Shown: piece by piece, positions 1-64,000 of the stretch
Layout of the letters: every line of letters begins with the position of its first letter
Position numbering within the stretch: the first letter of the stretch is position 1
Notes under the pieces: generated by a model
The model's input: the letters and a program-made list of their open reading frames with translations, nothing else
What the model was told of the DNA's origin: nothing
Database searches by the model: none
Assembly: GCA_001778495.1 (NCBI GenBank)
Contig: MFHE01000002.1
Location: 17,995 to 81,994 of the forward strand
Direction of reading: 5' to 3'
Source of the DNA: Candidatus Giovannonibacteria bacterium RIFCSPHIGHO2_01_FULL_45_24
GTDB taxonomy: Bacteria > Patescibacteriota > Minisyncoccia > UBA11713 > 2-01-FULL-45-33
DNA: 64,000 bases
Program-made: the position numbers and the translations under genes

Positions 1-2
1 TG

Positions 3-1193
3 GTGCTTGACCCCAACAGCCCTGCTTACAAGATTGTGGGCGCCGGGCAGACGGGAGTTGAGCTTGTCAAGATTAAGTTCAGCGCTTCAAACGAAGACAT
101 TGACCTTAAACAGGTCGCTCTTCTAATCTCCAGCATCGCTACCAACACCCCGGTTGATTTGATAGGCAGGCAGGTAACCTTGTGGGACGGCAATCTCCAA
201 GTGGGAACGGCTGTCTTCCCGACGGACGACAATGCCACCTCCAGCGCGATTGGCACCGGCTCCTTCAGAATTCCCAGAGACGGAGCCAGAGTGCTCACCG
301 TCAAAGGCGACATTGCCGCAATCAGCGTATCCGGTCCTCGGACCGCTTCAGGCGATTTGCTCATTGTTGACTACGACGGAGCGAACGTCGGCCTCAACGG
401 CAACTACGGCACCGGAGTCGCTTCGGGCAGCACGATTAACGGCCCAACAGGAGTCAACGGCTCTTCGGCCGGGTCTTCGCAGGGAGTGAGAATTATGAAG
501 GCCTACCCGACAGTGGCTTACATAGCATTGCCGAGCACGGTTTTGCAGGCGGGAACGACTGCTAACCAAAAGCTGTATCGCTTTGCCGTAACTGCAAATA
601 ATGGCGACATCGCGCTTTACAAAGTGACCTTCCGCATCGGATCGTCCACCTTGTTCGCGACGACTTCGCTCTACAGCTTGTATGTTTACACCGACACGGG
701 CTTCAGCAACACCGACACAAACTTCTCGTCAACCGGTCTCATCAACGGCAGCCAATGTTTCAGCAATCGCGGAAGCACGGCAGCCGGGCCAAGAGATGTC
801 AGAATATATCCTGACAAGACCGGCTGCAACACCGCTACGACCACCTACATTATCTCCAGCGGCGTGGGCAACACCAGGTACTTTGAACTGCAGGCGACTG
901 TTGCCAATGTTGAATCCGGCACAACCAACACCGATTCAATCTCGGTTCAGCTGATGGGCGACACGGCTTACCCGACAGTGACCAATGTTCCTGCGGCGAA
1001 TGTCGCTATGGCTAACGCGGCCAGGATTGACAGCTACGACGGAACGGCGGGAGACGTCAACGACAACTTCATCTGGTCGCCGATTTCAACGACAACCAAC
1101 AACACCAGGTTTGACCAGGACTACACCAATAGTTACCAGGTTACGGGGTTGCCGGCATCAGGCGCTACGCAGGTGAACATGCAGTCGCAATAA
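3..1193 (+). CDS. C-terminal part of a large secreted/surface protein (5' end outside window)
   Basis: ORF is open from the window edge. Thr/Gly/Asn/Ser-rich, beta-rich composition like the surface proteins at 46.7-53.3 kb. A strong terminator follows. Confidence 0.5.
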   Translation: MLDPNSPAYKIVGAGQTGVELVKIKFSASNEDIDLKQVALLISSIATNTPVDLIGRQVTLWDGNLQVGTAVFPTDDNATSSAIGTGSFRIPRDGARVLTVKGDIAAISVSGPRTASGDLLIVDYDGANVGLNGNYGTGVASGSTINGPTGVNGSSAGSSQGVRIMKAYPTVAYIALPSTVLQAGTTANQKLYRFAVTANNGDIALYKVTFRIGSSTLFATTSLYSLYVYTDTGFSNTDTNFSSTGLINGSQCFSNRGSTAAGPRDVRIYPDKTGCNTATTTYIISSGVGNTRYFELQATVANVESGTTNTDSISVQLMGDTAYPTVTNVPAANVAMANAARIDSYDGTAGDVNDNFIWSPISTTTNNTRFDQDYTNSYQVTGLPASGATQVNMQSQ

Positions 1194-1217
1194 ATCCTAA
1201 TCTTGTGAGTTAGGTTC

Positions 1218-1242
1218 AAAAGCCCCCTTTACGGGGGTTTTT
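1218..1242 (+). terminator. Rho-independent terminator
   Basis: AAAAGCCCCC-tttac-GGGGGTTTTT hairpin plus T-tract, 25 nt after the stop codon. Confidence 0.8.
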
Positions 1243-1262
1243 GAATTGGGTATTATATCGTC

Positions 1263-1916
1263 ATGTCAAAGAGAAATATTGTAGTAGTCGCGGTTCTCGC
1301 GGCAGCCGCTCTAGGAACGGCAGGCTTTTTTATTTGGAGGAATATTAACTCGCCCGGGGGAATGCCTCGCTCCTCAACATCCGATGTTGAATCTCCAAAA
1401 ACATCGGATGTTTTCCCGCGAGACGTCAAAGAGAGCGATGAGCTTGAAACGTTAGCCAGGCAAGCTTTGGCCAGAAAAATCCCCTCCGGGAACGAGGCGG
1501 CGACAAAAGAATTAAAAGATATGTCTTTGCAGCTGGAGCGCGAGCCGAATTATCTTCAAGGATGGCTGCAGGTTGGGATTTTGCGCAAGTTTTTGGGCGA
1601 TTACGACGGCGCGTCTTTGGCTTGGCAGTACGCGTCTTTGATCCGCCCCCAAGAATATATCGCTTTTTCTAATCTCGGCGATCTTTACCATTATTACCTG
1701 AAGGATTTCCCCAAAGCCGAGAAATACCTGCGAAGGGCCGTGGATGTAAAACCGGATTATGTCGCCGGATACAAAAATTTATTTGACCTTTACACGCTCT
1801 CTTATAAGGAAAAGAAAAATTTAGCTGAATCTGTTTTGCTTGAAGGCATCAAAAAAAATCCAGGAGATAATTATCTGCAGGGGATTCTTACTTCTTATCG
1901 CGCGGGGGATCTTTAG
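1263..1916 (+). CDS. membrane-anchored TPR-repeat protein
   Basis: N-terminal TM helix (VVVAVLAAAALGTAGFFIW). C-terminal TPR-like repeats (GDYDGASLAWQYASLIRP, LGDLYHYYLKDFPKAEKYLRRAVDVKPDY). Confidence 0.7.
   Translation: MSKRNIVVVAVLAAAALGTAGFFIWRNINSPGGMPRSSTSDVESPKTSDVFPRDVKESDELETLARQALARKIPSGNEAATKELKDMSLQLEREPNYLQGWLQVGILRKFLGDYDGASLAWQYASLIRPQEYIAFSNLGDLYHYYLKDFPKAEKYLRRAVDVKPDYVAGYKNLFDLYTLSYKEKKNLAESVLLEGIKKNPGDNYLQGILTSYRAGDL
1371..1418 (+). repeat. 48-bp double-hairpin element, copy A, in frame in the TPR gene
   Basis: TCAACAT-CCG-ATGTTGA (1374-1390) plus AAAACAT-CGG-ATGTTTT (1398-1414). 46/48 nt identical to 53360-53407. Confidence 0.9.
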
Positions 1917-1918
1917 CT

Positions 1919-2782
1919 ATGCGCATTATTGATGCGAGAAAAATAAGCTACGCGTTTTCCGGGATATTGGTGCTGGCGAGCTTTTTGGCGGTGGCGGTTT
2001 GGGGGCTGAAGTTGGGGATAGATTTCACCGGCGGAACTTTGATGGAGGTGGAATACAAAACATCAAGGCCGGCTGTAAATTTGCCGGAAATTACAATACA
2101 GCCCGTTGGCGAGAGAGGGCTGATTTTGAGAATGCCGGCAATCGGCGAGCAGGAGCACCAGGCCCTGCTTGACGAGCTTAGAAGCTACGGCGATTTGGAC
2201 GAAAAACAATTTACTTCCATCGGGCCGACAATCGGGCAGGAATTAAAAAGAAATTCGCTTTACGCGATTATTCTGGTGATGCTGATGATCGCTCTCTACA
2301 TCGCCTGGGCTTTCCGCGAGGTTTCAAAGCCAATATCTTCCTGGAAATACGGCTTGGCCGCGCTCGTTGCTTTGGTGCACGATGTCTCCATCCCTATCGG
2401 CCTTTTTGCGGTTTTAGGGCGTTTTTACGGCGTCGCCGCGGATACGCTTTTTGTTACGGCGCTTTTAACTATTTTGGGTTTTTCCGTGCATGACACAATC
2501 GTGGTCTTTGACCGCATTAGGGAAAACTTAAAAAAGTCCGGAGCTAGGGAAGAATTTGAAAATATTGTTGAGCAAAGTTTGCGCCAAACAATCGGCCGCT
2601 CCATAAACACCTCGCTTACCGTGATGCTGGTGATGCTGGCGCTTTATTTTCTGGGAGGTGCCTCAACCAAACTTTTCGCGCTAGCCATACTCGTGGGCGT
2701 CTTTTTCGGAACGTATTCGTCAATTTTCATCGCCAGTTTCCTCTTGGTGAGCTGGCACAAGTGGGGTTTGAAACGCGCTTGA
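1919..2782 (+). CDS. secF: protein-export membrane protein SecF
   Basis: IDFTGGTLMEVEY motif, six TM segments, FSVHDTIVVFDRIRE motif typical of SecF. Confidence 0.85.
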   Translation: MRIIDARKISYAFSGILVLASFLAVAVWGLKLGIDFTGGTLMEVEYKTSRPAVNLPEITIQPVGERGLILRMPAIGEQEHQALLDELRSYGDLDEKQFTSIGPTIGQELKRNSLYAIILVMLMIALYIAWAFREVSKPISSWKYGLAALVALVHDVSIPIGLFAVLGRFYGVAADTLFVTALLTILGFSVHDTIVVFDRIRENLKKSGAREEFENIVEQSLRQTIGRSINTSLTVMLVMLALYFLGGASTKLFALAILVGVFFGTYSSIFIASFLLVSWHKWGLKRA

Positions 2783-2839
2783 ATAAAACCCCAAAATCAG
2801 CTAAGATTTAGGAGATTTATAAGAGCAAAAACTTAGTTT

Positions 2840-3460
2840 TTGAAAAATGACAAAACGATAATGAGATTCATTAATTTTTTAAAACAGTATCATAATCAAA
2901 TAATTTCTATAGCTGCGATAGGCGGTTTATTTTTTGGGGGATATCAGACATGGCAGTTTAGAGAAGATAAATACTTTCAGTACCGACCCTATGTGAATTT
3001 GGCAACAATCAATTTTTTATCATCGGATGGAATAGAAATAGAAATTAAAAATGATGGCTTGAGTACGGCTCAAGATATAATTTTGGGTTTATTTAGATTG
3101 GATAAAAGTGGGGAAAAGGAAGAAAGATTGACATATAGATTAACAAGTGGGGCGAATATGGAAGTGGTGGATGACGGAAAAGAATATGAGGTGACGATTA
3201 TAGGGTTAGTTGGAGATTTAAACCCAAATGCCATCAAAAAAATCAAAATTCAATTTTTAAGAGAGGAAGAAACAAGGACGATTAGAAACGAAAATTTTAT
3301 ATTAGTTATCAAAATTATATACGACGACTATTTACATAGAGGAAACGAGCATAATTATTATCTCCAATTTAATAGAGAGAATGAATCCTTTTATATTAGT
3401 GATGAATTTGAAGAAAGGGCTGGAAACGAAAGAACGCTGTTTATACATAAATTTTTATGA
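2840..3460 (+). CDS. hypothetical membrane-anchored protein (AT-rich orphan)
   Basis: Long ORF, visibly AT-richer than its flanks, with one N-terminal TM segment. No recognisable motif. Start uncertain (TTG 2840 or ATG 2861). Confidence 0.5.
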   Translation: MKNDKTIMRFINFLKQYHNQIISIAAIGGLFFGGYQTWQFREDKYFQYRPYVNLATINFLSSDGIEIEIKNDGLSTAQDIILGLFRLDKSGEKEERLTYRLTSGANMEVVDDGKEYEVTIIGLVGDLNPNAIKKIKIQFLREEETRTIRNENFILVIKIIYDDYLHRGNEHNYYLQFNRENESFYISDEFEERAGNERTLFIHKFL

Positions 3461-3684
3461 GTGTGTATTGAATAATCTAAAGACTACAACTTGAAAGTGC
3501 GCGTTTTAATCAATAAAAATTAAGTAAAATGCTAAACTAACTCATGACGCGGATTTTGATGATATTTATTTTTGGGTTCGCGGCGGGTAGAAAACAACTA
3601 AAAGAATTTTAGTTACTTTTGCTATCGCAAAAGTAATGCAAATCAATGATGGGGACACCTTTTCAGGAGAGGGTGAAGGCGGGC

Positions 3685-3761
3685 TTGACCCCGTTAGAGG
3701 TCGCGCCCGCGCTGCGCGCCCAAAGGGCCTCAAGGGCGGGCTACCTCTAACGGGGTTGACT
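3685..3761. repeat. long imperfect hairpin module TTGACCCCG...CGGGGTTGAC
   Basis: CCCCGTTAGAGGT (3689-3701) pairs with ACCTCTAACGGGG (3743-3755). Inner GCCCGC/GCGGGC adds pairing. Same terminal motifs as the GIY-YIG cassette at 30248-30571. Confidence 0.8.
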
Positions 3762-3784
3762 TATTTTTGGGGGTTTGCTAGAAT
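3756..3784 (+). promoter_or_regulatory. sigma70-type promoter of rpoBC
   Basis: TTGACT (3756-3761), 17-nt spacer, TAGAAT (3779-3784). The leader is about 165 nt and has hairpins at 3803-3817 and 3891-3919. Confidence 0.6.
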
Positions 3785-3954
3785 AGGCATTGTCTTATCC
3801 ACAGGCAAAATTTGCCTTATTTTATAAGAAACGCTAAAATAGCTCCTGTCGCTTTGAATACAAAAATCCGCACCTAAAGAGAATCTAAAAAGTCCTCGTT
3901 TTTAAGTTAAAAGAGGGCTGTTTTGCGTTTATTCGGGCTAATAAACAGAGCAAA

Positions 3955-6900
3955 ATGCCGATACAAAAAAAATACTTCTCCCGTTACCGGGAGCCGCTGG
4001 CCAATCTGCCCAATTTAGCTGAAATGCAGCTGAAGTCTTTTAACTGGCTGCTCAAAACGGGGATTCGCGAGATTTTGGACGAGTTTTCGCCGATTGTGGA
4101 TTACACCGGGGAGGAATTGGTCCTGGAATTTTTGGATTATTCTTTTGACGAGCCGAAGTACGACGAAAATTACGCCAGAGTAAACAACCTGTCTTTCGAA
4201 TCTTCTTTTAGAATCCGCATCCGGCTTACCAATAAACGCACGGGAGAAAAAAAAGAGCAGGAAATTTTTCTGGCCGACATGCCGATGATGACCCCACGCG
4301 GAACTTTTTTAATAAACGGCGTTGAGCGCGTGATTGTCTCGCAGTTGGCCAGGTCTTTCGGCGCTTACTTTACTCTGGTCAATGTTTTCAAAGGCAGAAA
4401 GCTTTTCGGCGCCAAAGTCATTCCTTCGCGCGGCGCCTGGCTGGAGTTTGAAACGGAAAGCGACGGGGCGATTTACGCTAAAGTTGACCGCAAAAGAAAA
4501 ATCGCCGCTACTGCCCTTATGCGAATTTTCGGGCTGGAGAAAAATGACGAGATAATAAACGCTTTTTCAGCGGTGGACAACGGAGAAGTTTCTTTCATCA
4601 AAAAAACTCTGGAAAAAGACCCGACTAAAACCGCCGACGACTCTTACGTGGAAATTTTCAAAAGAATCCGCCAGGGTGAGCTGGCAACTCCCGACAACGC
4701 CCGCGAGCTCATAGGCACCATGTTCGGGCCGGAGAGGTATGACCTGTCCGCCGTCGGCAGATACAAGCTCGGCCAGCGTTTGCTTTCTTTGGCCGGCGTT
4801 AAGGTCAAAAACCCGCGAATTTTAAACAAGGAAGATCTGGTAGCCATACTTTCGGAGGTGATTTCTTTAAATAATAACCCATTGTCCCTGCCGGACGACA
4901 TTGATAACCTTGGCAACCGCCGCGTGCGCTCGGTTGGCGAGATGCTCCAGCAAAGATTGCGAATCGGGCTCGCGCGCATGGAGCGGACGATAAAAGACCG
5001 CATGTCCACCTCCGACCTTGCCACGATTACTCCCGCCCAGCTTTTAAACGCCCGGCCGTTCGCCGCCGTTATCTCCGAATTTTTTATGACCAACCAGCTT
5101 TCCCAATTTATGGACCAAACAAATATTCTTTCCGAGCTTGAGCACAAGCGCAGGGTTTCGGCCTTGGGCCCCGGGGGGCTCACGCGCGAGCGCTCCGGCT
5201 TTGAAGTTCGGGATGTCCACCCCTCTTATTACGGGCGGCTCTGCCCGATTATGACCCCCGAGGGGCCGAATATCGGGCTTATCAACTATCTTGCGGGATA
5301 CGCGCTGGTAAACGATTTCGGCATTTTGGAGACTCCTTACAGAAAAGTCATAAACGGCAAGGTGACGAATGAAATCAATTACCTCACGGCTTTTGAAGAA
5401 GCCCGGCATAAAATTGCCCAAGCCGGAGTCGCCATAGACACGGAAGGGAATATTTTGGACGAAGAAACAGAGGGTCGCTCCAATGGCCAGCCGGCGCTGA
5501 TAGCGAAATCGGAGATTGACTACATAGACGTTTCTCCCCAGCAAGCGTTTTCTATAGCCACTTCCTTGGTGCCGTTTTTGGAGCACGACGATTCAACCCG
5601 CGCCATGATGGGTTCAAACATGCAGCGCCAGGCCGTGCCCTGCGTGCGCCCCCAGGCGCCATTGGTCGCCACCGGCATGGAAGAAAAAGCCGCCCGGGAT
5701 TCCGGCCGGCTGATAATATCGGATATGGACGGCGCGGTAAGCGCCGTTGACGCGAAGTCTGTCACGGTGAAATTCGGCCGCAAAGAAAAAACATATGAAT
5801 TGGTGAATTTTGTCCGCTCTAACCAGTCAACAGTCATACACCAGCGCCCCTCTGTGAAGTTGGGCGACAAAATAAAAAAAGGCGACGTGCTTGCCGATAC
5901 TTCGCTTACCGACCGCGGACATTTGGCGCTAGGCCAAAATCTCCTCGTGGCTTTTCTTTCCTGGGGCGGGGCGAATTTTGAGGATGCGATTATTCTTTCC
6001 GACCGTTTGGTAAAAAATGACACCTTTACCTCTGTTTTGGCGGAGGACTACACGGTGGATGTCCGGGACACGAAGCTCGGGTCCGAGATCACTACGCACG
6101 ACATCCCCAACGTCGGCGAGGAGAAACTCAAAGATTTGGACGAAGACGGCATCATCTGCGTCGGCGCGGAAGTAAGAGCCGGCGACATACTTGTGGGGAA
6201 AATTTCCCCGAAAGGCGAATCCGACCTTACGCCCGAGGAGCGGCTTCTGCGCGCGATTTTCGGGGAAAAAGCAAGAGACGTAAAAGACACTTCTTTCCGC
6301 CTCCAGCACGGCAGGCACGGCCGCGTGGTCGGCATTAAAGTTTTCTCAAGGGAAAAAGGCGACAAATTAGAAACCGGAGTAATCAAAGAAATCCGCGTGG
6401 AGGTGGCGGAGATGCGGAAGGTTTCTCCCGGCGACAAGCTCGCCGGCCGCCATGGCAACAAAGGCGTGATTTCCCGCATTCTTCCGCAAGAAGATATGCC
6501 TTACCTCGCGGACGGCACTCCGGTTGACGTTATTTTAAATCCTTTGGGCGTCGCCTCGCGCATGAACATAGGCCAGATTTTGGAAACCCATCTGGGATGG
6601 GCGGCGGAGAAGCAGGGCTATATGGCAATAACGCCAACTCTGCTCGGAGCGACGGAGACCGAAATCAAATCGGAGCTTAAAAAAGCAGGCCTTCCCGAAG
6701 ACGGCAAGGTCCGGCTTTTTGACGGCCGCACCGGGAAAGAATTTGACCAGAAAGTCACTGTCGGAATGGTTTATTTAATGAAGCTCTCGCACATGGTAGA
6801 AGACAAGCTCCACATGCGCTCAATCGGGCCGTATTCTTTGATAACCCAGCAGCCGCTTGGAGGAAAAGCGCAGGGCGGAGGGCAAAGATTCGGCGAAATG

Positions 6901-7233
6901 GAAGTCTGGGCCTTGGAAGGATACGGCGCCGCGCACACTCTGCAGGAGATGCTGACTATAAAATCGGACGACGTTTTGGGCCGCGCGTCCGCTTACGACG
7001 CGATCGTGCGGGGCGAGCCGTTCCGCACTCCGAACGTGCCGGCATCCTTCCATGTTTTAGTGAACGAGCTTAAGGGGCTGGCGCTGGACGTTGAGCTTAG
7101 GGGGGTGAAGGAAGCGCCCGAAGATTCTGAAGAGTATGCCGAAAAAGCGCAGAAAAGCAAAGGGCGGCAAAAAGAGCGCTTTGAAGAATATATTTTAGAA
7201 GAGGAGGAAAAAACATGGAGTCGCAAAAAATAG
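3955..7233 (+). CDS. rpoB: DNA-directed RNA polymerase subunit beta
   Basis: Full-length RpoB motifs (MMTPRGTFLINGVERVIVSQL, GRHGNKGVISRI, GGQRFGEMEVWALEGYGAA). Confidence 0.98.
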   Translation: MPIQKKYFSRYREPLANLPNLAEMQLKSFNWLLKTGIREILDEFSPIVDYTGEELVLEFLDYSFDEPKYDENYARVNNLSFESSFRIRIRLTNKRTGEKKEQEIFLADMPMMTPRGTFLINGVERVIVSQLARSFGAYFTLVNVFKGRKLFGAKVIPSRGAWLEFETESDGAIYAKVDRKRKIAATALMRIFGLEKNDEIINAFSAVDNGEVSFIKKTLEKDPTKTADDSYVEIFKRIRQGELATPDNARELIGTMFGPERYDLSAVGRYKLGQRLLSLAGVKVKNPRILNKEDLVAILSEVISLNNNPLSLPDDIDNLGNRRVRSVGEMLQQRLRIGLARMERTIKDRMSTSDLATITPAQLLNARPFAAVISEFFMTNQLSQFMDQTNILSELEHKRRVSALGPGGLTRERSGFEVRDVHPSYYGRLCPIMTPEGPNIGLINYLAGYALVNDFGILETPYRKVINGKVTNEINYLTAFEEARHKIAQAGVAIDTEGNILDEETEGRSNGQPALIAKSEIDYIDVSPQQAFSIATSLVPFLEHDDSTRAMMGSNMQRQAVPCVRPQAPLVATGMEEKAARDSGRLIISDMDGAVSAVDAKSVTVKFGRKEKTYELVNFVRSNQSTVIHQRPSVKLGDKIKKGDVLADTSLTDRGHLALGQNLLVAFLSWGGANFEDAIILSDRLVKNDTFTSVLAEDYTVDVRDTKLGSEITTHDIPNVGEEKLKDLDEDGIICVGAEVRAGDILVGKISPKGESDLTPEERLLRAIFGEKARDVKDTSFRLQHGRHGRVVGIKVFSREKGDKLETGVIKEIRVEVAEMRKVSPGDKLAGRHGNKGVISRILPQEDMPYLADGTPVDVILNPLGVASRMNIGQILETHLGWAAEKQGYMAITPTLLGATETEIKSELKKAGLPEDGKVRLFDGRTGKEFDQKVTVGMVYLMKLSHMVEDKLHMRSIGPYSLITQQPLGGKAQGGGQRFGEMEVWALEGYGAAHTLQEMLTIKSDDVLGRASAYDAIVRGEPFRTPNVPASFHVLVNELKGLALDVELRGVKEAPEDSEEYAEKAQKSKGRQKERFEEYILEEEEKTWSRKK

Positions 7234-10200
7234 CAGATTTTAAATCGTTGGTTATCCGCCTCGCTCCGCGCGAGAAGGTTTTAGCATGGTCTAGGGGGGA
7301 GATTACGAAGCCGGAAACCATTAATTATAGAACGCAGCGCCCGGAAAAAGACGGCCTCTTTGACGAGCGCATCTTCGGCCCGGAAAAAGATTACGAATGC
7401 TATTGCGGTAAGTACAAGCGCGTCCGGTACAAAGGCATCATCTGCGACAAATGCGGAGTGGAGGTGACCAGGTCAATCGTCCGCAGGGAAAGAATGGGGC
7501 ACATTGAACTTGCTTCCCCAGTTTCGCACATATGGTTTTTAAGGGGAGTGCCTTCAAGAATCGGCTTGGTTTTGGATATGTCCGTGCCGGATTTGGAAAA
7601 AGTAATTTATTTCGGAGGGTACATTATCACTAAAGTTGACGAAAGGTCGCGGAAAGAAGTTTTGGCCGCGGTTGAGAAAGAGTTTAAATCCAAGTTGAAA
7701 TCCGCCGCCCCGGCCGAAGCGGAAGCGCTGAAATCCGTTTACGACACCACACTCGGCGAAATCAAGGGGCTCTGTGAGAAGGCGGTTATCTCAGAGGTGG
7801 AATATCACCGCTTCAGCTTAAAGTACGCGCATATTTTTGAGGCGGGCATCGGCTCGGAAGCATTGAGAAAACTTGCGTCCGAAATTAATTTAAATCAGCT
7901 TGTTTCCCGGCTTTCCGCGGAATCAGAGAGCGCCTCGCCTCTTCAGAAAAAAAAGATTTTGCGGAGATTGCGTCTTATGCAGTCCATGTTGAGGTCCGGC
8001 GTCCGGCCGGAATGGATGTTTCTTACTGTGATACCAGTAATCCCGCCTGCTTTGCGCCCGATGGTGCAGTTGGAGGGCGGCAGGCATGCGACTTCTGACA
8101 TCAACGACCTTTACCGCCGCGTGATAAACAGAAATAATCGCCTAAAAAAACTTTTGGAGATAAAAGCGCCGGAAGTGATTGTCCGCAACGAAAAAAGAAT
8201 GCTTCAGGAATCTGTTGACGCTTTGATTGACAATTCCATCAAGCGCACGCAGGGTCCCGCGGCCACCTCGCAAGCCCAAAAAAGGCCGTTGCGCTCTTTG
8301 GCGGACATGTTGAAGGGCAAGCAGGGAAGGTTCAGGCAGAATCTTTTGGGCAAGCGCGTGGACTACTCCGGCAGATCGGTCATAGTGGTAGGGCCGGAGT
8401 TAAAGCTTCACCAATGCGGCCTTCCGAAACACATGGCGCTTGAGCTTTTCAGGCCGTTTGTCATACACGATTTGATAAACCGCGGCTTGGCGCACACGAT
8501 AAAAGGCGCGGGGCGGCTCATTGACGATCTCAAAGCGGAGATATGGGAGAGTTTGGAAAACGTCATTAAAGACAAATACGTGCTTTTAAACCGCGCGCCG
8601 ACCCTGCACCGCTTGGGCATACAGGCGTTCCAGCCAATACTTATTGAGGGCAGCGCCATACAGCTCCATCCTTTGGTTTGCGAAGCTTTTAACGCGGATT
8701 TTGACGGCGACCAGATGGCCGTGCACGTTCCACTGACGGATGAAGCGCAAAAAGAGGCGCGCGACATCATAGCATCCGTCAGAAATCTGCTCAAGCCCGG
8801 CAACGGCGAACCGGTGGCGACTCCGAGGCAGGACATAGTAATGGGCATCGCGTATCTCACCAGAATCAGGCCGGGCGCCAAGGGCGAGGGCAAATATTTC
8901 GCTTCGCCAAACGAGGCAATCTTGGCGCATGATTTTGAATGGGTGGACATCCACGCGAAAATCTTTGTTAAGATTACCAAAACGCCGAAATACCAGAGCG
9001 CCGGCAAGGAGATACTGGAAACTTCCGTCGGGAGATTGCTTTTCAACAGCGTCCTGCCAAGGGATTTTGCGTTTTTGAACCAGGAGATGAAAAAGAAAGA
9101 TTTGGACCGGCTGGTTTCTAATCTGATACAAAGATACGGAATTGACGAGACGCCCGGCATTTTAGACCGCATCAAATCCTTGGGCTTTAAGCACTCCACG
9201 GAATCCGGCATCAGCTGGGGGATGGATGACATACAAGTGCCTCAAGAAAAGCAGGCGTTTATTAAAAGAGCAAAAGAAGAAGCGCGCGTTATAGAAAAAC
9301 AATACGACCAGGGGCTGCTCACCGACCGCGAGCGCTACGAAAAAATAATAGAGGTTTGGACAAACGTTAAAACGGAAGTGGACAAGCTCGCCCAGGGCGC
9401 TATGGATCCTTTTGGCCCCGTTCAATACATGGTTTCTTCCGGTGCGAGAGGCAACTGGGCGCAGATAAACCAGCTGGCTTCAATGAAGGGCTTGGTGGTT
9501 AATCCTTCCGGGCGCACAATTGAGCTCCCAATACTCGCGAGCTTTAAAGAGGGGCTGGCGGTTTTGGAGTATTTCATATCCACCCACGCTTCCAGAAAAG
9601 GCACTGCAGATACGGCGCTTAAAACCGCAGCGGCGGGATATCTAACGCGCCGCTTGGTGGATGTTGTGCAGGACATCATAATAAGCGAGCCGGATTGCAA
9701 AGACGAAGTTGGTTTTGAGGTTAGAAGGGTTGATTACGAGCGGCTTGGCAAAGGATTTGCGACGCGCGTGTTCGGCAGGGTTTTGGCGGCAGATATCGCC
9801 GACCCGGAGTCCAAAAAGCCGCTATTTAAGCGCGGGCATCTGCTTACCATGGCCGACGCCGAGAAAATCGGCTCTTTGGAAATTCCGAGCGTGCTTTTGC
9901 GGTCTCCAATTTCGTGCCGAGCCGTGCGCGGCATCTGCCAGCTTTGCTACGGATACGATCTTGGCTCCAACGCCCCGGTTAAGCTTGGGGAAGCCGTAGG
10001 GATAGTCGCCGCGCAGGCCATCGGTGAGCCGGGCACGCAGCTGACAATGAGGACTTTCCATGTGGGAGGCATAGCCGGAGCGGCGGACATCACTATGGGT
10101 CTTCCGAGAGTGGAGGAAATCTTTGAGCTCCGCATGCCCCGGTCGCTGGCGATTATTTCCAACGTGTCCGGCACGGCGCTTTCGGTTGCGGACGCGGGAG

Positions 10201-10856
10201 ATACCAATGGCGGCGGCAGGGATAAAATAGTAAAAATTTTGGGAGATGCCGGAGGAGAATTTGAATTCATCGTTCCGTTCGGCAAGACGATACTTGTTTC
10301 CCCGGGCGAAAAAGTTGAACAGGGTTCGCGCATCACGGAGGGCTCCGTTGACATCAAAGAACTTTTGAGCGTGGCGGGCGCGAAAGCTGCGCAAAACTAT
10401 ATTTTGTCGGAAATCCAGCAGCTCTACACTTTTCAAGGCGCCTCAATAAACGATAAGCACATTGAGGCCATAGTCAGGCAGATGTTTTCCCGTGTAAGAG
10501 TCAAAGAGCCGGGGTCAACAAAACTTGCCGTCGGGGAAATTATTGAAAAATCAAAACTTCGCGAAGAAAACATGAAAGCCAGAAAAGAAAGCGGTGCCGG
10601 AGCCCTGCCGGCGAAAGCCGTGCAGCTTATGATGGGCATAACCAACGTGGCGCTGACCACCGAGAGCTTCCTTTCGGCCGCTTCATTTATGCAGACAATG
10701 CGCGTTTTGACCAACGCTTCCATTGAGGGCAAGGAAGACAAGCTACGCGGGCTTAAGGAAAACGTAATCATTGGCCGGCTCATCCCAGCCGGCACTGGCT
10801 ACCGAAAAGAATATCTCAAAAAACTGGAAGCTGCGGCGAAAGAAGAGGAGGAATAA
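7215..10856 (+). CDS. rpoC: DNA-directed RNA polymerase subunit beta'
   Basis: Zn finger [23 protein letters not shown] and catalytic [20 protein letters not shown] Shine-Dalgarno upstream. Overlaps rpoB by 19 nt. Confidence 0.98.
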
Positions 10857-10931
10857 TTTGGGCTTGACTTACCATCAATGCCAAATTTTGCCACAATTGC
10901 GGAGAGAAATGCGAGATAAAGAGCTTTATTT

Positions 10932-10940
10932 TGCTATAAT
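10932..10940 (+). promoter_or_regulatory. extended -10 (TGcTATAAT) 7 nt upstream of the ftsK ATG
   Basis: TATAAT 10935-10940, ATG at 10947, no Shine-Dalgarno. Predicts a leaderless mRNA. Confidence 0.5.
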
Positions 10941-10946
10941 AAGTAA

Positions 10947-13139
10947 ATGGCCAGAAAGAAACGGAATAACGGGAAAAGCGGAGCGGGGATTGGGGCTTGG
11001 CATCAGAATCTCCGGCCGGAGACGAAGCATTCGCTTTGGGCTGTCTTGTCGTTTGCGGTTTCGGCCATTTTGGCCATGGCTTATTTCGGCGGGGCGGGGA
11101 TGATAGGCAACGTCGTCCGCCGGTCGCTTTTTTTTGTTTTCGGCAAAGGGTTTTTCCTCGCGCCTTTGGCGTTTTTTTTGTCCGGTATTTCTTTTTTGCT
11201 CGCTTTGGGCAGCCATTTTGTAGCGACCACGGCCGTCGGCGGGACTTTGTTTTTAATAAGCTCGCTGGGGCTTGCGGACATCGTCTTCGGCGAATACACC
11301 GGAGGATACGTCGGTTTTTTGGTTTCTTACCCGTTTCTCCGGCTTTTTGATTTTTGGGCTTCGCTTCTTATTTTCTCCGCATTTCTTCTAGCGTCTTTTG
11401 TAATTGCCCTCAATGTTTCTTTAAAACCGAAAAGAAAAGAAAGTGTAGAAAAAGATGAAAAAAGGGCGGAAGAAAAAATTTTCACGCCGCTGCCGGCGCC
11501 TCTCGCGTACACCTTGCCTCCCGCGAAAATCGAAGAAAAAAAGGATGAAGAAGAAAATACTTTCTCCGCCTTTGGCGGAAAAAAATCTTATAAACAGCAG
11601 CGTTTGGACATAGGCAAGCCGTTTGAATACAATGCTCCGCCTCCGGATCTTTTGGAAGACGATAAGGGAACGCCCTCGTCCGGCGACATAAAAGCAAATG
11701 CAAACATCATAAAAAGGACATTGCAGAATTTCGGCATTGACGTGGAAATGTCGGAAGTGAACATCGGCCCCTCGGTTACGCAGTATACCTTAAAGCCGGC
11801 GGAGGGAGTAAAACTCTCCCGCATCACTGCCCTTCATAACGATTTGGCGCTGGCTTTGGCTGCGCATCCTTTGAGGATTGAGGCGCCGATTCCCGGAAAA
11901 TCTCTGGTCGGCATAGAAGTCCCTAACAGGTCAATCGCTCTCGTGGGGCTCCGCAGTCTGCTTTCTTTGGATGAATTTAAAAACGCGGCCCCTCTGACTT
12001 TTTCTTTAGGCCGCGATGTTTCCGGGCGGGCGATATTTGCCGACGTTGCCAGAATGCCGCACCTTTTAATCGCCGGCGCGACGGGTTCGGGCAAGTCAAT
12101 TGCTATTCACACTTTAATTGTCAGCATGCTTTATAAAAATTCTCCGGAGTTCCTCCGTTTTTTGATGGTTGACCCAAAAAGGGTTGAGCTCACGATTTAC
12201 AATTCCGCTCCTCACCTTCTCGCCCCGGTTATAACCGACGCGAAAAAGGCCATTATTTCACTGCGCTGGGCGGCGAGAGAGATGGAAAGAAGATATGAAC
12301 GACTTTCGGAAACCGGCGCGCGCGACATAAATTCTTATAACGCAGAGATGGTTAGAGAGAAAAATCGCGAGGAGATTTTGCCGAACATCGTAATCATTAT
12401 AGACGAGTTGGCTGACCTTATGGCCACATATCCGCGCGAGATGGAAGCATCAATCGTGCGCTTGGCGCAGATGTCCAGGGCGGTGGGGATTCATTTGGTT
12501 GTCTCTACCCAGCGCCCGTCGGTGGAGGTAATTACAGGGCTTATAAAAGCGAACATTACCTTCAGAATCGCCTTACAGGTTGCTTCCGGCGTGGATTCGC
12601 GGACAATTTTGGACATGTCAGGAGCGGAGAAGCTTTTGGGCAACGGAGACATGCTTTATCTGGCCGGCGATACTTCAAAACCAAAAAGAATCCAGGGAGC
12701 GTTTATTTCGGAGCGCGAAGTGAAAAAAGTGGCGAGTTATGTCGCCGAAGCTGGAGATAAATTTGAGGCGGAGAAGATTAACTTGGATATAAAATTGCCT
12801 GAAGTTGGAAATGGGAAGTGGGATGTTGGAGATGAGACGGAAATAGACGACGAGCTTTACGAGAAGGCGAAAAAACTGGTGGTTGAGGCGCAAAAAGCGT
12901 CGGCGTCCTACCTCCAGCGCCGGCTTCGCGTGGGCTACGCCCGCGCCGCGCGCCTTTTGGATATGCTGGAGGAGCGCGGCGTCATCGGCCCCGGCGATGG
13001 CGCCAAGCCGAGAGAGGTTTTGATTAAGCCGGAAAGTTTTGGCGGGAAAGATTTTGCGGATGAGGAAGAAGAAATTGAAGAAATAAAATCGGAACCGAAA
13101 AAGGATAGCGACGTGCCATACACTAACTTTGATTTTTGA
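10947..13139 (+). CDS. ftsK: DNA translocase FtsK/SpoIIIE
   Basis: N-terminal TM segments, Walker A GATGSGKS, DELADL Walker B, C-terminal gamma domain (SYLQRRLRVGYARAARLLDMLE). Confidence 0.95.
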   Translation: MARKKRNNGKSGAGIGAWHQNLRPETKHSLWAVLSFAVSAILAMAYFGGAGMIGNVVRRSLFFVFGKGFFLAPLAFFLSGISFLLALGSHFVATTAVGGTLFLISSLGLADIVFGEYTGGYVGFLVSYPFLRLFDFWASLLIFSAFLLASFVIALNVSLKPKRKESVEKDEKRAEEKIFTPLPAPLAYTLPPAKIEEKKDEEENTFSAFGGKKSYKQQRLDIGKPFEYNAPPPDLLEDDKGTPSSGDIKANANIIKRTLQNFGIDVEMSEVNIGPSVTQYTLKPAEGVKLSRITALHNDLALALAAHPLRIEAPIPGKSLVGIEVPNRSIALVGLRSLLSLDEFKNAAPLTFSLGRDVSGRAIFADVARMPHLLIAGATGSGKSIAIHTLIVSMLYKNSPEFLRFLMVDPKRVELTIYNSAPHLLAPVITDAKKAIISLRWAAREMERRYERLSETGARDINSYNAEMVREKNREEILPNIVIIIDELADLMATYPREMEASIVRLAQMSRAVGIHLVVSTQRPSVEVITGLIKANITFRIALQVASGVDSRTILDMSGAEKLLGNGDMLYLAGDTSKPKRIQGAFISEREVKKVASYVAEAGDKFEAEKINLDIKLPEVGNGKWDVGDETEIDDELYEKAKKLVVEAQKASASYLQRRLRVGYARAARLLDMLEERGVIGPGDGAKPREVLIKPESFGGKDFADEEEEIEEIKSEPKKDSDVPYTNFDF

Positions 13140-13142
13140 TTT

Positions 13143-13472
13143 ATGCACATTCGTCGTTGGATATTTTTGGGGATAATAATTTTGGCAGGGGGATATTTTT
13201 TTTATGAAGCAAGGGGGGTGCTTTTCGCGCCGAAGCTTGAAATCTTTGAGCCCCGGGATGGCGCGACGGTTTCCGGGGGGCGGATTCACGTCGCCGGGCG
13301 TACGGCCCCGATGCTGAAGGTCTGGATTTCCGGCCGCGAGGCGCAAGCTGACGAGCGTGGTATTTTTGAAGACGATTTGCCGGTTTGGCCGGGATACAAC
13401 GCAATCGGCGTTTCGGCTCGCGACCGTTTCGGCAACGAAACTCGCAAAGTTTTGAGGGTTGTAGTAAAATAG
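13143..13472 (+). CDS. small membrane-anchored protein with Ig-like/beta-sandwich domain
   Basis: N-terminal TM segment, then [25 protein letters not shown]...[14 protein letters not shown], a Big-like pattern. Confidence 0.5.
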
Positions 13473-13479
13473 TTTTATT

Positions 13480-14502
13480 ATGGCAAAACAAATAAAAGAC
13501 AAAGATTCGCGGTCGGATAAGTGGCATGATGTGGAGGTGGCGGTAAAGGATTTGCAGTCCAAATACGGCGAGGGGATTTTGATGAAATTGGGAGACGTGC
13601 CCAAGGTGGATGTGGATGTTATTCCCACTGGCGCCCTCTCCTTGGATATGGCTTTGGGGGTCGGCGGGATGCCGCGGGGAAGAATTATTGAGATTTTCGG
13701 CCCGGAGTCATCGGGGAAAACCACCCTGGCTCTTCACGTGGTTGCGGAGGCCCAAAAAAAAGGCGGCATCTGCGCTTTCGTTGACGCCGAGCATGCGCTG
13801 GACCCTGATTACGCCAAGAAAATAGGAGTAAAAATCGAAGACCTTCTGATTTCCCAGCCGGATACCGGCGAGCAGGCGCTGGAAATCATTGAATCTCTGG
13901 TGCGTTCCGGAAAAGTTGATGTTATCGTCGTTGACTCGGTTGCTGCGCTTACCCCTAAAGCGGAAATAGAAGGGGATATGGGCCAGCAACACGTGGGGCT
14001 TCAGGCGCGACTTATGTCGCACGCGCTCCGGAAGCTTACTGCCATAGTCGGCAAGTCCGACACTGCCGTGATTTTTCTAAACCAGATTCGCATGAAAATC
14101 GGGATTATGTTCGGCAATCCCGAAACCACCCCCGGCGGCAACGCGCTGAAATTTTATTCTTCGGTTAGAATTGATTTGCGCCGCCTTGCCCAGATTAAAA
14201 AGGGCGAGGACATCATAGGCAACCGCGTAAAAGCTAAAGTTGTTAAAAATAAAGTTGCCCCGCCGTTTAAAATCGCGGAGTTTGACATTTTATACAATGA
14301 AGGGATTTCCTATGAGGGCGACCTTTTGGGGCTCGGCGAAAAATACGGCGTGGTCACGAAATCCGGCGCCTCTTATAGTTTCGCCGACAACCCATTGGGC
14401 AGGGGGTATGACGCTGCCCGGCAGCATCTCCGTGAAAACAAAAAAATCGCACAAGAACTGGTGAAGACAATAAAAGAGAAAGTTAAAGCCGAGAGGCAAT
14501 AA
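13480..14502 (+). CDS. recA: recombinase RecA
   Basis: [13 protein letters not shown] Walker [32 protein letters not shown]. Confidence 0.98.
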
Positions 14503-14506
14503 TAAT

Positions 14507-14749
14507 CTATCGTGAGATAAACGGCGCGAAGCCCATTTGGCGGGCGCGCTTGATGGCTTTGGAGAGCTTCCGCTGGTGGAGCGAGCAGGCCCTCGTTTTT
14601 TTGCGCCTTTGAATCTGCGCTTGCGGGGTCATGAATTTCCGGAGCATCTGCGAGTCCTTAAAATCAACCACCTTGATGTTGGCCGCGCAAAAATAACACT
14701 GTTTAGAAAGGGATTTCATCTGGTTTAATTTCGTCTTCCGGGTATTCAA
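14507..14749 (-). CDS. rpsR: 30S ribosomal protein S18
   Basis: CYFC...DFKD...LRKFMT...RRKKTRACSLHQRKLSKAIKRARQMGF. The start may be the internal Met at 14719. Confidence 0.9.
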   Translation of the reverse strand: MNTRKTKLNQMKSLSKQCYFCAANIKVVDFKDSQMLRKFMTPQAQIQRRKKTRACSLHQRKLSKAIKRARQMGFAPFISR

Positions 14750-15149
14750 CGGTTGCTAAAATTTCCGGAGTTTCCTCCTCATGCTTAACAGGATTTTCAG
14801 CAAGAGGCTTACCCGCGCCGCCGCTTCTCGGGCCCATTTGCATGGCCTCGGCGACAATTTCTGTACGGTATTTTTTCTGGCCGTCCTGTCCTTCCCAGGA
14901 CCTGTTTTGAATTCTGCCTTCTATCATTGCCATGGCTCCTTTCTGCAGATATTGCTTGGCGATTTCCGCAAGGCGCCCGAACATTACGATGTTATGAAAT
15001 TCCGTCTGTTTTTGTTGCGAGCCGTCTTTTCCTTTCCACATCCTGTTGGTGGCAAGCCCGAAGCTTGCAACGGCGTTGCCGTTGGGCATAGTGCGGAGCT
15101 CCGGGTCCCGGGTAAGGTTTCCTATTAAAAATACTTTATTTAAATTCAT
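14703..15149 (-). CDS. ssb: single-stranded DNA-binding protein
   Basis: MNLNKVFLIGNLTRDPELR OB-fold N-terminus and acidic C-terminal tip DEIPF. Confidence 0.95.
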   Translation of the reverse strand: MNLNKVFLIGNLTRDPELRTMPNGNAVASFGLATNRMWKGKDGSQQKQTEFHNIVMFGRLAEIAKQYLQKGAMAMIEGRIQNRSWEGQDGQKKYRTEIVAEAMQMGPRSGGAGKPLAENPVKHEEETPEILATVEYPEDEIKPDEIPF

Positions 15150-15152
15150 AAA

Positions 15153-15632
15153 CTATTTTCCTAAAATTTCTTCTAATTTTTTATCAATTTCCTCAATATT
15201 GGCGGCCGCCTGCCCGTCCGGTAGGCGTGGTTCAATCTTGGGCCGCTCCGGTTTCAGCGCGGCGACAGTTTGTTCAAATTTTGGTTTTTCCGCGCCGGAA
15301 ACTTTTTCTATCCTCGGCCTGAAAGTTCTCGCGGGCTGCCTTTTGGTATGAACTATCATTGACCTTAGCACTTGCGGATTCTTGAGGCGCGATTCCAATT
15401 CGGCGATTTTTTCCGAGCCAAGAGTAAAACGAAACCCAGCCGCATGCGCCTCCGCCATTTTTTTTATCGGGTAAAACAGCCTGCGCTTTATAAGCTCTCC
15501 TTCGTGGTCAATGAACCCGCCTAACGCCTGAACCTGGTTTTTAACGTCCTGCTGGAAATTTTGGGCATCTTCCGCAGAATAGGCCGGGCTCACCAGATAG
15601 GCGATTTCATATAAATTTTGGTTTTTGTCCAT
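15153..15632 (-). CDS. rpsF: 30S ribosomal protein S6 with C-terminal extension
   Basis: YEIAYLVSP...RRLFYPIKK...LRSMIVHTK. I prefer the Met at 15632. The track start at 15668 would overlap ychF. Confidence 0.85.
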   Translation of the reverse strand: MDKNQNLYEIAYLVSPAYSAEDAQNFQQDVKNQVQALGGFIDHEGELIKRRLFYPIKKMAEAHAAGFRFTLGSEKIAELESRLKNPQVLRSMIVHTKRQPARTFRPRIEKVSGAEKPKFEQTVAALKPERPKIEPRLPDGQAAANIEEIDKKLEEILGK

Positions 15633-15651
15633 AGGGTTTATGGTAGCATGG

Positions 15652-16638
15652 TTATATTTTAAATTCAATCACATCCCCGTCTTTCACAGCATATTCTTTG
15701 CCTTCGGAGCGTAGCCGGCCCAGTTCCCGGGCTTTTGCCCACGAGCCCGCCTCCGTAAGCTTTTCCCAAAAAATGATGTCGGCGCGAATAAATTTTTCTT
15801 CAAAATCAGAGTGGATCGCGCGCCCGGCGCGTTTGGCCGTTGAGCCCGAGGGGATTGTCCAGGCGCGCGTTTCGTCTTCTCCGGTGGTGAAAAAAGTTAT
15901 AAGCCCCAGAAGCTCGTAAGCGGCTTTTATCAGCTTTGGCAGTTCCGATTCAACGCCCAATTCTTTTTTCTCATTTTCAGACATCGCCGAAATGTCATTT
16001 TCCTGGCCGATGTCCAGCGAAATGGCGTTCGGCAAATCCGGCAGAGGCAGATTGGCTTTTGAAGAAATATTGAAGGCATAAAGTGTTGGTTTGAAAGACA
16101 GGAGCTGATATTGCTCCGCCACGTTTTTTGGTATTTTTTCGAAATTCTCCAGCGCGCTAAGCATCTCTACTGCCTCTTTTTTACCAGCTTTAGCCTCTCG
16201 CGAAATTTTTTCTTTTATTTTATTTATTGTTTCCATATCTTTCAGCGCGAGCTCGGTTTTTATGGTTTCAATGTCGGAAAGGGGATTGGGCTTGCCTGAA
16301 ACATGGACAATATTTTCATTTTCAAACGCGCGCACAATGTGGCAGATAGCATCTACCTCGTGGATATGCGAAAGAAACTTATTTCCTAGCCCCTCGCCTT
16401 CGGCAGCTCCCCTTACAAGTCCAGCGATATCAACAAACTCAATTATTGCAGGAACTATCTTTTTAGAATGCGAAAGCGCTGCCAGTTTCTCTAGCCGGTC
16501 GTCGGGCACCTGAACCACGCCCACATTGGGGTCAATGGTCGCAAAAGGATAATTGGAAGTATCCACTTGTTTTTTTGTAAGCGCCTGAAAAAGCGTAGAT
16601 TTTCCCACATTCGGCAGACCAATAATTCCAATTTTCAT
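15652..16638 (-). CDS. ychF: ribosome-binding ATPase YchF (short form)
   Basis: MKIGIIGLPNVGKSTLFQALT and a C-terminal TGS-like region (RAWTIPSGSTAKRAGRAIHSDFEKFIRADII). Confidence 0.9.
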   Translation of the reverse strand: MKIGIIGLPNVGKSTLFQALTKKQVDTSNYPFATIDPNVGVVQVPDDRLEKLAALSHSKKIVPAIIEFVDIAGLVRGAAEGEGLGNKFLSHIHEVDAICHIVRAFENENIVHVSGKPNPLSDIETIKTELALKDMETINKIKEKISREAKAGKKEAVEMLSALENFEKIPKNVAEQYQLLSFKPTLYAFNISSKANLPLPDLPNAISLDIGQENDISAMSENEKKELGVESELPKLIKAAYELLGLITFFTTGEDETRAWTIPSGSTAKRAGRAIHSDFEEKFIRADIIFWEKLTEAGSWAKARELGRLRSEGKEYAVKDGDVIEFKI

Positions 16639-16644
16639 GGAGCC

Positions 16645-16653
16645 ATTTTAGCA
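16645..16653 (-). promoter_or_regulatory. extended -10 (TGcTAAAAT) 7 nt upstream of the ychF ATG
   Basis: Minus-strand TAAAAT = 16650..16645. Start A at 16638. No Shine-Dalgarno. Confidence 0.45.
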
Positions 16654-16671
16654 TTGCCACATTAAAAACTG

Positions 16672-16706
16672 AAGTGCAAATCTGACAGCTATAGCGTTGA
16701 AACTTG
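16672..16706. repeat. 35-bp direct repeat, copy 1 (upstream of ychF)
   Basis: AAGTGCAAATCTGACAGCTATAGC is identical to 17328-17351. 31/35 overall. Confidence 0.9.
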
Positions 16707-16732
16707 TAATTGGATTTTATAAACAATAATCG

Positions 16733-17335
16733 TTATAAATTAAACCGATTTTTCATATGAAGTTCATTATCAATTTCGGCAGCTGTAATAAATCGGACGT
16801 GAGGTCTTACATTAAAAAATTCTATTATAAAATCAACTTCATTTCTGCATTCAAATGGATGAATAAATACGCTTTTTTGGAATTTTATGAATCCTGCATT
16901 TTTTAATACTCTGGCTAAAGCGTCTCTGGCTCTTTTCATGTTTTCCGGTATATCAAAAAGGACTATACGCCATTTGTGGTCCCATCTTTTCATCGGCGGT
17001 ATTTTTAATTCATCAATTTGATAAGTCAGGGCTTTCTTTTTGCCGCGCTCGGTTAAGACAAGTGTGGTTGTGCCGTTTGCATTATCTTTGGCATCTATGA
17101 GACGAGAGCGGTATAAACTTTTTATGGCGTTGTAAAGCGCCCGTCGTTCAATATTGAGCCATTCTTTTCCAATCATTTTTATAATTTTAAAGTATCGCTG
17201 CGGGGAATGCGTAAGCCCAAGAGCCAAGCCACCCAAGAGCAAAAGTACCACTTTTTGAGCCGTCGGGCCTATGCGCGGTTCCGAATAACGTTTTCGCATA
17301 ATTGCCATGATAGCGCGCATCAGATGTAAGTGCAA
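16733..17335 (-). CDS. PaaX-like / Cas2-fold winged-helix regulator-like protein
   Basis: C-terminal KWRIVLFDIPENMKRARDALARVLKNAGFIKFQKSVFIHPFEC pattern (PaaX_C/Cas2-like). AT-rich. True start probably Met at 17308 or 17299. Confidence 0.6.
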   Translation of the reverse strand: MHLHLMRAIMAIMRKRYSEPRIGPTAQKVVLLLLGGLALGLTHSPQRYFKIIKMIGKEWLNIERRALYNAIKSLYRSRLIDAKDNANGTTTLVLTERGKKKALTYQIDELKIPPMKRWDHKWRIVLFDIPENMKRARDALARVLKNAGFIKFQKSVFIHPFECRNEVDFIIEFFNVRPHVRFITAAEIDNELHMKNRFNL

Positions 17336-17365
17336 ATCTGACAGCTATAGCTGTGAAGTTTGCAC
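17328..17365. promoter_or_regulatory. 35-bp direct repeat, copy 2 = nested palindrome (candidate operator)
   Basis: GTGCAAA-tctg-ACAGCTATAGCTGT-gaag-TTTGCAC, with a perfect 14-bp palindrome at 17341-17354. Sits at the 5' end of the regulator gene. Confidence 0.55.
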
Positions 17366-17407
17366 TACGGGTTTATTGTAGCTTTAACGTGCGTTTGATG
17401 TAAAAAT

Positions 17408-17509
17408 AAAAAAACCGCCGAGGCGTATTACTTTCGGCGGAGGCGGAGACGGTGATATTCGCGAAGCTCTGTTTCTTCTTCAAGCTCTCCATCGGCAAAG
17501 GCAATGTTA
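17408..17509 (-). ncRNA. candidate ~100-nt small RNA or 5' attenuator upstream of the regulator gene
   Basis: Minus-strand TTGACA (17544-17539), 17 nt, TAACAT (17521-17516). Then terminator CCGCCGA/TCGGCGG (17415-17440) followed by a run of seven U residues (plus-strand A-run 17408-17414). Confidence 0.2.
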
Positions 17510-17580
17510 TTATAAATGTTATTATATAAGTAATCTTTTGTCAAGTATCTTAAAATGAGGCTAAATCGTAGAATGTGGTA

Positions 17581-18816
17581 ATGCACAAGATTGCGCAAAA
17601 GAGTTGGAGCGAGGGGATTTTTAGGGCGTATGATATTCGGGGAAGATATCCGGAGGAGATTAATGAGGATTCGGCGTATAAAATCGCGCGAGCGTTCGCG
17701 CGGTATTTAAAGCTTAGCAACATGGAAGGAAGAATTCTGAAAGTAGTGATTAGCGCCGACGCGCGCGAATCGTCGCCAGCACTTAAAGAAGCGTTTTTGG
17801 AAGGGCTTTCGGATGAGGGCGCGGAGATTATTGACGCGGGGATTACGACGACGCCGATGCATTATTTTATCGTAAATAAAATGGATGCCGATGGCGGGGC
17901 GATGATTACAGCTTCGCACAATCCACCGGAGTTTAACGGAATCAAACTCTCAAAAAAAGGCGCGGTGTCAATCGGGTCGGGCGCGGGGTTGGAAGAGATC
18001 AAAAATGACGCCATAAGGGGCATTTTTCAGAATTCGGATGGCAAAACCAAGGGTAAAGTAACCAAAAAAGATTTTTTTGGCGAATATATTGAGTTTCTAA
18101 ACGGGTGTTTTCCGCATTTGAAATCTTATATCGCAAAACTTGTTGCGGGGAAGAAAGTCCCCGGTCTGTCTTTTGATTTTGACGGCGACAGGGTTTTGTT
18201 CCGGGACGAAAGCGGGAAGGCGGTTCCAGGCGACATTATTACCGCGCTTCTGGCGCAGAAATACGCCGAGCCGGGCGAAAAAATAGTTTGCGATTTGCGT
18301 TCAAGCCGCGCAGTCAAAGAGGAAGTAGAGGCGAAGGGAGGCGTTGCCATAGAAAGCAGAGTAGGGCATTCGTTTATTAAAGCGCTGATGAAAAAAGAGA
18401 ACGCGGTTTTCGGCGGCGAGCTCTCCGGACATTATTATTTCCGTGATTTTTTTTATTCAGATTCTGGGATTTTTGCCGCTTTGGCAGTATTGGATTTAAT
18501 AAAGACCGCTCAAAAATCTTTAAGCGAGCTTGTAAGGCCGCTGATGCGCCACTTTAAGTCCGAAGAAATAAATTTTGAGGTAAAAGATAAAGAAAAAATA
18601 CTAGACAAAGTCGCGGCATACTTTACGGACCTGCCTGCCGGCAGGCAGGCGCCAAAAATCTCTTATCTGGACGGAATTAAAGTTGAATACCCTGACTGGT
18701 GGTTTAATTTGCGCCCGTCCAATACAGAAGACTTTTTGCGTTTAAATATTGAGGCGTCCACTCCGGAGCTTCTGGAAGAAAAAAGAAGAATTCTCTCTGA
18801 TTTAATAATGAAGTAG
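17581..18816 (+). CDS. phosphomannomutase/phosphoglucomutase family protein
   Basis: Active-site ITASHNPPEFNGIK and metal site FDFDGDR. TAGAAT (17569-17574) is 7 nt before ATG 17581. The track GTG at 17575 is the alternative start. Confidence 0.85.
   Translation: MHKIAQKSWSEGIFRAYDIRGRYPEEINEDSAYKIARAFARYLKLSNMEGRILKVVISADARESSPALKEAFLEGLSDEGAEIIDAGITTTPMHYFIVNKMDADGGAMITASHNPPEFNGIKLSKKGAVSIGSGAGLEEIKNDAIRGIFQNSDGKTKGKVTKKDFFGEYIEFLNGCFPHLKSYIAKLVAGKKVPGLSFDFDGDRVLFRDESGKAVPGDIITALLAQKYAEPGEKIVCDLRSSRAVKEEVEAKGGVAIESRVGHSFIKALMKKENAVFGGELSGHYYFRDFFYSDSGIFAALAVLDLIKTAQKSLSELVRPLMRHFKSEEINFEVKDKEKILDKVAAYFTDLPAGRQAPKISYLDGIKVEYPDWWFNLRPSNTEDFLRLNIEASTPELLEEKRRILSDLIMK
18630..18649. repeat. 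perfect 20-bp palindrome, in frame in the phosphomutase gene
   Basis: CCTGCCTGCC|GGCAGGCAGG encodes LPAGRQA. Confidence 0.8.
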
Positions 18817-19797
18817 CCCAACCCTTTGGCGCACCTCGTGCATTTTTAGCTCGGCCGCGTCTTTTGCCGCATCCGCCCCGTTTTTTAGGATTTTAAGAAC
18901 ACTTTCTTTGCTCTTGGCCAGCGCTTTGTATTTTTTTTGAACGGGGGAGAGGGTTTTAACCAGCGCATCCGCCAAATCCGATTTAAATTCAGAGTAAGTC
19001 TTCCCTGCGTATTTTTTTTCAAGCTCTGAAATAGATATGGCCGCCGTATTGCTGTAAATAGCAAGCAAATTGGAAATGGCCGGCTTCATTTGGGGATTGA
19101 ATCTTATTTCTCTGCCGGAATCCGTCACGGCGATTTTAATTTTGCGCCGGATTTCGGCCTCCCCGTCCAAAAGCTCAATCCGGCTGGCCGCCGCGGCCGA
19201 CTTGGACATTTTTTTTGTTGGATCGTCCAAGCCCATAATCCTCGCGCCTTCTTTTTGGATGAGCGCTTTTGGCTCTTTGAATGTTTGGCCGAATTTTGCG
19301 TTAAACTTTCTTGCCAGCGTTCTGGCCAGTTCTACATGCTGAAGCTGGTCTTCCCCGACAGGCACCGCGTCCGGCTGGTAAAGTAAGATATCCGCTGCCA
19401 TCAAAGTCGGGTAATTTAAAAGCCCGGCCAAGACATTTTGCCCCGCCTTTTTTTCTTTAAATTGAGTCATTCTTTCAAGCTCGCCGAGCGGGGTTATTGT
19501 ATTTAAAATCCAGCCGAGTTCGGCGTGCTGGGGGACATGCGATTGTACAAAAATCGTAGTTTTTTCGGGGTCAAGCCCGCATGCGAGGTAAGTATAAACC
19601 GCGTCCAGCGCCTGCGCCTCCAGTTTTTTGGGGTCTTGGGGGACAGTTATGGCGTGGAGATCAGCCACAAAAACAAACATTTTATATTTGTTTTGCAGTT
19701 CAATAAATTGTTTTATCGCGCCGATATAATTTCCGATGTGTAGATTCCCGGACGCCTGTATCCCGCTTACCGCAACCTGTTTTCTTGCTTCTGGCAT
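18802..19797 (-). CDS. trpS: tryptophan--tRNA ligase
   Basis: GNLHIGNYIGA (HIGH) and KMSKS motifs. The 3' end overlaps the convergent phosphomutase gene by 15 nt. Confidence 0.95.
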   Translation of the reverse strand: MPEARKQVAVSGIQASGNLHIGNYIGAIKQFIELQNKYKMFVFVADLHAITVPQDPKKLEAQALDAVYTYLACGLDPEKTTIFVQSHVPQHAELGWILNTITPLGELERMTQFKEKKAGQNVLAGLLNYPTLMAADILLYQPDAVPVGEDQLQHVELARTLARKFNAKFGQTFKEPKALIQKEGARIMGLDDPTKKMSKSAAAASRIELLDGEAEIRRKIKIAVTDSGREIRFNPQMKPAISNLLAIYSNTAAISISELEKKYAGKTYSEFKSDLADALVKTLSPVQKKYKALAKSKESVLKILKNGADAAKDAAELKMHEVRQRVGLLHY

Positions 19798-19799
19798 TT

Positions 19800-19837
19800 T
19801 TTAATTATACCTCAATAATCACCGGCAAAACCATGGG
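19800..19837. repeat. 38-bp direct repeat, copy A
   Basis: TTTAATTATACCTCAATAATCAC(C/A)GGCAAAACCATGGG, 37/38 identical to 20520-20557, exactly 720 bp away. Confidence 0.95.
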
Positions 19838-20516
19838 GCTCTTTCATGATTAATTCCACAAAAAACATTGCCCAGAGCGCGGTAAAGCCAAGAAACATTA
19901 TGCCGAAACTGGCAGCCAGCAATATTGTGTTAGTGGTAAGAATCATGGACCATCCACCTATTCCACCAAGAAGAAAAGTTATGGAGAATAAGGTTTTTTT
20001 CACAGCCGTCTTTGCGTTCTTGGCCGGCATAGTAAAAAGAAAATATCCGGAGACCAAAGCCGCTGACATCCCAAGCGCGGCCACTACTATGTTAAAAGGA
20101 TACGACACGTTCCAGTGTATAATTCCATAAACATCAACGCTTGGCGCAGGGATGTGTACTGTGTGAACTGCGCCTAAAATCAATATAAACAAAGGCATGG
20201 CTATTTTGAAAAATTTAGTAAGCGCTATTTTATTCCACGATGTTAGCGTAACGAGTAATGGATTGTATATCGCGACAAAAAAAGCCAGCGTGCCTAATAT
20301 ATAAAATACGCCGTTTGCCCTTACCGTCTCGGCATTTATGAATATGGGTATTCCGTAAAAGCCGAGAGACAACGACTCTATCATGCCAAGCCGGAAGAAC
20401 ATTTTAGTATACTCGTTCCCAGTTTTTTTATACGCGCTCCGAAACCACAACCCGTACGAGAAAGTCGCCGCCATAGAATAAAAATACACCGCCGACGAAA
20501 CAGGAAAAGGATTCAT
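19812..20516 (-). CDS. polytopic membrane protein, unknown function
   Basis: About 7 hydrophobic segments. Bracketed by the 38-bp direct repeats. Confidence 0.6.
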   Translation of the reverse strand: MNPFPVSSAVYFYSMAATFSYGLWFRSAYKKTGNEYTKMFFRLGMIESLSLGFYGIPIFINAETVRANGVFYILGTLAFFVAIYNPLLVTLTSWNKIALTKFFKIAMPLFILILGAVHTVHIPAPSVDVYGIIHWNVSYPFNIVVAALGMSAALVSGYFLFTMPAKNAKTAVKKTLFSITFLLGGIGGWSMILTTNTILLAASFGIMFLGFTALWAMFFVELIMKEPHGFAGDY

Positions 20517-20519
20517 TGC

Positions 20520-20557
20520 TTTAATTATACCTCAATAATCACAGGCAAAACCATGGG
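20520..20557. repeat. 38-bp direct repeat, copy B (covers the RNase J 3' end)
   Basis: See 19800-19837. Confidence 0.95.
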
Positions 20558-22309
20558 CCGCCTTTTAGTTTTTTGGAAAAGGTAGGAGCCCAGCCGCTCG
20601 CGGACGTTGTCGCGGACGTGGGTATAATTTATGGGATGCATTTTATTCGTGGATTCTTCTACCACGCGCTTTACGAGATGCCGCGTGTGCGCAAGAAGCT
20701 CGTGGGATTCTTTGAGATAAATAAACCCTCGCGAGATTATGTCCGGTGAACCTTTTACCTGCCCGGTTTTTGAATCAACCGCCGCAATCACCACGAAAAT
20801 GCCGTCCTGTGAGAGCATCCGGCGGTCGCGCAGAACCACCTCTTGCACGTCTCCGATGCCGAGGCCGTCCACCATAACGTAAAAAGCGTCAACGGTTTTG
20901 TCGGTGATGACCACGCTGTTTTTGCCGAACTCCGCGACTTGGCCGTTGTCCATCAAAATGATACGTTCTTTGCCGATGCCTATTGGTTTCAAATTCTGAA
21001 TGTTAGCTGCGCGTTTGAAATAGAAGCCGTGGATGGGAATAATAAATTTCGGCTTGCAGATTTTAGCGACTATCGTCAGGTCGTCGCCGGGGGCGTGGCC
21101 GGATGAATGGATGTCCAGGTCGTCATTTGTGATGACAATCGCTCCTTGGCGGGTAAAGTTGTCTTTGAGGGTCTGTACGGCGCGCTCATTGCCGGGGATT
21201 ACCGAGGAAGAAAACATAATCGTGTCGCCCGGCTTAGCATGGATGTGTTTATGCTCGCGGTTCGCGATTCGCATGAGCCCGGAGTTTTCCTGCCCCTGCG
21301 CGCCGGTTGAGAGAATAAGTATTTCATTGTCTTTGTGTCTGCCTAACTCCTCAACTTGGATGAGCGTACCCGGTTTGTATTTTATGTAGCCGAGCTGTTT
21401 GGCGATTTCAAGATTGTCTTTCATGCTCCGCCCGTTGATTACGACTTTGCGCCCGATTTTTTCCGCGATTTTCACGATTTCGGCCATGCGGGTAATCATG
21501 GATGAAAATGTTGAGAGAATAATACGGCCCTTGGCTTCCAAAAAAGTTTTTTCAAGATTGGCCTCAACCAATTTTTCCGAAACAGAATGCCCCTCTATGT
21601 CCGCGTTGGTGCTGTCTAAAAACAGCGTATGGACGCCGAGCTTGGACAGCCGCTCAAATTCATGGATATTTTGAACCGTGTCTTCTTGGTCGTAATCAAG
21701 CCGGAAGTCGGCGAAATGCACCATAATGCCCGCGGGAGTATGGAACGCCACTCCGGTTGTGTCCGGCACGGTGTGGCTTACGCCGAAAAACTCGGCGGTC
21801 AAATGCTCGGAGAGCTTAACTTTGTCGCGGTTTTTTATTTCTACAAAGCGCATTTTCGGAACGTTCGGCATTTCGCTTAAGCGTTTTTGGAGGATTTCTC
21901 TGATGAGCCGCGTGCCGTAGATCGGCGGATTTCCGAGCCGCTCCAACACGTAGTGGACTGCGCCGAAATGGTCGTAGTGCCCGTGGGTTATGAGAAGCGC
22001 CCTGATGTTTTTCTTTTTTTTCTCAAGATAGCTCGTGTTAGGTATAATCCAATCCACGCCCGGGGTTTCTTCCTCGGGAAACTGTATGCCCATGTCAATG
22101 ATTACAATTTCATCATTGTATTCAAAAAACGAGCAGTTGCGACCGACTTCCTCCAGCCCGCCCAAGGGGACATAGTAAAGCGTGTCGCGCTTTAGAGCCG
22201 CGGCGTGGCCGCGAACTTCGCGGCCGGTCAGCGAGCCCTCTTTATAAAATTTGCGGTCGGAAGTTACATTTAATGTTCTGATTCTTGTTCTTGGTTGTCT
22301 TGGCGGCAT
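20525..22309 (-). CDS. rnj: ribonuclease J
   Basis: Metallo-beta-lactamase LITHGHYDHFGAV and beta-CASP/RMMBL layout. About 590 aa. Confidence 0.9.
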   Translation of the reverse strand: MPPRQPRTRIRTLNVTSDRKFYKEGSLTGREVRGHAAALKRDTLYYVPLGGLEEVGRNCSFFEYNDEIVIIDMGIQFPEEETPGVDWIIPNTSYLEKKKKNIRALLITHGHYDHFGAVHYVLERLGNPPIYGTRLIREILQKRLSEMPNVPKMRFVEIKNRDKVKLSEHLTAEFFGVSHTVPDTTGVAFHTPAGIMVHFADFRLDYDQEDTVQNIHEFERLSKLGVHTLFLDSTNADIEGHSVSEKLVEANLEKTFLEAKGRIILSTFSSMITRMAEIVKIAEKIGRKVVINGRSMKDNLEIAKQLGYIKYKPGTLIQVEELGRHKDNEILILSTGAQGQENSGLMRIANREHKHIHAKPGDTIMFSSSVIPGNERAVQTLKDNFTRQGAIVITNDDLDIHSSGHAPGDDLTIVAKICKPKFIIPIHGFYFKRAANIQNLKPIGIGKERIILMDNGQVAEFGKNSVVITDKTVDAFYVMVDGLGIGDVQEVVLRDRRMLSQDGIFVVIAAVDSKTGQVKGSPDIISRGFIYLKESHELLAHTRHLVKRVVEESTNKMHPINYTHVRDNVRERLGSYLFQKTKRRPMVLPVIIEV

Positions 22310-22358
22310 AATTTTTTATTTAATTTTTTTAATTATAATGTTAATTGATAATATTTTA

Positions 22359-22442
22359 TGGGCGAGAGAGGATTTGAACCTCCACGGGATTACTCCCACA
22401 CGGCCCTGAACCGTGTGCGTCTGCCAATTTCGCCACTCGCCC
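22359..22442 (-). tRNA. tRNA-Leu (anticodon CAG)
   Basis: Manual fold. Acceptor GGGCGAG/CTCGCCC. Anticodon arm CACGG-TTCAGGG-CCGTG. Long variable arm. T-loop TTCAAAT. No encoded CCA. Confidence 0.9.
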
Positions 22443-22446
22443 GCAT

Positions 22447-23211
22447 TTATATTTCCTGATATAAATTTTTAATTGTTAATAGCTCCTGATATTTTTCCGG
22501 ATGCGCGAGCCAATCTAGTTTTTCCGGAGAATTTTTTAAATTCAAAATCGGATATTGCGCGCCATTCTTAATCCCCAGTTCCGGAACATCCTTTAACTTT
22601 AGTTTTTTAAGTTCGGGAACGGATTTGTAATTTGGATTTTTTTCAAATTCTATCGCCTCGCCGGCCTGCCTCGCCGTCAGCCTCGTCGAGTCTAGACGGG
22701 AGTCAAGGCGGGCATCTATGACATAATAGCATCCTCCGCGCAGTTTTTTTATCGTCTCGTAATCGTATTCAACAAGACTCACCCAGTTCGCCAGAACTAA
22801 ATCTTTTTCCCCAACATTGACGGCTAGGTGGCCGAAGTTCGGCGGCGTTACGATTTTGTCGCCGGTCATCGCTTCAATAATGTAGGCCTCTTTAATATCG
22901 GCTGGATTATTTTCATATCTTTGAATCAGAAAATAAGCATATCCCTCCAAAACTTCGTAAAGGTCGGACTGCGGTCCGCGGTGGTAATGGCCGAAAGTCT
23001 TGGCGAATTCACCGCCAATTTTTTGCTGCGGTATTTCCGTAATGTCGTATCTGGCTTTTCCACCGACGATTTCAAGGTTTCTATAAACTTCGTAGAAAAC
23101 GCCGTTTTTCCCGACCGCCTCCGGATTTCTAAACACCGGCTTCATGTCAAAAACCATGCGTTTGGAAACATCGGGACTTCTCGCGCTATTTAATAAATAT
23201 TTTCCAGACAT
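22447..23211 (-). CDS. cupin-type glucose-6-phosphate isomerase (archaeal-type PGI)
   Basis: TFGHYH...YEVLEG...PPNFGHLAVNVG matches the cupin PGI metal-site pattern as I recall it from Pyrococcus PGI. Carries a 17-codon repeat insertion. Confidence 0.6.
   Translation of the reverse strand: MSGKYLLNSARSPDVSKRMVFDMKPVFRNPEAVGKNGVFYEVYRNLEIVGGKARYDITEIPQQKIGGEFAKTFGHYHRGPQSDLYEVLEGYAYFLIQRYENNPADIKEAYIIEAMTGDKIVTPPNFGHLAVNVGEKDLVLANWVSLVEYDYETIKKLRGGCYYVIDARLDSRLDSTRLTARQAGEAIEFEKNPNYKSVPELKKLKLKDVPELGIKNGAQYPILNLKNSPEKLDWLAHPEKYQELLTIKNLYQEI
22663..22713 (-). repeat. 51-bp imperfect-palindrome element, in frame in PGI
   Basis: Its reverse complement is 50/51 identical to 37642-37692. Encodes [17 protein letters not shown]. 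Confidence 0.95.
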
Positions 23212-24772
23212 ATATTCTTTCTAAATACCAATTATGAATGGTGTCAAACCGGTCTGAACCGGTGTTCACGCTTTTGATGTCTATGCCCCCCATATCGCGC
23301 GGGACCGCGTAAAGGTAAGAGGGAGAGAAAAGAAACACCGCTGGCTGGTCGCGCTTTATCTCGCGCTGGATGTTTCTGTAGAGCTCGGCGCGCTTTTCTT
23401 CGCTTTGTTCAACACGGACGTCTTCCAAAAGCTTATCCACCCGGGAATTTGCGTAAAGCGCAATGTTGTATCCCGGATGGTTCCTTTGGCTGGAATGCCA
23501 GAAGGCGAAGGGGTCGGGATTGTTGCCGACAAGCTCCTCGCCGTAAAGAAACGCGTCGTATCTTCTGGGCCCGATTACGCTTTGCTCAAGATCGCCTATG
23601 GGGAAATTTTTTACCTCAACTTTAAATCCGGCTTCGTTCCACATGTTTTTTAAAATCTCCGCAATCTCCAGAAGTTCCGCGGTCTTTGCCGTTGTGAGCG
23701 TGAAGCTGATTTCCGTCTTGCTTTTGCTGACAATGCTTTTTGCAGCGTCCGGGTCGTATAAATTATTTTCCGCGGCTTCCGGAAGCGGCCCATCAATTAT
23801 TTTCCCGCGCCCTCCAAGCACCCCGTCCAAAAGCGATTTTTTATCCACCGCGGCATTGAGCGCCTTGCGGACATCTGCGGAGGCGAACTCTTTTTTGGCC
23901 CCTTGGTTCAAAAAAACGGCGATTACGCGCTCCAGCGAAATTTCCTTAATTTCCGTCCGGCTCCCCAGCTTATCTATATTTTTCGGAGATATTGAGCCGT
24001 AAGCGTCTATCGCGCCGCTTTCCAGCCCTTTGAGCGCCGAATCTTCGTCGGGATAAAATTTCAGGAAGACAATTTTAATGTTTGGTCTGCCCAAAACGAA
24101 ATACCTATTTGCGGTAAGCGTTACGGAAACTATTGAGCCGCGCGAGTCCTTATCAATTGATTTTATTTTATAAGGTCCGGCTCCAACGGGGCTTGTGTTG
24201 AGCTCCGCCAGAGATATCTGTGACGCCGGGATTTTTTCCCAGACATGTTTCGGCAAAATGCCCAGCGTTAAATTTTCAAGAAACGGCGCATAGGCCTTGT
24301 TGAGACGGAAGCGGACCGTGCGCTCGTCTATTTTTTCGGCTTCAACGCCTTCCCAGTTGGCGCGGCGGATGCTTTGTACAAGCGGGTTTTTCGCCAGGCC
24401 GATTGTAAAAATTATATCGTCCGAGGTGAGTTTTTCGCCATCCGACCAGTAGAGTTTGTCTTTCAATGTCACTGTGTACTCCAGGCCGTCCGGGGAAGCT
24501 TCGTATTTTTCCGCGAGCGCCGGCCGTGGTTTGCCTTCACCGTCGTGGCGCAGGAGGTCAGCATAGAGCAGGGAAACCAAGTCGCGGTCGGTGTCCGATT
24601 GCGCAAGGAGCGGATTCATAAAACGCGGGCTTCCGACAACTGCTTCGCGCAGCGTCCCCCCGAAAGCCGGAGTTTCCACCCCGAATTTTTTGTTTATTTC
24701 AGTAAGTATGCCCAGAAACGACACCAGCGCTATGAGCGCGAGCACAATTAGCACAAGAATTTCAGCCCGCAT
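23186..24772 (-). CDS. ABC transporter substrate-binding protein, family 5 (peptide/nickel type)
   Basis: N-terminal anchor. Size and motifs (YEASPDGLEYTVTLKDKLYWSDGEKLTSDDIIF) are typical of SBP_bac_5. Confidence 0.75.
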   Translation of the reverse strand: MRAEILVLIVLALIALVSFLGILTEINKKFGVETPAFGGTLREAVVGSPRFMNPLLAQSDTDRDLVSLLYADLLRHDGEGKPRPALAEKYEASPDGLEYTVTLKDKLYWSDGEKLTSDDIIFTIGLAKNPLVQSIRRANWEGVEAEKIDERTVRFRLNKAYAPFLENLTLGILPKHVWEKIPASQISLAELNTSPVGAGPYKIKSIDKDSRGSIVSVTLTANRYFVLGRPNIKIVFLKFYPDEDSALKGLESGAIDAYGSISPKNIDKLGSRTEIKEISLERVIAVFLNQGAKKEFASADVRKALNAAVDKKSLLDGVLGGRGKIIDGPLPEAAENNLYDPDAAKSIVSKSKTEISFTLTTAKTAELLEIAEILKNMWNEAGFKVEVKNFPIGDLEQSVIGPRRYDAFLYGEELVGNNPDPFAFWHSSQRNHPGYNIALYANSRVDKLLEDVRVEQSEEKRAELYRNIQREIKRDQPAVFLFSPSYLYAVPRDMGGIDIKSVNTGSDRFDTIHNWYLERIYVWKIFIK

Positions 24773-24783
24773 GGGGGAGTAAT

Positions 24784-25002
24784 TTATTTGATAATCAGGG
24801 TGATAAAAGCGGTCAAAGTGAATAATACTCCGAGCACAATCGTAGCAATAAACAATCCTTTCTCCAGCCCCCTTTTTGACCTGTAAATCTGGCCGCTTCC
24901 GCCGAAAGCGGAGCCCAGGCCCACGCCTTTTTGCTGGAGCAAAATGGCCGCGACCAAGAGCGCGGAAATCATGATTTGAGCCCAGAGGAGTAAATTACGC
25001 AT
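24784..25002 (-). CDS. secG: preprotein translocase subunit SecG
   Basis: 72 aa, two TM segments, LLQQKGVGLGSAFGGSG motif. Confidence 0.85.
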   Translation of the reverse strand: MRNLLLWAQIMISALLVAAILLQQKGVGLGSAFGGSGQIYRSKRGLEKGLFIATIVLGVLFTLTAFITLIIK

Positions 25003-25031
25003 TATTTATTAAGGTTAGCATGTGGCAAGGG

Positions 25032-26315
25032 CTATGTCAACAAGCGCTTTCTGTGTAATTTTCTATAATGCGAAATCGCGAAGCGGTGGGCTTCGGAGTC
25101 CAGCATTAAAATAAAATTTTTGAGCGGTTCGGGGAGGCGCGGAAGGGGGACGGGAGACGTTTTACCATTTATAAAAATATGGTCACCAATATGTTTTTTG
25201 TTTTTGGTGAGAGCGATTATTTTACTTGGCGGTTTAACCGCCAAGGCCGCGCTAAGCTGTGCCCTGCCGCCGTCAACAATAATCACTTGCGGGTAAGGCC
25301 ATTCTTTATGTCTTAGTCGTCTGAAAATAATTTCGCGGAGCATCGCCGGGTCGTTTGAGGTTTTAATACTTCTGATTTTAAACAGCCGATAGCAATTTTT
25401 TTGAATTTTGCCGTCAGCGAAAACGGCCATAGAGCCGTAGGCGAATTGGCCATGAATATTGGCGATGTCGTAGGACTCTATTCTATTTATTGCGGGAATA
25501 TCCAAAATTGATTCCAAGGCCCTGCTGGCCTTGGCGAATTCGGTCGGAAGGTCCTGTTTAATTACTCCCCTGTGTTCAAAGATTTTTTCCAGCGCGCGGA
25601 TTTGGTCGCGGATTTTGCCGGCCTCTTCGTATTTTCTGGCGTCGGAGAGTTCGCGCATTTCTTTTTTGAGCGCGCGGGCAAGAGTTTTATTGTTGCCGGA
25701 GAGTATTTGCTTGATTGCGCGGATGTTTTTTTGGTATTTCCCCAGCGCAGAAAGATCCTGCTCTAAAAGCAGGGCTTTCTGCGCTACGCAACAATAGCCC
25801 AAACATCTCCCAATGCGCGCATTAAGGCACGGCCGCCTGTGAGGTTTTTTGCATGTGCAGTAGGGAAAAGCGCGGCGCAAGGTCTTGAGCGCCGAGCGTA
25901 AAACCCCGCCTTCAGTGAAGGGGCCGATGTAGTCGGCTTCGCGGTTTTTCTGATGCGTGATAAATATCTTTGAAAAATTTTCTTTAGAGAACCCGACATA
26001 AAAATACTGCTTATCGTCGCGCATCAGCACGTTGTATTTCGGCAGGTGTTTTTTAATGAGCCCCGCTTCGCGGATTAAGGCCTCGGTTTCGGAGTTTAAA
26101 ACCTCCCAATCCAATATTTTGGCTTTTTTTAGCAAGGCAATCAACTTGGCGGTTAAACCGCCAAGTGGCGGTTTAACCGCTTTTCCGAAATATGACCTGA
26201 TCCGCGCGCGCAGATTCGCCGCCTTTCCTATATATAGAATCTCCCCACTTTTGTTTCGGAAAAAATAAATCCCGGGCGCATTTGGCGCTTTTTTAAAGTC
26301 CTTTTTGGTGAGCAT
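25032..26315 (-). CDS. uvrC: excinuclease ABC subunit C (short form; I could not find a C-terminal (HhH)2 domain)
   Basis: GIY-YIG N-terminus (GIYFFRNKSGEILYIGKAANLRARIRSYF), a Cys cluster, a UVR domain and an RNase H-like domain. 427 aa. Confidence 0.9.
   Translation of the reverse strand: MLTKKDFKKAPNAPGIYFFRNKSGEILYIGKAANLRARIRSYFGKAVKPPLGGLTAKLIALLKKAKILDWEVLNSETEALIREAGLIKKHLPKYNVLMRDDKQYFYVGFSKENFSKIFITHQKNREADYIGPFTEGGVLRSALKTLRRAFPYCTCKKPHRRPCLNARIGRCLGYCCVAQKALLLEQDLSALGKYQKNIRAIKQILSGNNKTLARALKKEMRELSDARKYEEAGKIRDQIRALEKIFEHRGVIKQDLPTEFAKASRALESILDIPAINRIESYDIANIHGQFAYGSMAVFADGKIQKNCYRLFKIRSIKTSNDPAMLREIIFRRLRHKEWPYPQVIIVDGGRAQLSAALAVKPPSKIIALTKNKKHIGDHIFINGKTSPVPLPRLPEPLKNFILMLDSEAHRFAISHYRKLHRKRLLT
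25225..25245. repeat. REP-2-like palindrome, in frame in uvrC
   Basis: CTTGGCGGT-TTA-ACCGCCAAG. Confidence 0.8.
26145..26180. repeat. REP-2-like palindrome plus overlapping inverted half-copy, in frame in uvrC
   Basis: CTTGGCGGT-TAA-ACCGCCAAG followed by TGGCGGT-TTA-ACCGC. Confidence 0.8.
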
Positions 26316-26336
26316 GAATGGATAATAACATAACTA

Positions 26337-26387
26337 TAAAAAAGAAAGCCGCAAGCGAGATGGGATGTTTTCATCTTCGCCTGCGGC
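26337..26387 (-). terminator. Rho-independent terminator after the HTH gene
   Basis: Minus strand: GCCGCAGGCGA...TCGCTTGCGGC (10/11 bp) followed by TTTCTTTTTT. Confidence 0.6.
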
Positions 26388-26571
26388 GTTTGGCTAGTGT
26401 GAGATTGGAATGACTCATTAACCATTTCTCCACCATTTCAAGCTTAAAGCGCCATTGGCCGCCGACTTTAAAAGCCGGAATTTTTTTCTTGGCAGCGAGG
26501 CGGTAAATGGTGAATTTGTTCACCTGAAGATAGCGGGCGATTTCTTTTATGCTCTTGAGAGTTTCTTCCAT
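26371..26571 (-). CDS. excisionase-family helix-turn-helix DNA-binding protein
   Basis: IKEIARYLQVNKFTIYRLAAKKKIPAFKVGGQWRFKLEMVEKWL is an HTH_17/MerR-like pattern. Confidence 0.75.
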   Translation of the reverse strand: MEETLKSIKEIARYLQVNKFTIYRLAAKKKIPAFKVGGQWRFKLEMVEKWLMSHSNLTLAKRRRRR

Positions 26572-26576
26572 AAAGA

Positions 26577-26885
26577 TTACCTCGCTGTGCAGGGAACTCC
26601 GGTGCCAGATTTGGAGATACGAAAACCATTATTTCGACTCAAACTCGCCAAGGCGCGAAGTTGCCGTCCATCTTTTGTGCAGATGACAAACCGTCCGAAG
26701 ATCTGATTGACAAAAGGATTTTTCTGGAACTTTTCCGAGACAATCCTCCCATCTATTCCTTCCTCCGTCATCACCCAGCGACGGAGTTCTTCTTCGGACG
26801 GAGGCGTCAGCAAAGCACATCCCGGAAGCGGCAGGACAAGCCATAAAAAAAAGAACAGGAAATAGAACCACCACATTTTATTCAT
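26577..26885 (-). CDS. small putative lipoprotein
   Basis: Signal peptide ending in a lipobox-like LPGC. Confidence 0.45.
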   Translation of the reverse strand: MNKMWWFYFLFFFLWLVLPLPGCALLTPPSEEELRRWVMTEEGIDGRIVSEKFQKNPFVNQIFGRFVICTKDGRQLRALASLSRNNGFRISKSGTGVPCTAR

Positions 26886-26959
26886 TATTGACCCCCCTTT
26901 TCTTGGGCTATCCTATAATACTTGCAAGTTCTTGACAAGAGCCGTATAATTAAAACTTT

Positions 26960-29776
26960 ATGGAAGCGAAAGAGGACGGCAAAAATTTTATAAGGATTAA
27001 GGGAGCCAGGGCGCATAACCTGAAAAATATTGATTTGGATATTCCAAAAAATAAATTGGTGGTAATCACCGGCATCTCCGGTTCGGGAAAATCTTCTCTG
27101 GCTTTTGACACCGTCTACGCCGAGGCGGAGCGGAGGTTCGTTGAATCGCTTTCTTCTTACGCCCGGCAATTTTTAGGCGTGAAGGAAAAGCCAGATGTTG
27201 AATCAATTTCCGGCCTTTCGCCGGCCATCGCCATTGACCAGAAAAGCGTCACAAAAAATCCGCGCTCAACCGTGGGGACGATTACGGAGATTTATGATTA
27301 TTTAAGAATACTTTTTGCGCGCGCCGGAAGCCCGCATTGCTCAAAATGCGGCAAAAAAATAGGCAAGCAGAGCGCGGATGAAATTTTGAAGCACATTTTT
27401 AAATTGAAAAATAGTTCGCAGATAAATATTTTGGCGCCCGTGGTCAGGGGCAAAAAGGGCGAGCACAAAAGCGTTTTGGAAATGGTGCGCCGCGTAGGAT
27501 TTTTGCGGGTGCGCATTGACGGCGAAATTATGCGCTTGGACGAAGCCGAAGATAAATCTTTAGACCCGAAAAAAGCGCACAATGTCGAAGTCGTAGTGGA
27601 CAGGTTAATCATTGACAAGGAATTGGATAGGCCAAGATTAAGAGAATCGTTGGAGACTGCGCTGAAGATAGGGAAAGGGCTGGTGTTGATAAACGAGGCC
27701 ATTTTTTCCGAGCATTTTGCCTGCCCGGATTGCGGGATTTCGCTTCCGGAAATTGAGCCGCGGCTTTTTTCTTTCAATTCTCCCTATGGCGCCTGCCCGC
27801 ATTGCACCGGCTTGGGAAGCACTTTAGAAGTTGAGCCGGATTTAGTTATCCCGAATAAAAATCTGACTTTGGCGGAGGGCGCTATCCGCCCGTGGGCAAC
27901 TGCGTCTCACAAAGTCGGCAGGCAGTCATGGTATTGGTGGATTTTGTCGGACTTGGCGGAGAGGCATAAATTTTCTCTTAACACGCCATTCGGGAAGCTC
28001 CAGCCGAATATTCAAAAAATTGTTTTAAATGGAGATCCCTCTACAAGCTCGGGACAAGTTTTCGAAGGAGTAATCGAAAACTTGAAGCGCCGGTGGAAGG
28101 AAACGGAATCGGAATGGACGCGGGAGGAAATTGAAAAATATATGCGAGTGGAAGTTTGCCCGGTTTGCAAGGGCAGGCGGCTTAAGCCGGAAGCGCTGGC
28201 TGTGACTTACGCTGACAAAAATATTTCCGAGATTTCGGCGTTGACTATTGAAGAGGCAAAGAACTTTTTTACCCCGTCGCTTTCCTCAACGCCGCCCGCA
28301 GGTTTCTTCCCGCCGGGCGGCGCTTTGCGTCCGCTTCTTAAAGAAATTTCGCGCAGGCTGGAATTTCTACTGGAGGTCGGCTTGGATTATCTGACCATAG
28401 ACCGCGAATCCACCACGTTGGCAGGTGGCGAGGCGCAGAGAGTGCGGCTTGCCACCCAAATCGGTTCGTCTCTCACGGGAGTTGTTTATGTTTTGGACGA
28501 GCCCTCAATTGGGCTTCACGCCCGCGACCACGCGCGGCTGATTAAAACATTAAAAAATCTTCGTGATTTGGGGAATACGATTTTAGTTGTGGAGCACGAC
28601 GCTGAAACAATGAAAGAGGCCGATTGGATAATTGATTTGGGCCCTGGCGCGGGCAAGCACGGCGGGAAAGTTATTTTTGAAGGAGAGTACCGCGAGCTAT
28701 TGAAAGCAAAAACTTTGACAGGAGAATATTTGAGCGGGAAGAAAGAAGTTACTTCTATGCGTGTCCTTGCAAAGCCTGCGGCAAAGACCGAGCTTTTCAT
28801 ACGAGGCGCTTCCGAGCATAATCTGAAAAACATTGACGTGAAAATTCCTTTGTGCAAGATGGTTGTGGTTTCCGGCGTCTCCGGCTCCGGAAAATCCTCA
28901 CTTATCTCCGATATTTTAGCGCGCGCGCTTCTTAAATATTTTTACGGCTCAAAAGAAGAGCCAGGCAAACATAAAAAAATTGAGGGATTGGAACATATTG
29001 ATAAGGCGGTTTTAGTTGACCAGTCGCCCATAGGCCGCACGCCGCGCTCAAACCCCGCGACTTACACTGGAGTGTTTTCATTTATGCGCGAAATCTACGC
29101 GCGCACTGTGGAGGCGCGTGCGAGGGGATACAAATCCGGCCGGTTTTCATTCAACGTAAAAGGCGGAAGGTGCGAGGTTTGCGAAGGGCAGGGAGTGAAA
29201 AAAATAGAAATGTATTTTTTGCCGGACATTTACGCGGAGTGCGAGGAGTGCCACGGAAAAAGATACAGTAAAGAAGCGCTTGAGATTTTATACCAGAATA
29301 AAAACATCGCCGATGTTCTGGATTTCTCCATTGAAGAAGCGCATAAATTTTTCAAAGACATTCCGCAGATTGAGCAGCGCTTGAAAACCTTGGTAGACGT
29401 CGGGTTGGGATATATGAAGCTTGGCCAGCCCGCGACGACGCTTTCGGGAGGCGAAGCGCAGAGAGTGAAGCTCGCGTTTGAACTTTCTAAAAAAGCGACG
29501 GGCAGGACCCTTTATATTTTAGATGAACCAACAACCGGCCTCCATTTTGACGATATTCAAAAATTATTAAATATTCTCCGCGCCTTGGTGGACAAGGGCA
29601 ACAGCGTCGTGGTGATTGAGCATAATATGGACGTCTTAAAAAACGCCGATTGGATAATTGACCTCGGTCCGGACGGAGGAGGCAACGGCGGCGAAATTAT
29701 CGCCGAAGGCGCGCCCAAAGAAATCGCGGCGCACAAAAAATCATACACCGGGGCGTGGTTAAGGAAGGTTATTTAG
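26960..29776 (+). CDS. uvrA: excinuclease ABC subunit A
   Basis: Two ABC ATPase modules ([18 protein letters not shown]), zinc-finger cysteines and LSGGEAQR signatures. Confidence 0.98.
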
Positions 29777-29796
29777 CGATTTTGTGGTAATTTACC

Positions 29797-29901
29797 AATT
29801 TGCAGTTTATTTGCTATAGCGCGAATACTGCAAATTCAAGATATGATATATCATAGTGGTTATATGGGCGACACTTTCTTCCGATCGTGCGAAAGTGTCG
29901 C
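29797..29901. other. two long perfect hairpins in the uvrA-downstream spacer
   Basis: AATTTGCAGT/ACTGCAAATT (29797-29836) and GCGACACTTTC/GAAAGTGTCGC (29868-29901). Confidence 0.7.
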
Positions 29902-29963
29902 ATAATAAATCAAGCAAAAACAGAGCTATTGATTGTTGGGATAAACAGCAGTACCATAAACTT

Positions 29964-30197
29964 ATGAAAAAATTTATCCAAGAAAATTGGTTTAAAATTG
30001 GATTATTGGTTATTTTTGTTATCTCTATTGTTGGCGCTTTTTATTGGTTCCAATTAAGACCAGCCCGGATTAGAAATGAATGCTCACAGTATTTAAGAGA
30101 ACCCATAAAAGCTTCGTCGTCCGGACGTCTACCAGAACAAACGTCAGGTGAAGTGATTTATAAAAAATGTTTGTTAGAATACGGTTTAGAAAAATAA
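29964..30197 (+). CDS. small membrane-anchored hypothetical protein (AT-rich)
   Basis: MKKFIQENWFKIGLLVIFVISIVGAFYWF. The track start at 29856 would read through the hairpin region. Confidence 0.5.
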   Translation: MKKFIQENWFKIGLLVIFVISIVGAFYWFQLRPARIRNECSQYLREPIKASSSGRLPEQTSGEVIYKKCLLEYGLEK

Positions 30198-30247
30198 ATC
30201 TACGAAAGTAACGGATTTATTTTTAAATCCACAGCGGGGGAGAAACC

Positions 30248-30571
30248 TTGACCCCGCACCTTTTGTTTTGTAACAATTGCTTTGTGTACTGGGTTTATAT
30301 TATCAAGAGCAAAAAGAATGATTCGTTGTACATAGGCAGCACATCAAATTTAGTGCGAAGACTATCTGAACATAACACTGGCAAATCACCGTCCACCGCG
30401 CGTTATATGCCGTGGAAATTTGTTTATGTAGAAGGCTATTTTTTGAAAGAAGACGCTCTTTATCGTGAGCATAATCTTAAACATTTTGGCAAAGTTTATG
30501 CTCAACTTAAGCGTAAAATAAAAAATAGCCTTAGTGCTGCCTAACTAGACTCAAAAGGTGCGGGGTTGACC
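30248..30571 (+). mobile_element. GIY-YIG gene cassette bounded by TTGACCCCG...CGGGGTTGAC and 14-bp perfect inverted repeats
   Basis: CCCCGCACCTTTTG (30252-30265) and CAAAAGGTGCGGGG (30552-30565). Confidence 0.6.
30284..30544 (+). CDS. GIY-YIG nuclease family protein (small, UPF0213-like)
   Basis: WVYIIKSKKNDSLYIGSTSNLVRRLSEHN. GTG 30284 is preferred because the track TTG 30248 lies inside the left inverted repeat. Confidence 0.75.
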   Translation: MYWVYIIKSKKNDSLYIGSTSNLVRRLSEHNTGKSPSTARYMPWKFVYVEGYFLKEDALYREHNLKHFGKVYAQLKRKIKNSLSAA

Positions 30572-30594
30572 CCGAAAGGGCGTTCTGATAGTAT
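30566..30594 (+). promoter_or_regulatory. sigma70-type promoter of groES-groEL
   Basis: TTGACC (30566-30571), 17 nt, TAGTAT (30589-30594). Confidence 0.65.
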
Positions 30595-30598
30595 CTCA

Positions 30599-30625
30599 TT
30601 AGCACTCGGAGGTCAGGAGTGCTAA
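30599..30625 (+). promoter_or_regulatory. CIRCE operator (HrcA binding site)
   Basis: TTAGCACTC-N9-GAGTGCTAA is an exact match to the CIRCE consensus, placed at the predicted TSS. Confidence 0.9.
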
Positions 30626-30666
30626 CACTATTCGTAGCATTCGGATGAAATTAGTAGATTAGCATT

Positions 30667-30972
30667 ATGCTTATGAACATAAAACCATTGGGCGACAGGG
30701 TTTTGATTGAGCCGCTTTCTGATGAGGAAAAGGCAAAGCAGTCAAAGGGCGGGATTTTAATACCGGACACCGCGGACAAGGAAAAGCCGCAGGAAGGGAA
30801 GATTATTGCTGTGGGAGAAGGGAAAAGAATGGAGAACGGAACATTGCAGCCGCTTTCCGTGAAAGCCGGAGACAGAGTTTTATTTTCCAAATACGGGCCG
30901 ACGGAGATAAAAATTGACGACAAAGAATATTTAATAGCGAAGGAGGAGGATATTTTAGGAATAATTGAATAA
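30667..30972 (+). CDS. groES: co-chaperonin GroES
   Basis: [13 protein letters not shown]...GGILIPD. Start is ATG 30667 or 30673. Confidence 0.95.
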
Positions 30973-30973
30973 C

Positions 30974-32647
30974 ATGGCAAAACAAATTTTATTTAATGAA
31001 TCGGCGCGAAGCGCCATCAAAAAGGGCATAGACAAGCTGGCGGAAGCTGTGCGGATGACTTTGGGCCCGCGGGGCCGGGCGGTGGTTATTGAAAAAGGAT
31101 ATGGCGCCCCGCAGGTGACTTTTGACGGCGTGACCGTGGCCAAAGAAATTGAACTTTCGGACAAATGGGAAAATTTGGGCGCGGAGTTTATCAAGCAGGC
31201 AGCCGACAAAACCAACGACCGCGTGGGCGACGGAACGACCACGGCGGTTGTTTTGGCGCACGCGATTATTGAAGAAGGCGAGCGGGCGATTCATGAAAAG
31301 GGCTTTAACGTAATCCAGCTCGCTGAGGAACTTAGAAAAGGGAGCGAGGCGGTGGTGAAGGAATTGGAGCAGCAAAAAGAAGACGTTTCCGACAATAAAA
31401 AATTGCAGGAGGTGGCGACGCTTGCGGCGAAAGACGCCGAGATAGGGAAACTTCTTGCAGAAGTGATGTCCAAAGTCGGGAGGGACGGCGTTGTGACGAT
31501 TGAGGATTCCAACACCGTCGGCAGTTCGCATGAAATGGTTGAAGGTCTGCAGTTTGACCGCGGCTACGTCTCTCCTTACATGATTTCAAATCAGGAGAAG
31601 ATGGCGGCGGAGCTGGAGGACCCTTATATTTTGGTGACCGACAAAAAAATATCGTCCATTCAGGATATTTTGAAATTGTTGGAAAAAATCTTGGCGACGG
31701 GCAAAAAAGAGCTGGTTTTGATCGCCGATGAAATTGAGGGCGAGGCGCTGGCAGCCCTTTTGGTTAACAAACTCCGAGGCGTGCTTAATGTTTTAGGAGT
31801 AAAAGCGCCAGGCTTCGGCGACAGGAGAAAAGAGATGCTGCAGGATATCGCCGTTGTGACCGGCGCGGAATTTATCTCCGAGGACTTGGGAAGAAAGCCG
31901 GAAAACACGGAGGTGAGCCATTTAGGCCACGCGCACAGAGTCGTCGCCGATAAGGACAATACCACAATTGTTGGCGGAAAGGGAGACAAAAAAGCGATTG
32001 AGGAAAGGGTTGCCCAAATCCGCGCGCAAATCAAAAAGACGGACTCGGAATACGAAAAGAAAAATTTGCAGGAGCGTGTGGGCAAGCTCTCCGGCGGGGT
32101 TGCGGTAATCAAAGTCGGCGCTCCGACCGAATCCGCACAAAAAGAATTAAAACAAAGAGTGGAAGATGCTGTGGCCGCAACCCGCGCCGCGATGGAGGAA
32201 GGAATTGTCCCCGGCGGAGGCATCGCGCTTTTTAATTTGGTTGTTTCGGCTCAAGGAGAAATTATTGAGCATGCCGTTTCTGCTACCCTGGCCGCTACTG
32301 GAATTTTGAATAAAGCGCTAAGAGCACCCGTAGAAGCCATCATTCAAAATAGCGGAGAATCCGTAAATAAAATTATTGATGAATTGGTAAAGCAAAAAAA
32401 GGCAAACAAGGGAGAGAATAACAAAGCGCAATGGCTGGGGTTTAACGCCGTAACCAATAAAATCGGCGACCTCAAAGAAGCCGGCATCATTGACCCGCTT
32501 AAGGTCGTAAAAACCGCTTTTGCGAACGCCGTTTCCGTCGCCGCGAACTATCTTACCGTCGGCGCGGCCGTCACCGAAATTCCGGAGAAAAACCCATCAA
32601 CAAGCTCGGGGCAGGGAGGCATGGGCGGCGGCCATATGGACTATTGA
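30974..32647 (+). CDS. groEL: chaperonin GroEL
   Basis: MAKQILFNE...DGTTTA...C-terminal GGMGGG tail. The track TTG at 30965 is the alternative start. Confidence 0.98.
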   Translation: MAKQILFNESARSAIKKGIDKLAEAVRMTLGPRGRAVVIEKGYGAPQVTFDGVTVAKEIELSDKWENLGAEFIKQAADKTNDRVGDGTTTAVVLAHAIIEEGERAIHEKGFNVIQLAEELRKGSEAVVKELEQQKEDVSDNKKLQEVATLAAKDAEIGKLLAEVMSKVGRDGVVTIEDSNTVGSSHEMVEGLQFDRGYVSPYMISNQEKMAAELEDPYILVTDKKISSIQDILKLLEKILATGKKELVLIADEIEGEALAALLVNKLRGVLNVLGVKAPGFGDRRKEMLQDIAVVTGAEFISEDLGRKPENTEVSHLGHAHRVVADKDNTTIVGGKGDKKAIEERVAQIRAQIKKTDSEYEKKNLQERVGKLSGGVAVIKVGAPTESAQKELKQRVEDAVAATRAAMEEGIVPGGGIALFNLVVSAQGEIIEHAVSATLAATGILNKALRAPVEAIIQNSGESVNKIIDELVKQKKANKGENNKAQWLGFNAVTNKIGDLKEAGIIDPLKVVKTAFANAVSVAANYLTVGAAVTEIPEKNPSTSSGQGGMGGGHMDY

Positions 32648-32658
32648 TTTGATATGGC

Positions 32659-32692
32659 TTTTGCGCTAGTGTGTGCCTAGACGCAAAATTTT
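32659..32692 (+). terminator. Rho-independent terminator after groEL
   Basis: TTTTGCGCTAG...CTAGACGCAAAA followed by TTTT. Confidence 0.6.
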
Positions 32693-32716
32693 GATTTCGG
32701 AAGGAGGCGGGCAAAA

Positions 32717-33037
32717 ATGATTGATGAAAAGCAGTTTTTGAAGGGCTTACGCGAAGCCGTCAGGAAGCTTCGTTGTAAATCGGTTTTAGAAAGAGACAGC
32801 CGGCTAAGATTTCGCCTTGGCGATGGGGACGGGGGCAGATATTGTCCTATAACGCTCCTCTGTGTTCATCGGCGTCAGATTTTTTACAACCCATCGTTTG
32901 AAGTGCGTAAGGCGGCGAGGCTTGTAAAAATCCGCGCAGCGCTGCGAGAAAAAATCAACCATGCCGCGGACAGATACCCGGGCGGCTACGACAGGCGACT
33001 GCGGCGCAGGATTATGCGTGCCGCCGGACGCTGGTGA
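32717..33037 (+). CDS. hypothetical basic protein
   Basis: ORF with GGAGG upstream. Arg-rich. No recognisable motif. Confidence 0.45.
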   Translation: MIDEKQFLKGLREAVRKLRCKSVLERDSRLRFRLGDGDGGRYCPITLLCVHRRQIFYNPSFEVRKAARLVKIRAALREKINHAADRYPGGYDRRLRRRIMRAAGRW

Positions 33038-33049
33038 GTTTATTCGCTT

Positions 33050-33071
33050 GAGGGCCTAAAAGCCCTCTTTT
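33050..33071 (+). terminator. Rho-independent terminator
   Basis: GAGGGC-ctaaaa-GCCCTC followed by TTTT. Confidence 0.7.
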
Positions 33072-33086
33072 AATTTTTTACCTTTT

Positions 33087-33095
33087 TGCTATAAT
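33087..33095 (+). promoter_or_regulatory. extended -10 (TGcTATAAT) 7 nt upstream of the lemA ATG
   Basis: TATAAT 33090-33095. ATG at 33102. Confidence 0.5.
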
Positions 33096-33101
33096 TAAGC
33101 C

Positions 33102-33671
33102 ATGAACATTTTATATTGGATTTTGGGAATAGCGGTTTTAATCACGCTTTGGGTCATTTGGGCTTATAACCGGCTGGTGACTTTGAGTTATCGGGCGAAG
33201 GAAGCGCTTTCGGATATTGACGTGCAGCTCAAGCGCCGGTATGATTTAATCCCGAATGTCGTGGAAACCGTAAAAGGTTATATGCAGCACGAGAGACAGG
33301 TTTTTGAAAATGTGACAATGGCGCGCGCTAAAGCAATTTCCTTGGGCGATCCGCCAGCCGGCGGACTTAACGAAAAAGCTAAAGCGGAGGACGTCTTATC
33401 TTTAAATTTAAAAACCCTTTTTGCCGTGGCCGAAAATTATCCGGATTTGAAAGCCAACGCTAATTTTTTGGATTTGCAAAGAGAGCTTGCCGACACGGAA
33501 AATAAAATTCAGGCGGCGCGCAGGTTCTACAACGGCAATATTATGGAGCTGAATACCAAAATCGACGCTTTCCCGGCGAACCTCGTCGCCGGCCGGTTTG
33601 GATTTTCAAAAATGGAATTTTTCGGCGTAGAATCACAAACCGAAAAAGAACCCGTGAAGGTTAAGTTTTAA
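33102..33671 (+). CDS. lemA: LemA family protein
   Basis: N-terminal TM segment plus YNRLV...DVQLKRRYDLIPN...ENYPDLKAN...ENKI..ARRFYN. Confidence 0.9.
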   Translation: MNILYWILGIAVLITLWVIWAYNRLVTLSYRAKEALSDIDVQLKRRYDLIPNVVETVKGYMQHERQVFENVTMARAKAISLGDPPAGGLNEKAKAEDVLSLNLKTLFAVAENYPDLKANANFLDLQRELADTENKIQAARRFYNGNIMELNTKIDAFPANLVAGRFGFSKMEFFGVESQTEKEPVKVKF

Positions 33672-33673
33672 AC

Positions 33674-34564
33674 GTGACCATTTACTCGCACCGCGATTCA
33701 AATATCAGAAAGACCTTCGCGCTATTCGGAGTTTTTTTGCTCGTGGTTATAGGTTTAGGATGGATATTTTCGCAAATTTACGGCAACGCCTCCATTTTAC
33801 TTTTTGCGGTTATTTTCAGCTCTTTTATGAGCATAATTTCTTATTGGTATTCGGACAAAATCGTGCTTATGATGACGCGCGCGCGAGCGCTTCAAAAAAA
33901 AGACGCGCCGGAACTTTATAACATCGTGGAAAATCTTACTATCACGGCCGGGCTCCCCATGCCGCGGCTTTATTTGGTTGAGGACGGGTCTCCGAACGCT
34001 TTTGCCACGGGGAGAGATCCCAAGCACGCCGTCGTCGCGGTGACGTCCGGCATTTTGGATATTTTAGACCGCTCGGAGCTGGAGGGGGTATTGGCGCATG
34101 AACTTTCGCATATCGGAAACCGCGATATGCTTTTAAACACGGCTGCGGTGATTTTGGCCGGTTTTATTTCTCTGCTCGCGGATTTTTTTATGAGAAGCAT
34201 TTGGTTCGGCGGTTTCCGCCAGAGGGATAATGACAGGGGTGGCAACGCTCTGATTTTAATCGGCGTCGCGCTTTCAATCCTCGCGCCGATTGCGGCGACT
34301 TTGATGCAGCTTGCGATTTCCCGGAAACGCGAGTTTTTAGCTGACGCTTCCGGCGCACTTTTAACAAGGTACCCGGAGGGGCTGGCGCGGGCGCTTGAGA
34401 AAATTTCAAAATCGCCTATGCCGGTTAGCAACGCAATTCCTACCATGGCGCATCTCTGGATTGCGGACCCTCTCAAAAAAAAGCGCTACGGCATAACCAG
34501 ATTTTTTATGACCCACCCGCCGGTTGAAGAAAGAATCAGGGCATTAAGGGCTATGAGCGTATAA
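33674..34564 (+). CDS. htpX: zinc metalloprotease HtpX
   Basis: HELSHIGNRD (HExxH), four TM segments, C-terminal THPPVEERI. Confidence 0.92.
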   Translation: MTIYSHRDSNIRKTFALFGVFLLVVIGLGWIFSQIYGNASILLFAVIFSSFMSIISYWYSDKIVLMMTRARALQKKDAPELYNIVENLTITAGLPMPRLYLVEDGSPNAFATGRDPKHAVVAVTSGILDILDRSELEGVLAHELSHIGNRDMLLNTAAVILAGFISLLADFFMRSIWFGGFRQRDNDRGGNALILIGVALSILAPIAATLMQLAISRKREFLADASGALLTRYPEGLARALEKISKSPMPVSNAIPTMAHLWIADPLKKKRYGITRFFMTHPPVEERIRALRAMSV

Positions 34565-34570
34565 AGAATC

Positions 34571-35284
34571 GTGAATATTTTTGTTTCTTCGCTCTTTGAT
34601 GTATTTAATACGGCCGCCTGTTTGGTTGCCGCTTTGCGCCTGCGGCGGTCGCATAAACAAAAACCCAACGTCTTAGTCAGGGATTTTTTCTATTTTTATC
34701 TGCTTTTTACCGTATTTTTTGCTTTTTTGGCGGCTCCGGTTGTTTTCCACGGCGATTTGAAAATAGTGCAGCTCTTTTTTGTTTTCGGGCATCTCGTCCT
34801 TTATCTCGCGCTTTCTTATTTTATAAGAATTTTATTCGCCCTGATCGGCTGGAAGAAATTTTTGCTCCCGCTGCAATTGCTTCTTGCCGCGACGGGGGTC
34901 GTTGTGTTTTTGGTCAGTTTGCTGTCCGGAGACGCGGCCAGAATTTGGGAAATTGGTTTGGCGGGCCAGCGGCTGATTGCTTTTAGTCACGGCGGCGCTC
35001 CGTGGGCCCGCCTGCTCGTCGGGCTTGTCGGCGGGTTCTCCGGCATGTTTTTTGCCTTGGTTATGTTTATTCAAAGTTTGCGCCTGGAAGATAAATTTTT
35101 GCGCCGGCGTTCCAGATGGCTTTCCTACGGGACTTTTGTGCTGGGCTTTGCGGCTGTCTTCGCCTTTGAATTTTCAGTTTTTCCGTTTTATTCTTTTGGT
35201 ATTGCGGCGGCCGCCGAGGTGCTGGCGATTTCCGGGCTTCTTTTGATGTTGAAAGGAATTTTTTACAGCCGTGATAAAGTTTAA
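34571..35284 (+). CDS. polytopic membrane protein, unknown function
   Basis: GTG start and about 6 hydrophobic segments. Confidence 0.5.
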   Translation: MNIFVSSLFDVFNTAACLVAALRLRRSHKQKPNVLVRDFFYFYLLFTVFFAFLAAPVVFHGDLKIVQLFFVFGHLVLYLALSYFIRILFALIGWKKFLLPLQLLLAATGVVVFLVSLLSGDAARIWEIGLAGQRLIAFSHGGAPWARLLVGLVGGFSGMFFALVMFIQSLRLEDKFLRRRSRWLSYGTFVLGFAAVFAFEFSVFPFYSFGIAAAAEVLAISGLLLMLKGIFYSRDKV

Positions 35285-35301
35285 AAAATTATTGGGATTA
35301 T

Positions 35302-35388
35302 GGAAGGGTGGCTGAGCGGTCTAAGGCACTCGCTTGGAGAGCGAGCATCCCGGAAACGGGATCGCGAGTTCGAATCTCGCTCCTTCCG
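35302..35388 (+). tRNA. tRNA-Ser (anticodon GGA)
   Basis: Manual fold. Acceptor GGAAGGG/TCCTTCC. Anticodon arm CTCGC-TTGGAGA-GCGAG. Long variable arm. T-loop TTCGAAT. Confidence 0.9.
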
Positions 35389-35396
35389 AAAAACAA

Positions 35397-35912
35397 ATGA
35401 TGACTGTTGTGAAGTGTCTTAAAAAAATATTTTTTTATGGCTCGCTTGCGGCGCTTTTTGCCGCGCACGCGGCGCGGTATTTGGCGCGGCGCGTGTTTGG
35501 ACAGGAGCGCACTTCGCACGGCGCGCGAGTTATTCTTGTCCGCGAGGGGCGCGTTGTTTTGGTGCGGCATTGGTACGCTCCCGGAGTTTGGACGTTGCCG
35601 GGCGGGGGAGTGGGCGCGAATGAAACGTTGGAAGAAGCCGCCAAGAGGGAAGTTCTGGAAGAAACGGGGCTTGCGGTCAATTCATTCGGCGGGGAGCTGG
35701 GCACTTATCACGGACTTATGGGCAAGCGGGACACGGTCACGGTTCTTTTTACGGAAGATTTCGGCGGCAATCTTAAATTTTCCCCAAGTTTTGAAATTAT
35801 GGAGCGGGGATTTTTTGAATTTGATAATTTGCCAAAAACGCTCTCGCCGGCAAACCGCAGGCGGATTGAAGCGTATCTTAATGGAATCAGGAAGGAAAAG
35901 GGTATATGGTAA
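35397..35912 (+). CDS. NUDIX hydrolase
   Basis: Nudix box GGGVGANETLEEAAKREVLEETG. Start moved to ATG 35397 because the track start overlaps tRNA-Ser. Confidence 0.85.
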   Translation: MMTVVKCLKKIFFYGSLAALFAAHAARYLARRVFGQERTSHGARVILVREGRVVLVRHWYAPGVWTLPGGGVGANETLEEAAKREVLEETGLAVNSFGGELGTYHGLMGKRDTVTVLFTEDFGGNLKFSPSFEIMERGFFEFDNLPKTLSPANRRRIEAYLNGIRKEKGIW

Positions 35913-35944
35913 AAAATGAAAGCGTGTTATAATAATCGCACCTT

Positions 35945-37603
35945 ATGCCCTCTCAAATTGAAGAAATAAAAAGCCGCGTAAATGTCGTGGATTTGGTGGG
36001 CTCGTATGTCCGGCTTGCCAAAGCCGGCGCCAATTTCAGGGCGCTTTGCCCGTTCCACAGCGAGCGGACGCCGTCTTTTAACGTTTCTCCGGCCAGGCAG
36101 ATCTGGCATTGCTTCGGCTGCGGCAAGGGCGGGGACATTTTTGAATTTATCCAGCAGATTGAAGGGGTGGAGTTCGCGGACGCTCTGCGGACTTTGGCCG
36201 ACCGCGCCGGAGTGGAGCTCAAGCACGAAGACCCGCGATTTCGCACGGAGCGCGCGCGGCAGTTCGCGCTTCTGGAAGAAGCCGCGAAATTTTTTGAATC
36301 TAACTTAGCAATCGGATTGCTAAGTCCACTTAGCAATCCGATTGCTAAGTATCTTCATGCGCGTGGCCTGACTGATGACACCATCCGCGAATTCCGCTTG
36401 GGTTACGCGCAGGATGAATGGCGCTCTCTCTCCGCTCATTTAAAAAACAAGGATTTTTCCGCGGCGGAGATAGAAAAATCGGGGCTTGTTGTCAAAAATC
36501 AGCGCGATTTTTACGACCGCTTTCGCGGGCGGATAATGTTCCCGATTTTTGATTACAACGGCAGGGTAGCAGCTTTCGGCGGGAGAATTTTTCCGGAAAA
36601 AGATAACGAGTCAAAATATGTAAATTCGCCGGAAACTATTCTTTACCAAAAAAGCAAAACTTTGTATGCGCTCAACAAATCAAAAACGGAAATTATGCGC
36701 CAAAAAGAGTGCGTTGTGGTTGAGGGCTATATGGATGCGATTATGTCCTGGCAGGGCGGGGTAAAAAATGTCGCGGCATCTTCCGGAACGGCTTTCACTG
36801 AAGACCAGCTAAAGACAATCAAACGGCTTGCCGATAGGATGATTTTCTCTTTTGACGCCGACTCGGCCGGCGAGTCGGCGTCAAAACGCGGCATTGCTTT
36901 GGCCTTGGAGCGCGGATTTGAGGTGAGAGTGGCCGGAGGGTTGGGCGTTAAGGACCCGGCCGAAGCAGTCGCGAAAAATCCGGAGATTTGGCAAAAAGCC
37001 GTTTCCGCTTCGCGCCATATTGTTGAATTTTATCTGGATTCGGCCGTGAAAAAATTCCACCCTGCCTCCCCGGAAGCCAAACGTGAAATTCAAAAAACGG
37101 TTTTGCCGGTGGTTGCGTCCTTGGGCGAGCTTGAGCGCGCGCATTGGGCGAGGGAATTGAGCAATATTTTAAATATAAAAGAAGAAGCCGTCTGGGCGGC
37201 TTTGAAAAAAGCGAATACCGCCCTTTCACAGGAAGGAGAAAATGTTTTCGGAGATGAGCAAGGATCCGCGCGCAATAATAACAGAAAATCATTGCTTGAG
37301 GGCAGGATTTTAGCCATCGCCGCGGAATATCCGGCGCTTTCCCAAAAACTTGACCCGGCCTTTCAAAATCTGCTCGCCCAGAGCAACAAAACAGCCATCT
37401 TCGCGGAAATTTTACTCAACAATCTCGCTGACGCCGAAGTGGAATTCATAAAATGCCAGCGGGAGCTTAAAAAAGAGTATTTAAAAGAGCGTCTGGTTGC
37501 GCTTTCCGGAGAGATAAGCGGCGCGGAGCGCAAAGGCGCGGGAAATCTAAAAACGCTCCTGGGGGAATTTCATAAAATTTCCAAAGAATTAAATCAAATA
37601 TGA
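35945..37603 (+). CDS. dnaG: DNA primase
   Basis: Zn ribbon [30 protein letters not shown] and [14 protein letters not shown]...DADSAG. Confidence 0.95.
36304..36349. repeat. REPIN-like doublet, in frame in dnaG
   Basis: CTTAGCAAT-CGG-ATTGCTAAG, tcca, CTTAGCAAT-CCG-ATTGCTAAG. Confidence 0.95.
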
Positions 37604-38856
37604 CGAAAAAGGAAAAGAAAAAAAGTAAGCCGAAAAAATCGGCCCGCCTTGACTCCCGTCTAGACTTGACGAGGCTGACGGCGAGGCAGGCCAAGAGGAT
37701 TAAAGCGCTCGCAAAAAAGCCCAAACGCGCGCCGTCGGGGTTAAGCAAGGCGGAGCTGAAAAAAGAATTCAGCGAGGAAAGGGTTGAGGCGCTCTTTAAA
37801 AAAGGCAAAGAACGCGGTTTTTTGACTTACGCGGAGATTCTTTCGGCTTTCCCGCACGTTGAGTACAATGTGATTTTTTTGGAAGACCTTTATTCTCGGC
37901 TGGAGGTGGCTGGCGTGGACGTGCTTGAAGGGATGGAGCTTTTGGAAGTTCCCATAGAAAAAAAAGCGGAAGGAAAACCGGGGCGCAAGAAATCGCGCCA
38001 AAGCGTTTTGGCCACCGAAGACATCCCCGCCGCCGACTCTGTGCAGATGTATTTGAAAGAAATCGGGCGCATACCCTTGATTTCGGGCGAAGAGGAAAAA
38101 GAGCTCGCTAAAAAAATTGAAGCCGGCGAGGAGGACGCCAAGAACCAGCTGGCGCAGGCAAATCTGCGGCTGGTGGTTTCCATCGCCAAAAAATACGTTG
38201 GGCGGACGCCGAACCTCACCATGCTGGATTTGATTCAGGAGGGGAATCTGGGGCTTTTCAGAGCCGTGGAGAAATTTGACTGGCGGAAGGGCTATAAGTT
38301 CTCAACCTACGCCACCTGGTGGATAAGGCAGGCGGTTACCCGCGCGATTGCCGACCAAGGGAAAACCATCCGCATACCAGTGCACATGGTTGAAACTATC
38401 TCAAAATATCAGCAGGTGAGACGGCGCCTTACGCAGGATTTGGGCCGGGAGCCGCTGGCGGAGGAATTGGCGGCCGAGATGAATGTTGAGGTGGAAAAAA
38501 TTCACCATATCCAAAAAATTTCGCAGGACACGGTTTCTTTGGAGGCGCCGGTAGGGGAAGACGACGAGGATTCAACGCTTGGCGACTTTCTTCCGGACGA
38601 AAAAATGCTCACGCCAGCGCAGGAGGCGGCGCGGAAACTGCTTAAAGACCACCTTCGGGAAATTATGGTTGACCTTATGCCCCGGGAGCAGAAGATTTTG
38701 CGCATGCGCTTCGGCTTGGACGACGGCATCACCCACACCTTGGAGGAAGTCGGGAAAGAATTCGGCGTGACCCGCGAGCGAATCCGCCAGATTGAAGCGA
38801 AAGCGATAGAAAAAATCCGCCAGCACCACAAAGTCATAAAATTGCATGAGTATTAA
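37600..38856 (+). CDS. rpoD: RNA polymerase sigma factor RpoD/SigA
   Basis: Region 2 ([14 protein letters not shown]) and region 4.2 ([20 protein letters not shown]). Confidence 0.95.
37642..37692 (+). repeat. 51-bp imperfect-palindrome element, in frame in the rpoD N-terminus
   Basis: GCCCGCCTTGACTCCCGTCTAGACTTGACGAGGCTGACGGCGAGGCAGGCC. Encodes [17 protein letters not shown]. Confidence 0.95.
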
Positions 38857-40333
38857 AGCGTTTTTTTGTTTTTTTCTGGCGGCTGCGCTCTTTGCCGCGT
38901 TTTTGCACTTCGACTATCCATTAAGGCCGGAGGGGGACCAGCTTTATCATTTTGCCCACGCCGAGATATATAGAGATAATGGAATTTTTAACTCCGGTTT
39001 TCCGTGGCTGCCGTATTCCGTAATCGGCAAATACGGCGCGGACATATGGTACGGCTTCCATATTTTGCTGATTCCGTTCACTTTGTTTTCCGACCCGATT
39101 TTCGGCTTGCGCCTTGCTGGAGTTTTTGTAACCTCGCTCCTGCTTATAAATTTTTACTTCTCATCGGTGCGCCTGGGGGCCGCGGCAAAATACATCTGGC
39201 CGTTTTTATTTTTACTTTCTGGATTTTTCGCGCTTTTTCATATGACCACGGCGCGCCCGCACTCGCTTTCGCTCGCGTTTGATGTTCTGGCTTTTTCTTT
39301 CGCGGTTACGGGAAGCGTCTGGGGAGTTTTTTGGGCGTCTTTTGCCGTCGCGTTTTTCCACTTGAGCTTATTTTGGTCAACCCTCCTGATTTTGGGGATT
39401 TTTGCTATCGCAAAACTTCTTTCAAAAAAGTTTTTTGATTTCCGCATTATTTTATATTCAATCGGCGGGCTTATTTTGGGTTGGCTCGCGCGCCCCAATC
39501 CATTGGGCGCCGCGAAACTCGCTTATATCCAGATAGTTGAGCTTATGCTCGCAAAAAGCAGGGGCATCCCGCTAAATTTCGGGCTTGAGCTTTATCCTTT
39601 GGGCTGGCAGACACTTTACTTGTTTTTGCCGTTTACGCTTTTGTGGCTTTTGGCAATTTATATTTTTTTTAAACAACCGCAAAAAAGTTTGATTTTGTGG
39701 AGCAGTTTTTCTCTTTCCGCCATTTTCTTTTTAATGACCGTTTTTATCGCCCAGCGCTCGTTTGATTTTTGGGCGGCCTTCGGAGTTATTTTTATCGCTT
39801 TCATTTATCCGCGCGCCAAAAAGTTTGGCATTTGGGCCTTGAGCGCGGCCGTTATAATCGCGCTTTTTATGGCGGGCCAGAGTTTGTACCAAAATGACAA
39901 ATTTTTAAAAACGGCGGATTGGAGCCCGGAGCGCTTCCGGGGCGCTGGGGAGTGGCTAAAAAACAATTCCCGCGCCGGCGACATTGTTTTTAACGCAGGA
40001 TGGGATTATTTTCCGGAATTATTTTTCTGGGACCGGAAAAATTATTATGTCAGCGGCATGGACCCGATTTTCCAATATGCTTATGACCCGAAGCTTTATT
40101 GGGAAGCGTATTACTTGGAAACCGGCAAAACCGCAGAGTGGACCTGCCCCGCGACATCGTGCGACGAGAAAGCAATAGAAGACACTTACGCCGTTTTAAA
40201 AAATAATTTCAAAGCGCGCTACGTTGTTTTGCCCAAAAGCGAAACGCAGGTCTTTTATAATTACCTTTTGGCAAGCAAAAACTACTCATTAAAAAATGAA
40301 GATAAAAACACGGCCCTATTTGAGCTCCGCTAG
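38846..40333 (+). CDS. large polytopic membrane protein (possible GT-C-type glycosyltransferase)
   Basis: About 11 TM segments and a C-terminal soluble domain. The assignment is tentative. Confidence 0.4.
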
Positions 40334-40551
40334 GCCATCGGGCTTGGTCCGCCGCACGCCCTGCAGTTGGATTTGTGCGAGACGATTTCGGAAATCGCCG
40401 CAAGCCCAACCAGCACGTAGATGGCGCGGGAAACCAAGGCGCCCTGGCCGCCGAATATCGCCCCTATATCCCAGCCGAAAAGCCCGACCAAAAGCCAGTT
40501 GAGCCCGCCGGCCAAAAGGAGCGTAAAAGCGACTATATGCAGACCTTTCAT
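40330..40551 (-). CDS. DUF378-like small membrane protein
   Basis: LLLAGGLNWLLVGLFGWDIGAIFGG...RAIYVLVGLAA pattern. Confidence 0.7.
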   Translation of the reverse strand: MKGLHIVAFTLLLAGGLNWLLVGLFGWDIGAIFGGQGALVSRAIYVLVGLAAISEIVSHKSNCRACGGPSPMA

Positions 40552-40598
40552 AATGCTTTAATTATAGCAAATTGCGATACAACGGGCTACTCCTTATA

Positions 40599-40627
40599 TT
40601 GATGAAAACGAAATAAATTAGTATATT
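40599..40627 (+). promoter_or_regulatory. candidate promoter of tRNA-Asn
   Basis: TTGATG, 17 nt, TATATT. A leader hairpin GAGGAGC-ttt-GCTCCTC lies at 40631-40647. Confidence 0.4.
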
Positions 40628-40664
40628 TAAGAGGAGCTTTGCTCCTCTATTTAAAAATCAGCCC

Positions 40665-40736
40665 TCCGGCGTAGCTCAAAGGTAGAGCGACTCCCTGTTA
40701 AGGAGTGGGTTGCAGGTTCGAGTCCTGCCGCCGGAG
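40665..40736 (+). tRNA. tRNA-Asn (anticodon GUU)
   Basis: Manual fold. Acceptor TCCGGCG/CGCCGGA. Anticodon arm ACTCC-CTGTTAA-GGAGT. T-loop TTCGAGT. Confidence 0.9.
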
Positions 40737-40822
40737 GATTGGTTTTTATTCAGCGCGTTTTAATCAATAGAAAGCTTTAATCCGGTTATTCCGGGTTTTT
40801 ATTTTATGCTATAATTTCAATA

Positions 40823-42025
40823 ATGATTTTTGACCGGCAGCATTTCTATTTTTTCGGTAGCCGCGAGGTGACATCGCTCCATTTTACCCTTGCGCTGCTT
40901 TATTTCGCGGAGGGGCTTATCAGCGTGTTCGTGCCGATTTATTTTTGGAAGCTGGGGATACCGCTTTGGAAAATTTTGTTTTTTTATTTTTTAAACTCGC
41001 TTTATTTTTTGGTTCTGCTTTTCTTGTTTTTGCCGGCGCTTCGCAGATTAAGCGACAAAATGATGATGTTTCTTTCGCTGCCATTTTTGATACTTTATTA
41101 TTTCGGTTTGGGCTTTTTGGGCGATTTCCCGCGCATATTTTATGTCCTGCCCGCGGGGCTCGCGGCAAATATGCTGTTTTTTAACACCGGCTACCACGTT
41201 GATTTTTTGGGCGCTTCCGACAAAGGGCGTTTCGGCCAGGAGATGGGCCTCCGGCACATGCTGGCCTCTTTGGCGCAGTTTTCTTCGCCTTTTTTGGGCG
41301 CCGCGCTGATTGTTTCTTTCGGCTTCGCTTGGACTTTTTACGCCGGGTCGGCATTTTTGTTTTTAGCCGTTTTGCCGCTCTTTTTCTTCCCAAAGAGGAC
41401 GCTTTCGCCGAATCTCACCGCGAGCGCCGTGCTCGGATTTTTAAAAGAAAAAAAGCTCGTTCCGTTTACTTTGTCGGGAGTCGGGATGGCAACGGAAAAA
41501 ATGATCGGGCTTATTTTTTGGCCGCTTTTTATGTACTTCGCGTTCAGCGGCAGCATTGAGAATTTGGGCGGGGTTGTTTCTTTGGGAATTTTGGCGGGGT
41601 CGGTCGCGGCGTATCTTATAGGTTTTGTTTCTGACCACGGCAAAAGGCGGCGGATGCTTTTTTGGTCCGCGATAATATTCGCGGCAATTTGGGCAGACCG
41701 CCCGTTTTTGGAGTCCGCTTACCTTATCGCGGCGAGCAGCGTACTGGGGCACGCGGCTTATTCATCGCTCACGGTTGCCTGGTCCAGCCAGTACTACAAA
41801 ATCGCGGGAGCGGTTTCGGACGCCAGCGCTTTTATTTTGAGCCGCGAAGCGCTTTACCATATTGCCCGGGTGCCGTTTACGGCGGCGCTTGTTTTGGGGG
41901 CTTTTTACGTCCCGCAAGAAAAGCTTTTTGTTATCGGCTTTGTCGCGGCGGCGTGCGCGGCGCTATTTTTCCTTTTTGCCAATCGCATGCCGCACACCAA
42001 CCAGCTTTTTCATGGTGAAAGATAA
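40823..42025 (+). CDS. MFS-like transporter
   Basis: About 12 TM segments in two halves. TGcTATAAT lies 8 nt upstream of the ATG. Confidence 0.5.
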   Translation: MIFDRQHFYFFGSREVTSLHFTLALLYFAEGLISVFVPIYFWKLGIPLWKILFFYFLNSLYFLVLLFLFLPALRRLSDKMMMFLSLPFLILYYFGLGFLGDFPRIFYVLPAGLAANMLFFNTGYHVDFLGASDKGRFGQEMGLRHMLASLAQFSSPFLGAALIVSFGFAWTFYAGSAFLFLAVLPLFFFPKRTLSPNLTASAVLGFLKEKKLVPFTLSGVGMATEKMIGLIFWPLFMYFAFSGSIENLGGVVSLGILAGSVAAYLIGFVSDHGKRRRMLFWSAIIFAAIWADRPFLESAYLIAASSVLGHAAYSSLTVAWSSQYYKIAGAVSDASAFILSREALYHIARVPFTAALVLGAFYVPQEKLFVIGFVAAACAALFFLFANRMPHTNQLFHGER

Positions 42026-42728
42026 AAACGGGAGAATAGTTTTATCGCCGTCCGCCCTCAATCTTTTTTTGGAGTGCGCGAAATGCTTTTGGCTGGAAAA
42101 AAATCGCGGGATCCACCGGCCCTCGGGCGCCTTTCCGTCTTTGCCGGGGGGAATGGACGCTGTGCTCAAAAAATATTTTGACAAGTTTCGCGCGCAAGGC
42201 ACACTCCCGCCGGAGATTGAGGGAAAAGTAGAAGGTAAGCTTTTAGACGACCCGAGATTTTTGCGCGAGTGGCGGCTCAATATGAAAGGAATCAGATGGC
42301 GCGACGAAAAATTGGACGCGGAGCTGATGGGCGCTTTAGATGACTGCTTGGTTTCTAATAATTCTTACATCCCCGTTGATTATAAAACTAGAGGCTGGGC
42401 GGCGAAAGATGATTCACATTCTTATTATGTGAACCAATTAAATTGCTACACATTTTTGCTGCAAAAAAACGGATACAAAACTAAAAATTTCGCTTACTTG
42501 CTTTTTTATTCGCCTGAAGAGGTTTTGGACTTGGACGCCGGACGTCCAAGCGGACGTCCGGCGTCCTTAGTCGCATTCAACGTTGAGCCGCGCAAGGTTG
42601 AAGTGGAACCCGAAGCCGCCTACAAAGTTTTCAAATCTGCCGTCCAGCTTTTGCGCGGCCCCAAGCCCGCTTCGCACAGCGACTGCAAGTTTTGCAGCTG
42701 GGGAAACAATTTCTTGACTTTTGAATAA
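42012..42728 (+). CDS. PD-(D/E)XK (Cas4/RecB-like) nuclease family protein
   Basis: N-terminal SPSALNLFLECAKCFW, core IPVDYKT, C-terminal CKFCSW cysteines. The track start at 41862 is rejected because it overlaps the MFS gene. Confidence 0.65.
   Translation: MVKDKNGRIVLSPSALNLFLECAKCFWLEKNRGIHRPSGAFPSLPGGMDAVLKKYFDKFRAQGTLPPEIEGKVEGKLLDDPRFLREWRLNMKGIRWRDEKLDAELMGALDDCLVSNNSYIPVDYKTRGWAAKDDSHSYYVNQLNCYTFLLQKNGYKTKNFAYLLFYSPEEVLDLDAGRPSGRPASLVAFNVEPRKVEVEPEAAYKVFKSAVQLLRGPKPASHSDCKFCSWGNNFLTFE
42530..42566. repeat. REP-2-like double hairpin, in frame in the nuclease gene
   Basis: GGACGCCGGACGTCC-aagc-GGACGTCCGGCGTCC (15-bp arms). The first half reads CTTGGACG-ccgga-CGTCCAAG. Confidence 0.9.
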
Positions 42729-42808
42729 TATGGGCGTACACTTGTCTTATTGTCTTTAGTAGGTTGGTCTTCCTACGAAGCAGTAGTTTATTAGGTTAGT
42801 TTATTTAG

Positions 42809-43108
42809 ATGGCAAAAAAGCTATACGTAGGAAGTCTTTCCTACAACACCACCGACGACAGCTTGAGGTCTGCTTTTGAGCAGGCGGGCGCCGTCACTTC
42901 TGCCAGCGTGGTCATGGATCGCATGACCGGCAGAAGCAGAGGATTCGGCTTCATAGAGATGTCTTCCGATGAAGAGGCCGAGAAAGCCATTGAGATGTGG
43001 AACGGCAAAGAGCTGGACGGCAGAAGGGTGACAGTGAATGAAGCCCGCCCGATGACCGAGCGGCCTCCGCGCGAATCTCGAGGAGGCGGTTTCCGAAGCA
43101 GGTACTAA
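42809..43108 (+). CDS. RNA-binding protein (RRM domain)
   Basis: RNP2 KLYVGSL and RNP1 RGFGFIEM. Confidence 0.9.
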   Translation: MAKKLYVGSLSYNTTDDSLRSAFEQAGAVTSASVVMDRMTGRSRGFGFIEMSSDEEAEKAIEMWNGKELDGRRVTVNEARPMTERPPRESRGGGFRSRY

Positions 43109-43132
43109 TTATTTGGTATCTAGAGAGTCAGT

Positions 43133-43165
43133 CCAGCCCCGACGCATGTCGGGGCTGGGTTTTTT
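43133..43165 (+). terminator. Rho-independent terminator
   Basis: CCAGCCCCGAC-gcat-GTCGGGGCTGG followed by GTTTTTT. Confidence 0.85.
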
Positions 43166-43189
43166 GCGCTTTTGTGTTATTATAAAGCC

Positions 43190-43354
43190 ATGTGGAAACA
43201 ATGGACAGCGGGCATATTGGGGCTTCTGATTATGCTTTTGCCTTATTTGAGTTTTCCTTGGGGGGCGCATAAAATATCGCTGTTTGTTTTGGGCATAGGG
43301 GTGGCTGTCCTTTCTTTTTGGTCGGCATCGGAAAAAGAGGAAAAGCAATTATGA
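43190..43354 (+). CDS. small two-TM membrane protein
   Basis: MWKQWTAGILGLLIMLLPYL... TGtTATTAT ends 7 nt before ATG 43190. Confidence 0.45.
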   Translation: MWKQWTAGILGLLIMLLPYLSFPWGAHKISLFVLGIGVAVLSFWSASEKEEKQL

Positions 43355-43364
43355 TTTATTTTTT

Positions 43365-44507
43365 GTGGAAAAGGCAGACTATTTAATTTTAGGCGGCGGG
43401 ATTGCCGGGACCGCCGCCGCGGAAACTTTGCGCGAGGCTGACCAGCGCGCCAAGATAGTCATTTTGGAAGACGAGCCGCATGTTTTGTATTCGCGCGTTA
43501 TGATCCCTAAATACCTCAAGGGGCTTATCCCGCGCGAAAATCTTTTTTTGAGGAATATCGGCGACTACGAAAAGCGCGCTTTGGATTTTTATCCTTCTAC
43601 CAAGGCGGTAAAAATAGATTTCGCGCGCAGGGAAGTGCGCGCGGAGACCGGACTCGCCGTGTCTTATAAAAAACTTCTGATTGCATCCGGCGGGCGGCCT
43701 CGGCCCCCGCCGGAGCCGTTTTTGTCGGCCGCTGCGTCTGCAAAAATTTTGAGAATGCACACATTGGAAGACGCGGATTTGATAAAAAAAGAATTGGCAA
43801 GCGGTGCGCACCAAAGCGCACTGGTCGCCGGTGAGAGCTTCATCGCGCTTGAGTTTATAGAAATTCTAAGCTTGGCCGGCGTCGGCGTCCATATTGCGGC
43901 GAAGGGAGACGTTTGGGGCGAGGAAAGATTTGGAAAGGCGTGCGGCGAGCTTCTGGAGGAAAATTTTAAAAAGCACGGAATCGTAATTCACAAAAATACA
44001 GAGGACTTTCTTTTTAAAACCTCTCTGGTGTGCTTGGGAATAGGCCTTTCCAGCGGCTTGAATATTTTCCCTGGCCTTGAGGTCGGCAGTGGCGTGCTTA
44101 CGGATGAGTTTTTAAAAACTTCCGACAGCAATACTTTCGCGGCGGGAGACGTAGCGGAGTTTTTTGACGTTGTTTTGGGCAAGAAAAGAATCGTCGGCAA
44201 TTGGACGAACGCCTTTTTGCAGGGCAAAACCGCGGCTTTGAATATGGCGGGCGGCGGCAAGATTTTCCGGGCCGTGTCCGCTTACAACATATCCAATTTG
44301 GGCCTCCGGCTGACTGCTTTGGGCGACACGGCGGGTTTTGACGAAGAAAAAATAATTTCCGGCGAAAATAATTGCGCGCGGCTTCTCTTCGTAGCGGGCA
44401 GGTTGGTTGGCGCTACTTTAATCAACCGGTTTAATGATAAAATAATATTGTCGGAGCTTATAGAAAAAGGCGCGAACCGCGATGAAACGTCAAAAATATT
44501 TTCATAA
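43365..44507 (+). CDS. FAD-dependent pyridine nucleotide-disulfide oxidoreductase
   Basis: DYLILGGGIAGTAAA dinucleotide fold, a second GESFIALE fold, and AAGDVAE. Confidence 0.75.
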   Translation: MEKADYLILGGGIAGTAAAETLREADQRAKIVILEDEPHVLYSRVMIPKYLKGLIPRENLFLRNIGDYEKRALDFYPSTKAVKIDFARREVRAETGLAVSYKKLLIASGGRPRPPPEPFLSAAASAKILRMHTLEDADLIKKELASGAHQSALVAGESFIALEFIEILSLAGVGVHIAAKGDVWGEERFGKACGELLEENFKKHGIVIHKNTEDFLFKTSLVCLGIGLSSGLNIFPGLEVGSGVLTDEFLKTSDSNTFAAGDVAEFFDVVLGKKRIVGNWTNAFLQGKTAALNMAGGGKIFRAVSAYNISNLGLRLTALGDTAGFDEEKIISGENNCARLLFVAGRLVGATLINRFNDKIILSELIEKGANRDETSKIFS

Positions 44508-45648
44508 ACTGACATTCGGCCGCCACAACGCGACTTTCGCGGTGCTTGGGGTGGCGCTTGTGGCGACGGCATCGTGGTCTTTCGTGAAAACTTACGGGGC
44601 GGGAGACGGGGGCGCGTTTCAGACGACTCCGGCTGTCATTTCCGAACCCGAAAAGCCAAAACACATAAAAACCCCTGAACCGGTGAAGGCGATTTATATG
44701 ACCAGCTGGGTTGCCGGCACGAAAGATTGGCGTAGAGAACTGGTTGAGTTCGTTAAAAAATCCGAAATCAATAGCATTGTCATTGACGTAAAAGATTACA
44801 CTGGCAGAGTTTCTTTTAACACAGGGAATCAGAAAGTAAAAGAATTCGGTTCGGAGGAAATGCGCGTGGGAGACATGAAAGATTTTATTGAAACGCTACA
44901 CGACGCCGGCATCTACGCCATTGCCCGCATTGCCGTGTTTCAGGACCCGTTTTACGCAAAAAAACATCCGGAGATCGCCGTGCAGAAAAAAAATGGAGCG
45001 GTATGGAAAGACAAAAAGGGGCTTTCATATCTAGACCCGGGCGCGCGCGAATTTTGGGACTATATAATAGAAGTCGCCAAAGCGTCGGAGGCAGCCGGGT
45101 TTGACGAGCTGAATTTTGACTATATCCGCTATCCATCGGACGGCAATATGTCCGACATAATGTTTCCGGTATCAGGCAAAAGAAATAAAGTTGAAGTCAT
45201 GTCAGAATTTTTTGCCTATTTAAGTAATGCGCTAAGCGATCTGCCAGTCCCAATCTCTGCGGATGTTTTCGGAATGGTTGCCACCAATCCCGACGATTTG
45301 AACATCGGGCAGGTTTTGGAAAGCATCGCCCCGCATTTTGATTATGTTTCTCCAATGGTTTATCCGTCGCACTACCCGCCGGGATTTCAAAATTATAAAA
45401 ATCCCGCGGCGCATCCTTACGAGGTAGTGCGTTTTTCAATGAACAAGGCGGTGGAACGACTTTCAGCGCCGACTTCAACTCCTTCCAAACTCCGCCCTTG
45501 GATTCAGGATTTTGATTTGGGAGCAAATTACGATGCCTCGAAAGTCCGTGCGCAGATTCAGGCGGTTTACGACTCCGGCCTTACGTCTTGGATGAGCTGG
45601 GATGCCGGGAATAAATACACAAGGGATGCTTACACCTCTGATCCTTGA
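44482..45648 (+). CDS. putative glycoside-hydrolase-like TIM-barrel protein (DUF4015-like)
   Basis: N-terminal anchor, then VKAIYMTSWVAG...INSIVIDVKDYTG...DELNFDYIRYP pattern. Confidence 0.55.
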   Translation: MKRQKYFHKLTFGRHNATFAVLGVALVATASWSFVKTYGAGDGGAFQTTPAVISEPEKPKHIKTPEPVKAIYMTSWVAGTKDWRRELVEFVKKSEINSIVIDVKDYTGRVSFNTGNQKVKEFGSEEMRVGDMKDFIETLHDAGIYAIARIAVFQDPFYAKKHPEIAVQKKNGAVWKDKKGLSYLDPGAREFWDYIIEVAKASEAAGFDELNFDYIRYPSDGNMSDIMFPVSGKRNKVEVMSEFFAYLSNALSDLPVPISADVFGMVATNPDDLNIGQVLESIAPHFDYVSPMVYPSHYPPGFQNYKNPAAHPYEVVRFSMNKAVERLSAPTSTPSKLRPWIQDFDLGANYDASKVRAQIQAVYDSGLTSWMSWDAGNKYTRDAYTSDP

Positions 45649-46372
45649 CCCAAATCCGATTTAGGGCAATCATATAATAATCATAGCATTGATATATGCG
45701 AAAAAACCCTTTTATCACTGGCAGTTTTTATCATGTTTACGCGCACACAATAAGTGATTTAGCGCTTTTTCGTAACGAGTGGGACTATAAAAGATTTTTA
45801 TGCACGTTTTTCGCTGCTAATGGAGATGGCGCTGTTCTTCGTTTGGATCGCCAGAATGACCTAAATCCGATTTGGGGCATACGGGATGGGACAGTAGATA
45901 TCGGAAAGCCGCTTGTAGATATAGTTTGTTTTTGTCTCATGAACACCCATTTCCACTTGCTTTTGGGAGAGCGTGGAGATGGAAATATTTCTAAATTTAT
46001 GCAAAAGCTTATGATCAGCTATGCCAAATATCTAAATCTAAAGTACGAACGCCGAGGGCACGTGTTTGAAAGCAGATTTCATTCCAAGCTTTTGGATGAT
46101 AATGAATATTTTTTGCGGGCTTCGTGCTATATTCACTTGAATCCAAAAGATGCACGCGGATGGAAAAATATTGAGTATAAATATCCTTGGTCAAGCTACC
46201 AAGACTACCTCGGCGATTCTCGCTGGGGCAGACTTTTGAAAGACGAGACTATACTTTCACAATTTAAAACCAAACTGGCGTATAGGGAATTTGTGAGAGA
46301 AGCGCGCCCGGAATTATCCGATTATGCAGAGCATGTTGTTTTTCTAAACTGACCCAAATCGGATTTGGGGCA
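45646..46372 (+). mobile_element. RAYT-1 unit: Y1/HUH transposase gene bracketed by 23-nt REP-1 hairpin copies
   Basis: TGACCCAAATC(C/G)GATTT(A/G)GGGCA at 45646-45668 and 46350-46372. A third copy lies at 45857-45879 inside the ORF. Confidence 0.75.
45696..46352 (+). CDS. REP-associated tyrosine transposase-like protein (IS200/Y1_Tnp family)
   Basis: FYHVY..., HUH motif in CLMNTHFHLLL, C-terminal Tyr motif ASCYIHLNP. Confidence 0.8.
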   Translation: MRKNPFITGSFYHVYAHTISDLALFRNEWDYKRFLCTFFAANGDGAVLRLDRQNDLNPIWGIRDGTVDIGKPLVDIVCFCLMNTHFHLLLGERGDGNISKFMQKLMISYAKYLNLKYERRGHVFESRFHSKLLDDNEYFLRASCYIHLNPKDARGWKNIEYKYPWSSYQDYLGDSRWGRLLKDETILSQFKTKLAYREFVREARPELSDYAEHVVFLN

Positions 46373-46432
46373 GGTGTGGATATCTTTTGTTTGCGCTAGA
46401 TGCCGCAATGAGTTTAAAATCAAAGTGATACT

Positions 46433-46705
46433 ATGAACGATGATTCTGTCAGCATAGTTAATTTTAACCTCGCGCTTTATGTTGTTATTTCCGTCATCAT
46501 CGGGTTTGTTTTCGGGTTTTATTTTAATTGGAGTCGGATCAGGGGCCTTGAGAGCAGGCTTGAACCATATTTGCAAAGAGACTCTGAAATTAAAAGGGCC
46601 GAGGAAGATGTTATTAAAAGTTTGGAACAAAGCAAGCTCGCGCCCGCTCAAATTAAAAAAGCCGAGCAAGATGTTATTAAAAGTTTAACTGCTCCCTCGC
46701 GATAA
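46433..46705 (+). CDS. small single-pass membrane protein with repeated tail (module 1, gene a)
   Basis: TM segment LALYVVISVIIGFVFGFYF. Internal 66-nt periodic repeat (AE(E/Q)DVIKSL). The stop is 1 nt before the next start. Confidence 0.55.
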   Translation: MNDDSVSIVNFNLALYVVISVIIGFVFGFYFNWSRIRGLESRLEPYLQRDSEIKRAEEDVIKSLEQSKLAPAQIKKAEQDVIKSLTAPSR

Positions 46706-46706
46706 T

Positions 46707-47471
46707 ATGAAAAACTTTTTAAAAGAGTCTTTAAAAGTAATTGTTCTTGGCGGAGCGCTTTTGGCATTCCAGGCGCTCGCGATTACCGGACCTTCCGCGG
46801 TGTTCCCTGGCGGAAATGTTCCGGCGCCCCTGAATGTTGGATCTGTATCGCAAGATAAAGTTGGAGGGCTTACAGCGGGCAGTCTTGGATCTAGGGGCGG
46901 CGCTTATTTTGCGACCAATCCGGGGAGCATGGTTGGCATTGGGACCGCCAATCCTTCTCCTTCGCAGAAACTGGATGTGGCCGGTACCTTACAGACCTTG
47001 GGCTTTAAGATGCCAACCGGAGCTACCGGAGGTAAGGTTCTGACATCTTCCGATTCTTCGGGTCTCGCCGCCTGGAGGTCCGCTACGAAGTTAATACAAA
47101 TAGAGTTTGCCCAGGGGTTCCGGCGAGAGCAGTCGAAACGTGGAGGGGCCATTGTGGCTATCAGCGGGCCGTCGAGCGCTTTTGTGCCTCTGGATGGTGT
47201 CAGTGCCTATGCGGGCTCAATGTTTGTTGATAAATGGAAGCAGATGGACGGGGTAAGATGCTATCAGGAGGAGGGTTGGGTATTAAGCGGTTGCTGGGAA
47301 GCCCGATCCGCTAGCGCCAATATAGATCTTGTAGCTTATCCAAACGGCTGCATTACACCCAACTATCGCGGCGAGGGCAAGGTGGAGCTTAGCATTGCCT
47401 GCATTAGAATTATTAATGTTGATTTGCCGGAGGACCCTGCTCCCTACGTTCAGGTTAAAGTGCAGCAATGA
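46707..47471 (+). CDS. secreted fibre-like protein (module 1, gene b)
   Basis: Signal peptide ...FQALA|ITGPS, then GGNVPAPLNVGS..Q.K.GGL and VGIGTANPSPSQKLDVAG motifs (tail-fibre-like). Cys-rich C-terminus. Confidence 0.7.
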   Translation: MKNFLKESLKVIVLGGALLAFQALAITGPSAVFPGGNVPAPLNVGSVSQDKVGGLTAGSLGSRGGAYFATNPGSMVGIGTANPSPSQKLDVAGTLQTLGFKMPTGATGGKVLTSSDSSGLAAWRSATKLIQIEFAQGFRREQSKRGGAIVAISGPSSAFVPLDGVSAYAGSMFVDKWKQMDGVRCYQEEGWVLSGCWEARSASANIDLVAYPNGCITPNYRGEGKVELSIACIRIINVDLPEDPAPYVQVKVQQ

Positions 47472-47481
47472 ACCAGCGGCG

Positions 47482-47508
47482 CCGGGCTGGCAAATAGCCC
47501 GGTTTTTT
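47482..47508 (+). terminator. Rho-independent terminator
   Basis: CCGGGCT-ggcaaat-AGCCCGG followed by TTTTTT. Confidence 0.85.
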
Positions 47509-47563
47509 CATTGTGAATATCAATGGATTGCCTCATTTTTCAAAGTCTTTTAAAATTAAGTTA

Positions 47564-49915
47564 ATGAAGTTTTTAGCCAAGCCGCTTTTAGCTTTTGCTT
47601 TTCTCTTTCTTTTTGCCGCGCCCGCCTTTGCCGGCCCCAACGATAATCTCTCCGGCGGGGCATGGGCCGATAATATCGGCGCGATCAGTTTTAATTCCAC
47701 AAATCATGATGGCGACGTAGATTACGGCGTTAGCGTTGATCAAGCTGGAAATCTCTCCGGAGAAGCATGGTCCGACAATGCAGGATGGATAAGTTTTAAC
47801 GCAGGGGACGTTGCGGGGTGTCCGCAGGACCCGCCGGCGGTTCCGTGCGCGCCGAAATTGAATCGCGAAACGGGAGTTGTTTCCGGTTGGGCAAGGGCTT
47901 ATCGCGCCATAGAGCCGGAAGGTCAGACACTCGGCGGCTGGGATGGATGGATTCATCTTAGGGGAAAGGTCCAAAGCGATAATTCAGATTTTGGTGTTTT
48001 GGCAAGCGGCTGTGATTGGGGCGGGCTTGCCTGGGGCGGCACTGATTATAGTCTGGGTTTTACCGGCTGGGTTCAATTTGACGCCGAAGGCACCGGCTTT
48101 GCCTGCGTTGAAGTTGTTCAACCCGGACTGCGCGTCGTTCCACATTCCGCCGATCTTGAAGTCGGAGGGCAAATGCCTTTCCAAGCTCTTTACGACCCGG
48201 ATGGTTCCAGCCCACAGCCGGAAACAGACGTTACTGAATCGGCTTCCTGGTCTTCTTCAGGCCCCGCAGTAGCCGTCGTAACAAATATTTCTCCCAAGGG
48301 CATAGTAACGGGTGTATCGCCCGGGGATGCCAATATCACCGCGACTTATCTCGGAACAAACGACTCGGCTTTGGTTAATGTTACTCAATCACCGCCATCT
48401 GTTCCCAAATGCGAACCAACTTCTCAATCAGGGAAAGTCGGCGATCCATTCGGTTTCACCGCCAAGGACGGCTCATCTCCATACAGCTGGTCCGCTCCTT
48501 CGGGGACTCCATCTTCCGGCGCGGGATCTTCTTTCATCACAAGATACTCTTCCCCCGGCAACTACGTTGTTACTCTCACTGACTCCGCAAGTAGGTCCGA
48601 CACTTGCTCCGTGAGCGCAGAGAGGGTTGAGGACCCTGAAAACCGCGTTCCGGTTGCCGAAGCCGGCATTTCAACGGACGGCTCAACTTACTCAAGCAAA
48701 ATCATTGTTACAAAAGGGGTCCCGACCAGAATTTACTTTTCTGCCGATGAAGATGTAACCGGAGATGGAGCCGCGAGCCGCGACCCGGACGGCTGGACTC
48801 ACCCGACTCTGGGAGTTTCCAACGGAGGAAGTTGCGCGTGGAACGCCGACCTCAATCAAGGAACTCCGACTTTTGAAAAAACTTTTGGCAGTCCGCCATC
48901 GCCGTCCGGCTGCAATTTCAATCAAGAATACACTTTTAACGATGACCTTGAGGGGCAGCAATCCAAAACCTTCACTTACGAGGTGCTTAAAATCACAGAC
49001 GCAAGAGGGGCGGTTTCAAACATAGGATTCGTGCAAGTGGAGGTGAGAGCCGAGGGCGGATTTACCTGCAACTCATTGAAGCAGTGCGTCTTTGGCGGCG
49101 GGGGAGAAAGTTGTAGGATTACTCCGGAGTGCGAAAGCGTTATTGTAGACCCGCCTGTCTGCACAAGCAACTGCGGAGGAGGCGGAGGAGGCGGAGGAGG
49201 CTGCACTGATCCGGTAACATGCCCTGTTGTTACAGATCCCAACGCTTTAGAGCTTGGCTCCGACACCAGTTTTTTCTGCCCGTCTCATCAGGTTGAACTT
49301 AAATGGAATTACTCCGATCCAAACGGCGACCAGCAAGCGTCTTTTAGATTACAGGTTGATAACAATTCAGATTTTTCATCAATGATTGTTGACGTTTACC
49401 AAGACTCTTCAAATAAACTTTTTATTGTCCCGCCGAATGTGCTTTCTTTCAGCACAACGTATTATTTCAGAGTCGCGGTAAAAGATTCAACCGGCGCGTG
49501 GTCAAACTGGTCTTCTTCCGCCAATTTCACGACGCCGGCAAGTTGTCCTCCGGCGGCGAGCTTTAAACTCCGCAGAACGAAAGACATCTCTGTGAATGTC
49601 ACTGGCGTAGGCGCTGGAACAAGCGATTCAACGACGATTTGGGTTGAGAAGATCGGAGCGTTTTCCGGCACGGTAATACTCGTTCCGCAATCCATCTCGC
49701 CGAATATTCCCGGCGCGTCTTTCAGTTTCGCAACCGCTTCGCTGGATCAAGATCATTATTCGTCCGGTTTTAGCTTCAAGGTCACGGTTCCGGGGTCTAC
49801 CGCGCCTGGCAATTACACTATTAAAATTAAAGGGACGAGCGGCGGCGTGCCGGACGCTTTTGTTGACGTCCTGCTTAGAGTAAATTTTACCAGCCCGGAT
49901 TTTAGGGAAATATAA
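47564..49915 (+). CDS. large secreted multi-domain surface protein (module 1, gene c)
   Basis: Signal peptide MKFLAKPLLAFAFLFLFAAPAFA. Repeated G.AW...GWISFN motifs, a Big_2-like segment and many Cys pairs. The C-terminal domain is shared with 52021-53265. Confidence 0.75.
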   Translation: MKFLAKPLLAFAFLFLFAAPAFAGPNDNLSGGAWADNIGAISFNSTNHDGDVDYGVSVDQAGNLSGEAWSDNAGWISFNAGDVAGCPQDPPAVPCAPKLNRETGVVSGWARAYRAIEPEGQTLGGWDGWIHLRGKVQSDNSDFGVLASGCDWGGLAWGGTDYSLGFTGWVQFDAEGTGFACVEVVQPGLRVVPHSADLEVGGQMPFQALYDPDGSSPQPETDVTESASWSSSGPAVAVVTNISPKGIVTGVSPGDANITATYLGTNDSALVNVTQSPPSVPKCEPTSQSGKVGDPFGFTAKDGSSPYSWSAPSGTPSSGAGSSFITRYSSPGNYVVTLTDSASRSDTCSVSAERVEDPENRVPVAEAGISTDGSTYSSKIIVTKGVPTRIYFSADEDVTGDGAASRDPDGWTHPTLGVSNGGSCAWNADLNQGTPTFEKTFGSPPSPSGCNFNQEYTFNDDLEGQQSKTFTYEVLKITDARGAVSNIGFVQVEVRAEGGFTCNSLKQCVFGGGGESCRITPECESVIVDPPVCTSNCGGGGGGGGGCTDPVTCPVVTDPNALELGSDTSFFCPSHQVELKWNYSDPNGDQQASFRLQVDNNSDFSSMIVDVYQDSSNKLFIVPPNVLSFSTTYYFRVAVKDSTGAWSNWSSSANFTTPASCPPAASFKLRRTKDISVNVTGVGAGTSDSTTIWVEKIGAFSGTVILVPQSISPNIPGASFSFATASLDQDHYSSGFSFKVTVPGSTAPGNYTIKIKGTSGGVPDAFVDVLLRVNFTSPDFREI
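49175..49201 (+). repeat. tandem (GGAGGAGGC)x3 encoding Gly9 between two Cys codons
   Basis: A perfect 9-nt unit repeated three times, in frame. Confidence 0.9.
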
Positions 49916-49925
49916 TAAAATTGGG

Positions 49926-50261
49926 ATGGAAGAGCAATTTTCAAAAACAATAAGAACGACCACCCTGATTTTAATCGCGGCTTTGGCCATTGCGGCAATT
50001 TATTATTATTGGACTCAATTGTCCGGAATTGAACCCGCAAAAGAAGAAAGGCCGTTTTATGTGCCCGCGCCAACTAACGCCCCGCCATTGCCGGAAACGA
50101 AAGAGTTTATCCCGGAGCCCACTAAAGCCCCGCCTCTTCCAGCAAGCAAGGCGCCGGAGCCGACTAATGCACCCACTCTTGAAGAATTAGGAACACCACC
50201 ATCTTCCACACCGCTTCCGGAGGGCTCCGCTCCTCCTCCCACCGGCGCACCTGCTTTATAA
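49926..50261 (+). CDS. small single-pass membrane protein with Pro-rich repeated tail (module 2, gene a)
   Basis: TM segment [17 protein letters not shown], then (A/E)PT(N/K)APPLP repeats. The stop overlaps the next start (TAATG). Confidence 0.55.
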
Positions 50262-51937
50262 TGAATCTTATGAAGAACCAAACTAACAATTTATTAAAAG
50301 ATGTGGCTAAAGTGGCGGTTTTCGGAGTTGCGTTTTTGGTGTTGCAGGCGCTTGCGTTTACAGAGCCCTCGCAATCTCCTCCCTGGGGCAATACTCCTGC
50401 TCCGTTAAATGTTTCCGGCTCAACGCAAGCTAAAAGCGGAGAGCTTCAGATTCCAATTCTCCGCGACTACAACAATCCCGGCTATTACGTTGACCCCGAT
50501 GCCAATTCGTGGCTCTACCGGCTTTATTCTTTTGAATTAAGATCGGAGGATAAAATCTGTTTTAAAGGGGACTGCAGGACATCATGGCCCTCCAGCGGTA
50601 CCGACAGCCAAACCCTTTCCATCAGTGGGCAAACTCTTTCTATTTCCGGCGGAAATAGCGTCGCTTTGCCGGCGGGGGGAGATATTACCGCGGTTAATGC
50701 GGGAGCTGGTCTTTCTGGGGGAGGAGCTTCCGGCGATGTCGCGCTTTTCGCAGACACCGGCTATCTGCAAAGAAGAATAAGTGACACGTGCGGCGCCGGT
50801 TCGTCCATTCGGGCAATAAATTCTGACGGCTCTGTTGTTTGCGAAGCGGATGACGCCGGTACTGGAGGTATTGGAGCAGAATCCGACACTTTACAAAGCG
50901 TAACCGACCGCGGCAATTCAACCTCTCAAAATTTGACCTCTCCGATAGTCTATGACTACAACAATGCTGGCTACTACGTTGACCCCGCAGCCAACTCGTG
51001 GCTTTACAGATTATATTCTTACGAACTTTGTCTTCGCAACGATTGCGTCACTTCTTGGCCTCCCGGTCCGCCGGGACCGCAAGGTCCGGCAGGCCCGACT
51101 GGACCCACTGGCGCAACCGGAGCAACGGGAGCTGCCGGACCACAGGGCCTCAAAGGGGATACTGGAGCAGCTGGTTCAAAAGGCGACACAGGGGCGACTG
51201 GCACGACGGGCCTCCAAGGTCCGCAAGGTCCTGCAGGACCAGCTGGCGACATTACGGGTTCAAATCCCAACTGGTTGCGCGCTCTTTGGCTGGAGGCGAC
51301 CAATTATCTTAAGGCTCCGATTCTTTACGATCGCGACAATGAGGGATATTATGTTGATCCCGCTTCCAACTCAATATTTTTTAGGTTATATTCCTATGAT
51401 TTAAAGTCGCTAGACCGGATTTGCCTTCGCGGCGATTGCCGCACCTCGTGGCCATCCGGCGGCGGCTCTGACAGCCAGACGCTTTCCATAAGCGGTCACA
51501 CTTTATCTATTTTCGGCGGCAACAGCGTCTCATTACCCGATAATGACAGCCAGACTTTATCTCTAAGCGGCCAGACGCTTTCCATCTCCGGCGGCAACAG
51601 CGTTAGTTTGCCATCCGGCGGCGGCTCTGACAGTCAGACGCTTTCTTTTAATCCAGATACCTATAATCTTAATATTTCTGGCGGAAACAGCGTGACATTG
51701 CCCGGGCAAAAAGTTTGCATCGGTTATCATACCGAAGGAGATAATTGGCACGACATTTTGCAAGTGCCGACTGGCTGGACGATATCAACATGCCGCAACG
51801 GGTTAAAAACATTCAGTAGTTCCATAAAGAAGTTTATGTTGGGGTGCATTTTTACAAATTCCTTCTCAAAATCGCCGGGCGACTTTGTGGGCATTAACAA
51901 TAATCCAAGTTTGCCTTCACCAAATTGCGGCTGGTAA
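50261..51937 (+). CDS. secreted collagen-like fibre protein (module 2, gene b)
   Basis: Signal ...LQALA|FTEPS and [20 protein letters not shown]. 20 G-X-Y triplets (about 51065-51247). Repeated [14 protein letters not shown] and [19 protein letters not shown] units. Confidence 0.8.
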
Positions 51938-51956
51938 ATTATTAATCCTTAGGAAG

Positions 51957-51977
51957 TTAGGAAGTCCGACTTCCTAA
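51957..51977. repeat. intergenic REP-like hairpin
   Basis: TTAGGAAGT-CCG-ACTTCCTAA, preceded by a partial duplication of the left arm. Confidence 0.8.
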
Positions 51978-52020
51978 TGATTTTGCTTGCTTGATAGATT
52001 GAATTTGATAGAATTAAAAT

Positions 52021-53265
52021 ATGGTTAAAAATTTCAGAGTTGGCGCGGTTTTGGCGACTTTGGTTTTCGGGGCGGCTTTTTATTTTCTTCCGACTTTTCA
52101 CTCTCCAGAAGTCCAAGCGGGCTCCGAGCATAATCTTTCCGGGTGGGCGTGGTCGGAAAATATCGGCTGGATAAGTTTTAACTCAACCAATCAGGGTGGT
52201 GGGGCGAACTACGGCGTGACGGTTGACAGTGGCGGCAATCTTTCCGGCTACGCCTGGTCGGAAAACATCGGCTGGATTGATTTTAATGAGAATACCGGAT
52301 GCCCATCTTCTCCCTGCCGGCCGAAACTGAACCGTTCCAGCGGGCAAGTTTCCGGATGGGTTAAGGCCTTGGCGGCGGGCGGCAGCGGTTGGGACGGCTG
52401 GATTCGCCTTCGTGGATCTAATTACGGAGTTGGTGTTAACGGCTGTGACTGGGATGGGTATGCTTGGGGGTCTGATGTTGTGGGATGGATTCATTTTAAG
52501 GGATCAAATTACGGCGTTTCGGGAACTGGATCCGGCTGCGGCGTTCAGCCCGATTTGCTCGTTTCAAGCGGCCCGCTGCTTAATTTCGGCGTTTTGGTCG
52601 GAGGGACGACGGTCAATTTCAAGGGCACCGTGCGCAATCAGGGCGACGCAGAAGCCGTAGGCGCTTTTTCTAATCGCTTTCAGGTTGACATTGATAATAA
52701 CGGCTCGGTTGATTTAACGCTTACTCCAAATCCAACATTGAGCGGCCTCGCCGCCGGAAGATTTTCTGAAGTGGTTTCCGGAAACTGGAGCAATATCCCC
52801 GTCGGCACGCACCGCGTTGTTCTTTGCGCCGACCAGCCCGGCCCGACTATTGCCGAATCCAACGAAAATAACAACTGCTCGGAAAGCTTATTCACCGTCT
52901 CCGTGCCGGAGTTTTACCTATTAAGCTCAAACGAGCTTGATATTGATGTCACCGGCGTGGGAGATTCTTCAAGCGGCACTACCAAAATAACCGTGATTCC
53001 GGTCGGAGCTTTTACCGATGACGTCGCATTGTCTGTACAGTCCGTTTCGCCGTCTTTGCCTGCTGGGACAATTTATAATTTCGTGCCGCAAACCCTGAAG
53101 AAAAATCAGTATTCTTCCGGTTCAAATTTTAAAGTGACGGTTCCCGGAGACACCGCGGAGGACGAGTATATTATTACCATTGTAGGCCAAAGCCCTGGAC
53201 TCAACCGGACAATCAATGTTACACTTCATGTTAATTTAAAGATTCCGGAATTTAAAGAAATTTAA
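52021..53265 (+). CDS. secreted surface protein, paralogue of 47564-49915 (module 2, gene c)
   Basis: Same N-terminal GWAWSENIGWISFN repeat domain and same C-terminal domain, ending PEFKEI versus PDFREI. Confidence 0.75.
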   Translation: MVKNFRVGAVLATLVFGAAFYFLPTFHSPEVQAGSEHNLSGWAWSENIGWISFNSTNQGGGANYGVTVDSGGNLSGYAWSENIGWIDFNENTGCPSSPCRPKLNRSSGQVSGWVKALAAGGSGWDGWIRLRGSNYGVGVNGCDWDGYAWGSDVVGWIHFKGSNYGVSGTGSGCGVQPDLLVSSGPLLNFGVLVGGTTVNFKGTVRNQGDAEAVGAFSNRFQVDIDNNGSVDLTLTPNPTLSGLAAGRFSEVVSGNWSNIPVGTHRVVLCADQPGPTIAESNENNNCSESLFTVSVPEFYLLSSNELDIDVTGVGDSSSGTTKITVIPVGAFTDDVALSVQSVSPSLPAGTIYNFVPQTLKKNQYSSGSNFKVTVPGDTAEDEYIITIVGQSPGLNRTINVTLHVNLKIPEFKEI

Positions 53266-53266
53266 C

Positions 53267-53950
53267 ATGGATCAAAAATTTTTAATTCCGTCTTCTATTA
53301 TTTTGGCTGGTGTAGTAATTGCCTTGGCGGTTTTGTATAGCAAAATCCCGTCCGCGCCCTCCTCAACATCCGATGTTAAATCTGCAAAAACATCGGATGT
53401 TTTCCCGGGCGCGGAAGCTCTACGTATCCGCCGAGACGATTTTGTTTTGGGAAGTCCCGCCGCGAAAGTCGCCATTATTGAATATGGAGATTTTCAGTGC
53501 CCGTTTTGCGGAAGATTTTTTCAAACTACCGAAAAGGAGATTATAGAAAAGTACGTGAAGACCGGCAAAGCCGCGTTTTTGTGGCGCGACTTCGCGTTTT
53601 TGGGAGAAGAGTCTTTCCGCGCCGCCGAGGCGGCGCGTTGCGCCGGAGAGCAGGGGAAGTTTTGGGAATATCACGACTATCTTTTTAATGGTCAGCGGGG
53701 GGAAAATGAGGGCGCGTTTTCCGACCAAAATTTGAAACGTTTCGCGAAAGAGCTGAAACTGGACGAATCTAAATTTAATTCCTGTTTTGATTCCGGAAAA
53801 TACAGAAAAGCGGTTGAGGAAACGTCAAATACGGGGAGAGCGGTTGGGGTGAACGGCACCCCGGCCACTTTCGTAAACGGGCAGTTAATTTCCGGAGCGC
53901 AGCCGTTTGCCGTGTTTCAGAAAATTATAGATGAAGAGCTCAAAAAATAA
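53267..53950 (+). CDS. DsbA-family thiol:disulfide oxidoreductase (membrane-anchored)
   Basis: Thioredoxin-fold CPFC active site and an N-terminal TM segment. Confidence 0.85.
   Translation: MDQKFLIPSSIILAGVVIALAVLYSKIPSAPSSTSDVKSAKTSDVFPGAEALRIRRDDFVLGSPAAKVAIIEYGDFQCPFCGRFFQTTEKEIIEKYVKTGKAAFLWRDFAFLGEESFRAAEAARCAGEQGKFWEYHDYLFNGQRGENEGAFSDQNLKRFAKELKLDESKFNSCFDSGKYRKAVEETSNTGRAVGVNGTPATFVNGQLISGAQPFAVFQKIIDEELKK
53360..53407 (+). repeat. 48-bp double-hairpin element, copy B, in frame in the DsbA-like gene
   Basis: 46/48 identical to 1371-1418. Encodes SSTSDVKSAKTSDVFP. Confidence 0.9.
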
Positions 53951-54446
53951 TTTTTTTGTCTTGGCAGCGATTATTTTGATTCTGGCCGCGGCCGGATATT
54001 TTGTTTTTAATTATTTTTCCAAGCTTGCCTCTGTGCCGGAAATGGGGGAGAGTTATCCGATAGAGGGCGCGGCGCATGTCGCCGATGGCGTAAAAGTTGA
54101 CTACCGCACAAACCCGCCGTCTTCCGGAGCGCACTACCGGAGCTCGGCGCGCTGGGGTGTTTATGACAAAGCGCTTCCGGACGAAACTTTAGTGCATAAT
54201 CTTGAGCACGGCGGAGTCTGGATTTCTTACAAGCCCTCAATTCCCCGGGACGAAATAAAAAAACTTGAGGATTCGGCGCGAAGCTACAAAAGCAAAGTCA
54301 TTTTGACGCCCAGAGAAAAAAACGACTCGCCAATAGCCATTGTAAGCTGGGGCAGAATTTATAAAATGGATTCTTTTAGTGAAGAAATGATTAAAAATTT
54401 TGTATTAAAATATAAAAATACCGGCCCGGAATTGGTGCCGGACTAA
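53931..54446 (+). CDS. DUF3105-like membrane-anchored protein
   Basis: PPSSGAHY...HNLEHGGVWISY pattern. Confidence 0.65.
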   Translation: MKSSKNNFFVLAAIILILAAAGYFVFNYFSKLASVPEMGESYPIEGAAHVADGVKVDYRTNPPSSGAHYRSSARWGVYDKALPDETLVHNLEHGGVWISYKPSIPRDEIKKLEDSARSYKSKVILTPREKNDSPIAIVSWGRIYKMDSFSEEMIKNFVLKYKNTGPELVPD

Positions 54447-54447
54447 C

Positions 54448-55416
54448 ATGCTTTATGATGTTATAATTATCGGCGGGGGCCCTGCCGGAGCGGCGGCGGC
54501 AGTGTATGCTGCCAGAAAAAAACTAAAAACGCTTTTAATTACCGATTCTTTCGGCGGGCAATCGCTTGTTTCCAGCGATATCCAAAACTGGATAGGCGAG
54601 CCGCATATTTCCGGATTTGACCTTGCGCAAAAACTTGAAGCGCACGTGCGCTCCTTTCCGGACGCTGTTGAGATAAAGACATCGGAGAGGGCGACGGCAA
54701 TTCGCAGCATCAAGTGCAGTGAAGAGAGGATTTGTGATTTTGAGGTCAAAACCGACCAAAATAATGTTTATGAAGCTAAAACGCTGATTTTAACAATCGG
54801 CGCAAGAAGAAAAAAACTCGGCGTGCCAGGAGAAGAGAAATTTGAAGGCAAGGGCGTGGCTTATTGCTCAACCTGCGACGCGCCGCTTTTTTCCGGGAAG
54901 CGAGTCGCGGTTGTGGGCGGCGGCAATGCCGGATTGGAAGCAGTAGTTGACCTTTTCCCTTATGCTTCGGAAATTTATTTAATCCATCGCGGAGACGCTC
55001 TAAAAGGGGACCCGGCGGAGCAAGAAAAAATCAAGAAAAATCCTAAACTTAAAGAGATAATCTTGAATGCGGAGACATTGGAAATTTTGGGGGACAGGTT
55101 TGTTGCCGGATTGAAATATAAAAATTCAAAGACCGGAGAAGAAAAAGCGTTGAGCGTTGAGGGGGTTTTTGTGGAAATTGGCTCCCAGCCCAATTCTGAA
55201 ATAGTTAAAGATTTGGTTCTTTTAGACCAATGGGGGCAGATAAAAATTGACCCGCGGCACGGTTCAACCTCGCACCCGGGAATTTTCGCGGCCGGAGACG
55301 TCACCGACGACCCGTACAAACAAAACAATATTTCGGTAGGCGACGCCGTAAAAGCGGCTTTGGCGGCATATAATTATTTACTCAAGCGCGAAAAACAACC
55401 CCCCGCGGCCGGTTAG
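54448..55416 (+). CDS. trxB: thioredoxin-disulfide reductase
   Basis: DVIIIGGGPAGAAAA, redox CSTC, second GGGNAGLE fold, and AAGDVTD. Confidence 0.88.
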   Translation: MLYDVIIIGGGPAGAAAAVYAARKKLKTLLITDSFGGQSLVSSDIQNWIGEPHISGFDLAQKLEAHVRSFPDAVEIKTSERATAIRSIKCSEERICDFEVKTDQNNVYEAKTLILTIGARRKKLGVPGEEKFEGKGVAYCSTCDAPLFSGKRVAVVGGGNAGLEAVVDLFPYASEIYLIHRGDALKGDPAEQEKIKKNPKLKEIILNAETLEILGDRFVAGLKYKNSKTGEEKALSVEGVFVEIGSQPNSEIVKDLVLLDQWGQIKIDPRHGSTSHPGIFAAGDVTDDPYKQNNISVGDAVKAALAAYNYLLKREKQPPAAG

Positions 55417-55420
55417 TTCC

Positions 55421-56128
55421 CACTTGGCTGTCCGACAGCCAAGTGTTATATTTTATTTATGAGAAAAACTCGTTTTGGTAACGGAGAATTTTATCATATT
55501 TATAATCGCGGTACCGATAAGCGTCGGGTATTTTTAGACCAAGAAGATTTTAAGCGTTTTTTGCAGAGCATGAACGAATTTAACAGCCAAATACCTATCG
55601 GCAGTTTATTTGAGAACTCTTTTAGGGGCGAAACTAAACTTGGCAGTCGGACTGTTAAGTTGGTTGATATCGTTTGCTATTGTCTTAATCCTAACCACTA
55701 TCATTTAATGCTTCGTCAGCGCATTGAAAATGGAGTTAGTGAGTTTATGAAACGATTGAGTGGTGGTTATACTCAATATTTCAATATTAAATATAAAAGA
55801 AGCGGCGTGCTTTTTCAAGGTAAATTTAAGGCGACGCACATAGATTCTAATGAATATCTTTTACATGCCAGCGCATATGTTAATTTGAATAACCGCGTTC
55901 ATCATATTAATGACAGATCATCACGATCAAGTTGGGGAGAATGTCTCGATGACAATAGCGGTATGTGCGCTAAAGATATTATATTGAAGCAATTTAAGAA
56001 GCCCGTCGAGTATAAAGAATTTGCTGAAAGTTCGCTAAGAGATATTTTAGAGCGGAAACAACTGCATAAAGAACTGGAAAAAATATTACTAGAAAATTAG
56101 CCACTTAGCTGTCGGACAGCTAAGTGGC
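55421..56128 (+). mobile_element. RAYT-2 unit: Y1/HUH transposase gene bracketed by REP-2 hairpins
   Basis: CACTTGGCTGT-CCG-ACAGCCAAGTG (55421-55445) and CCACTTAGCTGT-CGG-ACAGCTAAGTGG (56101-56127). Internal copy at 55638-55660. Confidence 0.8.
55459..56100 (+). CDS. REP-associated tyrosine transposase-like protein (IS200/Y1_Tnp family)
   Basis: FYHIYNRG..., HUH motif in CLNPNHYHLML, Tyr motif ASAYVNLN. TGtTATATT ends 7 nt before the ATG. Confidence 0.8.
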   Translation: MRKTRFGNGEFYHIYNRGTDKRRVFLDQEDFKRFLQSMNEFNSQIPIGSLFENSFRGETKLGSRTVKLVDIVCYCLNPNHYHLMLRQRIENGVSEFMKRLSGGYTQYFNIKYKRSGVLFQGKFKATHIDSNEYLLHASAYVNLNNRVHHINDRSSRSSWGECLDDNSGMCAKDIILKQFKKPVEYKEFAESSLRDILERKQLHKELEKILLEN

Positions 56129-56285
56129 ATGTGGTCACGAAAAATGCCCCCTATGCTGCAGGATGACCTCCTGATGCTCTAGAAGTGTTAATTGGACTTT
56201 TTAGTAAACTTTATTATGATATAAATATGTAGGTGTGGCAATTTCTTTATACATCAAGAGTTTTATTGGTAAAATGTAATTACAT

Positions 56286-57257
56286 ATGGCGAAAATCGCG
56301 ATAAATGGATTTGGGAGGATTGGGAGGTCGTTTTTTAGAGTTGCGTTCGGCAATCAAGACATTGATATTGTTGCTGTAAATGACCTGGCGGACGAGAAAA
56401 CGCTTCGCTATTTGCTCAAATACGATTCGGCTTACGGGCGTTTTCTAAAAGAGCCAAAAGGCGTTAAATTTCTGGCGGAAAAAGACCCAGCAAAACTTCC
56501 GTGGAAAAAATTGGGCGTTGACGTTGTAGTAGAATCCACTGGCCTTTTTACGGACGGAGGAAAAGCGAAAGTCCATTTGGATGCTGGAGCTAAACGTGTG
56601 GTAATAACTGCTCCGGCGACTGGAGATGTGGTGACAGCGCTGGTTGGCGTAAATGACGAACTTTTTGCGAAGGGACATCATTTGACCTGCAACGCTTCCT
56701 GCACGACAAATTCCGTAGCTCCGATTTTGAAAATTCTTCTGGAAAATTTCGGGATTAAAAAAGCGGTAATGACGACTATCCACGGATATACTGCCACGCA
56801 AAAGCTGGTGGATGGGCCGGATATGAAAGATCCGCGAAGTGGAAGGGCTGCCGCTTTGAACATTGTGCCTTCAACAACCGGCGCGGCGGAAGCGGTGATT
56901 CAATCCATTCCGGAGCTTGAAGGAAAATTCCAGGCGGAATCTATCCGCGTTCCCGTGATTACGGGATCAATCAGCGTAACCACCGCGATAGTTGAGAAAA
57001 AAACCATGCGCGAAGAGGTAAATGAACTTTTCAAAAAAGAAGCCGCGAAGCCCCGCTGGGCGCATGTTTTGAAAGTCACCGAAGACCCGATTGTCGTCAC
57101 CGACATAGTCGGCGAGCCATACGGCGCGATTGTGGATTTGTCTCTCACGCAGGTTTTAGATGGCGACCTTGCCAAAGTTTTCTCTTGGTACGACAACGAA
57201 GCCGGATACACAGCGACATTGGTGGAGCATGTGAGGAGAGTGGCAGAGAGCATATGA
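56286..57257 (+). CDS. gap: type I glyceraldehyde-3-phosphate dehydrogenase
   Basis: INGFGRIGR, catalytic SCTTNS, and WYDNE. Confidence 0.95.
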   Translation: MAKIAINGFGRIGRSFFRVAFGNQDIDIVAVNDLADEKTLRYLLKYDSAYGRFLKEPKGVKFLAEKDPAKLPWKKLGVDVVVESTGLFTDGGKAKVHLDAGAKRVVITAPATGDVVTALVGVNDELFAKGHHLTCNASCTTNSVAPILKILLENFGIKKAVMTTIHGYTATQKLVDGPDMKDPRSGRAAALNIVPSTTGAAEAVIQSIPELEGKFQAESIRVPVITGSISVTTAIVEKKTMREEVNELFKKEAAKPRWAHVLKVTEDPIVVTDIVGEPYGAIVDLSLTQVLDGDLAKVFSWYDNEAGYTATLVEHVRRVAESI

Positions 57258-57697
57258 AAATCTATATCGGGGCGGATCACGCGGGGTATGAATTGAAAGA
57301 AACTTTAAAAAAGTTCCTTTCGGGTTTGGGTTACGAGATTGAGGATAAAGGCGCGTTTAAATACGAGCCGGAGGATGATTATCCGGATTTTATATTCCTG
57401 GTGGCAAGAGCCGTTGCCGCTGACCCTGAAAGTTGGGGGATTATCATTGGAGGATCCGGGCATGGTGAGGCAATGTGCGCGAATCGTGTCAGAGGCGCGC
57501 GGGCCGCGGTATACTACGGAGGACTTCTGGAAATCGTGGGACTGTCGCGCAAACATAATAACGCCAATATTTTGGCGTTGGGCGCGCGGTTTATTGATGA
57601 CGAGCTTGCCAAGAAAGCGGTGAAATTATGGCTGGAGACTGGCTTTGAAGGTGGACGGCACGAAAGAAGAATTGCTAAAATTGACAATAATGGTTGA
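57254..57697 (+). CDS. rpiB: ribose-5-phosphate isomerase B
   Basis: MKIYIGADHAGYELKE...GSGHGEAMCANR. ATGA overlap with the gap stop. The track start at 57185 is rejected. Confidence 0.9.
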   Translation: MKIYIGADHAGYELKETLKKFLSGLGYEIEDKGAFKYEPEDDYPDFIFLVARAVAADPESWGIIIGGSGHGEAMCANRVRGARAAVYYGGLLEIVGLSRKHNNANILALGARFIDDELAKKAVKLWLETGFEGGRHERRIAKIDNNG

Positions 57698-58334
57698 AAT
57701 AATACCATCAATCAATGTTTCTGATTTTGAAGAGCTAAAAAAGCGGATTAAAAAAATTGAACCATACGCCAAATGGGCGCATTTGGACGTGTCGGACGGA
57801 GTTTTTACAAAACATGTCAGCTGGCATGAGCCGAAAGGTTTGGTGGGGTTTAAAACCAAACTTAAATTAGAGGTTCATTTGATGATTGATAAACCAGAAA
57901 AAGAAATTGAAGAGTGGCTGATAAAACCAATCTCTCGGGTTATTTTTCATCAGGAGGCGACCAGAGAACACGCTTTCTTAATAGATAAAATTCACGGCGT
58001 AAAAAAAGAAGCAGGGATTGCGATTCGCCCGGAGACTTCATGGCTTAAACTTTTCCCGTATTTGGACAAGGTTGAAATTTTACAGCTTTTGGCGGTTTCC
58101 CCCGGGATGTCAGGGCAACCGTTTGATGAGGGGGAATTCAACGAAGGTATTCTCCACAAACTCGGCCACATCCGATCGCTTTGCAAAAGTTGTATAATAG
58201 AAATTGACGGCGGAGTAAATAAAAGAGTCGCCGCCAGATGCGTTCGCGAAGGCGCGAATCTGCTCGTCGCCGGAAAGTATTTATTTGAGTCAAAAAATAT
58301 TAAAAAAGCTGTTACAGAATTAAAAAATGAATAA
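57690..58334 (+). CDS. rpe: ribulose-phosphate 3-epimerase
   Basis: IIPSIN...HLDVSDGVFT...SPGMSGQ...IDGG. Confidence 0.88.
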   Translation: MVEIIPSINVSDFEELKKRIKKIEPYAKWAHLDVSDGVFTKHVSWHEPKGLVGFKTKLKLEVHLMIDKPEKEIEEWLIKPISRVIFHQEATREHAFLIDKIHGVKKEAGIAIRPETSWLKLFPYLDKVEILQLLAVSPGMSGQPFDEGEFNEGILHKLGHIRSLCKSCIIEIDGGVNKRVAARCVREGANLLVAGKYLFESKNIKKAVTELKNE

Positions 58335-58677
58335 CATTATTATGGCAGAATTAAATAGTGAACAAAAGCAATATATCGAACACTGGTCTCCAGAAGTTGC
58401 TCTAGGAACAATAATTTGGACTATAGGTCACAAACAATGGCTCTATACTTTACTTCTTTTGGTGCCAGGAGTGAATTTTTTCCTTTGGCTTTTCTTAATT
58501 TTTAAGGGGCGAAAGAAAGTTTGGGAATCTGGTAGATACTTAACATTCGAAGCATTCAAAACATTCGAAGCATTCAAAGATCGCGAGGATAAGCTACGAA
58601 TCGTTGTTATAACCATTGTCATAATTTTGATTTTGTTAGGAATATTAGAGGTTGTAGTTGATTTTTGGATAGTATAG
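58327..58677 (+). CDS. hypothetical membrane protein with tandem TFEAFK repeat (AT-rich)
   Basis: Hydrophobic segments. An exact 18-bp tandem duplication lies at 58543-58578. Confidence 0.5.
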   Translation: MNNIIMAELNSEQKQYIEHWSPEVALGTIIWTIGHKQWLYTLLLLVPGVNFFLWLFLIFKGRKKVWESGRYLTFEAFKTFEAFKDREDKLRIVVITIVIILILLGILEVVVDFWIV

Positions 58678-58692
58678 CTGTATTATAAATAT

Positions 58693-58902
58693 ATGACCAC
58701 ACAAGCTATTTCAAAAGCGATAAAAAGCAGTAAACCGGCCGTGATTAAAGAACACGGTAATCCGCGATATGTTGTTTTAGATTGGAAAACCTATCAAGCA
58801 TGGGCAGAATTGCGCGATGAAATGGAGGACTCCGTGCGGTTAAATGAGGCATTGCGCGATCCAAAAAACCAGCGGCGTGTAAAATATAACGGCAAATTCT
58901 AA
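58693..58902 (+). CDS. type II antitoxin (Phd/YefM-like)
   Basis: 69 aa. KPAVIKEHGNPRYVVLDWKTYQAW. Sits upstream of a RelE-like ORF with a 9-nt gap. Confidence 0.65.
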   Translation: MTTQAISKAIKSSKPAVIKEHGNPRYVVLDWKTYQAWAELRDEMEDSVRLNEALRDPKNQRRVKYNGKF

Positions 58903-58911
58903 AATATCTTC

Positions 58912-59184
58912 ATGGCCGAGATATTTATTAGGCCGCGGGCTACTGACGGGTTTAAATCGGCAGGCAAAGAAGAACAACAAAAAATTAAAGCCGCTATAGA
59001 AGTTTTAAGAAACGGAAAATTGCCAGCGCATACTAAAAAATTAAGTGGCACAACTTCCGGCTACAGAATCCGCGTTGGCAAATGGCGGATTTTATTTGTT
59101 TTATGGAGAGGAGAAATTGATATCGTAGATATTTTTATTAAAAAAGCAAAGATGATTACAAAAAATTATAGTATAATTAAATAA
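58912..59184 (+). CDS. type II toxin (RelE/ParE family)
   Basis: 90 aa. SGYRIRVGKWRILFVLWRGEIDIVDIFIKK pattern. Confidence 0.7.
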   Translation: MAEIFIRPRATDGFKSAGKEEQQKIKAAIEVLRNGKLPAHTKKLSGTTSGYRIRVGKWRILFVLWRGEIDIVDIFIKKAKMITKNYSIIK

Positions 59185-60044
59185 TGCCGCATCTACATGA
59201 AGATAAAATTAAATTTTTAGAAGAAAAAGCGAATGCCGTAAGGCAGTCCATTATTGAAATGCTTGTTGAGGCGGGGAGCGGGCATACGGCCGGGCCTTTG
59301 GGAATGACGGATGTTTTTACCGCTTTTTATTTTCATATTTTAAACCACGACCCGAAAAACCCGGAGTGGGAGGAGCGCGATCGTTTGATACTTTCCAACG
59401 GCCACATCTGCCCGGTGAGATACGCCGCGATGGCTCACGCGGGATATTTTCCGCTGGAAGAACTTAAAACCTTAAGAAAATTTGGGACACGCCTTCAGGG
59501 GCATCCGCATCGCACCGCTTTGCCGGGCGTTGAGACGACCTCGGGTCCGTTGGGGAGCGGGTTGGGGCAGGCGGCCGGGTACGCTTACGCCGCGAAAATG
59601 GACAAGCGCAAGTTTAAAGTGTACTGTTTTATGTCTGACGGCGAGCAGGATGCTGGAAACACTTGGGAGTCGGCAATGTTTGCCGGGAAATATAAATTAA
59701 ATAATCTTATCGGGCTTATTGACCGCAATAATATTCAGATTGATGGGATGACCGAAGATATAATGCCGCTGGAGCCGCTGCGAGACAAATACGAATCCTT
59801 TGGCTGGCACGTTCTGGAAATCAACGGGCATGATTTTGAGGAAATTGTGAACGCAGTTGAGGAAGCGAAGGCGATTTATGAAAAGCCGACAGTTATTGTT
59901 TCGCACAATATTCCCGGAAAAGGAATAAAAGAAATAGAGTTTGATTATGAGTGGCACGGCGTCCCGCCAAATAAAGAACAGGCCGCGAAGTTTTTAGCGG
60001 AGCTCCGTACGCTGGGCGGTAAAATAAAGAGCGAACATGAATAA
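59184..60044 (+). CDS. transketolase, N-terminal (TPP-binding) subunit
   Basis: GHTAGPLGMTDV...SNGH...GHPH...SGPLGSGLGQAAG...DGEQDAGNTWE. Confidence 0.92.
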   Translation: MPHLHEDKIKFLEEKANAVRQSIIEMLVEAGSGHTAGPLGMTDVFTAFYFHILNHDPKNPEWEERDRLILSNGHICPVRYAAMAHAGYFPLEELKTLRKFGTRLQGHPHRTALPGVETTSGPLGSGLGQAAGYAYAAKMDKRKFKVYCFMSDGEQDAGNTWESAMFAGKYKLNNLIGLIDRNNIQIDGMTEDIMPLEPLRDKYESFGWHVLEINGHDFEEIVNAVEEAKAIYEKPTVIVSHNIPGKGIKEIEFDYEWHGVPPNKEQAAKFLAELRTLGGKIKSEHE

Positions 60045-60087
60045 GGGTATTTCAGTAGTTTGGCTGATTGTTGATAGAAATTACTTT

Positions 60088-60711
60088 ATGACGAGTAAAA
60101 TCCAAAAAATCTTCCCAGTGATCATCGTAGTGTTTTTGAGTTTGTATTCGCTAGGGCGACCGTTGTCGGCCTTCGCCTATCAATGCGAACAATCGAAGTC
60201 TTTTGTTGAGGACTTTGAACAATCCTCTGCTGTTTTCGTTGGCGAGATAACTCAAATTGTTAAAATAGAGCCCGTTGGAACACCGGAAGGCGGACCTTCG
60301 GTAAGATTCGAAGTAAACAGGACATACAAGGGGAATTTGGAAAAAACAGTTGATATAAGGGTAGATGGTATCGGTGGTCTTGGCTATGGCTTTTGTGACG
60401 TTCATCTTAAAGAGGGTGAAACTTATTTAGTATATGCCTCCGGAAATCCGTTAAGCACGAATATTTGCACACGCGGAATCGGTAGTTGTAATAGGACTAG
60501 ACTTTTGAAATATGCTTCAGAGGATTTAGCTATCCTTACTGGGGAAGCAACAACTCCCATGCCGGTGGAGGATAGAGAAGAAGTCGGGTCACCAGAACCA
60601 AAAACAAGTTTGCTTTCCACAGAGGCGCTTATCATAGGATCTGCTATGTTGATAATCGGAATTTTTATAGGGAGGACTTTTGGTGGCAAAATTAAGAGCG
60701 AACACCAGTGA
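60088..60711 (+). CDS. secreted, C-terminally anchored protein (possible TIMP/NTR-like OB module)
   Basis: Signal peptide ...SAFA|YQC. Cys pattern and VFVGEI... resemble NTR/TIMP-like modules (weak). C-terminal TM segment plus tail RTFGGKIKSEHQ. Confidence 0.5.
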   Translation: MTSKIQKIFPVIIVVFLSLYSLGRPLSAFAYQCEQSKSFVEDFEQSSAVFVGEITQIVKIEPVGTPEGGPSVRFEVNRTYKGNLEKTVDIRVDGIGGLGYGFCDVHLKEGETYLVYASGNPLSTNICTRGIGSCNRTRLLKYASEDLAILTGEATTPMPVEDREEVGSPEPKTSLLSTEALIIGSAMLIIGIFIGRTFGGKIKSEHQ

Positions 60712-60758
60712 AAATTCAAAAATCAAAGGTCAAATTATTGGATTAAATTTCTAAGTTT

Positions 60759-60938
60759 ATGGACGCGATGAAAAAATTGAGCATGGTGCTGTGGATAGTT
60801 GCCGTGCTCATGTATCTCGGCGGACTTCTTGCCTACTGGCAGGGCGGGGAATTTTGGAGCGTCTCGGGGATGACTTGGTATTGGAATGCGCTCATTGTAG
60901 GCGTCTTGGTGCTCGGCGCTAAAAAGGCCTTGGCGTAA
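60759..60938 (+). CDS. 59-aa two-TM membrane protein (below the ORF-track cutoff)
   Basis: Manual translation MDAMKKLSMVLWIVAVLMYLGGLLAYW...LIVGVLVLGAKKALA. The stop overlaps the next ATG (TAATG). Confidence 0.4.
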   Translation: MDAMKKLSMVLWIVAVLMYLGGLLAYWQGGEFWSVSGMTWYWNALIVGVLVLGAKKALA

Positions 60939-61171
60939 TGTTCTTAAATCCCAAAGCGCAAGGGCTGGTCATTTTATGGTTGATTATTGCGGGCGTGATT
61001 TTAATCGCCGGAAGCGCCTATTGGTATTACAAGGATGAAATAAAACCGAACGCGCAGTGTCCAGAGGACCAGTCCTATGTTAGACAGGTAATCGGAGGAT
61101 GGAGAGAAGTCGTTCCTTCTGACCCCGAAGGTCGATGCGTGTCCAACCAAATTATTGAACGGACTTTTTGA
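60938..61171 (+). CDS. small membrane-anchored protein, N-terminal paralogue of 61183
   Basis: MFLNPKAQGLVILWLIIAGVILIAGSAYWYY. Confidence 0.55.
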   Translation: MFLNPKAQGLVILWLIIAGVILIAGSAYWYYKDEIKPNAQCPEDQSYVRQVIGGWREVVPSDPEGRCVSNQIIERTF

Positions 61172-61182
61172 TTTTTTAGAAT

Positions 61183-62100
61183 ATGCCTTTAAATTCGAAA
61201 GCACAAGGAATATCGGTTATCTGGTTAATCATTGCTGGCATAATTTTGTTTTCTGGCAGCGCTTATTGGTATTACGCGGGTGATATCAAGCCGTATCTTG
61301 GAAATATTGATGGCGATGGTAAGAATGGCGTCGCTTGTACTCAAGAGGCCAAGCAATGCCCCGACGGCTCCTACGTAGGCCGCATAGGTCCTAATTGTGA
61401 ATTTGCGGAATGCTCCGGAGAAAATTCCGCAAGCCTGGGCCAATCTCTGTGGAATCCTTATCTGGTGCGGGGCTCCGAGTCGCCCACAGTTGAGGTGCCA
61501 GCGGGAGTCGCGAGAAGCATCGGCTGGCCAGCGAAAAGCGAAGACATAGTAAAGATACCGTTAAGGGAGCTCGCGCCGCTTCAACTTGCAAAATTAGGCG
61601 CGTATTTTGCCTATCCTGCGGGCGTTCCAGTGAGCCTTCAGCAGGCGCTGACTAAAAATGAAATTCCTCCGTCACTTAAATTTTGGCTTTTGTTGCCATC
61701 TATTGATCAGGATATTTCAAAACAGAGCGAACGTGACGCAGATATTGAGAAGGCTAGAGTAGTAAGTCGTGATGCCAGGCGAGTAGCTGATCTTAAACAG
61801 CTCCAGCTGGCGCTTGAACTTTATTTTGACACAAACGGCAGCTATCCTAAACAGCTTGGACCTCTTGCAACGGAATTTATACCTTTTATACCAAAAGATC
61901 CGGAAACCCAATCTCAATATTATTATTTTCTATGCCCCAATGATCTTTATCATCTAGGCGCAGATTTGGAAAATTATGATAATGTTGCTTTAACCAACGA
62001 TTCCGATAAAAGTCAGTGCGGCGCAGACAATATAAAGTTTAATGATCGTCTTTCTTGCAAGGGTCTCGCGGGGCGTTATTGTTATGATTTAACACGATAA
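61183..62100 (+). CDS. membrane-anchored protein with pilin-like globular domain
   Basis: MPLNSKAQGISVIWLIIAGIILFSGSAYWYY, then DARRVADLKQLQLALELYFDTNGSYP (a pseudopilin-type motif) at residue ~195. Confidence 0.6.
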   Translation: MPLNSKAQGISVIWLIIAGIILFSGSAYWYYAGDIKPYLGNIDGDGKNGVACTQEAKQCPDGSYVGRIGPNCEFAECSGENSASLGQSLWNPYLVRGSESPTVEVPAGVARSIGWPAKSEDIVKIPLRELAPLQLAKLGAYFAYPAGVPVSLQQALTKNEIPPSLKFWLLLPSIDQDISKQSERDADIEKARVVSRDARRVADLKQLQLALELYFDTNGSYPKQLGPLATEFIPFIPKDPETQSQYYYFLCPNDLYHLGADLENYDNVALTNDSDKSQCGADNIKFNDRLSCKGLAGRYCYDLTR

Positions 62101-62101
62101 T

Positions 62102-63100
62102 ATGCCCATAAATCCGAAAGTAAAATTAGTCCCCAATGCGCTGGATATAAAATCCATTGAACAAGCGCCGACCAGAAAGGGTTACGGCGAAGGACTTTTG
62201 GCCGCCGGCGAAGCAAATGAAAAAATCGTCGCGCTCTGCGCCGACCTTACCGAATCAACCCAGATGCACTTGTTCGCAAAGAAATTCCCGCAAAGATTTA
62301 TTGAAATGGGCGTAGCCGAGCAGAACATGGCGACGGTCGCCGCCGGACTGGCGAACTATGGCAAGATTCCGTTTATGTCTTCTTATGCGATGTTTTCTCC
62401 AGGAAGAAACTGGGAGCAGATTCGGACTACGATTTGCTATAATGATGTTCCTGTGAAAATTGCCGGATCCCATGCCGGTGTTTCCGTGGGTCCTGACGGC
62501 GCCACGCACCAGGCCATTGAAGACATCGCTCTCATGCGGCCGATTCCGAATATGGCGGTTATTAATCCGTGCGACGCGCACGAAGCAAAAAAAGCTACAA
62601 TGGCCGCTGTTAGCGTCAACGGGCCGGTTTATCTCCGTTTCGCGCGTGAAAAGACGCCGGTTTTTACTACACCAGATACGCCGTTTGAGGTGGGTCGGGC
62701 TGAAACGTTCTTCGATTCCGGCGGGAAGTTGGACGTGAGTATTATCGCTTGCGGCCCGCTTGTTCACAATGCTATTTTAGCTGCGGCGGAGTTGGAAAAA
62801 GAAGGGATTAGGGTCAGAGTAATAAATAACCACACCATAAAGCCGATGGACGAAAAAACAATTATTCAAGCCGCCAGAGACGCGGGCGCGGTGGTGACAG
62901 TTGAGGAGCATCAAGTGGCGGGTGGAATGGGCTCTGCGGTCGCCGAAGTTTTGGCGAAAAATTATCCCGTGCCGATGGAGTTCGTCGGCGTCCAAAACCG
63001 CTTCGGAGAGTCCGGCGAGCCGAACGAACTCATAGAGCATTTCGGCATGGGGGTTTTACACATTAAAGAGGCGGTTAAAAAAGTTTTAAAAAGAAAATAA
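62102..63100 (+). CDS. transketolase, C-terminal (pyrimidine-binding) subunit
   Basis: GVAEQNM...GPDGATHQAIEDIA... Confidence 0.92.
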   Translation: MPINPKVKLVPNALDIKSIEQAPTRKGYGEGLLAAGEANEKIVALCADLTESTQMHLFAKKFPQRFIEMGVAEQNMATVAAGLANYGKIPFMSSYAMFSPGRNWEQIRTTICYNDVPVKIAGSHAGVSVGPDGATHQAIEDIALMRPIPNMAVINPCDAHEAKKATMAAVSVNGPVYLRFAREKTPVFTTPDTPFEVGRAETFFDSGGKLDVSIIACGPLVHNAILAAAELEKEGIRVRVINNHTIKPMDEKTIIQAARDAGAVVTVEEHQVAGGMGSAVAEVLAKNYPVPMEFVGVQNRFGESGEPNELIEHFGMGVLHIKEAVKKVLKRK

Positions 63101-63111
63101 GAATAAAAATT

Positions 63112-63144
63112 CCCCATGGCCGGTGATATTCACCAGCCATGGGG
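63112..63144. terminator. bidirectional terminator hairpin between convergent genes
   Basis: CCCCATGGCCGGTG-atatt-CACCAGCCATGGGG, with an A-run before it. No T-run follows on the plus strand. Confidence 0.6.
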
Positions 63145-63158
63145 GTTAAGAACAAACA

Positions 63159-63881
63159 CTATTCCTTCAGCGCGCAAAATCCGTTTTGGGCATATACCCG
63201 GAAAGGGTTTCCTCTCTCTCTGACCGCGATGCTTACACAGAAAGAGTATCCGTCAGGCAGAGGATCGGGTATCTTAAATTTTCCAGCCCATGCGCTGGTC
63301 TGACCGGATTTCAGGTTCGCCTTCACGGTTTTCAGGGGGAAGTTCACCCAAGAAATGGTCTCGCCAGGAGCGCTGATCTCCGACAAGACTTCCAGCTTCA
63401 AGGCCTTTTCGCTAAGATTTGTCAGATGGTAGGACCACTCGAAAGTGTCGGAAAATGCTGTAGGTAAATCCTCGAATTCAATCCGGACAGGCTGCGGATC
63501 TAGCTGGACCACCCCCAGATAGATGTCAAAGCCAAATAAGTCGAACTCCTTTCTCTTGAGCAGATAGTCGTTTGCCCAGAGCTCGCCGATGTATTGTCCG
63601 TTCTCGAACCCCTTTCCGTCATATTTGGCGGAGAATTCGAACCGGCCGTTTTTATCAACGCAGCCCTGGCCAGTCCCCCAGCAATCCGTGCTGGAGACGT
63701 ATTCAAGCTGCGCGGAAAGCGGGTTTTTACGCAATAGATATAGCGAGGAGTAGGGCCACTCCGCAGATGGGAGCGGCTTTCCCTCATCATCCAGCAGAAA
63801 GCCCGAAATTGTTTGGGCTTCTGCTGTGCCCCAGATTGATAAAACTAGCGCCAGCAAAAGAACCATTAATTTCATAACCAT
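63159..63881 (-). CDS. secreted hypothetical protein
   Basis: Signal peptide MVMKLMVLLLALVLSIWGTAEA|Q and a beta-rich sequence. Confidence 0.6.
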   Translation of the reverse strand: MVMKLMVLLLALVLSIWGTAEAQTISGFLLDDEGKPLPSAEWPYSSLYLLRKNPLSAQLEYVSSTDCWGTGQGCVDKNGRFEFSAKYDGKGFENGQYIGELWANDYLLKRKEFDLFGFDIYLGVVQLDPQPVRIEFEDLPTAFSDTFEWSYHLTNLSEKALKLEVLSEISAPGETISWVNFPLKTVKANLKSGQTSAWAGKFKIPDPLPDGYSFCVSIAVRERGNPFRVYAQNGFCALKE

Positions 63882-64000
63882 AGCCCTCCTTTGAAATTTT
63901 CAAACTTCCCTCCCGAATACGTTCGGGATATCCGTGCCGCTTACTTAAAGTTCAGCGGTTAATTCAAAAGGGAGCATAGCATATAGGTGGTTATCTTGTC

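Follow-up and report, generated by a model that had tools for sequence, protein, structure and literature searches.

A duplicated rnj tail beside a membrane-protein gene at the variable rnj-trpS junction of a Giovannonibacteria genome

Genes and repeat at the locus

We analysed a 64-kb stretch of DNA (64,000 nucleotides; hereafter the window) from an uncultivated groundwater (aquifer) Candidatus Giovannonibacteria bacterium (Parcubacteria/CPR). Three genes, rnj, mem and trpS, all on the minus strand, and the two copies of a short repeat make up the locus (Table 1). The repeat is direct and 38 nt long, reading TTTAATTATACCTCAATAATCAC(C/A)GGCAAAACCATGGG on the + strand, and its copies are identical at 37/38 positions and lie 720 bp apart, start to start. 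A longer version of 45 nt, in which copy A runs on to 19844 and copy B to 20564 with lower identity in both extensions, is 91% identical. On the coding strand both copies end in GAGGTATAATTAAA, followed by AA-ATG at trpS and by GCA-ATG at mem.

Table 1. Features of the locus, in window positions
Feature	Position	Strand	Description
rnj (RNase J, 594 aa)	20525..22309	-	Conserved upstream anchor gene
Repeat copy B	20520..20557	-	Last 10 codons and stop of rnj (P-MVLPVIIEV-stop) plus 8 nt of downstream junction
TATAAT	20524..20529	-	Candidate -10 box for leaderless transcription of mem; the mem ATG (20516) follows after 7 nt
mem (234 aa)	19812..20516	-	Predicted 7-TM membrane protein gene between rnj and trpS
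Repeat copy A	19800..19837	-	Displaced copy of the rnj tail with its junction, immediately before trpS
Mini-ORF in copy A	19805..19834	-	ATG GTT TTG CCG GTG ATT ATT GAG GTA TAA (MVLPVIIEV-stop)
TATAAT in copy A	19804..19809	-	Candidate -10 box for leaderless transcription of trpS; the trpS ATG (19797) follows after 6 nt
trpS (tryptophanyl-tRNA synthetase, 331 aa)	18802..19797	-	Ancestrally directly downstream of rnj

Copy B is the authentic 3′ end of rnj. The product ends in ...RRPMVLPVIIEV before the stop codon, the match to the Pfam RNase_J_C profile reaches the end of the profile at the final residue, and this tail is kept in all 80 relatives. Copy A holds the same peptide as an intact mini-ORF relic, which overlaps the mem tail in a different frame; read in the mem frame, it supplies the HGFAGDY-stop with which that protein (...KEPHGFAGDY) terminates. 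The lineage-specific synonymous states GTT TTG are common to both copies, and the proline codon is the clade-typical CCG in copy A and CCT in copy B. An earlier note on this DNA had described the duplication, its spacing and the two reading frames in these terms, and we found all of them correct.

We then searched the 64-kb window for matches to the repeat with up to 3 mismatches and recovered exactly 2, compared with 0 in 100 shuffles. Each half of the repeat was likewise confined to the same two sites, indicating that it is not a window-wide motif. Chance and a common motif, the latter named in the earlier note as something that would speak against its reading, were thereby rejected as origins of the repeat. 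The 1001 bp from 19700 to 20700 were 100% identical in 10 of 11 loci taken from independent ENA, JGI, NCBI and Logan assemblies, and the eleventh had a single mismatch. This reproducibility rules out an assembly artefact.

Gene mem is the sole ORF within the insert. Its AlphaFold model has 7 helices (pLDDT 85) and disordered final residues. No match above cut-off was obtained in Pfam, NCBIfam or PADLOC and no sequence match in the PDB, and a PDB fold search with the model returned only generic similarity to 7-TM bundles (E at least 0.01, rmsd 6-8 Å). The protein belongs to a small, uncharacterised family with 67 representatives, among which it is an outlier, with 32-42% identity to all other members; thus no close mem-bearing relative is known, and the donor of mem is unsampled (closest homologue, 42% identical). 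The conserved core of the family stops at ...MKEP, immediately ahead of the repeat, and the window mem lacks the native variable tail.

The rnj-trpS gap in related Parcubacteria

Among the loci of 80 related Parcubacteria species, trpS follows rnj in 61, with a gap of less than 60 nt in 20 of these, so that rnj stands as a shared anchor before a variable gap. The earlier note had predicted relatives in which trpS directly follows rnj with a single junction copy, and we found them: L009, L012, L017 and L086 each carry one GAGGTATAAT-N6-ATG copy at a direct junction, and L008 has a single copy with a 24-nt spacer. Alignments to relatives with a direct junction start exactly at copy A (window position ~19839). 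Of particular weight is L009, the most consistently close relative across rnj, trpS and pgm and the best or near-best match across most of rnj and of trpS, whose junction is direct. These single-copy junctions, that of L009 included, support an insertion in the window lineage.

The same three genes without any repeat, an arrangement that the earlier note had set against its own reading, are also found, in L014/L091 and in L099; L016 carries two mem paralogs in the gap and no significant repeat. The mem family is a long-standing, fast-diverging occupant of the rnj-trpS gap and not a one-off foreign gene.

The repeat-free loci bear on the direction of the event. In a reading that we consider unlikely, mem was already in the gap and its native junction with trpS was overwritten by an rnj tail plus trpS. 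A mem-less conspecific allele would have crossed over homologously in trpS and been joined illegitimately within the tail of mem; on this view, copy A would represent a promoter patch and not the footprint of mem acquisition. L014, L091 and L099 fit such a history, as do the exact coincidence of the end of the conserved mem core with the start of the repeat, the missing native tail and the same lineage origin of both copies. However, two homologous crossovers with a mem-less donor would more readily remove mem altogether, the direct junction occurs in the nearest consistent relative and in several others across the clade, and the outlying position of the window mem leaves this reading with no known close relative that carries the gene.

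Remnants of the rnj tail recur elsewhere. In L089 the order is rnj-mem1-copy-mem2-X-copy-mem3-trpS; its tail copies match the resident tail at 28-29/30 positions, although identity among its mem paralogs is only 35-49%. In L074 a foreign-looking copy 2, preceded by TKRRP codons (TKRRP-MVLPAIIEV), stands before an NTPase gene and a second remnant (29/30) precedes trpS, the pair flanking a ParE toxin module and the NTPase. An 11-nt tail copy lies ahead of memA in L015, and more distant remnants are present in L020 and L084. The remnant of the anchor 3′ end therefore stands ahead of a displaced gene in the window, L089, L074 and L015. Boundaries of the extra copies differ among loci, the left from -26 to about -50 and the right from 0 to +8. 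Recurrent remnants with varying left boundaries mark the locus as a hot spot of recombination, not the site of one clean event. The earlier note's clean footprint of single-gene acquisition is thus not borne out, given a mem family resident in the gap and independent remnants in L074, L089 and L015. Candidate decayed remnants before memB of L016 and before trpS of L010, L011, L013, L016 and L099 were not significant, and a 13-nt rnj-tail match inside the mem 3′ end of L014 (p about 0.01) fails correction for 17 tests.

Comparison of remnants with resident tails gave 23 synonymous and 9 non-synonymous nucleotide differences, where 24% synonymous would be expected (p=2e-8). This bias indicates that the copies diverged while they were real rnj ends, as displacement predicts; the remnants thus either diverged under the coding constraint of the anchor or, like copy 2 of L074, look foreign.

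Alternatively, the copies could be kept by a function of their own, residing in a 9-codon ORF of the form M/V-[VI]LPV[IV]IE[VI]-stop or in the surrounding RNA, for example as a short upstream ORF at whose termination ribosomes or RNA polymerase become coupled to the following gene. An ATG- or GTG-initiated ORF is intact in all extra copies, whose differences are mostly synonymous, and a diverged GTG-start form with an invariant CCGACYT[GA]CCCC...GGGTG pairing occurs in four distant lineages. The synonymous bias, however, is equally expected of former rnj ends, many insert-bearing relatives have no copy, and the mini-ORF of the window is buried inside mem. A covariance model of the GTG-start element recovered only its four training copies and weak matches to true rnj ends. 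The window copies folded no better than shuffles (z = -0.6 and +0.3), with no stable or conserved fold, and no Rfam family was found in the scanned loci L015, L020 and L084; a structured RNA was rejected on these grounds. We consider retention by such a function very unlikely.

Start signals carried by the repeat

Both copies place TATAAT a few nucleotides before an ATG, and on the mem side the hexamer overlaps the rnj stop codon (GTA TAA T). TATAAT-N6-ATG is also found at the direct rnj-trpS junctions of L009, L012, L017 and L086. Across the window, TAnnAT stands exactly 6 nt ahead of the first ATG in 10 of 63 long ORFs, compared with 0 of 263 internal ATGs, an enrichment of a -10-type hexamer at constant close spacing that is a signature of leaderless starts. 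In at least 12 of 15 Giovannonibacteria loci, trpS is likewise preceded by TAnnAT at 6-7 nt, regardless of the upstream content.

By contrast, Shine-Dalgarno-like motifs were not enriched at gene starts of the window (13% vs 8%), and for this reason a reading of GAGG as a Shine-Dalgarno sequence is not supported. We regard the TATAAT -10 box 6-7 nt before each ATG as the most likely functional element of the repeat. That both genes inherited the same GAGG/TATAAT signal, as the earlier note proposed, holds, with the signal better read as a leaderless -10 box than as a ribosome-binding site. Judged from sequence, the pattern suggests that many genes of this genome start as leaderless transcripts, whose promoters can sit in the last codons of the preceding gene, and the two repeat copies would be active as such promoters.

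A generic sigma-70 scan did not call the repeat copies, which lack a good -35 element; with this canonical -35/-10 scan negative, the promoter idea is founded on the -10 spacing signature. The L074 remnants have no TATAAT, indicating that a promoter role is not general. A full-text literature search returned no paper describing leaderless gene starts in Patescibacteria.

Recombination at the junction and known systems

We infer both the recombination mechanism and the direction of the event from this anatomy. On balance we think it probable that the window records rnj-anchored illegitimate recombination of the C-terminal displacement type at a hot spot. Ancestrally, trpS started 7-10 nt after rnj, and the final codons and stop of rnj (GAG GTA TAA T) contained its putative -10 box, a TATAAT exactly 6 nt ahead of the ATG. 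In the window lineage a 7-TM gene from the gap-dwelling family stands between the two genes, and the last 30 coding nt of rnj are duplicated together with 8 nt of junction. The rnj-proximal copy completes RNase J and would drive mem; the distal copy, a displaced relic, would still drive trpS and gives mem a 7-residue out-of-frame tail and a stop codon.

In such an event, incoming DNA of the same or a very close lineage would have paired homologously with rnj, and its far end would have been joined illegitimately at a GC-rich microhomology (GCCC/CCCATGG) ~30 nt upstream of the recipient rnj stop. This process, homology-facilitated illegitimate recombination (HFIR), would push the old rnj tail and trpS downstream. 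A possible joint, compared without a donor sequence, is AAAGAGCCCC/ATGG versus AAGGCGGCCC/ATGG, the slash marking the joint. Since both copies share the GTT TTG states, the donor was conspecific or the event intragenomic. Survival would be expected only of events that leave the RNase J C-terminus intact and also retain a -10 box before trpS, which would favour short junction duplications. The left boundaries of the extra copies cluster in the last 26-50 nt of rnj, which a purely random joint would not predict unless selection or deletion bias is added.

Sliding-window identity along rnj revealed no donor tract or mosaic, a test that a conspecific donor would escape; the gene stays closest to L010/L009/L017, with its nearest relative unchanged, up to the stop codon. 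In L010 and L017, rnj is 91% identical at the amino acid level and trpS 64-68%, and these discordant relationships indicate recombination breakpoints at the rnj-trpS junction. Two genes, recA and ssb, are located within 6 kb. Natural competence has been shown in Saccharibacteria, another Patescibacteria group (PMC10633639); this evidence concerns Saccharibacteria, not Giovannonibacteria.

Recombination between the repeats would make the insertion reversible. An empty or excised site, with rnj-specific sequence joined straight to trpS, would read ...AAAAGGCGGCCCATGGTTTTGCC[T/G]GTGATTATTGAGGTATAATTAAAAAATGCCAGAAGC, and a circle or tandem, in which one repeat links the 3′ end of mem to its 5′ end, would read ...ATGAAAGAGCCCCATGG...TATAATTAAAGCAATGAATCC. 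No empty-site allele was found among 12 contigs encoding an identical TrpS, mem being present in all 6 distinct places shown.

The same anatomy could arise if a circular DNA holding mem and an rnj tail integrated by a single crossover across 38-45 bp of homology, either RecA-mediated (Campbell type) or by a site-specific recombinase using the rnj tail as att, on an integron-like stacking platform downstream of rnj. Direct repeats do flank the insert exactly and regenerate the rnj 3′ end, arrays in L089 and L074 have a tail copy before each successive gene, and near-identical copies stand beside deeply diverged cargo genes. Against this, no integrase or recombinase was found in the insert or among Pfam-annotated neighbours within ~6 kb on each side, and the repeat boundaries vary among loci rather than sharing one att core. 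No shared motif was evident just upstream of the extra copies, and no hairpin or inverted repeat was found at the insert end of the window. Two scans of viral contigs for similar sequence gave chance GC-rich matches or nothing, on which grounds a phage or att origin was rejected, and no empty site was seen among the 12 contigs above. Integration of a circular cassette is accordingly given a low probability.

Still more improbable is a target-site duplication, produced either by transposase action or by ligation of a 682-bp fragment into a staggered double-strand break whose ends were filled in. Either route would account for a short direct repeat flanking a discrete insert. However, neither terminal inverted repeats nor a transposase domain (Pfam) was found at the insert, the fragment would oddly run from 3 nt ahead of the mem ATG to a point short of the mem stop, and the remnants of relatives vary in length and are in some cases foreign in sequence. 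Usual transposon target duplications measure 2-15 bp, and 38 bp is far longer.

A bolder proposal, which we hold only tentatively and think unlikely, treats the last 9 rnj codons and the stop-overlapping TATAAT as a portable expression-and-recombination adaptor. With it, Parcubacteria would stack, exchange and excise small genes behind rnj without a dedicated integrase, as gene-plus-tail cassettes recombining in RecA fashion over 30-50 bp, with the mini-ORF and its GTG-start form under selection.

How CPR/Patescibacteria, with their tiny genomes, gain and express new genes is poorly understood. The rnj-trpS locus offers a concrete and repeatedly used entry point behind a housekeeping RNase, at which successive insertions can be read. 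If the leaderless reading is true, gene insertion at such junctions needs a duplicated junction or a new -10 box, a constraint open to testing against the gene order and horizontal gene transfer of streamlined genomes. For annotators, the locus is a caution that short gene-end relics can give neighbouring ORFs C-terminal tails and stop codons.

The favoured displacement reading has its closest counterpart in the C-terminal displacement or orphan-module arrays of Rhs, CDI and T6SS effector-immunity loci, for which HFIR was proposed (Kirchberger et al. 2017, PMC5361080, which cites Jackson et al. 2009 on rhs and Koskiniemi et al. 2014). As in those arrays, a conserved upstream gene provides the homologous anchor without an integrase, incoming DNA brings a new 3′ end and downstream gene(s) while the old ones are pushed distally, and repeated events leave an anchor-gene remnant before each displaced unit. 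The anchor here is a housekeeping ribonuclease rather than a polymorphic toxin, and since the displaced piece, of only 26-50 nt, codes for the same peptide, the anchor gains no functional variation. Cargo consists of 7-TM proteins, a ParE module, an NTPase and unknowns instead of toxin tips and immunity genes, and the window remnant also carries the putative -10 box of the next gene.

HFIR in natural transformation (de Vries & Wackernagel 2002; Prudhomme et al. 2002; Meier & Wackernagel 2003, all cited by PMC5361080) likewise combines a one-sided homologous anchor with a joint at a short GC-rich microhomology, which here may be the GCCC / CCCATGG at the left edge of copy A. It differs in that rnj shows no visible donor tract, the donor and joint being beyond reconstruction here. 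Where HFIR has been characterised by experiment, recipient DNA is usually deleted and not duplicated, whereas the outcome at this locus is a short duplication. Phage, ICE and integron-cassette att integration also produces flanking direct repeats, one of which restores the 3′ end of the target gene, and the arrays of relatives resemble cassette stacking; unlike those systems, the locus has no recombinase, attC-like hairpin or fixed crossover core, and its insert is one gene.

Leaderless-mRNA promoters, with a -10 box a few nucleotides before the start, are well known in Actinobacteria, Deinococcus-Thermus and archaea. The window resembles them in its TAnnAT 6-7 nt before many ATGs, those of mem and trpS included, and in its lack of Shine-Dalgarno enrichment. 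It differs in that the putative -10 box overlaps the stop codon of the upstream gene.

Anatomy of the repeat and its three genes

The repeat consists of copy A, before the tryptophanyl-tRNA synthetase gene trpS, and copy B, at the 3' end of the RNase J gene rnj. We recovered it as an earlier note had described it, as a 38-nt direct repeat with one mismatch (37/38) and its copies 720 bp apart, and found that similarity continues to 45 nt at 91% identity. The objection that it might be a genome-wide motif was checked within the 64-kb window: with up to 3 mismatches allowed, it occurred at two sites only (0 in 100 shuffles), and either half of it was confined to the same two sites. Eleven loci from independent assemblies (ENA, JGI, NCBI and Logan) were compared over a 1-kb region; ten were identical and the eleventh had one mismatch, indicating that the repeat region is real. 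As the C-terminal Pfam domain of RNase J was matched through its final profile position at the last rnj residue, copy B is the authentic rnj end (PMVLPVIIEV*). Copy A, one frame off, encodes the last seven residues and stop (..KEP-HGFAGDY*) of mem, the inserted gene. Both readings agree with those of the earlier note. Read on the coding strand, each copy ends in GAGGTATAATTAAA; GCA-ATG follows at mem and AA-ATG at trpS.

A tRNA-Leu(CAG) gene precedes rnj by about 50 nt, and Rfam matches place a tRNA upstream of rnj in three related loci as well (L015, L020 and L084). The 3' ends of trpS and a phosphoglucomutase-like gene overlap convergently by 15 nt (18802-18816).

Features of the window and of related loci (L handles), each in its own coordinates
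Feature	Source	Position	Strand	Description
rnj	window	20525-22309	-	594 aa
mem	window	19812-20516	-	234-aa ORF
trpS	window	18802-19797	-	
Copy A	window	19800-19837	-	
Copy B	window	20520-20557	-	
tRNA-Leu(CAG)	window	22359-22442	-	
Phosphoglucomutase-like gene	window	17575-18816	+	
Array	L089, metagenome contig Ga0209211_10006450	3189-6140		rnj - mem1 - tail copy - mem2 - ORF - tail copy - mem3 - trpS
Gap	L074, Giovannonibacteria RIFCSPHIGHO2_12_FULL_44_22	6792-8446		
Diverged element	L015	3516-3586		
Diverged element	L020	6767-6845		
Diverged element	L084	6642-6706		
Diverged element	L074	7179-7251		
mem-family member P0008	L123, GCA_900218215.1	4001-4687		

The rnj-trpS gap among relatives

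Scanning for RNase J with one genome per species gave 80 loci. The closest relatives are Candidatus Giovannonibacteria (Parcubacteria, CPR) with 83-91% amino-acid identity; the source of the exact contig is the Rifle aquifer. Downstream of rnj, trpS was found on the same strand in 61 of the 80 loci, with a gap of <60 nt in 20 of these 61. The earlier note predicted insert-free relatives with a single repeat copy, and these exist: in four Giovannonibacteria loci (L009, L012, L017 and L086) the rnj stop is followed by 7 nt and the trpS ATG, and each carries one GAGGTATAAT. The spacer is 21-24 nt in L008. By sliding-window identity, rnj is nearest to L010, L017 and L009 over its full length and trpS is nearest to L009 across most of its length (72-87% nt identity). 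L009, with its direct junction, is therefore the most consistent relative, and the left edge of copy A is exactly where its alignment to the window begins.

The two genes also disagree phylogenetically on either side of the junction. L010 and L017 possess the RNase J most similar to that of the window (91% aa) and TrpS sequences among the least similar (64-68% aa), whereas L099 and L011 possess TrpS of 88-89% identity over the available partial sequences and a more distant RNase J.

The three genes occur in this order without any repeat in L014/L091 and L099, which the earlier note had named as grounds for refuting its claim of a clean single-gene acquisition by junction duplication. Gap contents vary by species. 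Homologues of mem are found in L014/L091, L090 and L099, as two paralogs in L016, and as one among several genes in L015, together with a DUF885 gene and unknown genes. The L074 gap contains a 72-aa ORF on the opposite strand, a ParE toxin module (antitoxin-like ORF plus toxin) and an NTPase_I-T gene, and that of L010 contains unknown ORFs; shorter gaps measure 339 bp (L011) and 415 bp (L013). Scanning metagenomes with an alignment of mem revealed three consecutive mem paralogs in the L088/L089 genome. The gap is a hot spot, not the site of a one-off event.

With 67 representatives at 50% identity in a set of 1.8 billion proteins, the mem family is small, and the window protein is an outlier with 32-42% identity to each other member. 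The family had no Pfam match above cut-off and none in NCBIfam, PADLOC or PDB sequences. Structure prediction gave, with good confidence, a membrane bundle of seven helices with a disordered tail, the part encoded by the repeat; fold searching returned generic 7-TM similarity only. Some family members reside at unrelated loci. One of these, P0008 in L123, follows a tRNA, is divergently oriented to Peptidase_S51, NUDIX and RmuC genes, and has no rnj tail nearby, so the family's link to the rnj-trpS gap is not a strict one.

Recurring rnj tails and a displacement model

Each locus was searched with its own rnj tail at the DNA and peptide levels. In L089 (the same organism as L088 and L093-L098), two extra copies of 46-53 nt lie directly before mem2 and mem3 and match the resident tail at 28-29/30 over the last 30 nt; the array ORF (192/193 aa, opposite strand) is of unknown function. 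As the three mem paralogs share only 35-49% identity, either the events were recent compared with the paralogs, or homogenisation or selection acted on the copies. L074 carries a 29/30 relic at 8391, 17 nt upstream of trpS; a diverged relic at 7763 with foreign codons and TKRRP codons ahead, upstream of the NTPase gene; and a decayed GTG-type relic at ~7215-7247. L015 has an 11-nt junction copy before memA.

A diverged, GTG-initiated tail form occurs in L015, L020 (Harrisonbacteria) and L084, and decayed in L074, as part of a 65-80-nt element in four distant Parcubacteria. The element comprises CCGACYT[GA]CCCC, 12-28 nt, and a GGGTG opening a 9-codon rnj-tail copy; its YTGCCCC and GGGGTG segments are able to pair, and pairing would sequester the GTG. 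As its covariance model gave a weak whole-element alignment to true rnj ends, it resembles a shared relic of the rnj tail that has diverged.

In the eight copy pairs compared, synonymous codon changes account for 23 of the nucleotide differences and non-synonymous changes for 9 (random expectation 24% synonymous; p = 2e-8), indicating that divergence of the copies was largely constrained by the RNase J frame. This would be expected if each copy once formed a functional 3' end of rnj, whether in the same or another lineage.

Cumulatively, the loci display 1) a conserved anchor gene; 2) a 3'-end relic before each displaced gene; 3) stacked arrays; and 4) foreign or synonymous-diverged relics. 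This pattern matches the C-terminal, or sequential, displacement architecture known from Rhs, CDI and T6SS effector-immunity loci and attributed to homology-facilitated illegitimate recombination (PMC5361080). In its simplest form for the window, incoming DNA with rnj-mem would pair with the recipient rnj, and the donor far end would join at a GC-rich microhomology (..GAGCCCC/ATGG vs ..GCGGCCC/ATGG) 30 nt before the recipient stop. The donor rnj end would become copy B, and the recipient tail, left with trpS, copy A. Copy A keeps a clade-typical CCG codon where copy B reads CCT, which is weakly consistent with this assignment. Three results count against displacement: sliding-window identity revealed no donor tract inside rnj, no close mem donor was present among the sampled sequences, and both copies have lineage-specific GTT TTG codons, so that the donor would have been conspecific or the event intragenomic. 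The reverse direction, with mem ancestral and the junction later patched from a mem-less allele, seems unlikely to us.

No transposase, integrase or terminal inverted repeat was found at the window locus, no hairpin or conserved motif at the insert end, and no counterpart of the insert in viral-contig scans. Copy boundaries relative to the rnj stop (left -26 to about -50, right 0 to +8) are unequal among independent events. Insertion of a circle at the rnj tail, of Campbell or att type, is similarly improbable. Regarding the displacement model, recA and ssb lie near the locus; natural competence is documented in another Patescibacteria group, not in Giovannonibacteria (PMC10633639).

Start signals and comparison with known systems

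TAnnAT stands exactly 6 nt before the first ATG in 10 of 63 long ORFs of the window and 7 nt before it in 4 more, many sites being TGnTAnnAT; at internal ATGs (n=263) the counts were 0 and 2. Shine-Dalgarno-like motifs were not enriched (13% vs 8%). Through the repeat, a perfect TATAAT precedes the ATG of mem by 7 nt and that of trpS by 6 nt. Direct-junction relatives have this TATAAT across the stop codon of rnj, again 6 nt ahead of trpS, and relatives with other inserts carry a different TAnnAT (TAGCAT, TAACAT, TACAAT, TAAAAT or TAGAAT) at 6-7 nt. Given this spacing enrichment, its retention among relatives and the lack of Shine-Dalgarno enrichment, we infer that the shared signal serves leaderless transcripts as their -10 box and is not a ribosome-binding site. 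Both genes do share one start signal, as the earlier note proposed; a Shine-Dalgarno reading of its GAGG is not supported. A generic -35/-10 scan made no call at the repeat sites. No terminator-like site was called between rnj, mem and trpS, so read-through from rnj is also possible. TATAAT is absent from the L074 relics, implying that a relic is primarily a by-product and acts as a promoter only if its sequence permits.

ATGs with TAnnAT (often TGnTAnnAT) 6-7 nt upstream, such as those at 10947, 16638(-), 17581, 26315(-), 33102, 40823, 52021 and 59184, suggest that leaderless transcripts may be a common expression mode in this genome. Between the rnj stop and trpS, L008 (6480-6520) has a 24-nt insertion relative to L017 (3325-3342), supplying a new -10-like box, TGGTAGCAT, 6 nt upstream of the ATG. 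Similar boxes (TGnTAGCAT or TAACAT) precede trpS in L010, L011 and L016, and the insertion looks like an alternative route to keeping a -10 box before trpS.

We regard as doubtful a reading in which the rnj tail serves as a cassette platform that needs no integrase, or as an adaptor made of a selected mini-ORF and a promoter. When tested for membership, the repeat grouped neither with transposon target duplications nor with integrase or integron cassettes. The locus works like anchored displacement arrays. Unlike the known displacement systems, however, its anchor is a housekeeping ribonuclease, its relics are just 26-50 nt and encode the same peptide, its cargo consists of membrane-protein and miscellaneous genes, and its relic is also the putative leaderless promoter of the next gene.

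What the first reader, a model, noticed from the sequence alone, without database searches (positions are those of the whole stretch)
30191..30625. GIY-YIG nuclease gene enclosed by inverted repeats whose right end supplies the groESL -35 box
The small GIY-YIG ORF (30284-30544) sits in the loop of a 14-bp perfect inverted repeat, CCCCGCACCTTTTG (30252) and CAAAAGGTGCGGGG (30552). The outer ends read TTGACCCCG (left) and CGGGGTTGACCCC (right). The right TTGACC is spaced 17 nt from TAGTAT and followed by a perfect CIRCE element, so it forms the groES promoter. The left TTGACC is 17 nt from TAACAA, which ends 8 nt before the GTG start. A selfish-looking nuclease cassette therefore appears to have integrated into the core promoter of an essential chaperonin operon, or to have created it.
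Basis: partly seen in the sequence, partly recalled or inferred. Interest (0 to 1): 0.55.

Follow-up and report, generated by a model that had tools for sequence, protein, structure and literature searches.

The report
Mobile nuclease hairpin inside groES promoter
A 314-bp mobile cassette, which carries a tiny Slx1-like GIY-YIG nuclease gene between inverted-repeat ends, has jumped into the -35 box of the chaperonin (groESL) promoter and rebuilt that box by duplicating TTGA; it belongs to a widespread element family that I could not find described in the searchable literature.

Summary
A perfect 15-bp inverted repeat (30251-30265 / 30552-30566) brackets an 86-aa GIY-YIG ORF. TTGA flanks it on both sides. 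The right TTGACC lies 17 nt from TAGTAT and is followed by a perfect CIRCE element.

Comparative data show an insertion:
- Three relatives (GroES 89-93% identical) have the same promoter, AAACCTTGAC-spacer (17-18 nt)-TAxxAT-CIRCE, without the cassette. The promoter therefore pre-existed, and TTGA is a target-site duplication that regenerates the -35 box.
- The same arms bracket GIY-YIG ORFs at unrelated loci in MAGs labelled as many different phyla (41 genome hits).
- 63 of 80 loci chosen by protein similarity alone have 12-24-bp perfect arms.
- The arms covary. Most copies carry 3-5-bp (occasionally up to 7-bp) flanking duplications.
- Among the 99 elements with scored junctions, 23 carry a TTGA or TCAA duplication. 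In 20 of these the ORF points the same way as the -35 box.
- Other copies sit in RNase P P3, in 16S variable loops and at tRNA 5' ends.

A second, ORF-less 67-nt hairpin (3689-3755) occupies the -35 box upstream of rpoB in the same way. The protein is closest to UPF0213 and Slx1 structure-specific nucleases. That this nuclease moves the element is inferred, not shown.

The parts
30248..30251 (+). Left copy of the 4-bp target-site duplication TTGA. With the first two element bases it reads TTGACC, a hybrid -35-like hexamer.
   Evidence: The empty sites in L065, L061 and L058 have a single TTGAC.
30252..30265 (+). Left terminal inverted repeat CCCCGCACCTTTTG (15 bp if A30251 is included).
   Evidence: The same arm flanks GIY-YIG ORFs at unrelated loci.
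30271..30277 (+). -10-like TAACAA / AACAAT, 17-18 nt after the left TTGACC and 7 nt before the GTG. A possible hybrid promoter for a near-leaderless nuclease mRNA.
   Evidence: One search gives a consensus match only. Function is inferred.
30284..30544 (+). GIY-YIG nuclease ORF, 86 aa, GTG start. Gene callers extend it to the TTG at 30248, giving 98 aa.
   Evidence: Pfam E=3.4e-19. Homologues start M-Y-W-V-Y at the aligned codon. AF2 pLDDT 92.8. Nearest folds are UPF0213 and Slx1.
30431..30533 (+). Internal 13-bp inverted repeat inside the ORF (AAGGCTATTTTTT 30432-30444 / AAAAAATAGCCTT 30520-30532).
   Evidence: It is kept with compensatory changes only in a subfamily: 63% of cells are paired across 42 elements.
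30552..30565 (+). Right terminal inverted repeat CAAAAGGTGCGGGG.
30566..30571 (+). Right copy of the TTGA duplication plus host CC, which together form the regenerated groES -35 box TTGACC.
30589..30594 (+). groES -10 box TAGTAT, 17 nt from the -35 box and preceded by TGa.
   Evidence: It aligns with TAATAT, TAACAT and TATTAT in relatives.
30599..30625 (+). CIRCE operator TTAGCACTC-N9-GAGTGCTAA.
   Evidence: It is conserved in relatives.
30667..32647 (+). groES (30667-30972) and groEL (30974-32647), the operon served by the interrupted promoter.
3685..3759 (+). Second, ORF-less hairpin element. It is 67 nt (3689-3755) with arms CCCCGTTAGAGGT / ACCTCTAACGGGG and is flanked by TTGA/TTGA. The right TTGACT (3756) lies 17 nt from TAGAAT (3779-3784), upstream of rpoB (3955-7233).
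   Evidence: (z=-5.9). Relatives L148 and L151 have TTGACA-17-TAACAT/TAGCAT without the hairpin.

Best explanation
The 314-bp segment 30252-30565 is a small mobile DNA element. Its only gene encodes an 86-aa Slx1/UPF0213-type GIY-YIG nuclease, and its ends are terminal inverted repeats (CCCCGCACCTTTT...).

Shown:
- It inserted into the pre-existing sigma-70/CIRCE promoter of groESL, within the -35 hexamer TTGAC, and duplicated the 4 bp TTGA.
- Because the duplication is the first four bases of the -35 box, the downstream copy plus host sequence regenerates an intact promoter: TTGACC-17-TAGTAT-CIRCE.

Inferred:
- The essential operon therefore stays expressed and HrcA-regulated, with only the DNA upstream of -35 replaced.
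- The upstream TTGA fused to the element's first CC gives TTGACC. Together with an element-borne -10-like hexamer, this probably drives a near-leaderless nuclease transcript (promoter capture).
- Mobility mechanism: the single-stranded or cruciform form of the element is a long hairpin. The Slx1-like nuclease, probably as a dimer, nicks at the base of the stem just 3' of the terminal G-run on each strand. It makes the equivalent 4-nt staggered cut at targets resembling GGG-TNNA-CCC, which is the sequence formed when the two element ends abut. Host repair then fills the gaps and gives the duplication.
- The cassette-bearing allele then spreads among related strains by homologous recombination.
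For: 1. Empty sites. Three relatives have the same promoter without the cassette. Both flanks align, and the cassette plus one TTGA copy (about 318 bp) shows as a clean gap in the relatives.

2. The arms belong to the gene, not the locus.
- Homologues 73-78% identical sit in unrelated contexts with the same arms.
- An exact-arm scan found 41 stretches in GTDB genomes from many phyla. Nearly all enclose a GIY-YIG ORF that is 40-79% identical to the window's protein.
- In 80 metagenome loci chosen by protein similarity alone, 63 have perfect 12-24-bp bracketing repeats. About 0.0005 per locus is expected by chance.

3. The arms covary. Positions 14-19 pair in 81-90% of copies, against 30-50% when shuffled. 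Five pairs have compensatory changes in 8-17 sequences.

4. Flanking duplications.
- 32 of 44 genome copies have at least 3 nt, against 17% for shuffled pairings.
- Duplications vary by site: TTGA, TCAA, TTTA, TAGA, GAAC, CACA and the tRNA-derived CCGGTAG.

5. Recurrent -35 occupancy.
- Among the 99 elements with scored junctions, 20 TTGA-type copies are co-oriented with the ORF and 3 are TCAA (p=0.0005).
- 15 of those 20 have a -10-like hexamer 16-18 nt downstream, against 6 of 76 controls.
- A second hairpin element sits in the rpoB-upstream -35 box of this window, again with empty sites in relatives.

6. Target symmetry. G is enriched at -3 to -1 and C at +1 around the duplication.

7. Protein.
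- Y5, Y16, G18, R26, H30, Y48, E50, R61 and E62 are invariant or nearly invariant.
- The nearest folds are UPF0213 and Slx1 (36-38% identity, TM 0.64-0.70), closer than I-TevI.

8. Mismatches in the arms show no strand bias (G.T 33 against A.C 23, p=0.23). This fits a DNA-level constraint.

9. In contigs L001, L009 and L010 the cassette and its near flanks are 100% identical to the window, while the outer flanks fall to 70-88%.
Against: - No experiment shows transposition or nuclease activity.
- GIY-YIG enzymes are hydrolytic and are not known to do strand transfer. An 86-aa protein has no obvious DNA-binding module.
- Duplication length varies (3-7 nt). About a third of copies, especially those in RNase P and rRNA, show none.
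- The -10-like hexamer for the nuclease gene is weak (TAACAA/AACAAT), and the start-codon distance varies from 19 to 52 nt across copies.
- The -35 preference could reflect survival of harmless insertions rather than targeting.
- The mosaic identity pattern could be a metagenome-assembly chimera.
- TSSs are unmapped.
Confidence: 0.8

Rival explanations
1. The cassette is a non-autonomous, MITE-like vehicle moved in trans by an unidentified transposase. The GIY-YIG gene would be cargo, for example a selfish, addiction or defence nuclease, and not the mobility enzyme.
For: ORF-less derivatives with the same arms and TTGA duplications exist: a 65-nt one in L011, 143 nt in L018, 129 nt in L049 and 95 nt in L040. 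The window's hairpin at 3689-3755 has different arms, sharing only the CCCCG termini and the TTGA duplication. GIY-YIG nucleases hydrolyse DNA and cannot rejoin it. A 4-bp duplication is typical of transposase-made staggered cuts.
Against: Across more than 90 copies from many phyla, the only gene between the arms is the GIY-YIG ORF, with catalytic residues conserved. No partnered arms at larger spacing were seen in about 400 kb of fetched loci. Arm sequence and protein diversify together.
Confidence: 0.15
2. It is an ordinary free-standing GIY-YIG homing endonuclease gene. It would spread only by cleaving the cognate empty allele and being copied in by recombination, and the inverted repeat would be incidental.
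For: It has a GIY-YIG domain and a selfish look. The cassette plus near flanks are identical in strains whose outer flanks differ by 12-30%, which resembles co-conversion tracts.
Against: - Homing endonucleases of this class carry C-terminal DNA-binding domains, whereas this protein is the 86-aa catalytic domain only.
- The arms are conserved and covary across unrelated insertion sites.
- Site-specific duplications drawn from many different host sequences show insertion at non-homologous sites.
- The fold is nearer to Slx1 than to I-TevI.
Confidence: 0.04
3. The inverted repeat works at the RNA level. It could be an mRNA-closing stem or RNase III site that stabilises or processes the nuclease transcript, an IVS-like helix, or simply a terminator for the upstream gene. 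The gene would be a resident, not mobile.
For: Family members lie inside rRNA, RNase P RNA and tRNA genes, where a closing stem would let the insert protrude harmlessly. The stem is predicted in the single-strand fold.
Against: - The cassette is absent from three close relatives with intact flanks.
- Flanking duplications are present.
- There is no excess of G.U over A.C mismatches.
- A transcript from the hybrid promoter would start after the left arm.
- The arm sequence itself, not only the pairing, is conserved across phyla.
- No Rfam family matches.
Confidence: 0.04

Closest known systems
UPF0213 / YhbQ (COG2827) stand-alone GIY-YIG proteins and the Slx1 nuclease domain
   Same: The best sequence and fold matches are here: 1zg2 at E=2.7e-11, and SLX1 at 36-38% identity with TM 0.64-0.70. 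The protein is a single URI/GIY-YIG domain of about 85-100 aa. Slx1 cuts branched, flap and stem-loop DNA, which is the kind of substrate a hairpin element offers.
   Different: No function, mobility or flanking repeats are described for UPF0213 proteins in the papers I could search. Slx1 is a eukaryotic repair enzyme with a RING domain and an Slx4 partner.
GIY-YIG ORFs in non-intron insertions of CPR rRNA genes (PMC11270868; first noted by Brown et al. 2015, cited from my own knowledge)
   Same: Probably the same elements. I find family members inside 16S V1, V2 and V3 loops. [quoted passage not shown]
   Different: That work does not describe terminal inverted repeats, target-site duplications, promoter, tRNA or RNase P sites, or any mechanism. 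The window's copy is not in an RNA gene.
Insertion sequences and MITEs that touch promoters (hybrid promoters from outward -35 boxes in IS ends; Neisseria Correia elements). Cited from my own knowledge.
   Same: These are small elements bounded by terminal inverted repeats, with target-site duplications. They insert next to genes, affect or supply promoter hexamers, and have ORF-less derivatives.
   Different: Those elements use DDE-type transposases, or none in the case of Correia (TA duplication). Their -35 box lies in the element end. Here the -35 box is the duplicated target itself, and the only gene is a GIY-YIG nuclease.
rRNA intervening sequences with small ORFs (Leptospira, Coxiella and Salmonella 23S IVS; Pfam 23S_rRNA_IVP). 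Cited from my own knowledge and from PMC11270868.
   Same: These are hairpin-bounded inserts at helix tips of structured RNAs. Some carry a small ORF, they are spread horizontally, and their mechanism is unknown.
   Different: The ORF family is different. Those elements are not reported in promoters. RNase III excision is untested here.
REP / RAYT (REPtron) systems and IS200/IS605. Cited from my own knowledge.
   Same: A small nuclease gene is bracketed by inverted hairpin-forming repeats, with dispersed ORF-less palindromic derivatives. IS200/IS605 uses single-strand hairpin recognition and short specific target words such as TTAC or TTGAT.
   Different: Those use HUH Y1 transposases and make no target duplication. 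Here there is a GIY-YIG fold and duplications of mostly 3-5 bp.

Membership tests
GIY-YIG nuclease superfamily (PF01541) | A GIY...YIG beta-hairpin with two Tyr, a conserved Arg, His/Tyr and Glu, and the alpha/beta fold. | tested here: met
   Pfam E=3.4e-19. Y5, Y16, G18, R26, H30, E50 and E62 are invariant or nearly invariant in 32-42 sequences. AF2 pLDDT is 92.8 with a beta-beta-alpha-beta-alpha topology.
UPF0213 / Slx1 branch of GIY-YIG | Closest sequence and structure neighbours are UPF0213 proteins and the Slx1 nuclease domain, not the I-TevI or UvrC types. | tested here: met
   Profile against PDB: 1zg2 at 2.7e-11, 1ywl at 6e-8, SLX1 at 1e-6. Foldseek: 1zg2, then Slx1 at TM 0.64-0.70 and 36-38% identity. 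I-TevI scores TM 0.53 and 19% identity.
GIY-YIG homing endonucleases (I-TevI, I-BmoI, Seg proteins) | An N-terminal GIY-YIG domain joined to a C-terminal DNA-binding domain, typically more than 200 aa. | tested here: not met
   The protein is 86 aa and a single domain. NCBIfam grpIintron_endo scores only 23 bits against a cut-off of 56, over residues 4-33.
GIY-YIG homing endonucleases | Residence in a self-splicing intron, or spread restricted to one cognate allele. | tested here: not met
   No intron was found (Rfam). Close homologues sit at many unrelated loci with site-specific duplications.
Insertion elements with terminal inverted repeats and target-site duplications (IS / MITE-like) | Terminal inverted repeats conserved among copies. 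| tested here: met
Insertion elements with terminal inverted repeats and target-site duplications (IS / MITE-like) | A direct duplication of host target sequence at the ends, and an empty site in relatives. | tested here: met
   TTGA/TTGA here. 32 of 44 genome copies have at least 3 nt. Empty sites are found for groES and rpoB.
Insertion elements with terminal inverted repeats and target-site duplications (IS / MITE-like) | Encodes a recognised transposase (DDE, HUH, serine or tyrosine). | tested here: not met
   The only ORF between the arms is GIY-YIG.
Insertion elements with terminal inverted repeats and target-site duplications (IS / MITE-like) | Demonstrated transposition. | not testable with these tools
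   This needs an in vivo or in vitro assay.
rRNA intervening sequences (IVS) | A hairpin-bounded insert at a helix of rRNA, removed by RNase III. | tested here: inconclusive
   Family members are inside SSU rRNA and RNase P RNA genes. The window's copy is in a promoter. Processing cannot be tested.
CIRCE/HrcA-controlled sigma-70 groESL promoter | -35 box, 17-nt spacer, -10 box, then TTAGCACTC-N9-GAGTGCTAA upstream of groES. | tested here: met
   It is conserved in relatives. The TSS and HrcA binding were not tested.

The most novel reading that the evidence does not exclude
These cassettes are a previously unrecognised class of prokaryotic transposable element. Its sole enzyme would be a minimal Slx1-like GIY-YIG structure-specific nuclease that recognises its own hairpin or cruciform ends. 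It would insert at GGG-TNNA-CCC-like sites, preferentially promoter -35 boxes, tRNA 5' ends and helix tips of RNase P and rRNA. In each case it would rebuild the host signal from the duplication plus its own terminal bases, so that it can live inside essential genes and promoters. It would also be the source of the unexplained GIY-YIG and short non-intron insertions in CPR rRNA genes.
Probability: 0.4. Interest if true: 0.9.

Novelty: new variant of a known kind. Interest (0 to 1): 0.8.

Why it matters
1. It shows how a selfish element can sit inside the core promoter of an essential, tightly regulated operon without killing the host. The target duplication is the -35 box itself. The same trick is seen at the promoter upstream of rpoB in this window, and at tRNA 5' ends elsewhere.

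2. It ties together scattered observations into one element family with defined ends and duplications. These include GIY-YIG ORFs in non-intron rRNA insertions of CPR bacteria, oversized RNase P helices, and the many stand-alone UPF0213-type GIY-YIG genes. The origin and movement of such insertions becomes directly testable.

3. If the 86-aa nuclease is the mobility enzyme, it would be a new transposition chemistry and a very small, sequence- and structure-specific nuclease of possible practical use.

4. For annotation, gene callers extend the ORF to the TTG of the -35 box, and RNA-gene finders miss RNase P or tRNA genes split by these inserts.

Tried and rejected
- Known RNA family: Rfam at gathering threshold finds only three tRNAs in the window.
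- Terminator reading: the scan calls no terminator at either arm, and relatives lack the partner sequence.
- RNA-only pairing: there is no G.U over A.C excess. RNAalifold finds no conserved structure beyond the terminal stem.
- Second GIY-YIG copy in the window: none.
- Phage carriage: 0 hits for the cassette pattern in viral contigs.
- Leaderless-promoter generalisation: the start-codon distance from the left end varies from 19 to 52 nt and the -10-like hexamers are inconsistent. I keep this only as an inference for this copy.
- Left arm as a mimic of a tRNA 3' end (acceptor strand + A + CCA): I considered this because many arms read CCCCCACACCA. I dropped it because the tRNAs actually invaded have unrelated acceptor stems.
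- TTGACCCCG as a genome-wide motif: there are 7 hits against 0.43 expected. However, three lie in apparently unrelated settings (10518 in what reads as coding sequence, and 50490 and 50979 inside two paralogous repeat copies) and one (19574) has a 21-nt spacing.
- Literature: eight searches found no description of terminal-repeat or duplication-bounded GIY-YIG elements. They covered GIY-YIG with inverted repeats, target-site duplication, MITE, transposase, RNase P and IVS, as well as YhbQ/UPF0213 and the arm sequences themselves.
Full report
**1. Observation.**
- The repeat finder reports arms at 30251-30265 and 30552-30566: 15 nt, 100% complementary, 286 nt apart.
- The enclosed ORF 30284-30544 is a GIY-YIG domain (PF01541, E=3.4e-19), and the next ORF is Cpn10/GroES.
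- TTGACC at 30566 lies 17 nt from TAGTAT (30589-30594).
- A perfect CIRCE element, TTAGCACTC-N9-GAGTGCTAA, follows at 30599-30625.
- The left TTGACC (30248) lies 17 nt from TAACAA. Seven nt then separate TAACAA from the GTG.
- A consensus scan of 29700-30800 returns exactly these two promoter-like sites and no terminator at the arms.
- In the whole window only two perfect inverted repeats of at least 11 bp also have a flanking duplication of at least 4 nt. They are this one and 3688-3756. Shuffles give 0.1.
- The same cassette in the same context is on 17 independent contigs.

**2. The arms belong to the gene.** The window's RpoB is 100% identical to a Candidatus Giovannonibacteria protein.
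- The GIY-YIG protein has 57 relatives at E<1e-5.
- Three relatives, 73-78% identical, lie in quite different neighbourhoods: HicAB/NYN genes, a CTP-transferase/EamA pair, and a sigma-factor region.
- All three are bracketed by the same repeat, ACCCCGCACCTTTT(A/C)AGC(A/G)C...G(C/T)GCT(T/G)AAAAGGTGCGGGGT, with compensatory differences in the inner part.
- A scan of one genome per GTDB species for CCCCGCACCTTTT-N(262-292)-AAAAGGTGCGGGG gave 41 stretches. The MAGs are labelled Saccharibacteria, several Parcubacteria groups, Peribacteria, Elusimicrobia, Omnitrophota, Bdellovibrionales, Gammaproteobacteria and Planctomycetia.
- Nearly all of these enclose a GIY-YIG ORF that is 40-79% identical to the window's protein. 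The 13-nt termini are therefore far better conserved than the protein.

**3. An unbiased test.** That scan selected on the arms. I therefore fetched 80 metagenome loci by protein similarity alone.
- 63 have a perfect 12-24-bp inverted repeat bracketing the ORF. About 0.0005 per locus is expected by chance.
- The termini vary but keep a C-run followed by CAC(C): ACCCCGCACCTTTT, ATCCCACACCTTTT, ACCCCCACACCAATT, CCCCCCACCACTTTT, GCCCCTCACTTGG.
- In the genome set, positions 14-19, which the search did not fix, pair in 81-90% of copies against 30-50% after shuffling. Each has 3-4 pair types. Pairing stops at position 20.
- RNAalifold on 42 elements finds only this terminal 18-bp helix. Five of its pairs carry compensatory changes in 8-17 sequences.
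- Mismatches show no strand bias (G.T 33, A.C 23, p=0.23). There is thus no sign that the constraint acts only on the sense RNA.

**4. Flanking duplications and targets.**
- Of 44 non-redundant genome copies, 32 have a direct duplication of at least 3 nt immediately outside CCCCG...CGGGG. Shuffled pairings give 17%.
- The duplications differ from site to site, so they are host sequence: TTGA, TCAA, TTTA, TTAT, TAGA, TAAA, GAAC, CACA and TGTG, plus CCGGTAG, CCAGTAG and CCTATAG inside tRNA genes.
- Most begin with T and end with A.
- G is enriched at the three positions before the duplication (18-23 of 50), and C at the position after it (23 of 50). The preferred target therefore looks like GGG-TNNA-CCC, which is also what the two element ends form around the duplication.
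- TTGA-type duplications dominate: 20, against 3 in the opposite orientation (TCAA), p=0.0005.
- 15 of the 20 have a -10-like hexamer 16-18 nt after the regenerated TTGAC. Only 6 of 76 other copies do.

**5. Empty sites.** The closest GroES proteins (89-93% identical, Giovannonibacteria) come from contigs with no GIY-YIG gene upstream of groES.
- L065 is a complete 651-kb genome with the same uvrA-hyp-groES-groEL-hyp-LemA order. It reads ...AAATCCACAGCGGGGCCTGAAACCTTGACTAAGATATGGGCGTTTTGGTAATATACCCATTAGCACTCGGAGGTCAGGAGTGCCAA.
- The window reads AAATCCACAGCGGGGGAGAAACCTTGA|cassette|TTGACCCCGAAAGGGCGTTCTGATAGTATCTCATTAGCACTCGGAGGTCAGGAGTGCTAA.
- In the four-way alignment both flanks align, and the cassette plus one TTGA copy (about 318 nt) appears as a clean gap in the relatives.
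- The promoter and its TTGAC box are therefore ancestral. The cassette inserted within the -35 hexamer, and the 4-bp duplication rebuilt it.

**6. A second case in the same window.** At 3685-3759 the sequence reads TTGA|CCCCGTTAGAGGT...ACCTCTAACGGGG|TTGA.
- This encloses a 67-nt hairpin without an ORF (fold z=-5.9).
- The right TTGACT lies 17 nt from TAGAAT (10 of 12 matches), upstream of rpoB.
- Relatives with RpoB 83-84% identical read ...GGACTTGACACCCTTTTGTTTATTTGCTAACAT and ...TGGCTTGACAACATTTCTGCTATTTGCTAGCAT, with no hairpin.
- Short ORF-less derivatives carrying the GIY-YIG-type arms and TTGA duplications also occur next to full copies in L011, L018, L040 and L049.

**7. Other homes of the family.**
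- Rfam places L023 and L031 copies inside SSU rRNA genes, and L017 and L039 copies inside RNase P RNA genes. By their flanks, other copies lie at 16S V1, V2 and V3 and at RNase P P12.
- Nine copies sit exactly at GATCG-like|element|AGGAAAGTCC, the P3 position.
- ARAGORN calls tRNA genes whose first 4-6 bases are the last bases of the right arm. There the duplication plus the terminal G-run regenerates the acceptor 5' strand. This is the same logic as the -35 repair.

**8. The protein.**
- Y5, Y16, G18, R26, H30, Y48, E50, R61, E62 and K66 are invariant or nearly invariant.
- A profile search of PDB sequences hits UPF0213 BH0048 (2.7e-11), EF2693, and then SLX1 (1e-6).
- The AlphaFold model is confident (pLDDT 92.8).
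- Foldseek ranks UPF0213, then Slx1 nuclease domains (36-38% identity, TM 0.64-0.70). I-TevI follows at 19% identity.
- There is no DNA-binding extension.

**9. Population signal.** Contigs L001, L009 and L010 are 100% identical to the window across the cassette and its near flanks.
- They fall to 70-88% identity beyond break points at about 31500 on the right, and about 30010-30155 and 29713 on the left.
- One reading is that the cassette-bearing allele has moved between diverged strains by homologous recombination, as after a break at an empty site. The other is that these are assembly chimeras. I cannot separate the two.

**10. Mechanism.**
- Shown: insertion into a pre-existing -35 box, 4-bp duplication, conserved and covarying terminal repeats, dispersal to unrelated sites and phyla, an intact Slx1-like nuclease gene, and ORF-less derivatives.
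- Inferred:
  - The groES promoter remains functional, because all signals from -35 onward are intact and the arrangement persists in many samples.
  - The left TTGA+CC, together with TAACAA/AACAAT, drives the nuclease gene. The 20:3 orientation bias supports promoter capture, but the -10 element is weak.
  - The nuclease recognises the hairpin or cruciform ends and GGG-TNNA-CCC-like targets and makes 4-nt staggered cuts that host repair fills.
- The chief rival is that the cassette is moved in trans by an unseen transposase.

**11. Comparison and novelty.**
- PMC11270868 reports that GIY-YIG proteins in CPR rRNA genes are encoded by insertions that are neither group I nor group II introns and seem not to spread by homing. 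It describes no ends, duplications or other targets.
- PMC8172020 notes RNase P RNAs with large helix extensions in CPR, without ORFs.
- Eight full-text searches found no description of a GIY-YIG element bounded by terminal repeats and duplications, or of -35-box targeting.
- Promoter effects of IS ends and Correia elements, rRNA IVS with ORFs, and REP/RAYT systems are the nearest analogues. These are cited from my own knowledge.
- I therefore file it as a new variant of known kinds (small insertion element with terminal inverted repeats; selfish GIY-YIG gene). It has a substantial chance of being a new class of transposon.

**Caveats.** All data are MAGs or metagenomes. Taxon labels are those of the records. 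No TSS, activity or transposition data exist.

Noticed in passing
window 3685-3759 (hairpin 3689-3755); promoter TTGACT 3756 / TAGAAT 3779-3784; rpoB 3955-7233: A 67-nt ORF-less hairpin has CCCCG...CGGGG termini and a TTGA/TTGA duplication. It sits in the -35 box of the promoter upstream of rpoB. Relatives L148 and L151 have the promoter without it.
   Followed up: yes
L017, L022, L039, L050, L081, L103, L116, L119, L133 (RNase P P3); L118 and L039:2880-3001 (P12); L023, L031, L070, L094, L106, L111, L125, L127, L128, L139 (16S V1-V3): Family members replace or extend helices of RNase P RNA and 16S rRNA genes, mostly without a recognisable duplication. The P3 junction GATCG|element|AGGAAAGTCC recurs in different lineages.
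   Followed up: partly
L073, L076, L082, L084, L112, L113, L129, L137: Elements are inserted in the first 7-11 nt of tRNA genes. ARAGORN calls intact tRNAs whose first 4-6 bases come from the right arm, so the arm end plus the duplication regenerates the acceptor strand. In L084 and L129 a second element starts directly after the tRNA 3' end.
   Followed up: partly
L001, L009, L010 against window 28956-32235: The cassette and its near flanks are 100% identical to the window, while the outer flanks drop to 70-88% at different break points. This could reflect recombinational spread (co-conversion-like) or assembly chimeras.
   Followed up: partly
window 30432-30444 / 30520-30532: There is a perfect 13-bp inverted repeat inside the ORF, between the codons for EGYF and KNSL. 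In a subfamily it changes compensatorily (TTTTT/AAAAA against CGCC/GGCG), which couples the amino acids F/K and A/R.
   Followed up: partly
L011, L018, L020, L038, L042, L051: In several copies the ORF reads through the right arm, giving the tail ...EKVRG / ...QKVRG / ...KKVRG. In the TTGA-flanked copies (L011, L018, L038, L042, L051) it stops at the TGA of the duplication; L020 (TCAA) reads on into the flank.
   Followed up: no
L014:134-240, 1378-1629, 4812-4943 (= L055); L049:4405-4475: A second hairpin family has CCCCGTTAGA(A/G)... arms, like the window's element at 3689. There are three copies within 6 kb of one Patescibacteria genome, two of them with TGAA duplications.
   Followed up: no
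L027, L033, L036, L088, L021:7050-7120: A recurrent junction AAA|element|AAAGGTCG appears in different genomes. In L027 it is preceded by a TATAAT, so it may be another preferred target near a transcription start.
   Followed up: no
window 28037-28057 (UvrA) and 32594-32614 (GroEL C-terminal linker): The identical heptapeptide PSTSSGQ occurs in two unrelated proteins, encoded by ...ACAAGCTCGGG(A/G)CA.... Relatives have other sequences at the GroEL position.
   Followed up: partly
window 36303-36350: Two copies of the 23-nt palindromic sequence ACTTAGCAATC(G/C)GATTGCTAAGT are separated by 2 nt.
   Followed up: no
window 30248-30544: Public gene calls (P0001, 98 aa) start the ORF at the TTG of the duplicated -35 box. 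Homologues indicate that the true start is GTG 30284.
   Followed up: yes

Follow-up and report, generated by a model that had tools for sequence, protein, structure and literature searches.

The window analysed here, a 64,000-nucleotide stretch of DNA from a Candidatus Giovannonibacteria genome, carries within its essential DNA primase gene a 48-nt perfect palindrome that is very probably a REPIN-like pair of REP units retained as in-frame coding sequence. The pair belongs to a palindrome family that extends across the Patescibacteria and would be spread by a transposase of the RAYT type. The host gene, dnaG (35945-37603, + strand), encodes a 552-aa protein that was identified by its match to PDB 2AU3 (E = 4e-60) and by the Pfam domains of its homologues (Zn_ribbon_DnaG, DNAG_N and Toprim), and the DnaG motifs around the insert are intact.

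The sequence-only reading had described two 21-nt palindromes, CTTAGCAATCGGATTGCTAAG (36304-36324) and CTTAGCAATCCGATTGCTAAG (36329-36349), lying in frame in dnaG as exact reverse complements of each other with TCCA between them. Both cores and the reading frame were found as described, but the symmetry extends one base further on each side, giving units of 23 nt and a spacer of 2 nt (CC) instead of TCCA. Each unit is a perfect 11+1+11 palindrome and is listed as unstranded: unit 1 (36303-36325) reads ACTTAGCAATC-G-GATTGCTAAGT and codes for (N)LAIGLLS, while unit 2 (36328-36350) reads ACTTAGCAATC-C-GATTGCTAAGT and codes for (P)LSNPIAK(Y). The two units are 100% reverse-complementary, differing solely at the central base, and together make up a 23+2+23 palindrome of 16 codons (36303-36350, + strand), that is, two inverted REPs forming one long hairpin, as in a REPIN. 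The “inverted orientation” of the units hangs on this one central nucleotide. When folded as RNA, the doublet forms a stem-loop of the REP kind with an energy of -38.5 kcal/mol (z = -8.4).

The doublet corresponds to residues about 120-136 of DnaG, where the zinc-binding domain has just ended and the RNA-polymerase domain begins. In the predicted structure, this segment comprises the end of one helix (97-125), a loop (126-131) and the start of the next helix (132-139), with pLDDT falling locally to 75. The 5' arm of unit 1 coincides with the conserved N-L-A codons of DnaG, and the REP-encoded NPIAKYL resembles the native P-x-A-R/K-x-YL helix start found in the E. coli, Mycobacterium and Pseudomonas primases. 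The corresponding segment of E. coli DnaG is unrelated, as the sequence-only reading had stated; its length is similar only roughly, being 4 residues shorter (6 in Aquifex). An in-frame element in dnaG was upheld, but it has not just been added to a linker that was already there: the whole of the 14-residue linker consists of REP sequence.

Shuffling the window 100 times with dinucleotides preserved never produced a match to the doublet, even when up to 3 mismatches were tolerated, and the gene keeps both its reading frame and its conserved domains beyond the doublet. This argues against a product of chance or of assembly, for example of a fold-back read that was chimeric. It is true that palindromes are known to cause errors in assembly, and an identical DnaG is missing from the protein collection (best match 84%), although the RAYT locus of the same strain is present there. 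In-frame doublets or singlets occur, however, at the same codon position in the independent assemblies L097, L100, L099 and L110, and a chance feature or an artefact is very unlikely.

Within the window, the exact 23-mer, which has an AAT stem, is found only in dnaG (2 copies), and the window holds 4 strict family matches, as well as 15 hairpins centred on TCSGA compared to 0.46 in shuffled sequence. The family consensus is (C)ACTTRGC-NNT-CSG-ANN-GCYAAGT(G). Scanning the contigs of species-representative genomes with a pattern free of any requirement for complementarity yielded 88 loci, nearly all of them in Patescibacteria, and perfect palindromes made up 93 of 107 family matches, versus 1 in 32 by chance. 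The stem variants are discrete, covarying and specific to each genome. The exact dnaG 23-mer turned up 14 times in the genome scan, 38 metagenome contigs together carry 44 sites of it, and other metagenome-assembled genomes contain at least 8-10 strict copies apiece, while viral contigs gave a single imperfect match. Six of the eight doublets seen have opposite central bases. Partial palindromes of 1.5 units are common, in many copies the symmetry runs into non-conserved flanks (e.g., L039, L033, L080 and L083), and some intergenic copies, including L039, are flanked by A/T runs. An Rfam scan of the whole window returned three tRNAs only, with no match at the palindromes. We also considered a motif resembling DNA-uptake sequences, prompted by the inverted pairs that follow genes, and set it aside because association with a transposase fits the data better.

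The window encodes such a transposase, a 213-aa RAYT-like Y1/HUH protein denoted RAYT-A (55459-56100, + strand), with the HUH motif NPNHYHLML and a conserved tyrosine in SAYVNLNN. It matches the Pfam family Y1_Tnp (PF01797) with 32.3 bits against a cutoff of 23, and the alignments show no variation at residues H80, H82, Y140 and N144. When the AF2 model of RAYT-A was compared to the PDB with Foldseek, the best match was 4ER8, the E. coli RAYT–REP complex (E = 2.9e-4, probability 1.0), followed by the TnpA proteins of ISDra2 and IS608. At the sequence level, RAYT-A fell short of the cutoff for the NCBIfam REP_Tyr_transpos model (NF047646; 24.1 versus 80 bits), though this was its only NCBIfam match. 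A sequence search with RAYT-A against the PDB found no match, and a profile of 17 homologues gave a marginal match to ISDra2 (E = 0.19). Some of the homologues carry the JGI label RayT.

REPs flank RAYT-A on both sides (both unstranded). The 5' copy (55421-55445; CACTTGGCTGTC-C-GACAGCCAAGTG) begins 5 nt past the stop codon of the upstream gene. The 3' copy (56100-56128; GCCACTTAGCTGTC-G-GACAGCTAAGTGGC) reads GCCACTTAGCTGTCGGACAGCTAAGTGGC and is the element that the sequence-only reading had named REP-2; the match that had been noted between its arms and those in dnaG was confirmed, the two sharing the arms ACTTAGC/GCTAAGT and the centre TCSGA. The copies flanking RAYT-A are of a TGT-stem variant, whereas the dnaG units have the AAT stem. 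Elsewhere, the exact dnaG-type REP itself flanks transposase homologues (L067, L116 and L129) or lies beside them (L127, L105 and L139), and of the 88 seeded 8-kb loci, 19 have a homologue adjoining the palindromes. The assignment of the dnaG pair to a REPIN-like family thus held: these are dispersed palindromes with members flanking a RAYT-like gene both here and in many other genomes. The central base was also compared with the direction of the transposase gene, and no consistent relation emerged (6 C versus 4 G). A degenerate in-frame REP is also present within RAYT-A itself (55638-55660, + strand; ACTTGGCAGTCGGACTGTTAAGT, coding for KLGSRTVKL), and homologous transposases have REP-encoded peptides at the matching position. 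There are two transposase paralogues in the window, 34% identical and each with its own REP family, and at least three in CP066687, which are 62-73% identical to the RAYT-A query.

These features are those of the REP/REPIN–RAYT systems (Nunvar 2010; Bertels & Rainey 2011, PMC3116915; Ton-Hoang/Messing 2012, PDB 4ER8, PMC3479197): short palindromes, apparently dispersed in the genome and often just 3' of genes, that occur as singlets and as inverted doublets able to fold up as a single long hairpin; “master” variants particular to each genome; a gene for a Y1/HUH transposase with the repeats on either side; and more than one transposase/REP pair per genome. Unlike in those systems, the host belongs to the Patescibacteria, each unit is a 23-mer of perfect symmetry with its polarity residing in one central base, the two units of the doublet lie 2 nt apart instead of tens of nt, the transposase has diverged beyond the reach of the NCBIfam RAYT model, and about a third of the copies lie in frame within genes. 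In classical REPs, a conserved tetranucleotide, GTAG or CGTC, marks the hairpin foot (Di Nocera 2013, PMC3733652; Quentin 2018); no variant of the present family has it, and ACTT/AAGT may be its equivalent. The Y1/HUH TnpA fold is likewise shared with the IS200/IS605 elements (IS608 and ISDra2), and by analogy the family might depend on recognition of subterminal DNA hairpins and on single-strand transposition. It differs from them in that the transposases appear to be divergent paralogues rather than an identical multi-copy IS and in that the hairpins far outnumber the genes; no tnpB was seen adjoining the transposase genes here.

About 60-65% of the family copies lie outside long ORFs, while roughly one-third are in frame within housekeeping genes, with 42 of 112 and 15 of 44 copies deep inside long ORFs. 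Host genes confirmed by Pfam are those for LeuRS, UvrA, UvrD, TsaD, ArgRS, DprA and UvrC. In the window, uvrC contains two in-frame units of a related palindrome centred on TTWAA, both on the - strand: one of 1.5 units at 26144-26180 (ACTTGGCGGTTAAACCGCCAAGTGGCGGTTTAACCGC, coding for AVKPPLGGLTAK) and one at 25225-25245 (coding for LAVKPPS). Orthologous in-frame REPs carry the stem variant of their own genome, as seen in the UvrA doublets of nzgw457 and nzgw461, in LeuRS of L010 and L030, in TsaD, in the transposase genes, and in dnaG (the window compared to L097 and L100).

Protein-coding palindromes of this sort have precedents. RPE-1, a palindromic element specific to Rickettsia, is about 100-150 bp long and encodes 30-50 aa; it is not known to have a dedicated transposase. 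The present elements share with it the occurrence of palindromes in frame in essential genes of a reduced-genome bacterium and their toleration at surfaces or linkers. They differ in the size of the unit (23 nt, or 8 aa) and of the doublet (48 nt), in the association with a Y1 transposase, and in the host, Ca. Giovannonibacteria, so by size and host the dnaG doublet is an analogue of the Rickettsia palindromic elements (Ogata et al. 2000, 2002; Claverie & Ogata 2003, as cited in PMC3733652) and not a member. The comparison with Rickettsia that had been drawn from the sequence stands in this sense. In-frame REPs have been known in replication and repair genes of other phyla since 2013, and such intragenic copies were argued to occupy flexible linkers or loops (Di Nocera et al. 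2013, PMC3733652). The hosts found here are similar (dnaG, uvrA, uvrC and uvrD), with the addition of aminoacyl-tRNA synthetases. However, the families in that study, from Proteobacteria, Verrucomicrobia and Rickettsia, bore GTAG/CGTC tags, and apart from R. conorii and O. terrae their intragenic fraction was small; neither dnaG nor primase is named in that paper. A literature search for RAYTs, REPINs or palindromic repeats in Patescibacteria or the CPR found nothing relevant in the searchable literature. The known oddity of protein-coding palindromes is thus extended to a new group, the ultra-small Patescibacteria.

The orthologues of DnaG differ at the doublet site, where the element is present, absent or replaced, with these states scattered over the DnaG tree. 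The length of the site also differs widely among related DnaGs. The reading of the segment as a native conserved peptide, which would have it in all orthologues without the palindromic DNA, was consequently rejected. Four DnaG proteins (P0002-5) have short 6-aa linkers; in-frame REP singlets occur at the site in L099, L098 and L110, where they also give 6-aa linkers, the same length as at “empty” sites, and doublets occur in L097 and L100. The dnaG site of L096 (P0006) is occupied by a TTWAA-centred unit, the same element as the uvrC palindrome at 26144-26180 of the window, and the closest relative, L001, has an unrelated 129-nt hairpin; between the window and this relative, a cassette at the site is swapped (63 nt versus 138 nt). 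Two orthologues of 87% identity, P0004 and P0006, differ by a clean +7-aa indel. At the nucleotide level, a clean insertion footprint between filled and empty sites was sought and not found: the sites of L096 and L094 hold replacements of one another (9 nt versus 30 nt). Because singlet linkers are no longer than “empty” ones, and because of this replacement, simple cut-and-paste insertion does not account for the differences between filled and empty sites. Many copies at the site are decaying (P0013, P0019, P0028 and P0040, among others). Sequence of the REP type is found at this one codon position in many deep DnaG lineages, with compensatory changes in the stem.

Replacement rather than insertion also fits a purely local origin, in which template switching (fold-back or quasi-palindrome correction) made an inverted copy of the native N-L-A codons (AACTTAGCA) that was then duplicated, with no transposase involved. 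The coincidence of the left arm with those codons fits such an origin, as do the spread of symmetry into non-conserved flanks and the frequency of 1.5-unit forms. In another part of the gene, the Toprim motif contains an inverted repeat of 16 bp (36850-36886), which is perfect in the window and 12/16 in the closest relative, with all four differences going toward symmetry. Independent local events would not be expected, however, to place an identical 23-mer at dozens of unrelated genome and metagenome loci, including both flanks of transposase genes, nor to yield stem variants that are specific to a genome across its loci. We therefore regard a local origin as improbable, and template switching may instead be a contributing process that keeps the arms perfect, rather than a true alternative.

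Persistence at one codon position with compensatory stem changes could also reflect selection on the hairpin or the peptide, whether as an mRNA fold that restrains the translation of DnaG (in the dnaG-rpoD operon), as a DNA or protein-binding site, or as a useful extension of the linker; the great stability of the RNA hairpin and the mimicry of the native helix start by NPIAKYL are in line with this. But close relatives lack the element, or have unrelated sequence in its place, with no compensating change elsewhere, many of the copies at the site are visibly decaying, and the same element turns up both between genes and within many unrelated ones. An intrinsic terminator was rejected for the dnaG copy, which lies mid-gene and is followed by no T-run. 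A selected function is thus a slightly poorer prospect even than a local origin.

Under the preferred reading, that of a REP pair carried as coding sequence, the family would be maintained and spread by the RAYT-type Y1/HUH single-strand DNA transposase. The window doublet equals the in-frame singlet of the orthologues plus 24 nt (CCACTTAGCAATCCGATTGCTAAG, 36326-36349), and would have arisen when a singlet gained a second, inverted unit of 8 codons. Its survival would be explained by the lack of stop codons in two frames per strand of the family, by a gain in length that is a multiple of three, and by the placement of the peptide in a permissive helix–loop–helix junction, which different palindromic elements would repeatedly occupy and where they would expand, replace one another or decay. 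We infer that the RAYT moves or homogenises the copies, and that the segment is translated and neutral for primase function.

A further and more tentative proposal, which we consider possible but rather doubtful, is that the REP population actively overwrites and homogenises short coding stretches at fixed positions of essential Patescibacteria genes. Own-genome variants are found at orthologous sites, and singlets swap the linker without a change in length. If overwriting does occur, gene conversion templated by the transposase or by the hairpin would act continuously on coding DNA, and REP sites would be fast-evolving, “REP-encoded” protein modules.

These observations add the Candidate Phyla Radiation to the hosts of REP/RAYT-type systems; the searchable literature yielded no earlier description of one there. 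In these genomes of 0.6-1 Mb, where little DNA lies between genes, much of the repeat population sits in frame in core genes, including those for primase, excision-repair proteins and aminoacyl-tRNA synthetases. Where such elements occur, metagenome assemblies may break, and alignments acquire spurious low-complexity motifs from them. They also account for length-variable “linker” segments of Patescibacteria proteins, and provide, in parallel with Rickettsia, a second reduced-genome lineage in which to study the uptake of palindromic DNA by proteins and the persistence of REPs.

The doublet inside the window's DNA primase gene consists of two REP units, ACTTAGCAATCGGATTGCTAAGT (36303-36325) and ACTTAGCAATCCGATTGCTAAGT (36328-36350), each a perfect 11+1+11 palindrome. 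Either unit is the exact reverse complement of the other, a CC spacer lies between them, and the 48 nt in total make up one 23+2+23 palindrome. The sequence-only reading had described two 21-nt palindromes with a TCCA spacer; this is the same element, trimmed by one base on each side. The palindrome motif was not matched in 100 dinucleotide-preserving shuffles of the window with three mismatches permitted, and the RNA fold of the doublet had an energy of -38.5 kcal/mol (z = -8.4). As had been noted, the doublet lies in frame in dnaG: the ORF at 35945..37603 (plus strand) matched the Aquifex primase 2AU3 (E = 4e-60), its homologues have the domains Zn_ribbon_DnaG, DNAG_N and Toprim, and those of the closest homologues that are named belong to Candidatus Giovannonibacteria. 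The original observation is confirmed and its interpretation supported: the dnaG element is probably a REP doublet of the RAYT family that forms part of the coding sequence.

In the window DnaG, the zinc-binding domain comprises residues 4-93, and the RNA-polymerase domain starts near residue 108. The AF2 model (pLDDT 78) has residues 122-125 at the end of a helix (97-125), a loop at 126-131, and a second helix from 132 (132-139), with a local dip in confidence to 75, compared to 93 and 86 on either side. Relative to the window DnaG, the Aquifex, E. coli and Pseudomonas proteins have 6, 4 and 3 fewer residues at the site, respectively, and the native P-x-A-R/K-x-YL helix start of these other DnaGs resembles the REP-encoded NPIAKYL.

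Palindromes are abundant in the window, with 18 perfect hairpins whose stems reach 9 bp or more (1.35 in shuffles) and 15 TCSGA-centred hairpins (0.46 in shuffles). Two family REPs, at 55421-55445 (CACTTGGCTGTCCGACAGCCAAGTG) and 56100-56128 (GCCACTTAGCTGTCGGACAGCTAAGTGGC), and a degenerate copy at 55638-55660 have their outer arms and centre in common with the dnaG units; the earlier match of the dnaG arms to the palindrome at 56100-56128 was therefore correct. A scan of a species-representative genome collection with the pattern ACTTRGCNNTCSGANNGCYAAGT, which does not demand arm complementarity, returned 88 loci, nearly all from Patescibacteria (Giovannoni-, Zambryski-, Ryan-, Azam-, Taylor- and Yanofskybacteria, Paceibacterota, and contigs labelled Saccharibacteria). 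Perfect palindromes accounted for 93 of the 107 matches, against a chance expectation of 1 in 32. Discrete, covarying stem variants can be distinguished (AAT/ATT, TGT/ACA, GGT/ACC, GCT/AGC and others), and the dominant variant is particular to each genome, for example GGCGGT in 8/8 copies in UBA6033 and GGCAAT in 8/10 in SMAG_U8106. The exact dnaG 23-mer, an AAT variant, occurred at 14 of the scan sites, and 38 metagenome contigs had 44 copies of it. One contig labelled Planctomycetes (MHYA01000143) shares its REP and flanks, read in reverse complement, with a Giovannonibacteria contig (L080 versus L083), and is probably mis-binned.

Several palindrome loci aligned to window positions 55419-56127, where an ORF (55459..56100, 213 aa) encodes a Y1 transposase, RAYT-A. 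It scored 32.3 bits against Pfam Y1_Tnp (gathering score 23); its sole NCBIfam match was the REP-associated tyrosine transposase model, at 24 bits and far under the cutoff of 80. The HUH motif NPNHYHLML and the tyrosine in SAYVNLNN are invariant among its homologues. Sequence searches of RAYT-A against the PDB were empty or marginal. The best Foldseek match in the PDB to its AlphaFold model (pLDDT 77.6, pTM 0.75) was 4ER8, the E. coli RAYT in complex with a REP hairpin (E = 2.9e-4, probability 1.0), followed by the TnpA proteins of ISDra2 and IS608. Family REPs are found on both flanks of the gene, and the flanks are identical in an independent assembly of the same strain. Of the 88 seeded 8-kb loci, 19 have a RAYT-A homologue beside or between the palindromes, a count far above what a low-copy gene should give; these homologues are flanked by the exact dnaG-type REP in three loci (L067, L116, L129) and have it alongside in three more (L127, L105, L139). 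Over 3,000 homologues of the family exist in databases, some with the JGI name RayT. A second RAYT-like Y1 transposase at 45696..46352 (34% identity to RAYT-A; HFH and YIHLNP motifs) has its own palindrome family, TGACCYAAATCSGATTTRGGGCA, with copies flanking it (45646-45668, 46350-46372) and one in frame inside the gene (45857-45879). A transposase gene with flanking palindromes of its family is the REP/RAYT architecture. Transposase genes also have REP-encoded peptides at two fixed positions.

Carriage as coding sequence extends well beyond dnaG. When ORFs were delimited stop-to-stop, not by gene prediction, 42/112 strict matches and 15/44 exact AAT matches lay at least 40 codons from both ends of a long ORF, and only two stop-free frames were used there, of the xLAIGLLS and xLSNPIAKx types. 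Host genes, identified by Pfam in the cases checked, encode LeuRS (three genomes, of which two share the site), UvrA (doublets at one common position in two genomes), TsaD (two genomes), ArgRS (three contigs), an IleRS-like synthetase, UvrD, DprA, a ROK kinase and an RsmI-like methylase. The window's own uvrC (25032-26315, minus strand; GIY-YIG, UVR and UvrC RNase H domains) has two in-frame palindromes of the related TTWAA-centred type, at 26144-26180 (AVKPPLGGLTAK) and 25225-25245 (encoding LAVKPPS), echoing published REP insertions in excision-repair genes. At the shared UvrA site (L012:6919-6966 and L071:1848-1898), each genome has its own stem variant, TAGCGG versus TGGCGG, and the LeuRS singlets (L010:6054 and L030:486) likewise encode RLSGRTAKS versus RLGNPIAKS. 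The pattern suggests that the copies evolve in concert or that fixed coding sites have repeatedly received new insertions.

Other repeats were seen in the window. A 49-nt REPIN-like doublet, AACATCCGATGTT ... AAAAACATCGGATGTTTT, occurs at two sites that are 96% identical (1370-1418 and 53359-53407), in both cases in frame directly after an N-terminal hydrophobic segment (ORF 1245..1916, 'SSTSDVESPKTSDVFP'; ORF 53240..53950, 'SSTSDVKSAKTSDVFP'). Palindromes of other sequence lie in frame at 42533-42566 (GGACGCCGGACGTCC aagc GGACGTCCGGCGTCC, encoding DAGRPSGRPAS in ORF 41841..42728) and 18630-18649 (CCTGCCTGCCGGCAGGCAGG, encoding LPAGRQA in ORF 17572..18816). Large downstream ORFs contain repeated coding motifs unrelated to palindromes (47645-47799, 52132-52286, 50452-51645), namely NLSGxAWSxNIGWISFN, collagen-like GPxG runs and 85-nt repeats.

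We considered the possibility that the segment is a native conserved peptide of DnaG. Across 120 DnaG homologues, the region bounded by FFExNL and YLxxRGL is hypervariable, and the DNA of ten of them showed differing states at the site, which rules this out. L093, L094 and L095 have a short 6-residue linker (e.g., aat tta aac ggc gaa ccg tta aag tat); L099 has an in-frame REP singlet of the same length (aac tta gcg gtc gga ccg cta aat tat), and L098 a degenerate singlet. L097 has a doublet of another stem variant, ACTTGGCAATCGGATTGCC and ACTTGGCAATCCGATTGCCAAGT (perfect 20+2+20), and L100 a second doublet of that variant, while L096 has a 1.5-unit TTWAA-centred element identical to window 26144-26180. 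In the closest relative, CP066687 (DnaG 84-89% identical to the window's at the amino acid level, flanks ≈90% at the nucleotide level), the site is occupied by an unrelated 129-nt imperfect hairpin (L001:10357-10485; arms ACGGGCGCGCAAGTTGCGGATGAAATTTC / GAAATTTCAGACGCAATTTCGCGCCCG). A metagenomic dnaG (L110) has an exact AAT singlet in the second register, with upstream sequence equal to the window doublet minus 24 nt; the window form is a REP singlet plus 24 nt, CCACTTAGCAATCCGATTGCTAAG. The states are interleaved on a rough neighbour-joining DnaG tree, and two proteins with 87% identity (P0004 and P0006) are separated by two clean indels, of +7 aa and +10 aa, each at a hot spot in the gene. 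Occupancy among orthologues is patchy and includes the clean +7-aa indel; filled and empty sites differ by replacement. On these sequence comparisons, the dnaG site appears to be one that is repeatedly remodelled by palindromic elements.

Several features were seen around this site. P0020 (59% identical) has the same type of insert as the 129-nt hairpin. The patch that cannot be aligned between the window (36299-36361) and L001 (10355-10492) includes swapped YLHA and YLKS codons, which hints at a cassette exchange by recombination. In L094, which has the short linker, a RAYT homologue lies directly upstream of dnaG (9216-9941), flanked by another variant of the family, ACTTGGGAAC-YSR-GTTCCCAAGT, and with an internal copy. 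The second hot spot, that of the +10-aa indel, follows the GGRI(F/L) motif (L001, L096; equivalent to about 36585-36610 in the window); in several orthologues, a 30-nt two-hairpin element absent from the window, EVPTPERVGTPTESVG, replaces PEKxNE.

The comparisons establish that the element belongs to the family, that the family is associated with a transposase, that one permissive site has been occupied repeatedly, and that the length is compatible with the frame. Action of Y1 transposases on single-stranded hairpins is established for IS200/IS605 and the E. coli RAYT (PMC3479197), and by analogy the present enzyme may act on REP hairpins in single-stranded DNA and so spread or replace copies. 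Selection would keep only in-frame, stop-free events in essential genes, and the REP-encoded DnaG peptide would be translated and near-neutral. Simple insertion does not explain the equal lengths of REP-singlet and "empty" linkers, the replacement at the dnaG site, the orthologous in-frame copies with each genome's own variant, or the lack of a fixed polarity of the central base relative to the transposase gene in seeded loci with homologues. These observations point towards a contribution from conversion-like overwriting or template switching. Elsewhere in dnaG, the conserved Toprim motif contains a perfect 16-bp inverted repeat at 36850-36886 (TTTTGACGCCGACTCG gccgg CGAGTCGGCGTCAAAA) that pairs at only 12/16 positions in L001; of the four differences, three are synonymous and one is an Ala to Ser change, and all are toward symmetry in the window. 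This suggests a palindrome-perfecting mutational process, and hints at the same overwriting or template switching.

Proteobacteria have well-characterised REP/REPIN-RAYT systems (PMC3116915, PMC3337134, PMC5581495), and in-frame REPs of GTAG- and CGTC-tagged families were reported in replication and repair genes in 2013, along with Rickettsia RPE-4 and RPE-6 (PMC3733652); dnaG is not among the intragenic examples in that paper. Our literature search found no work tying RAYT, REPIN or palindromic repeats to Patescibacteria. The present family behaves like both REP/RAYT systems and protein-coding palindromes, but it lacks the GTAG or CGTC tag of classical REPs, its units are perfectly symmetric, the doublet spacer is 2 nt, the transposase is divergent and fails the NCBIfam RAYT cutoff, and the element is not a member of the RPE families. 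The phenomenon itself is already known; what is new, and testable, is the phylum it occurs in, how densely core genes are populated with in-frame copies, and the signs that copies at one site have been homogenised.
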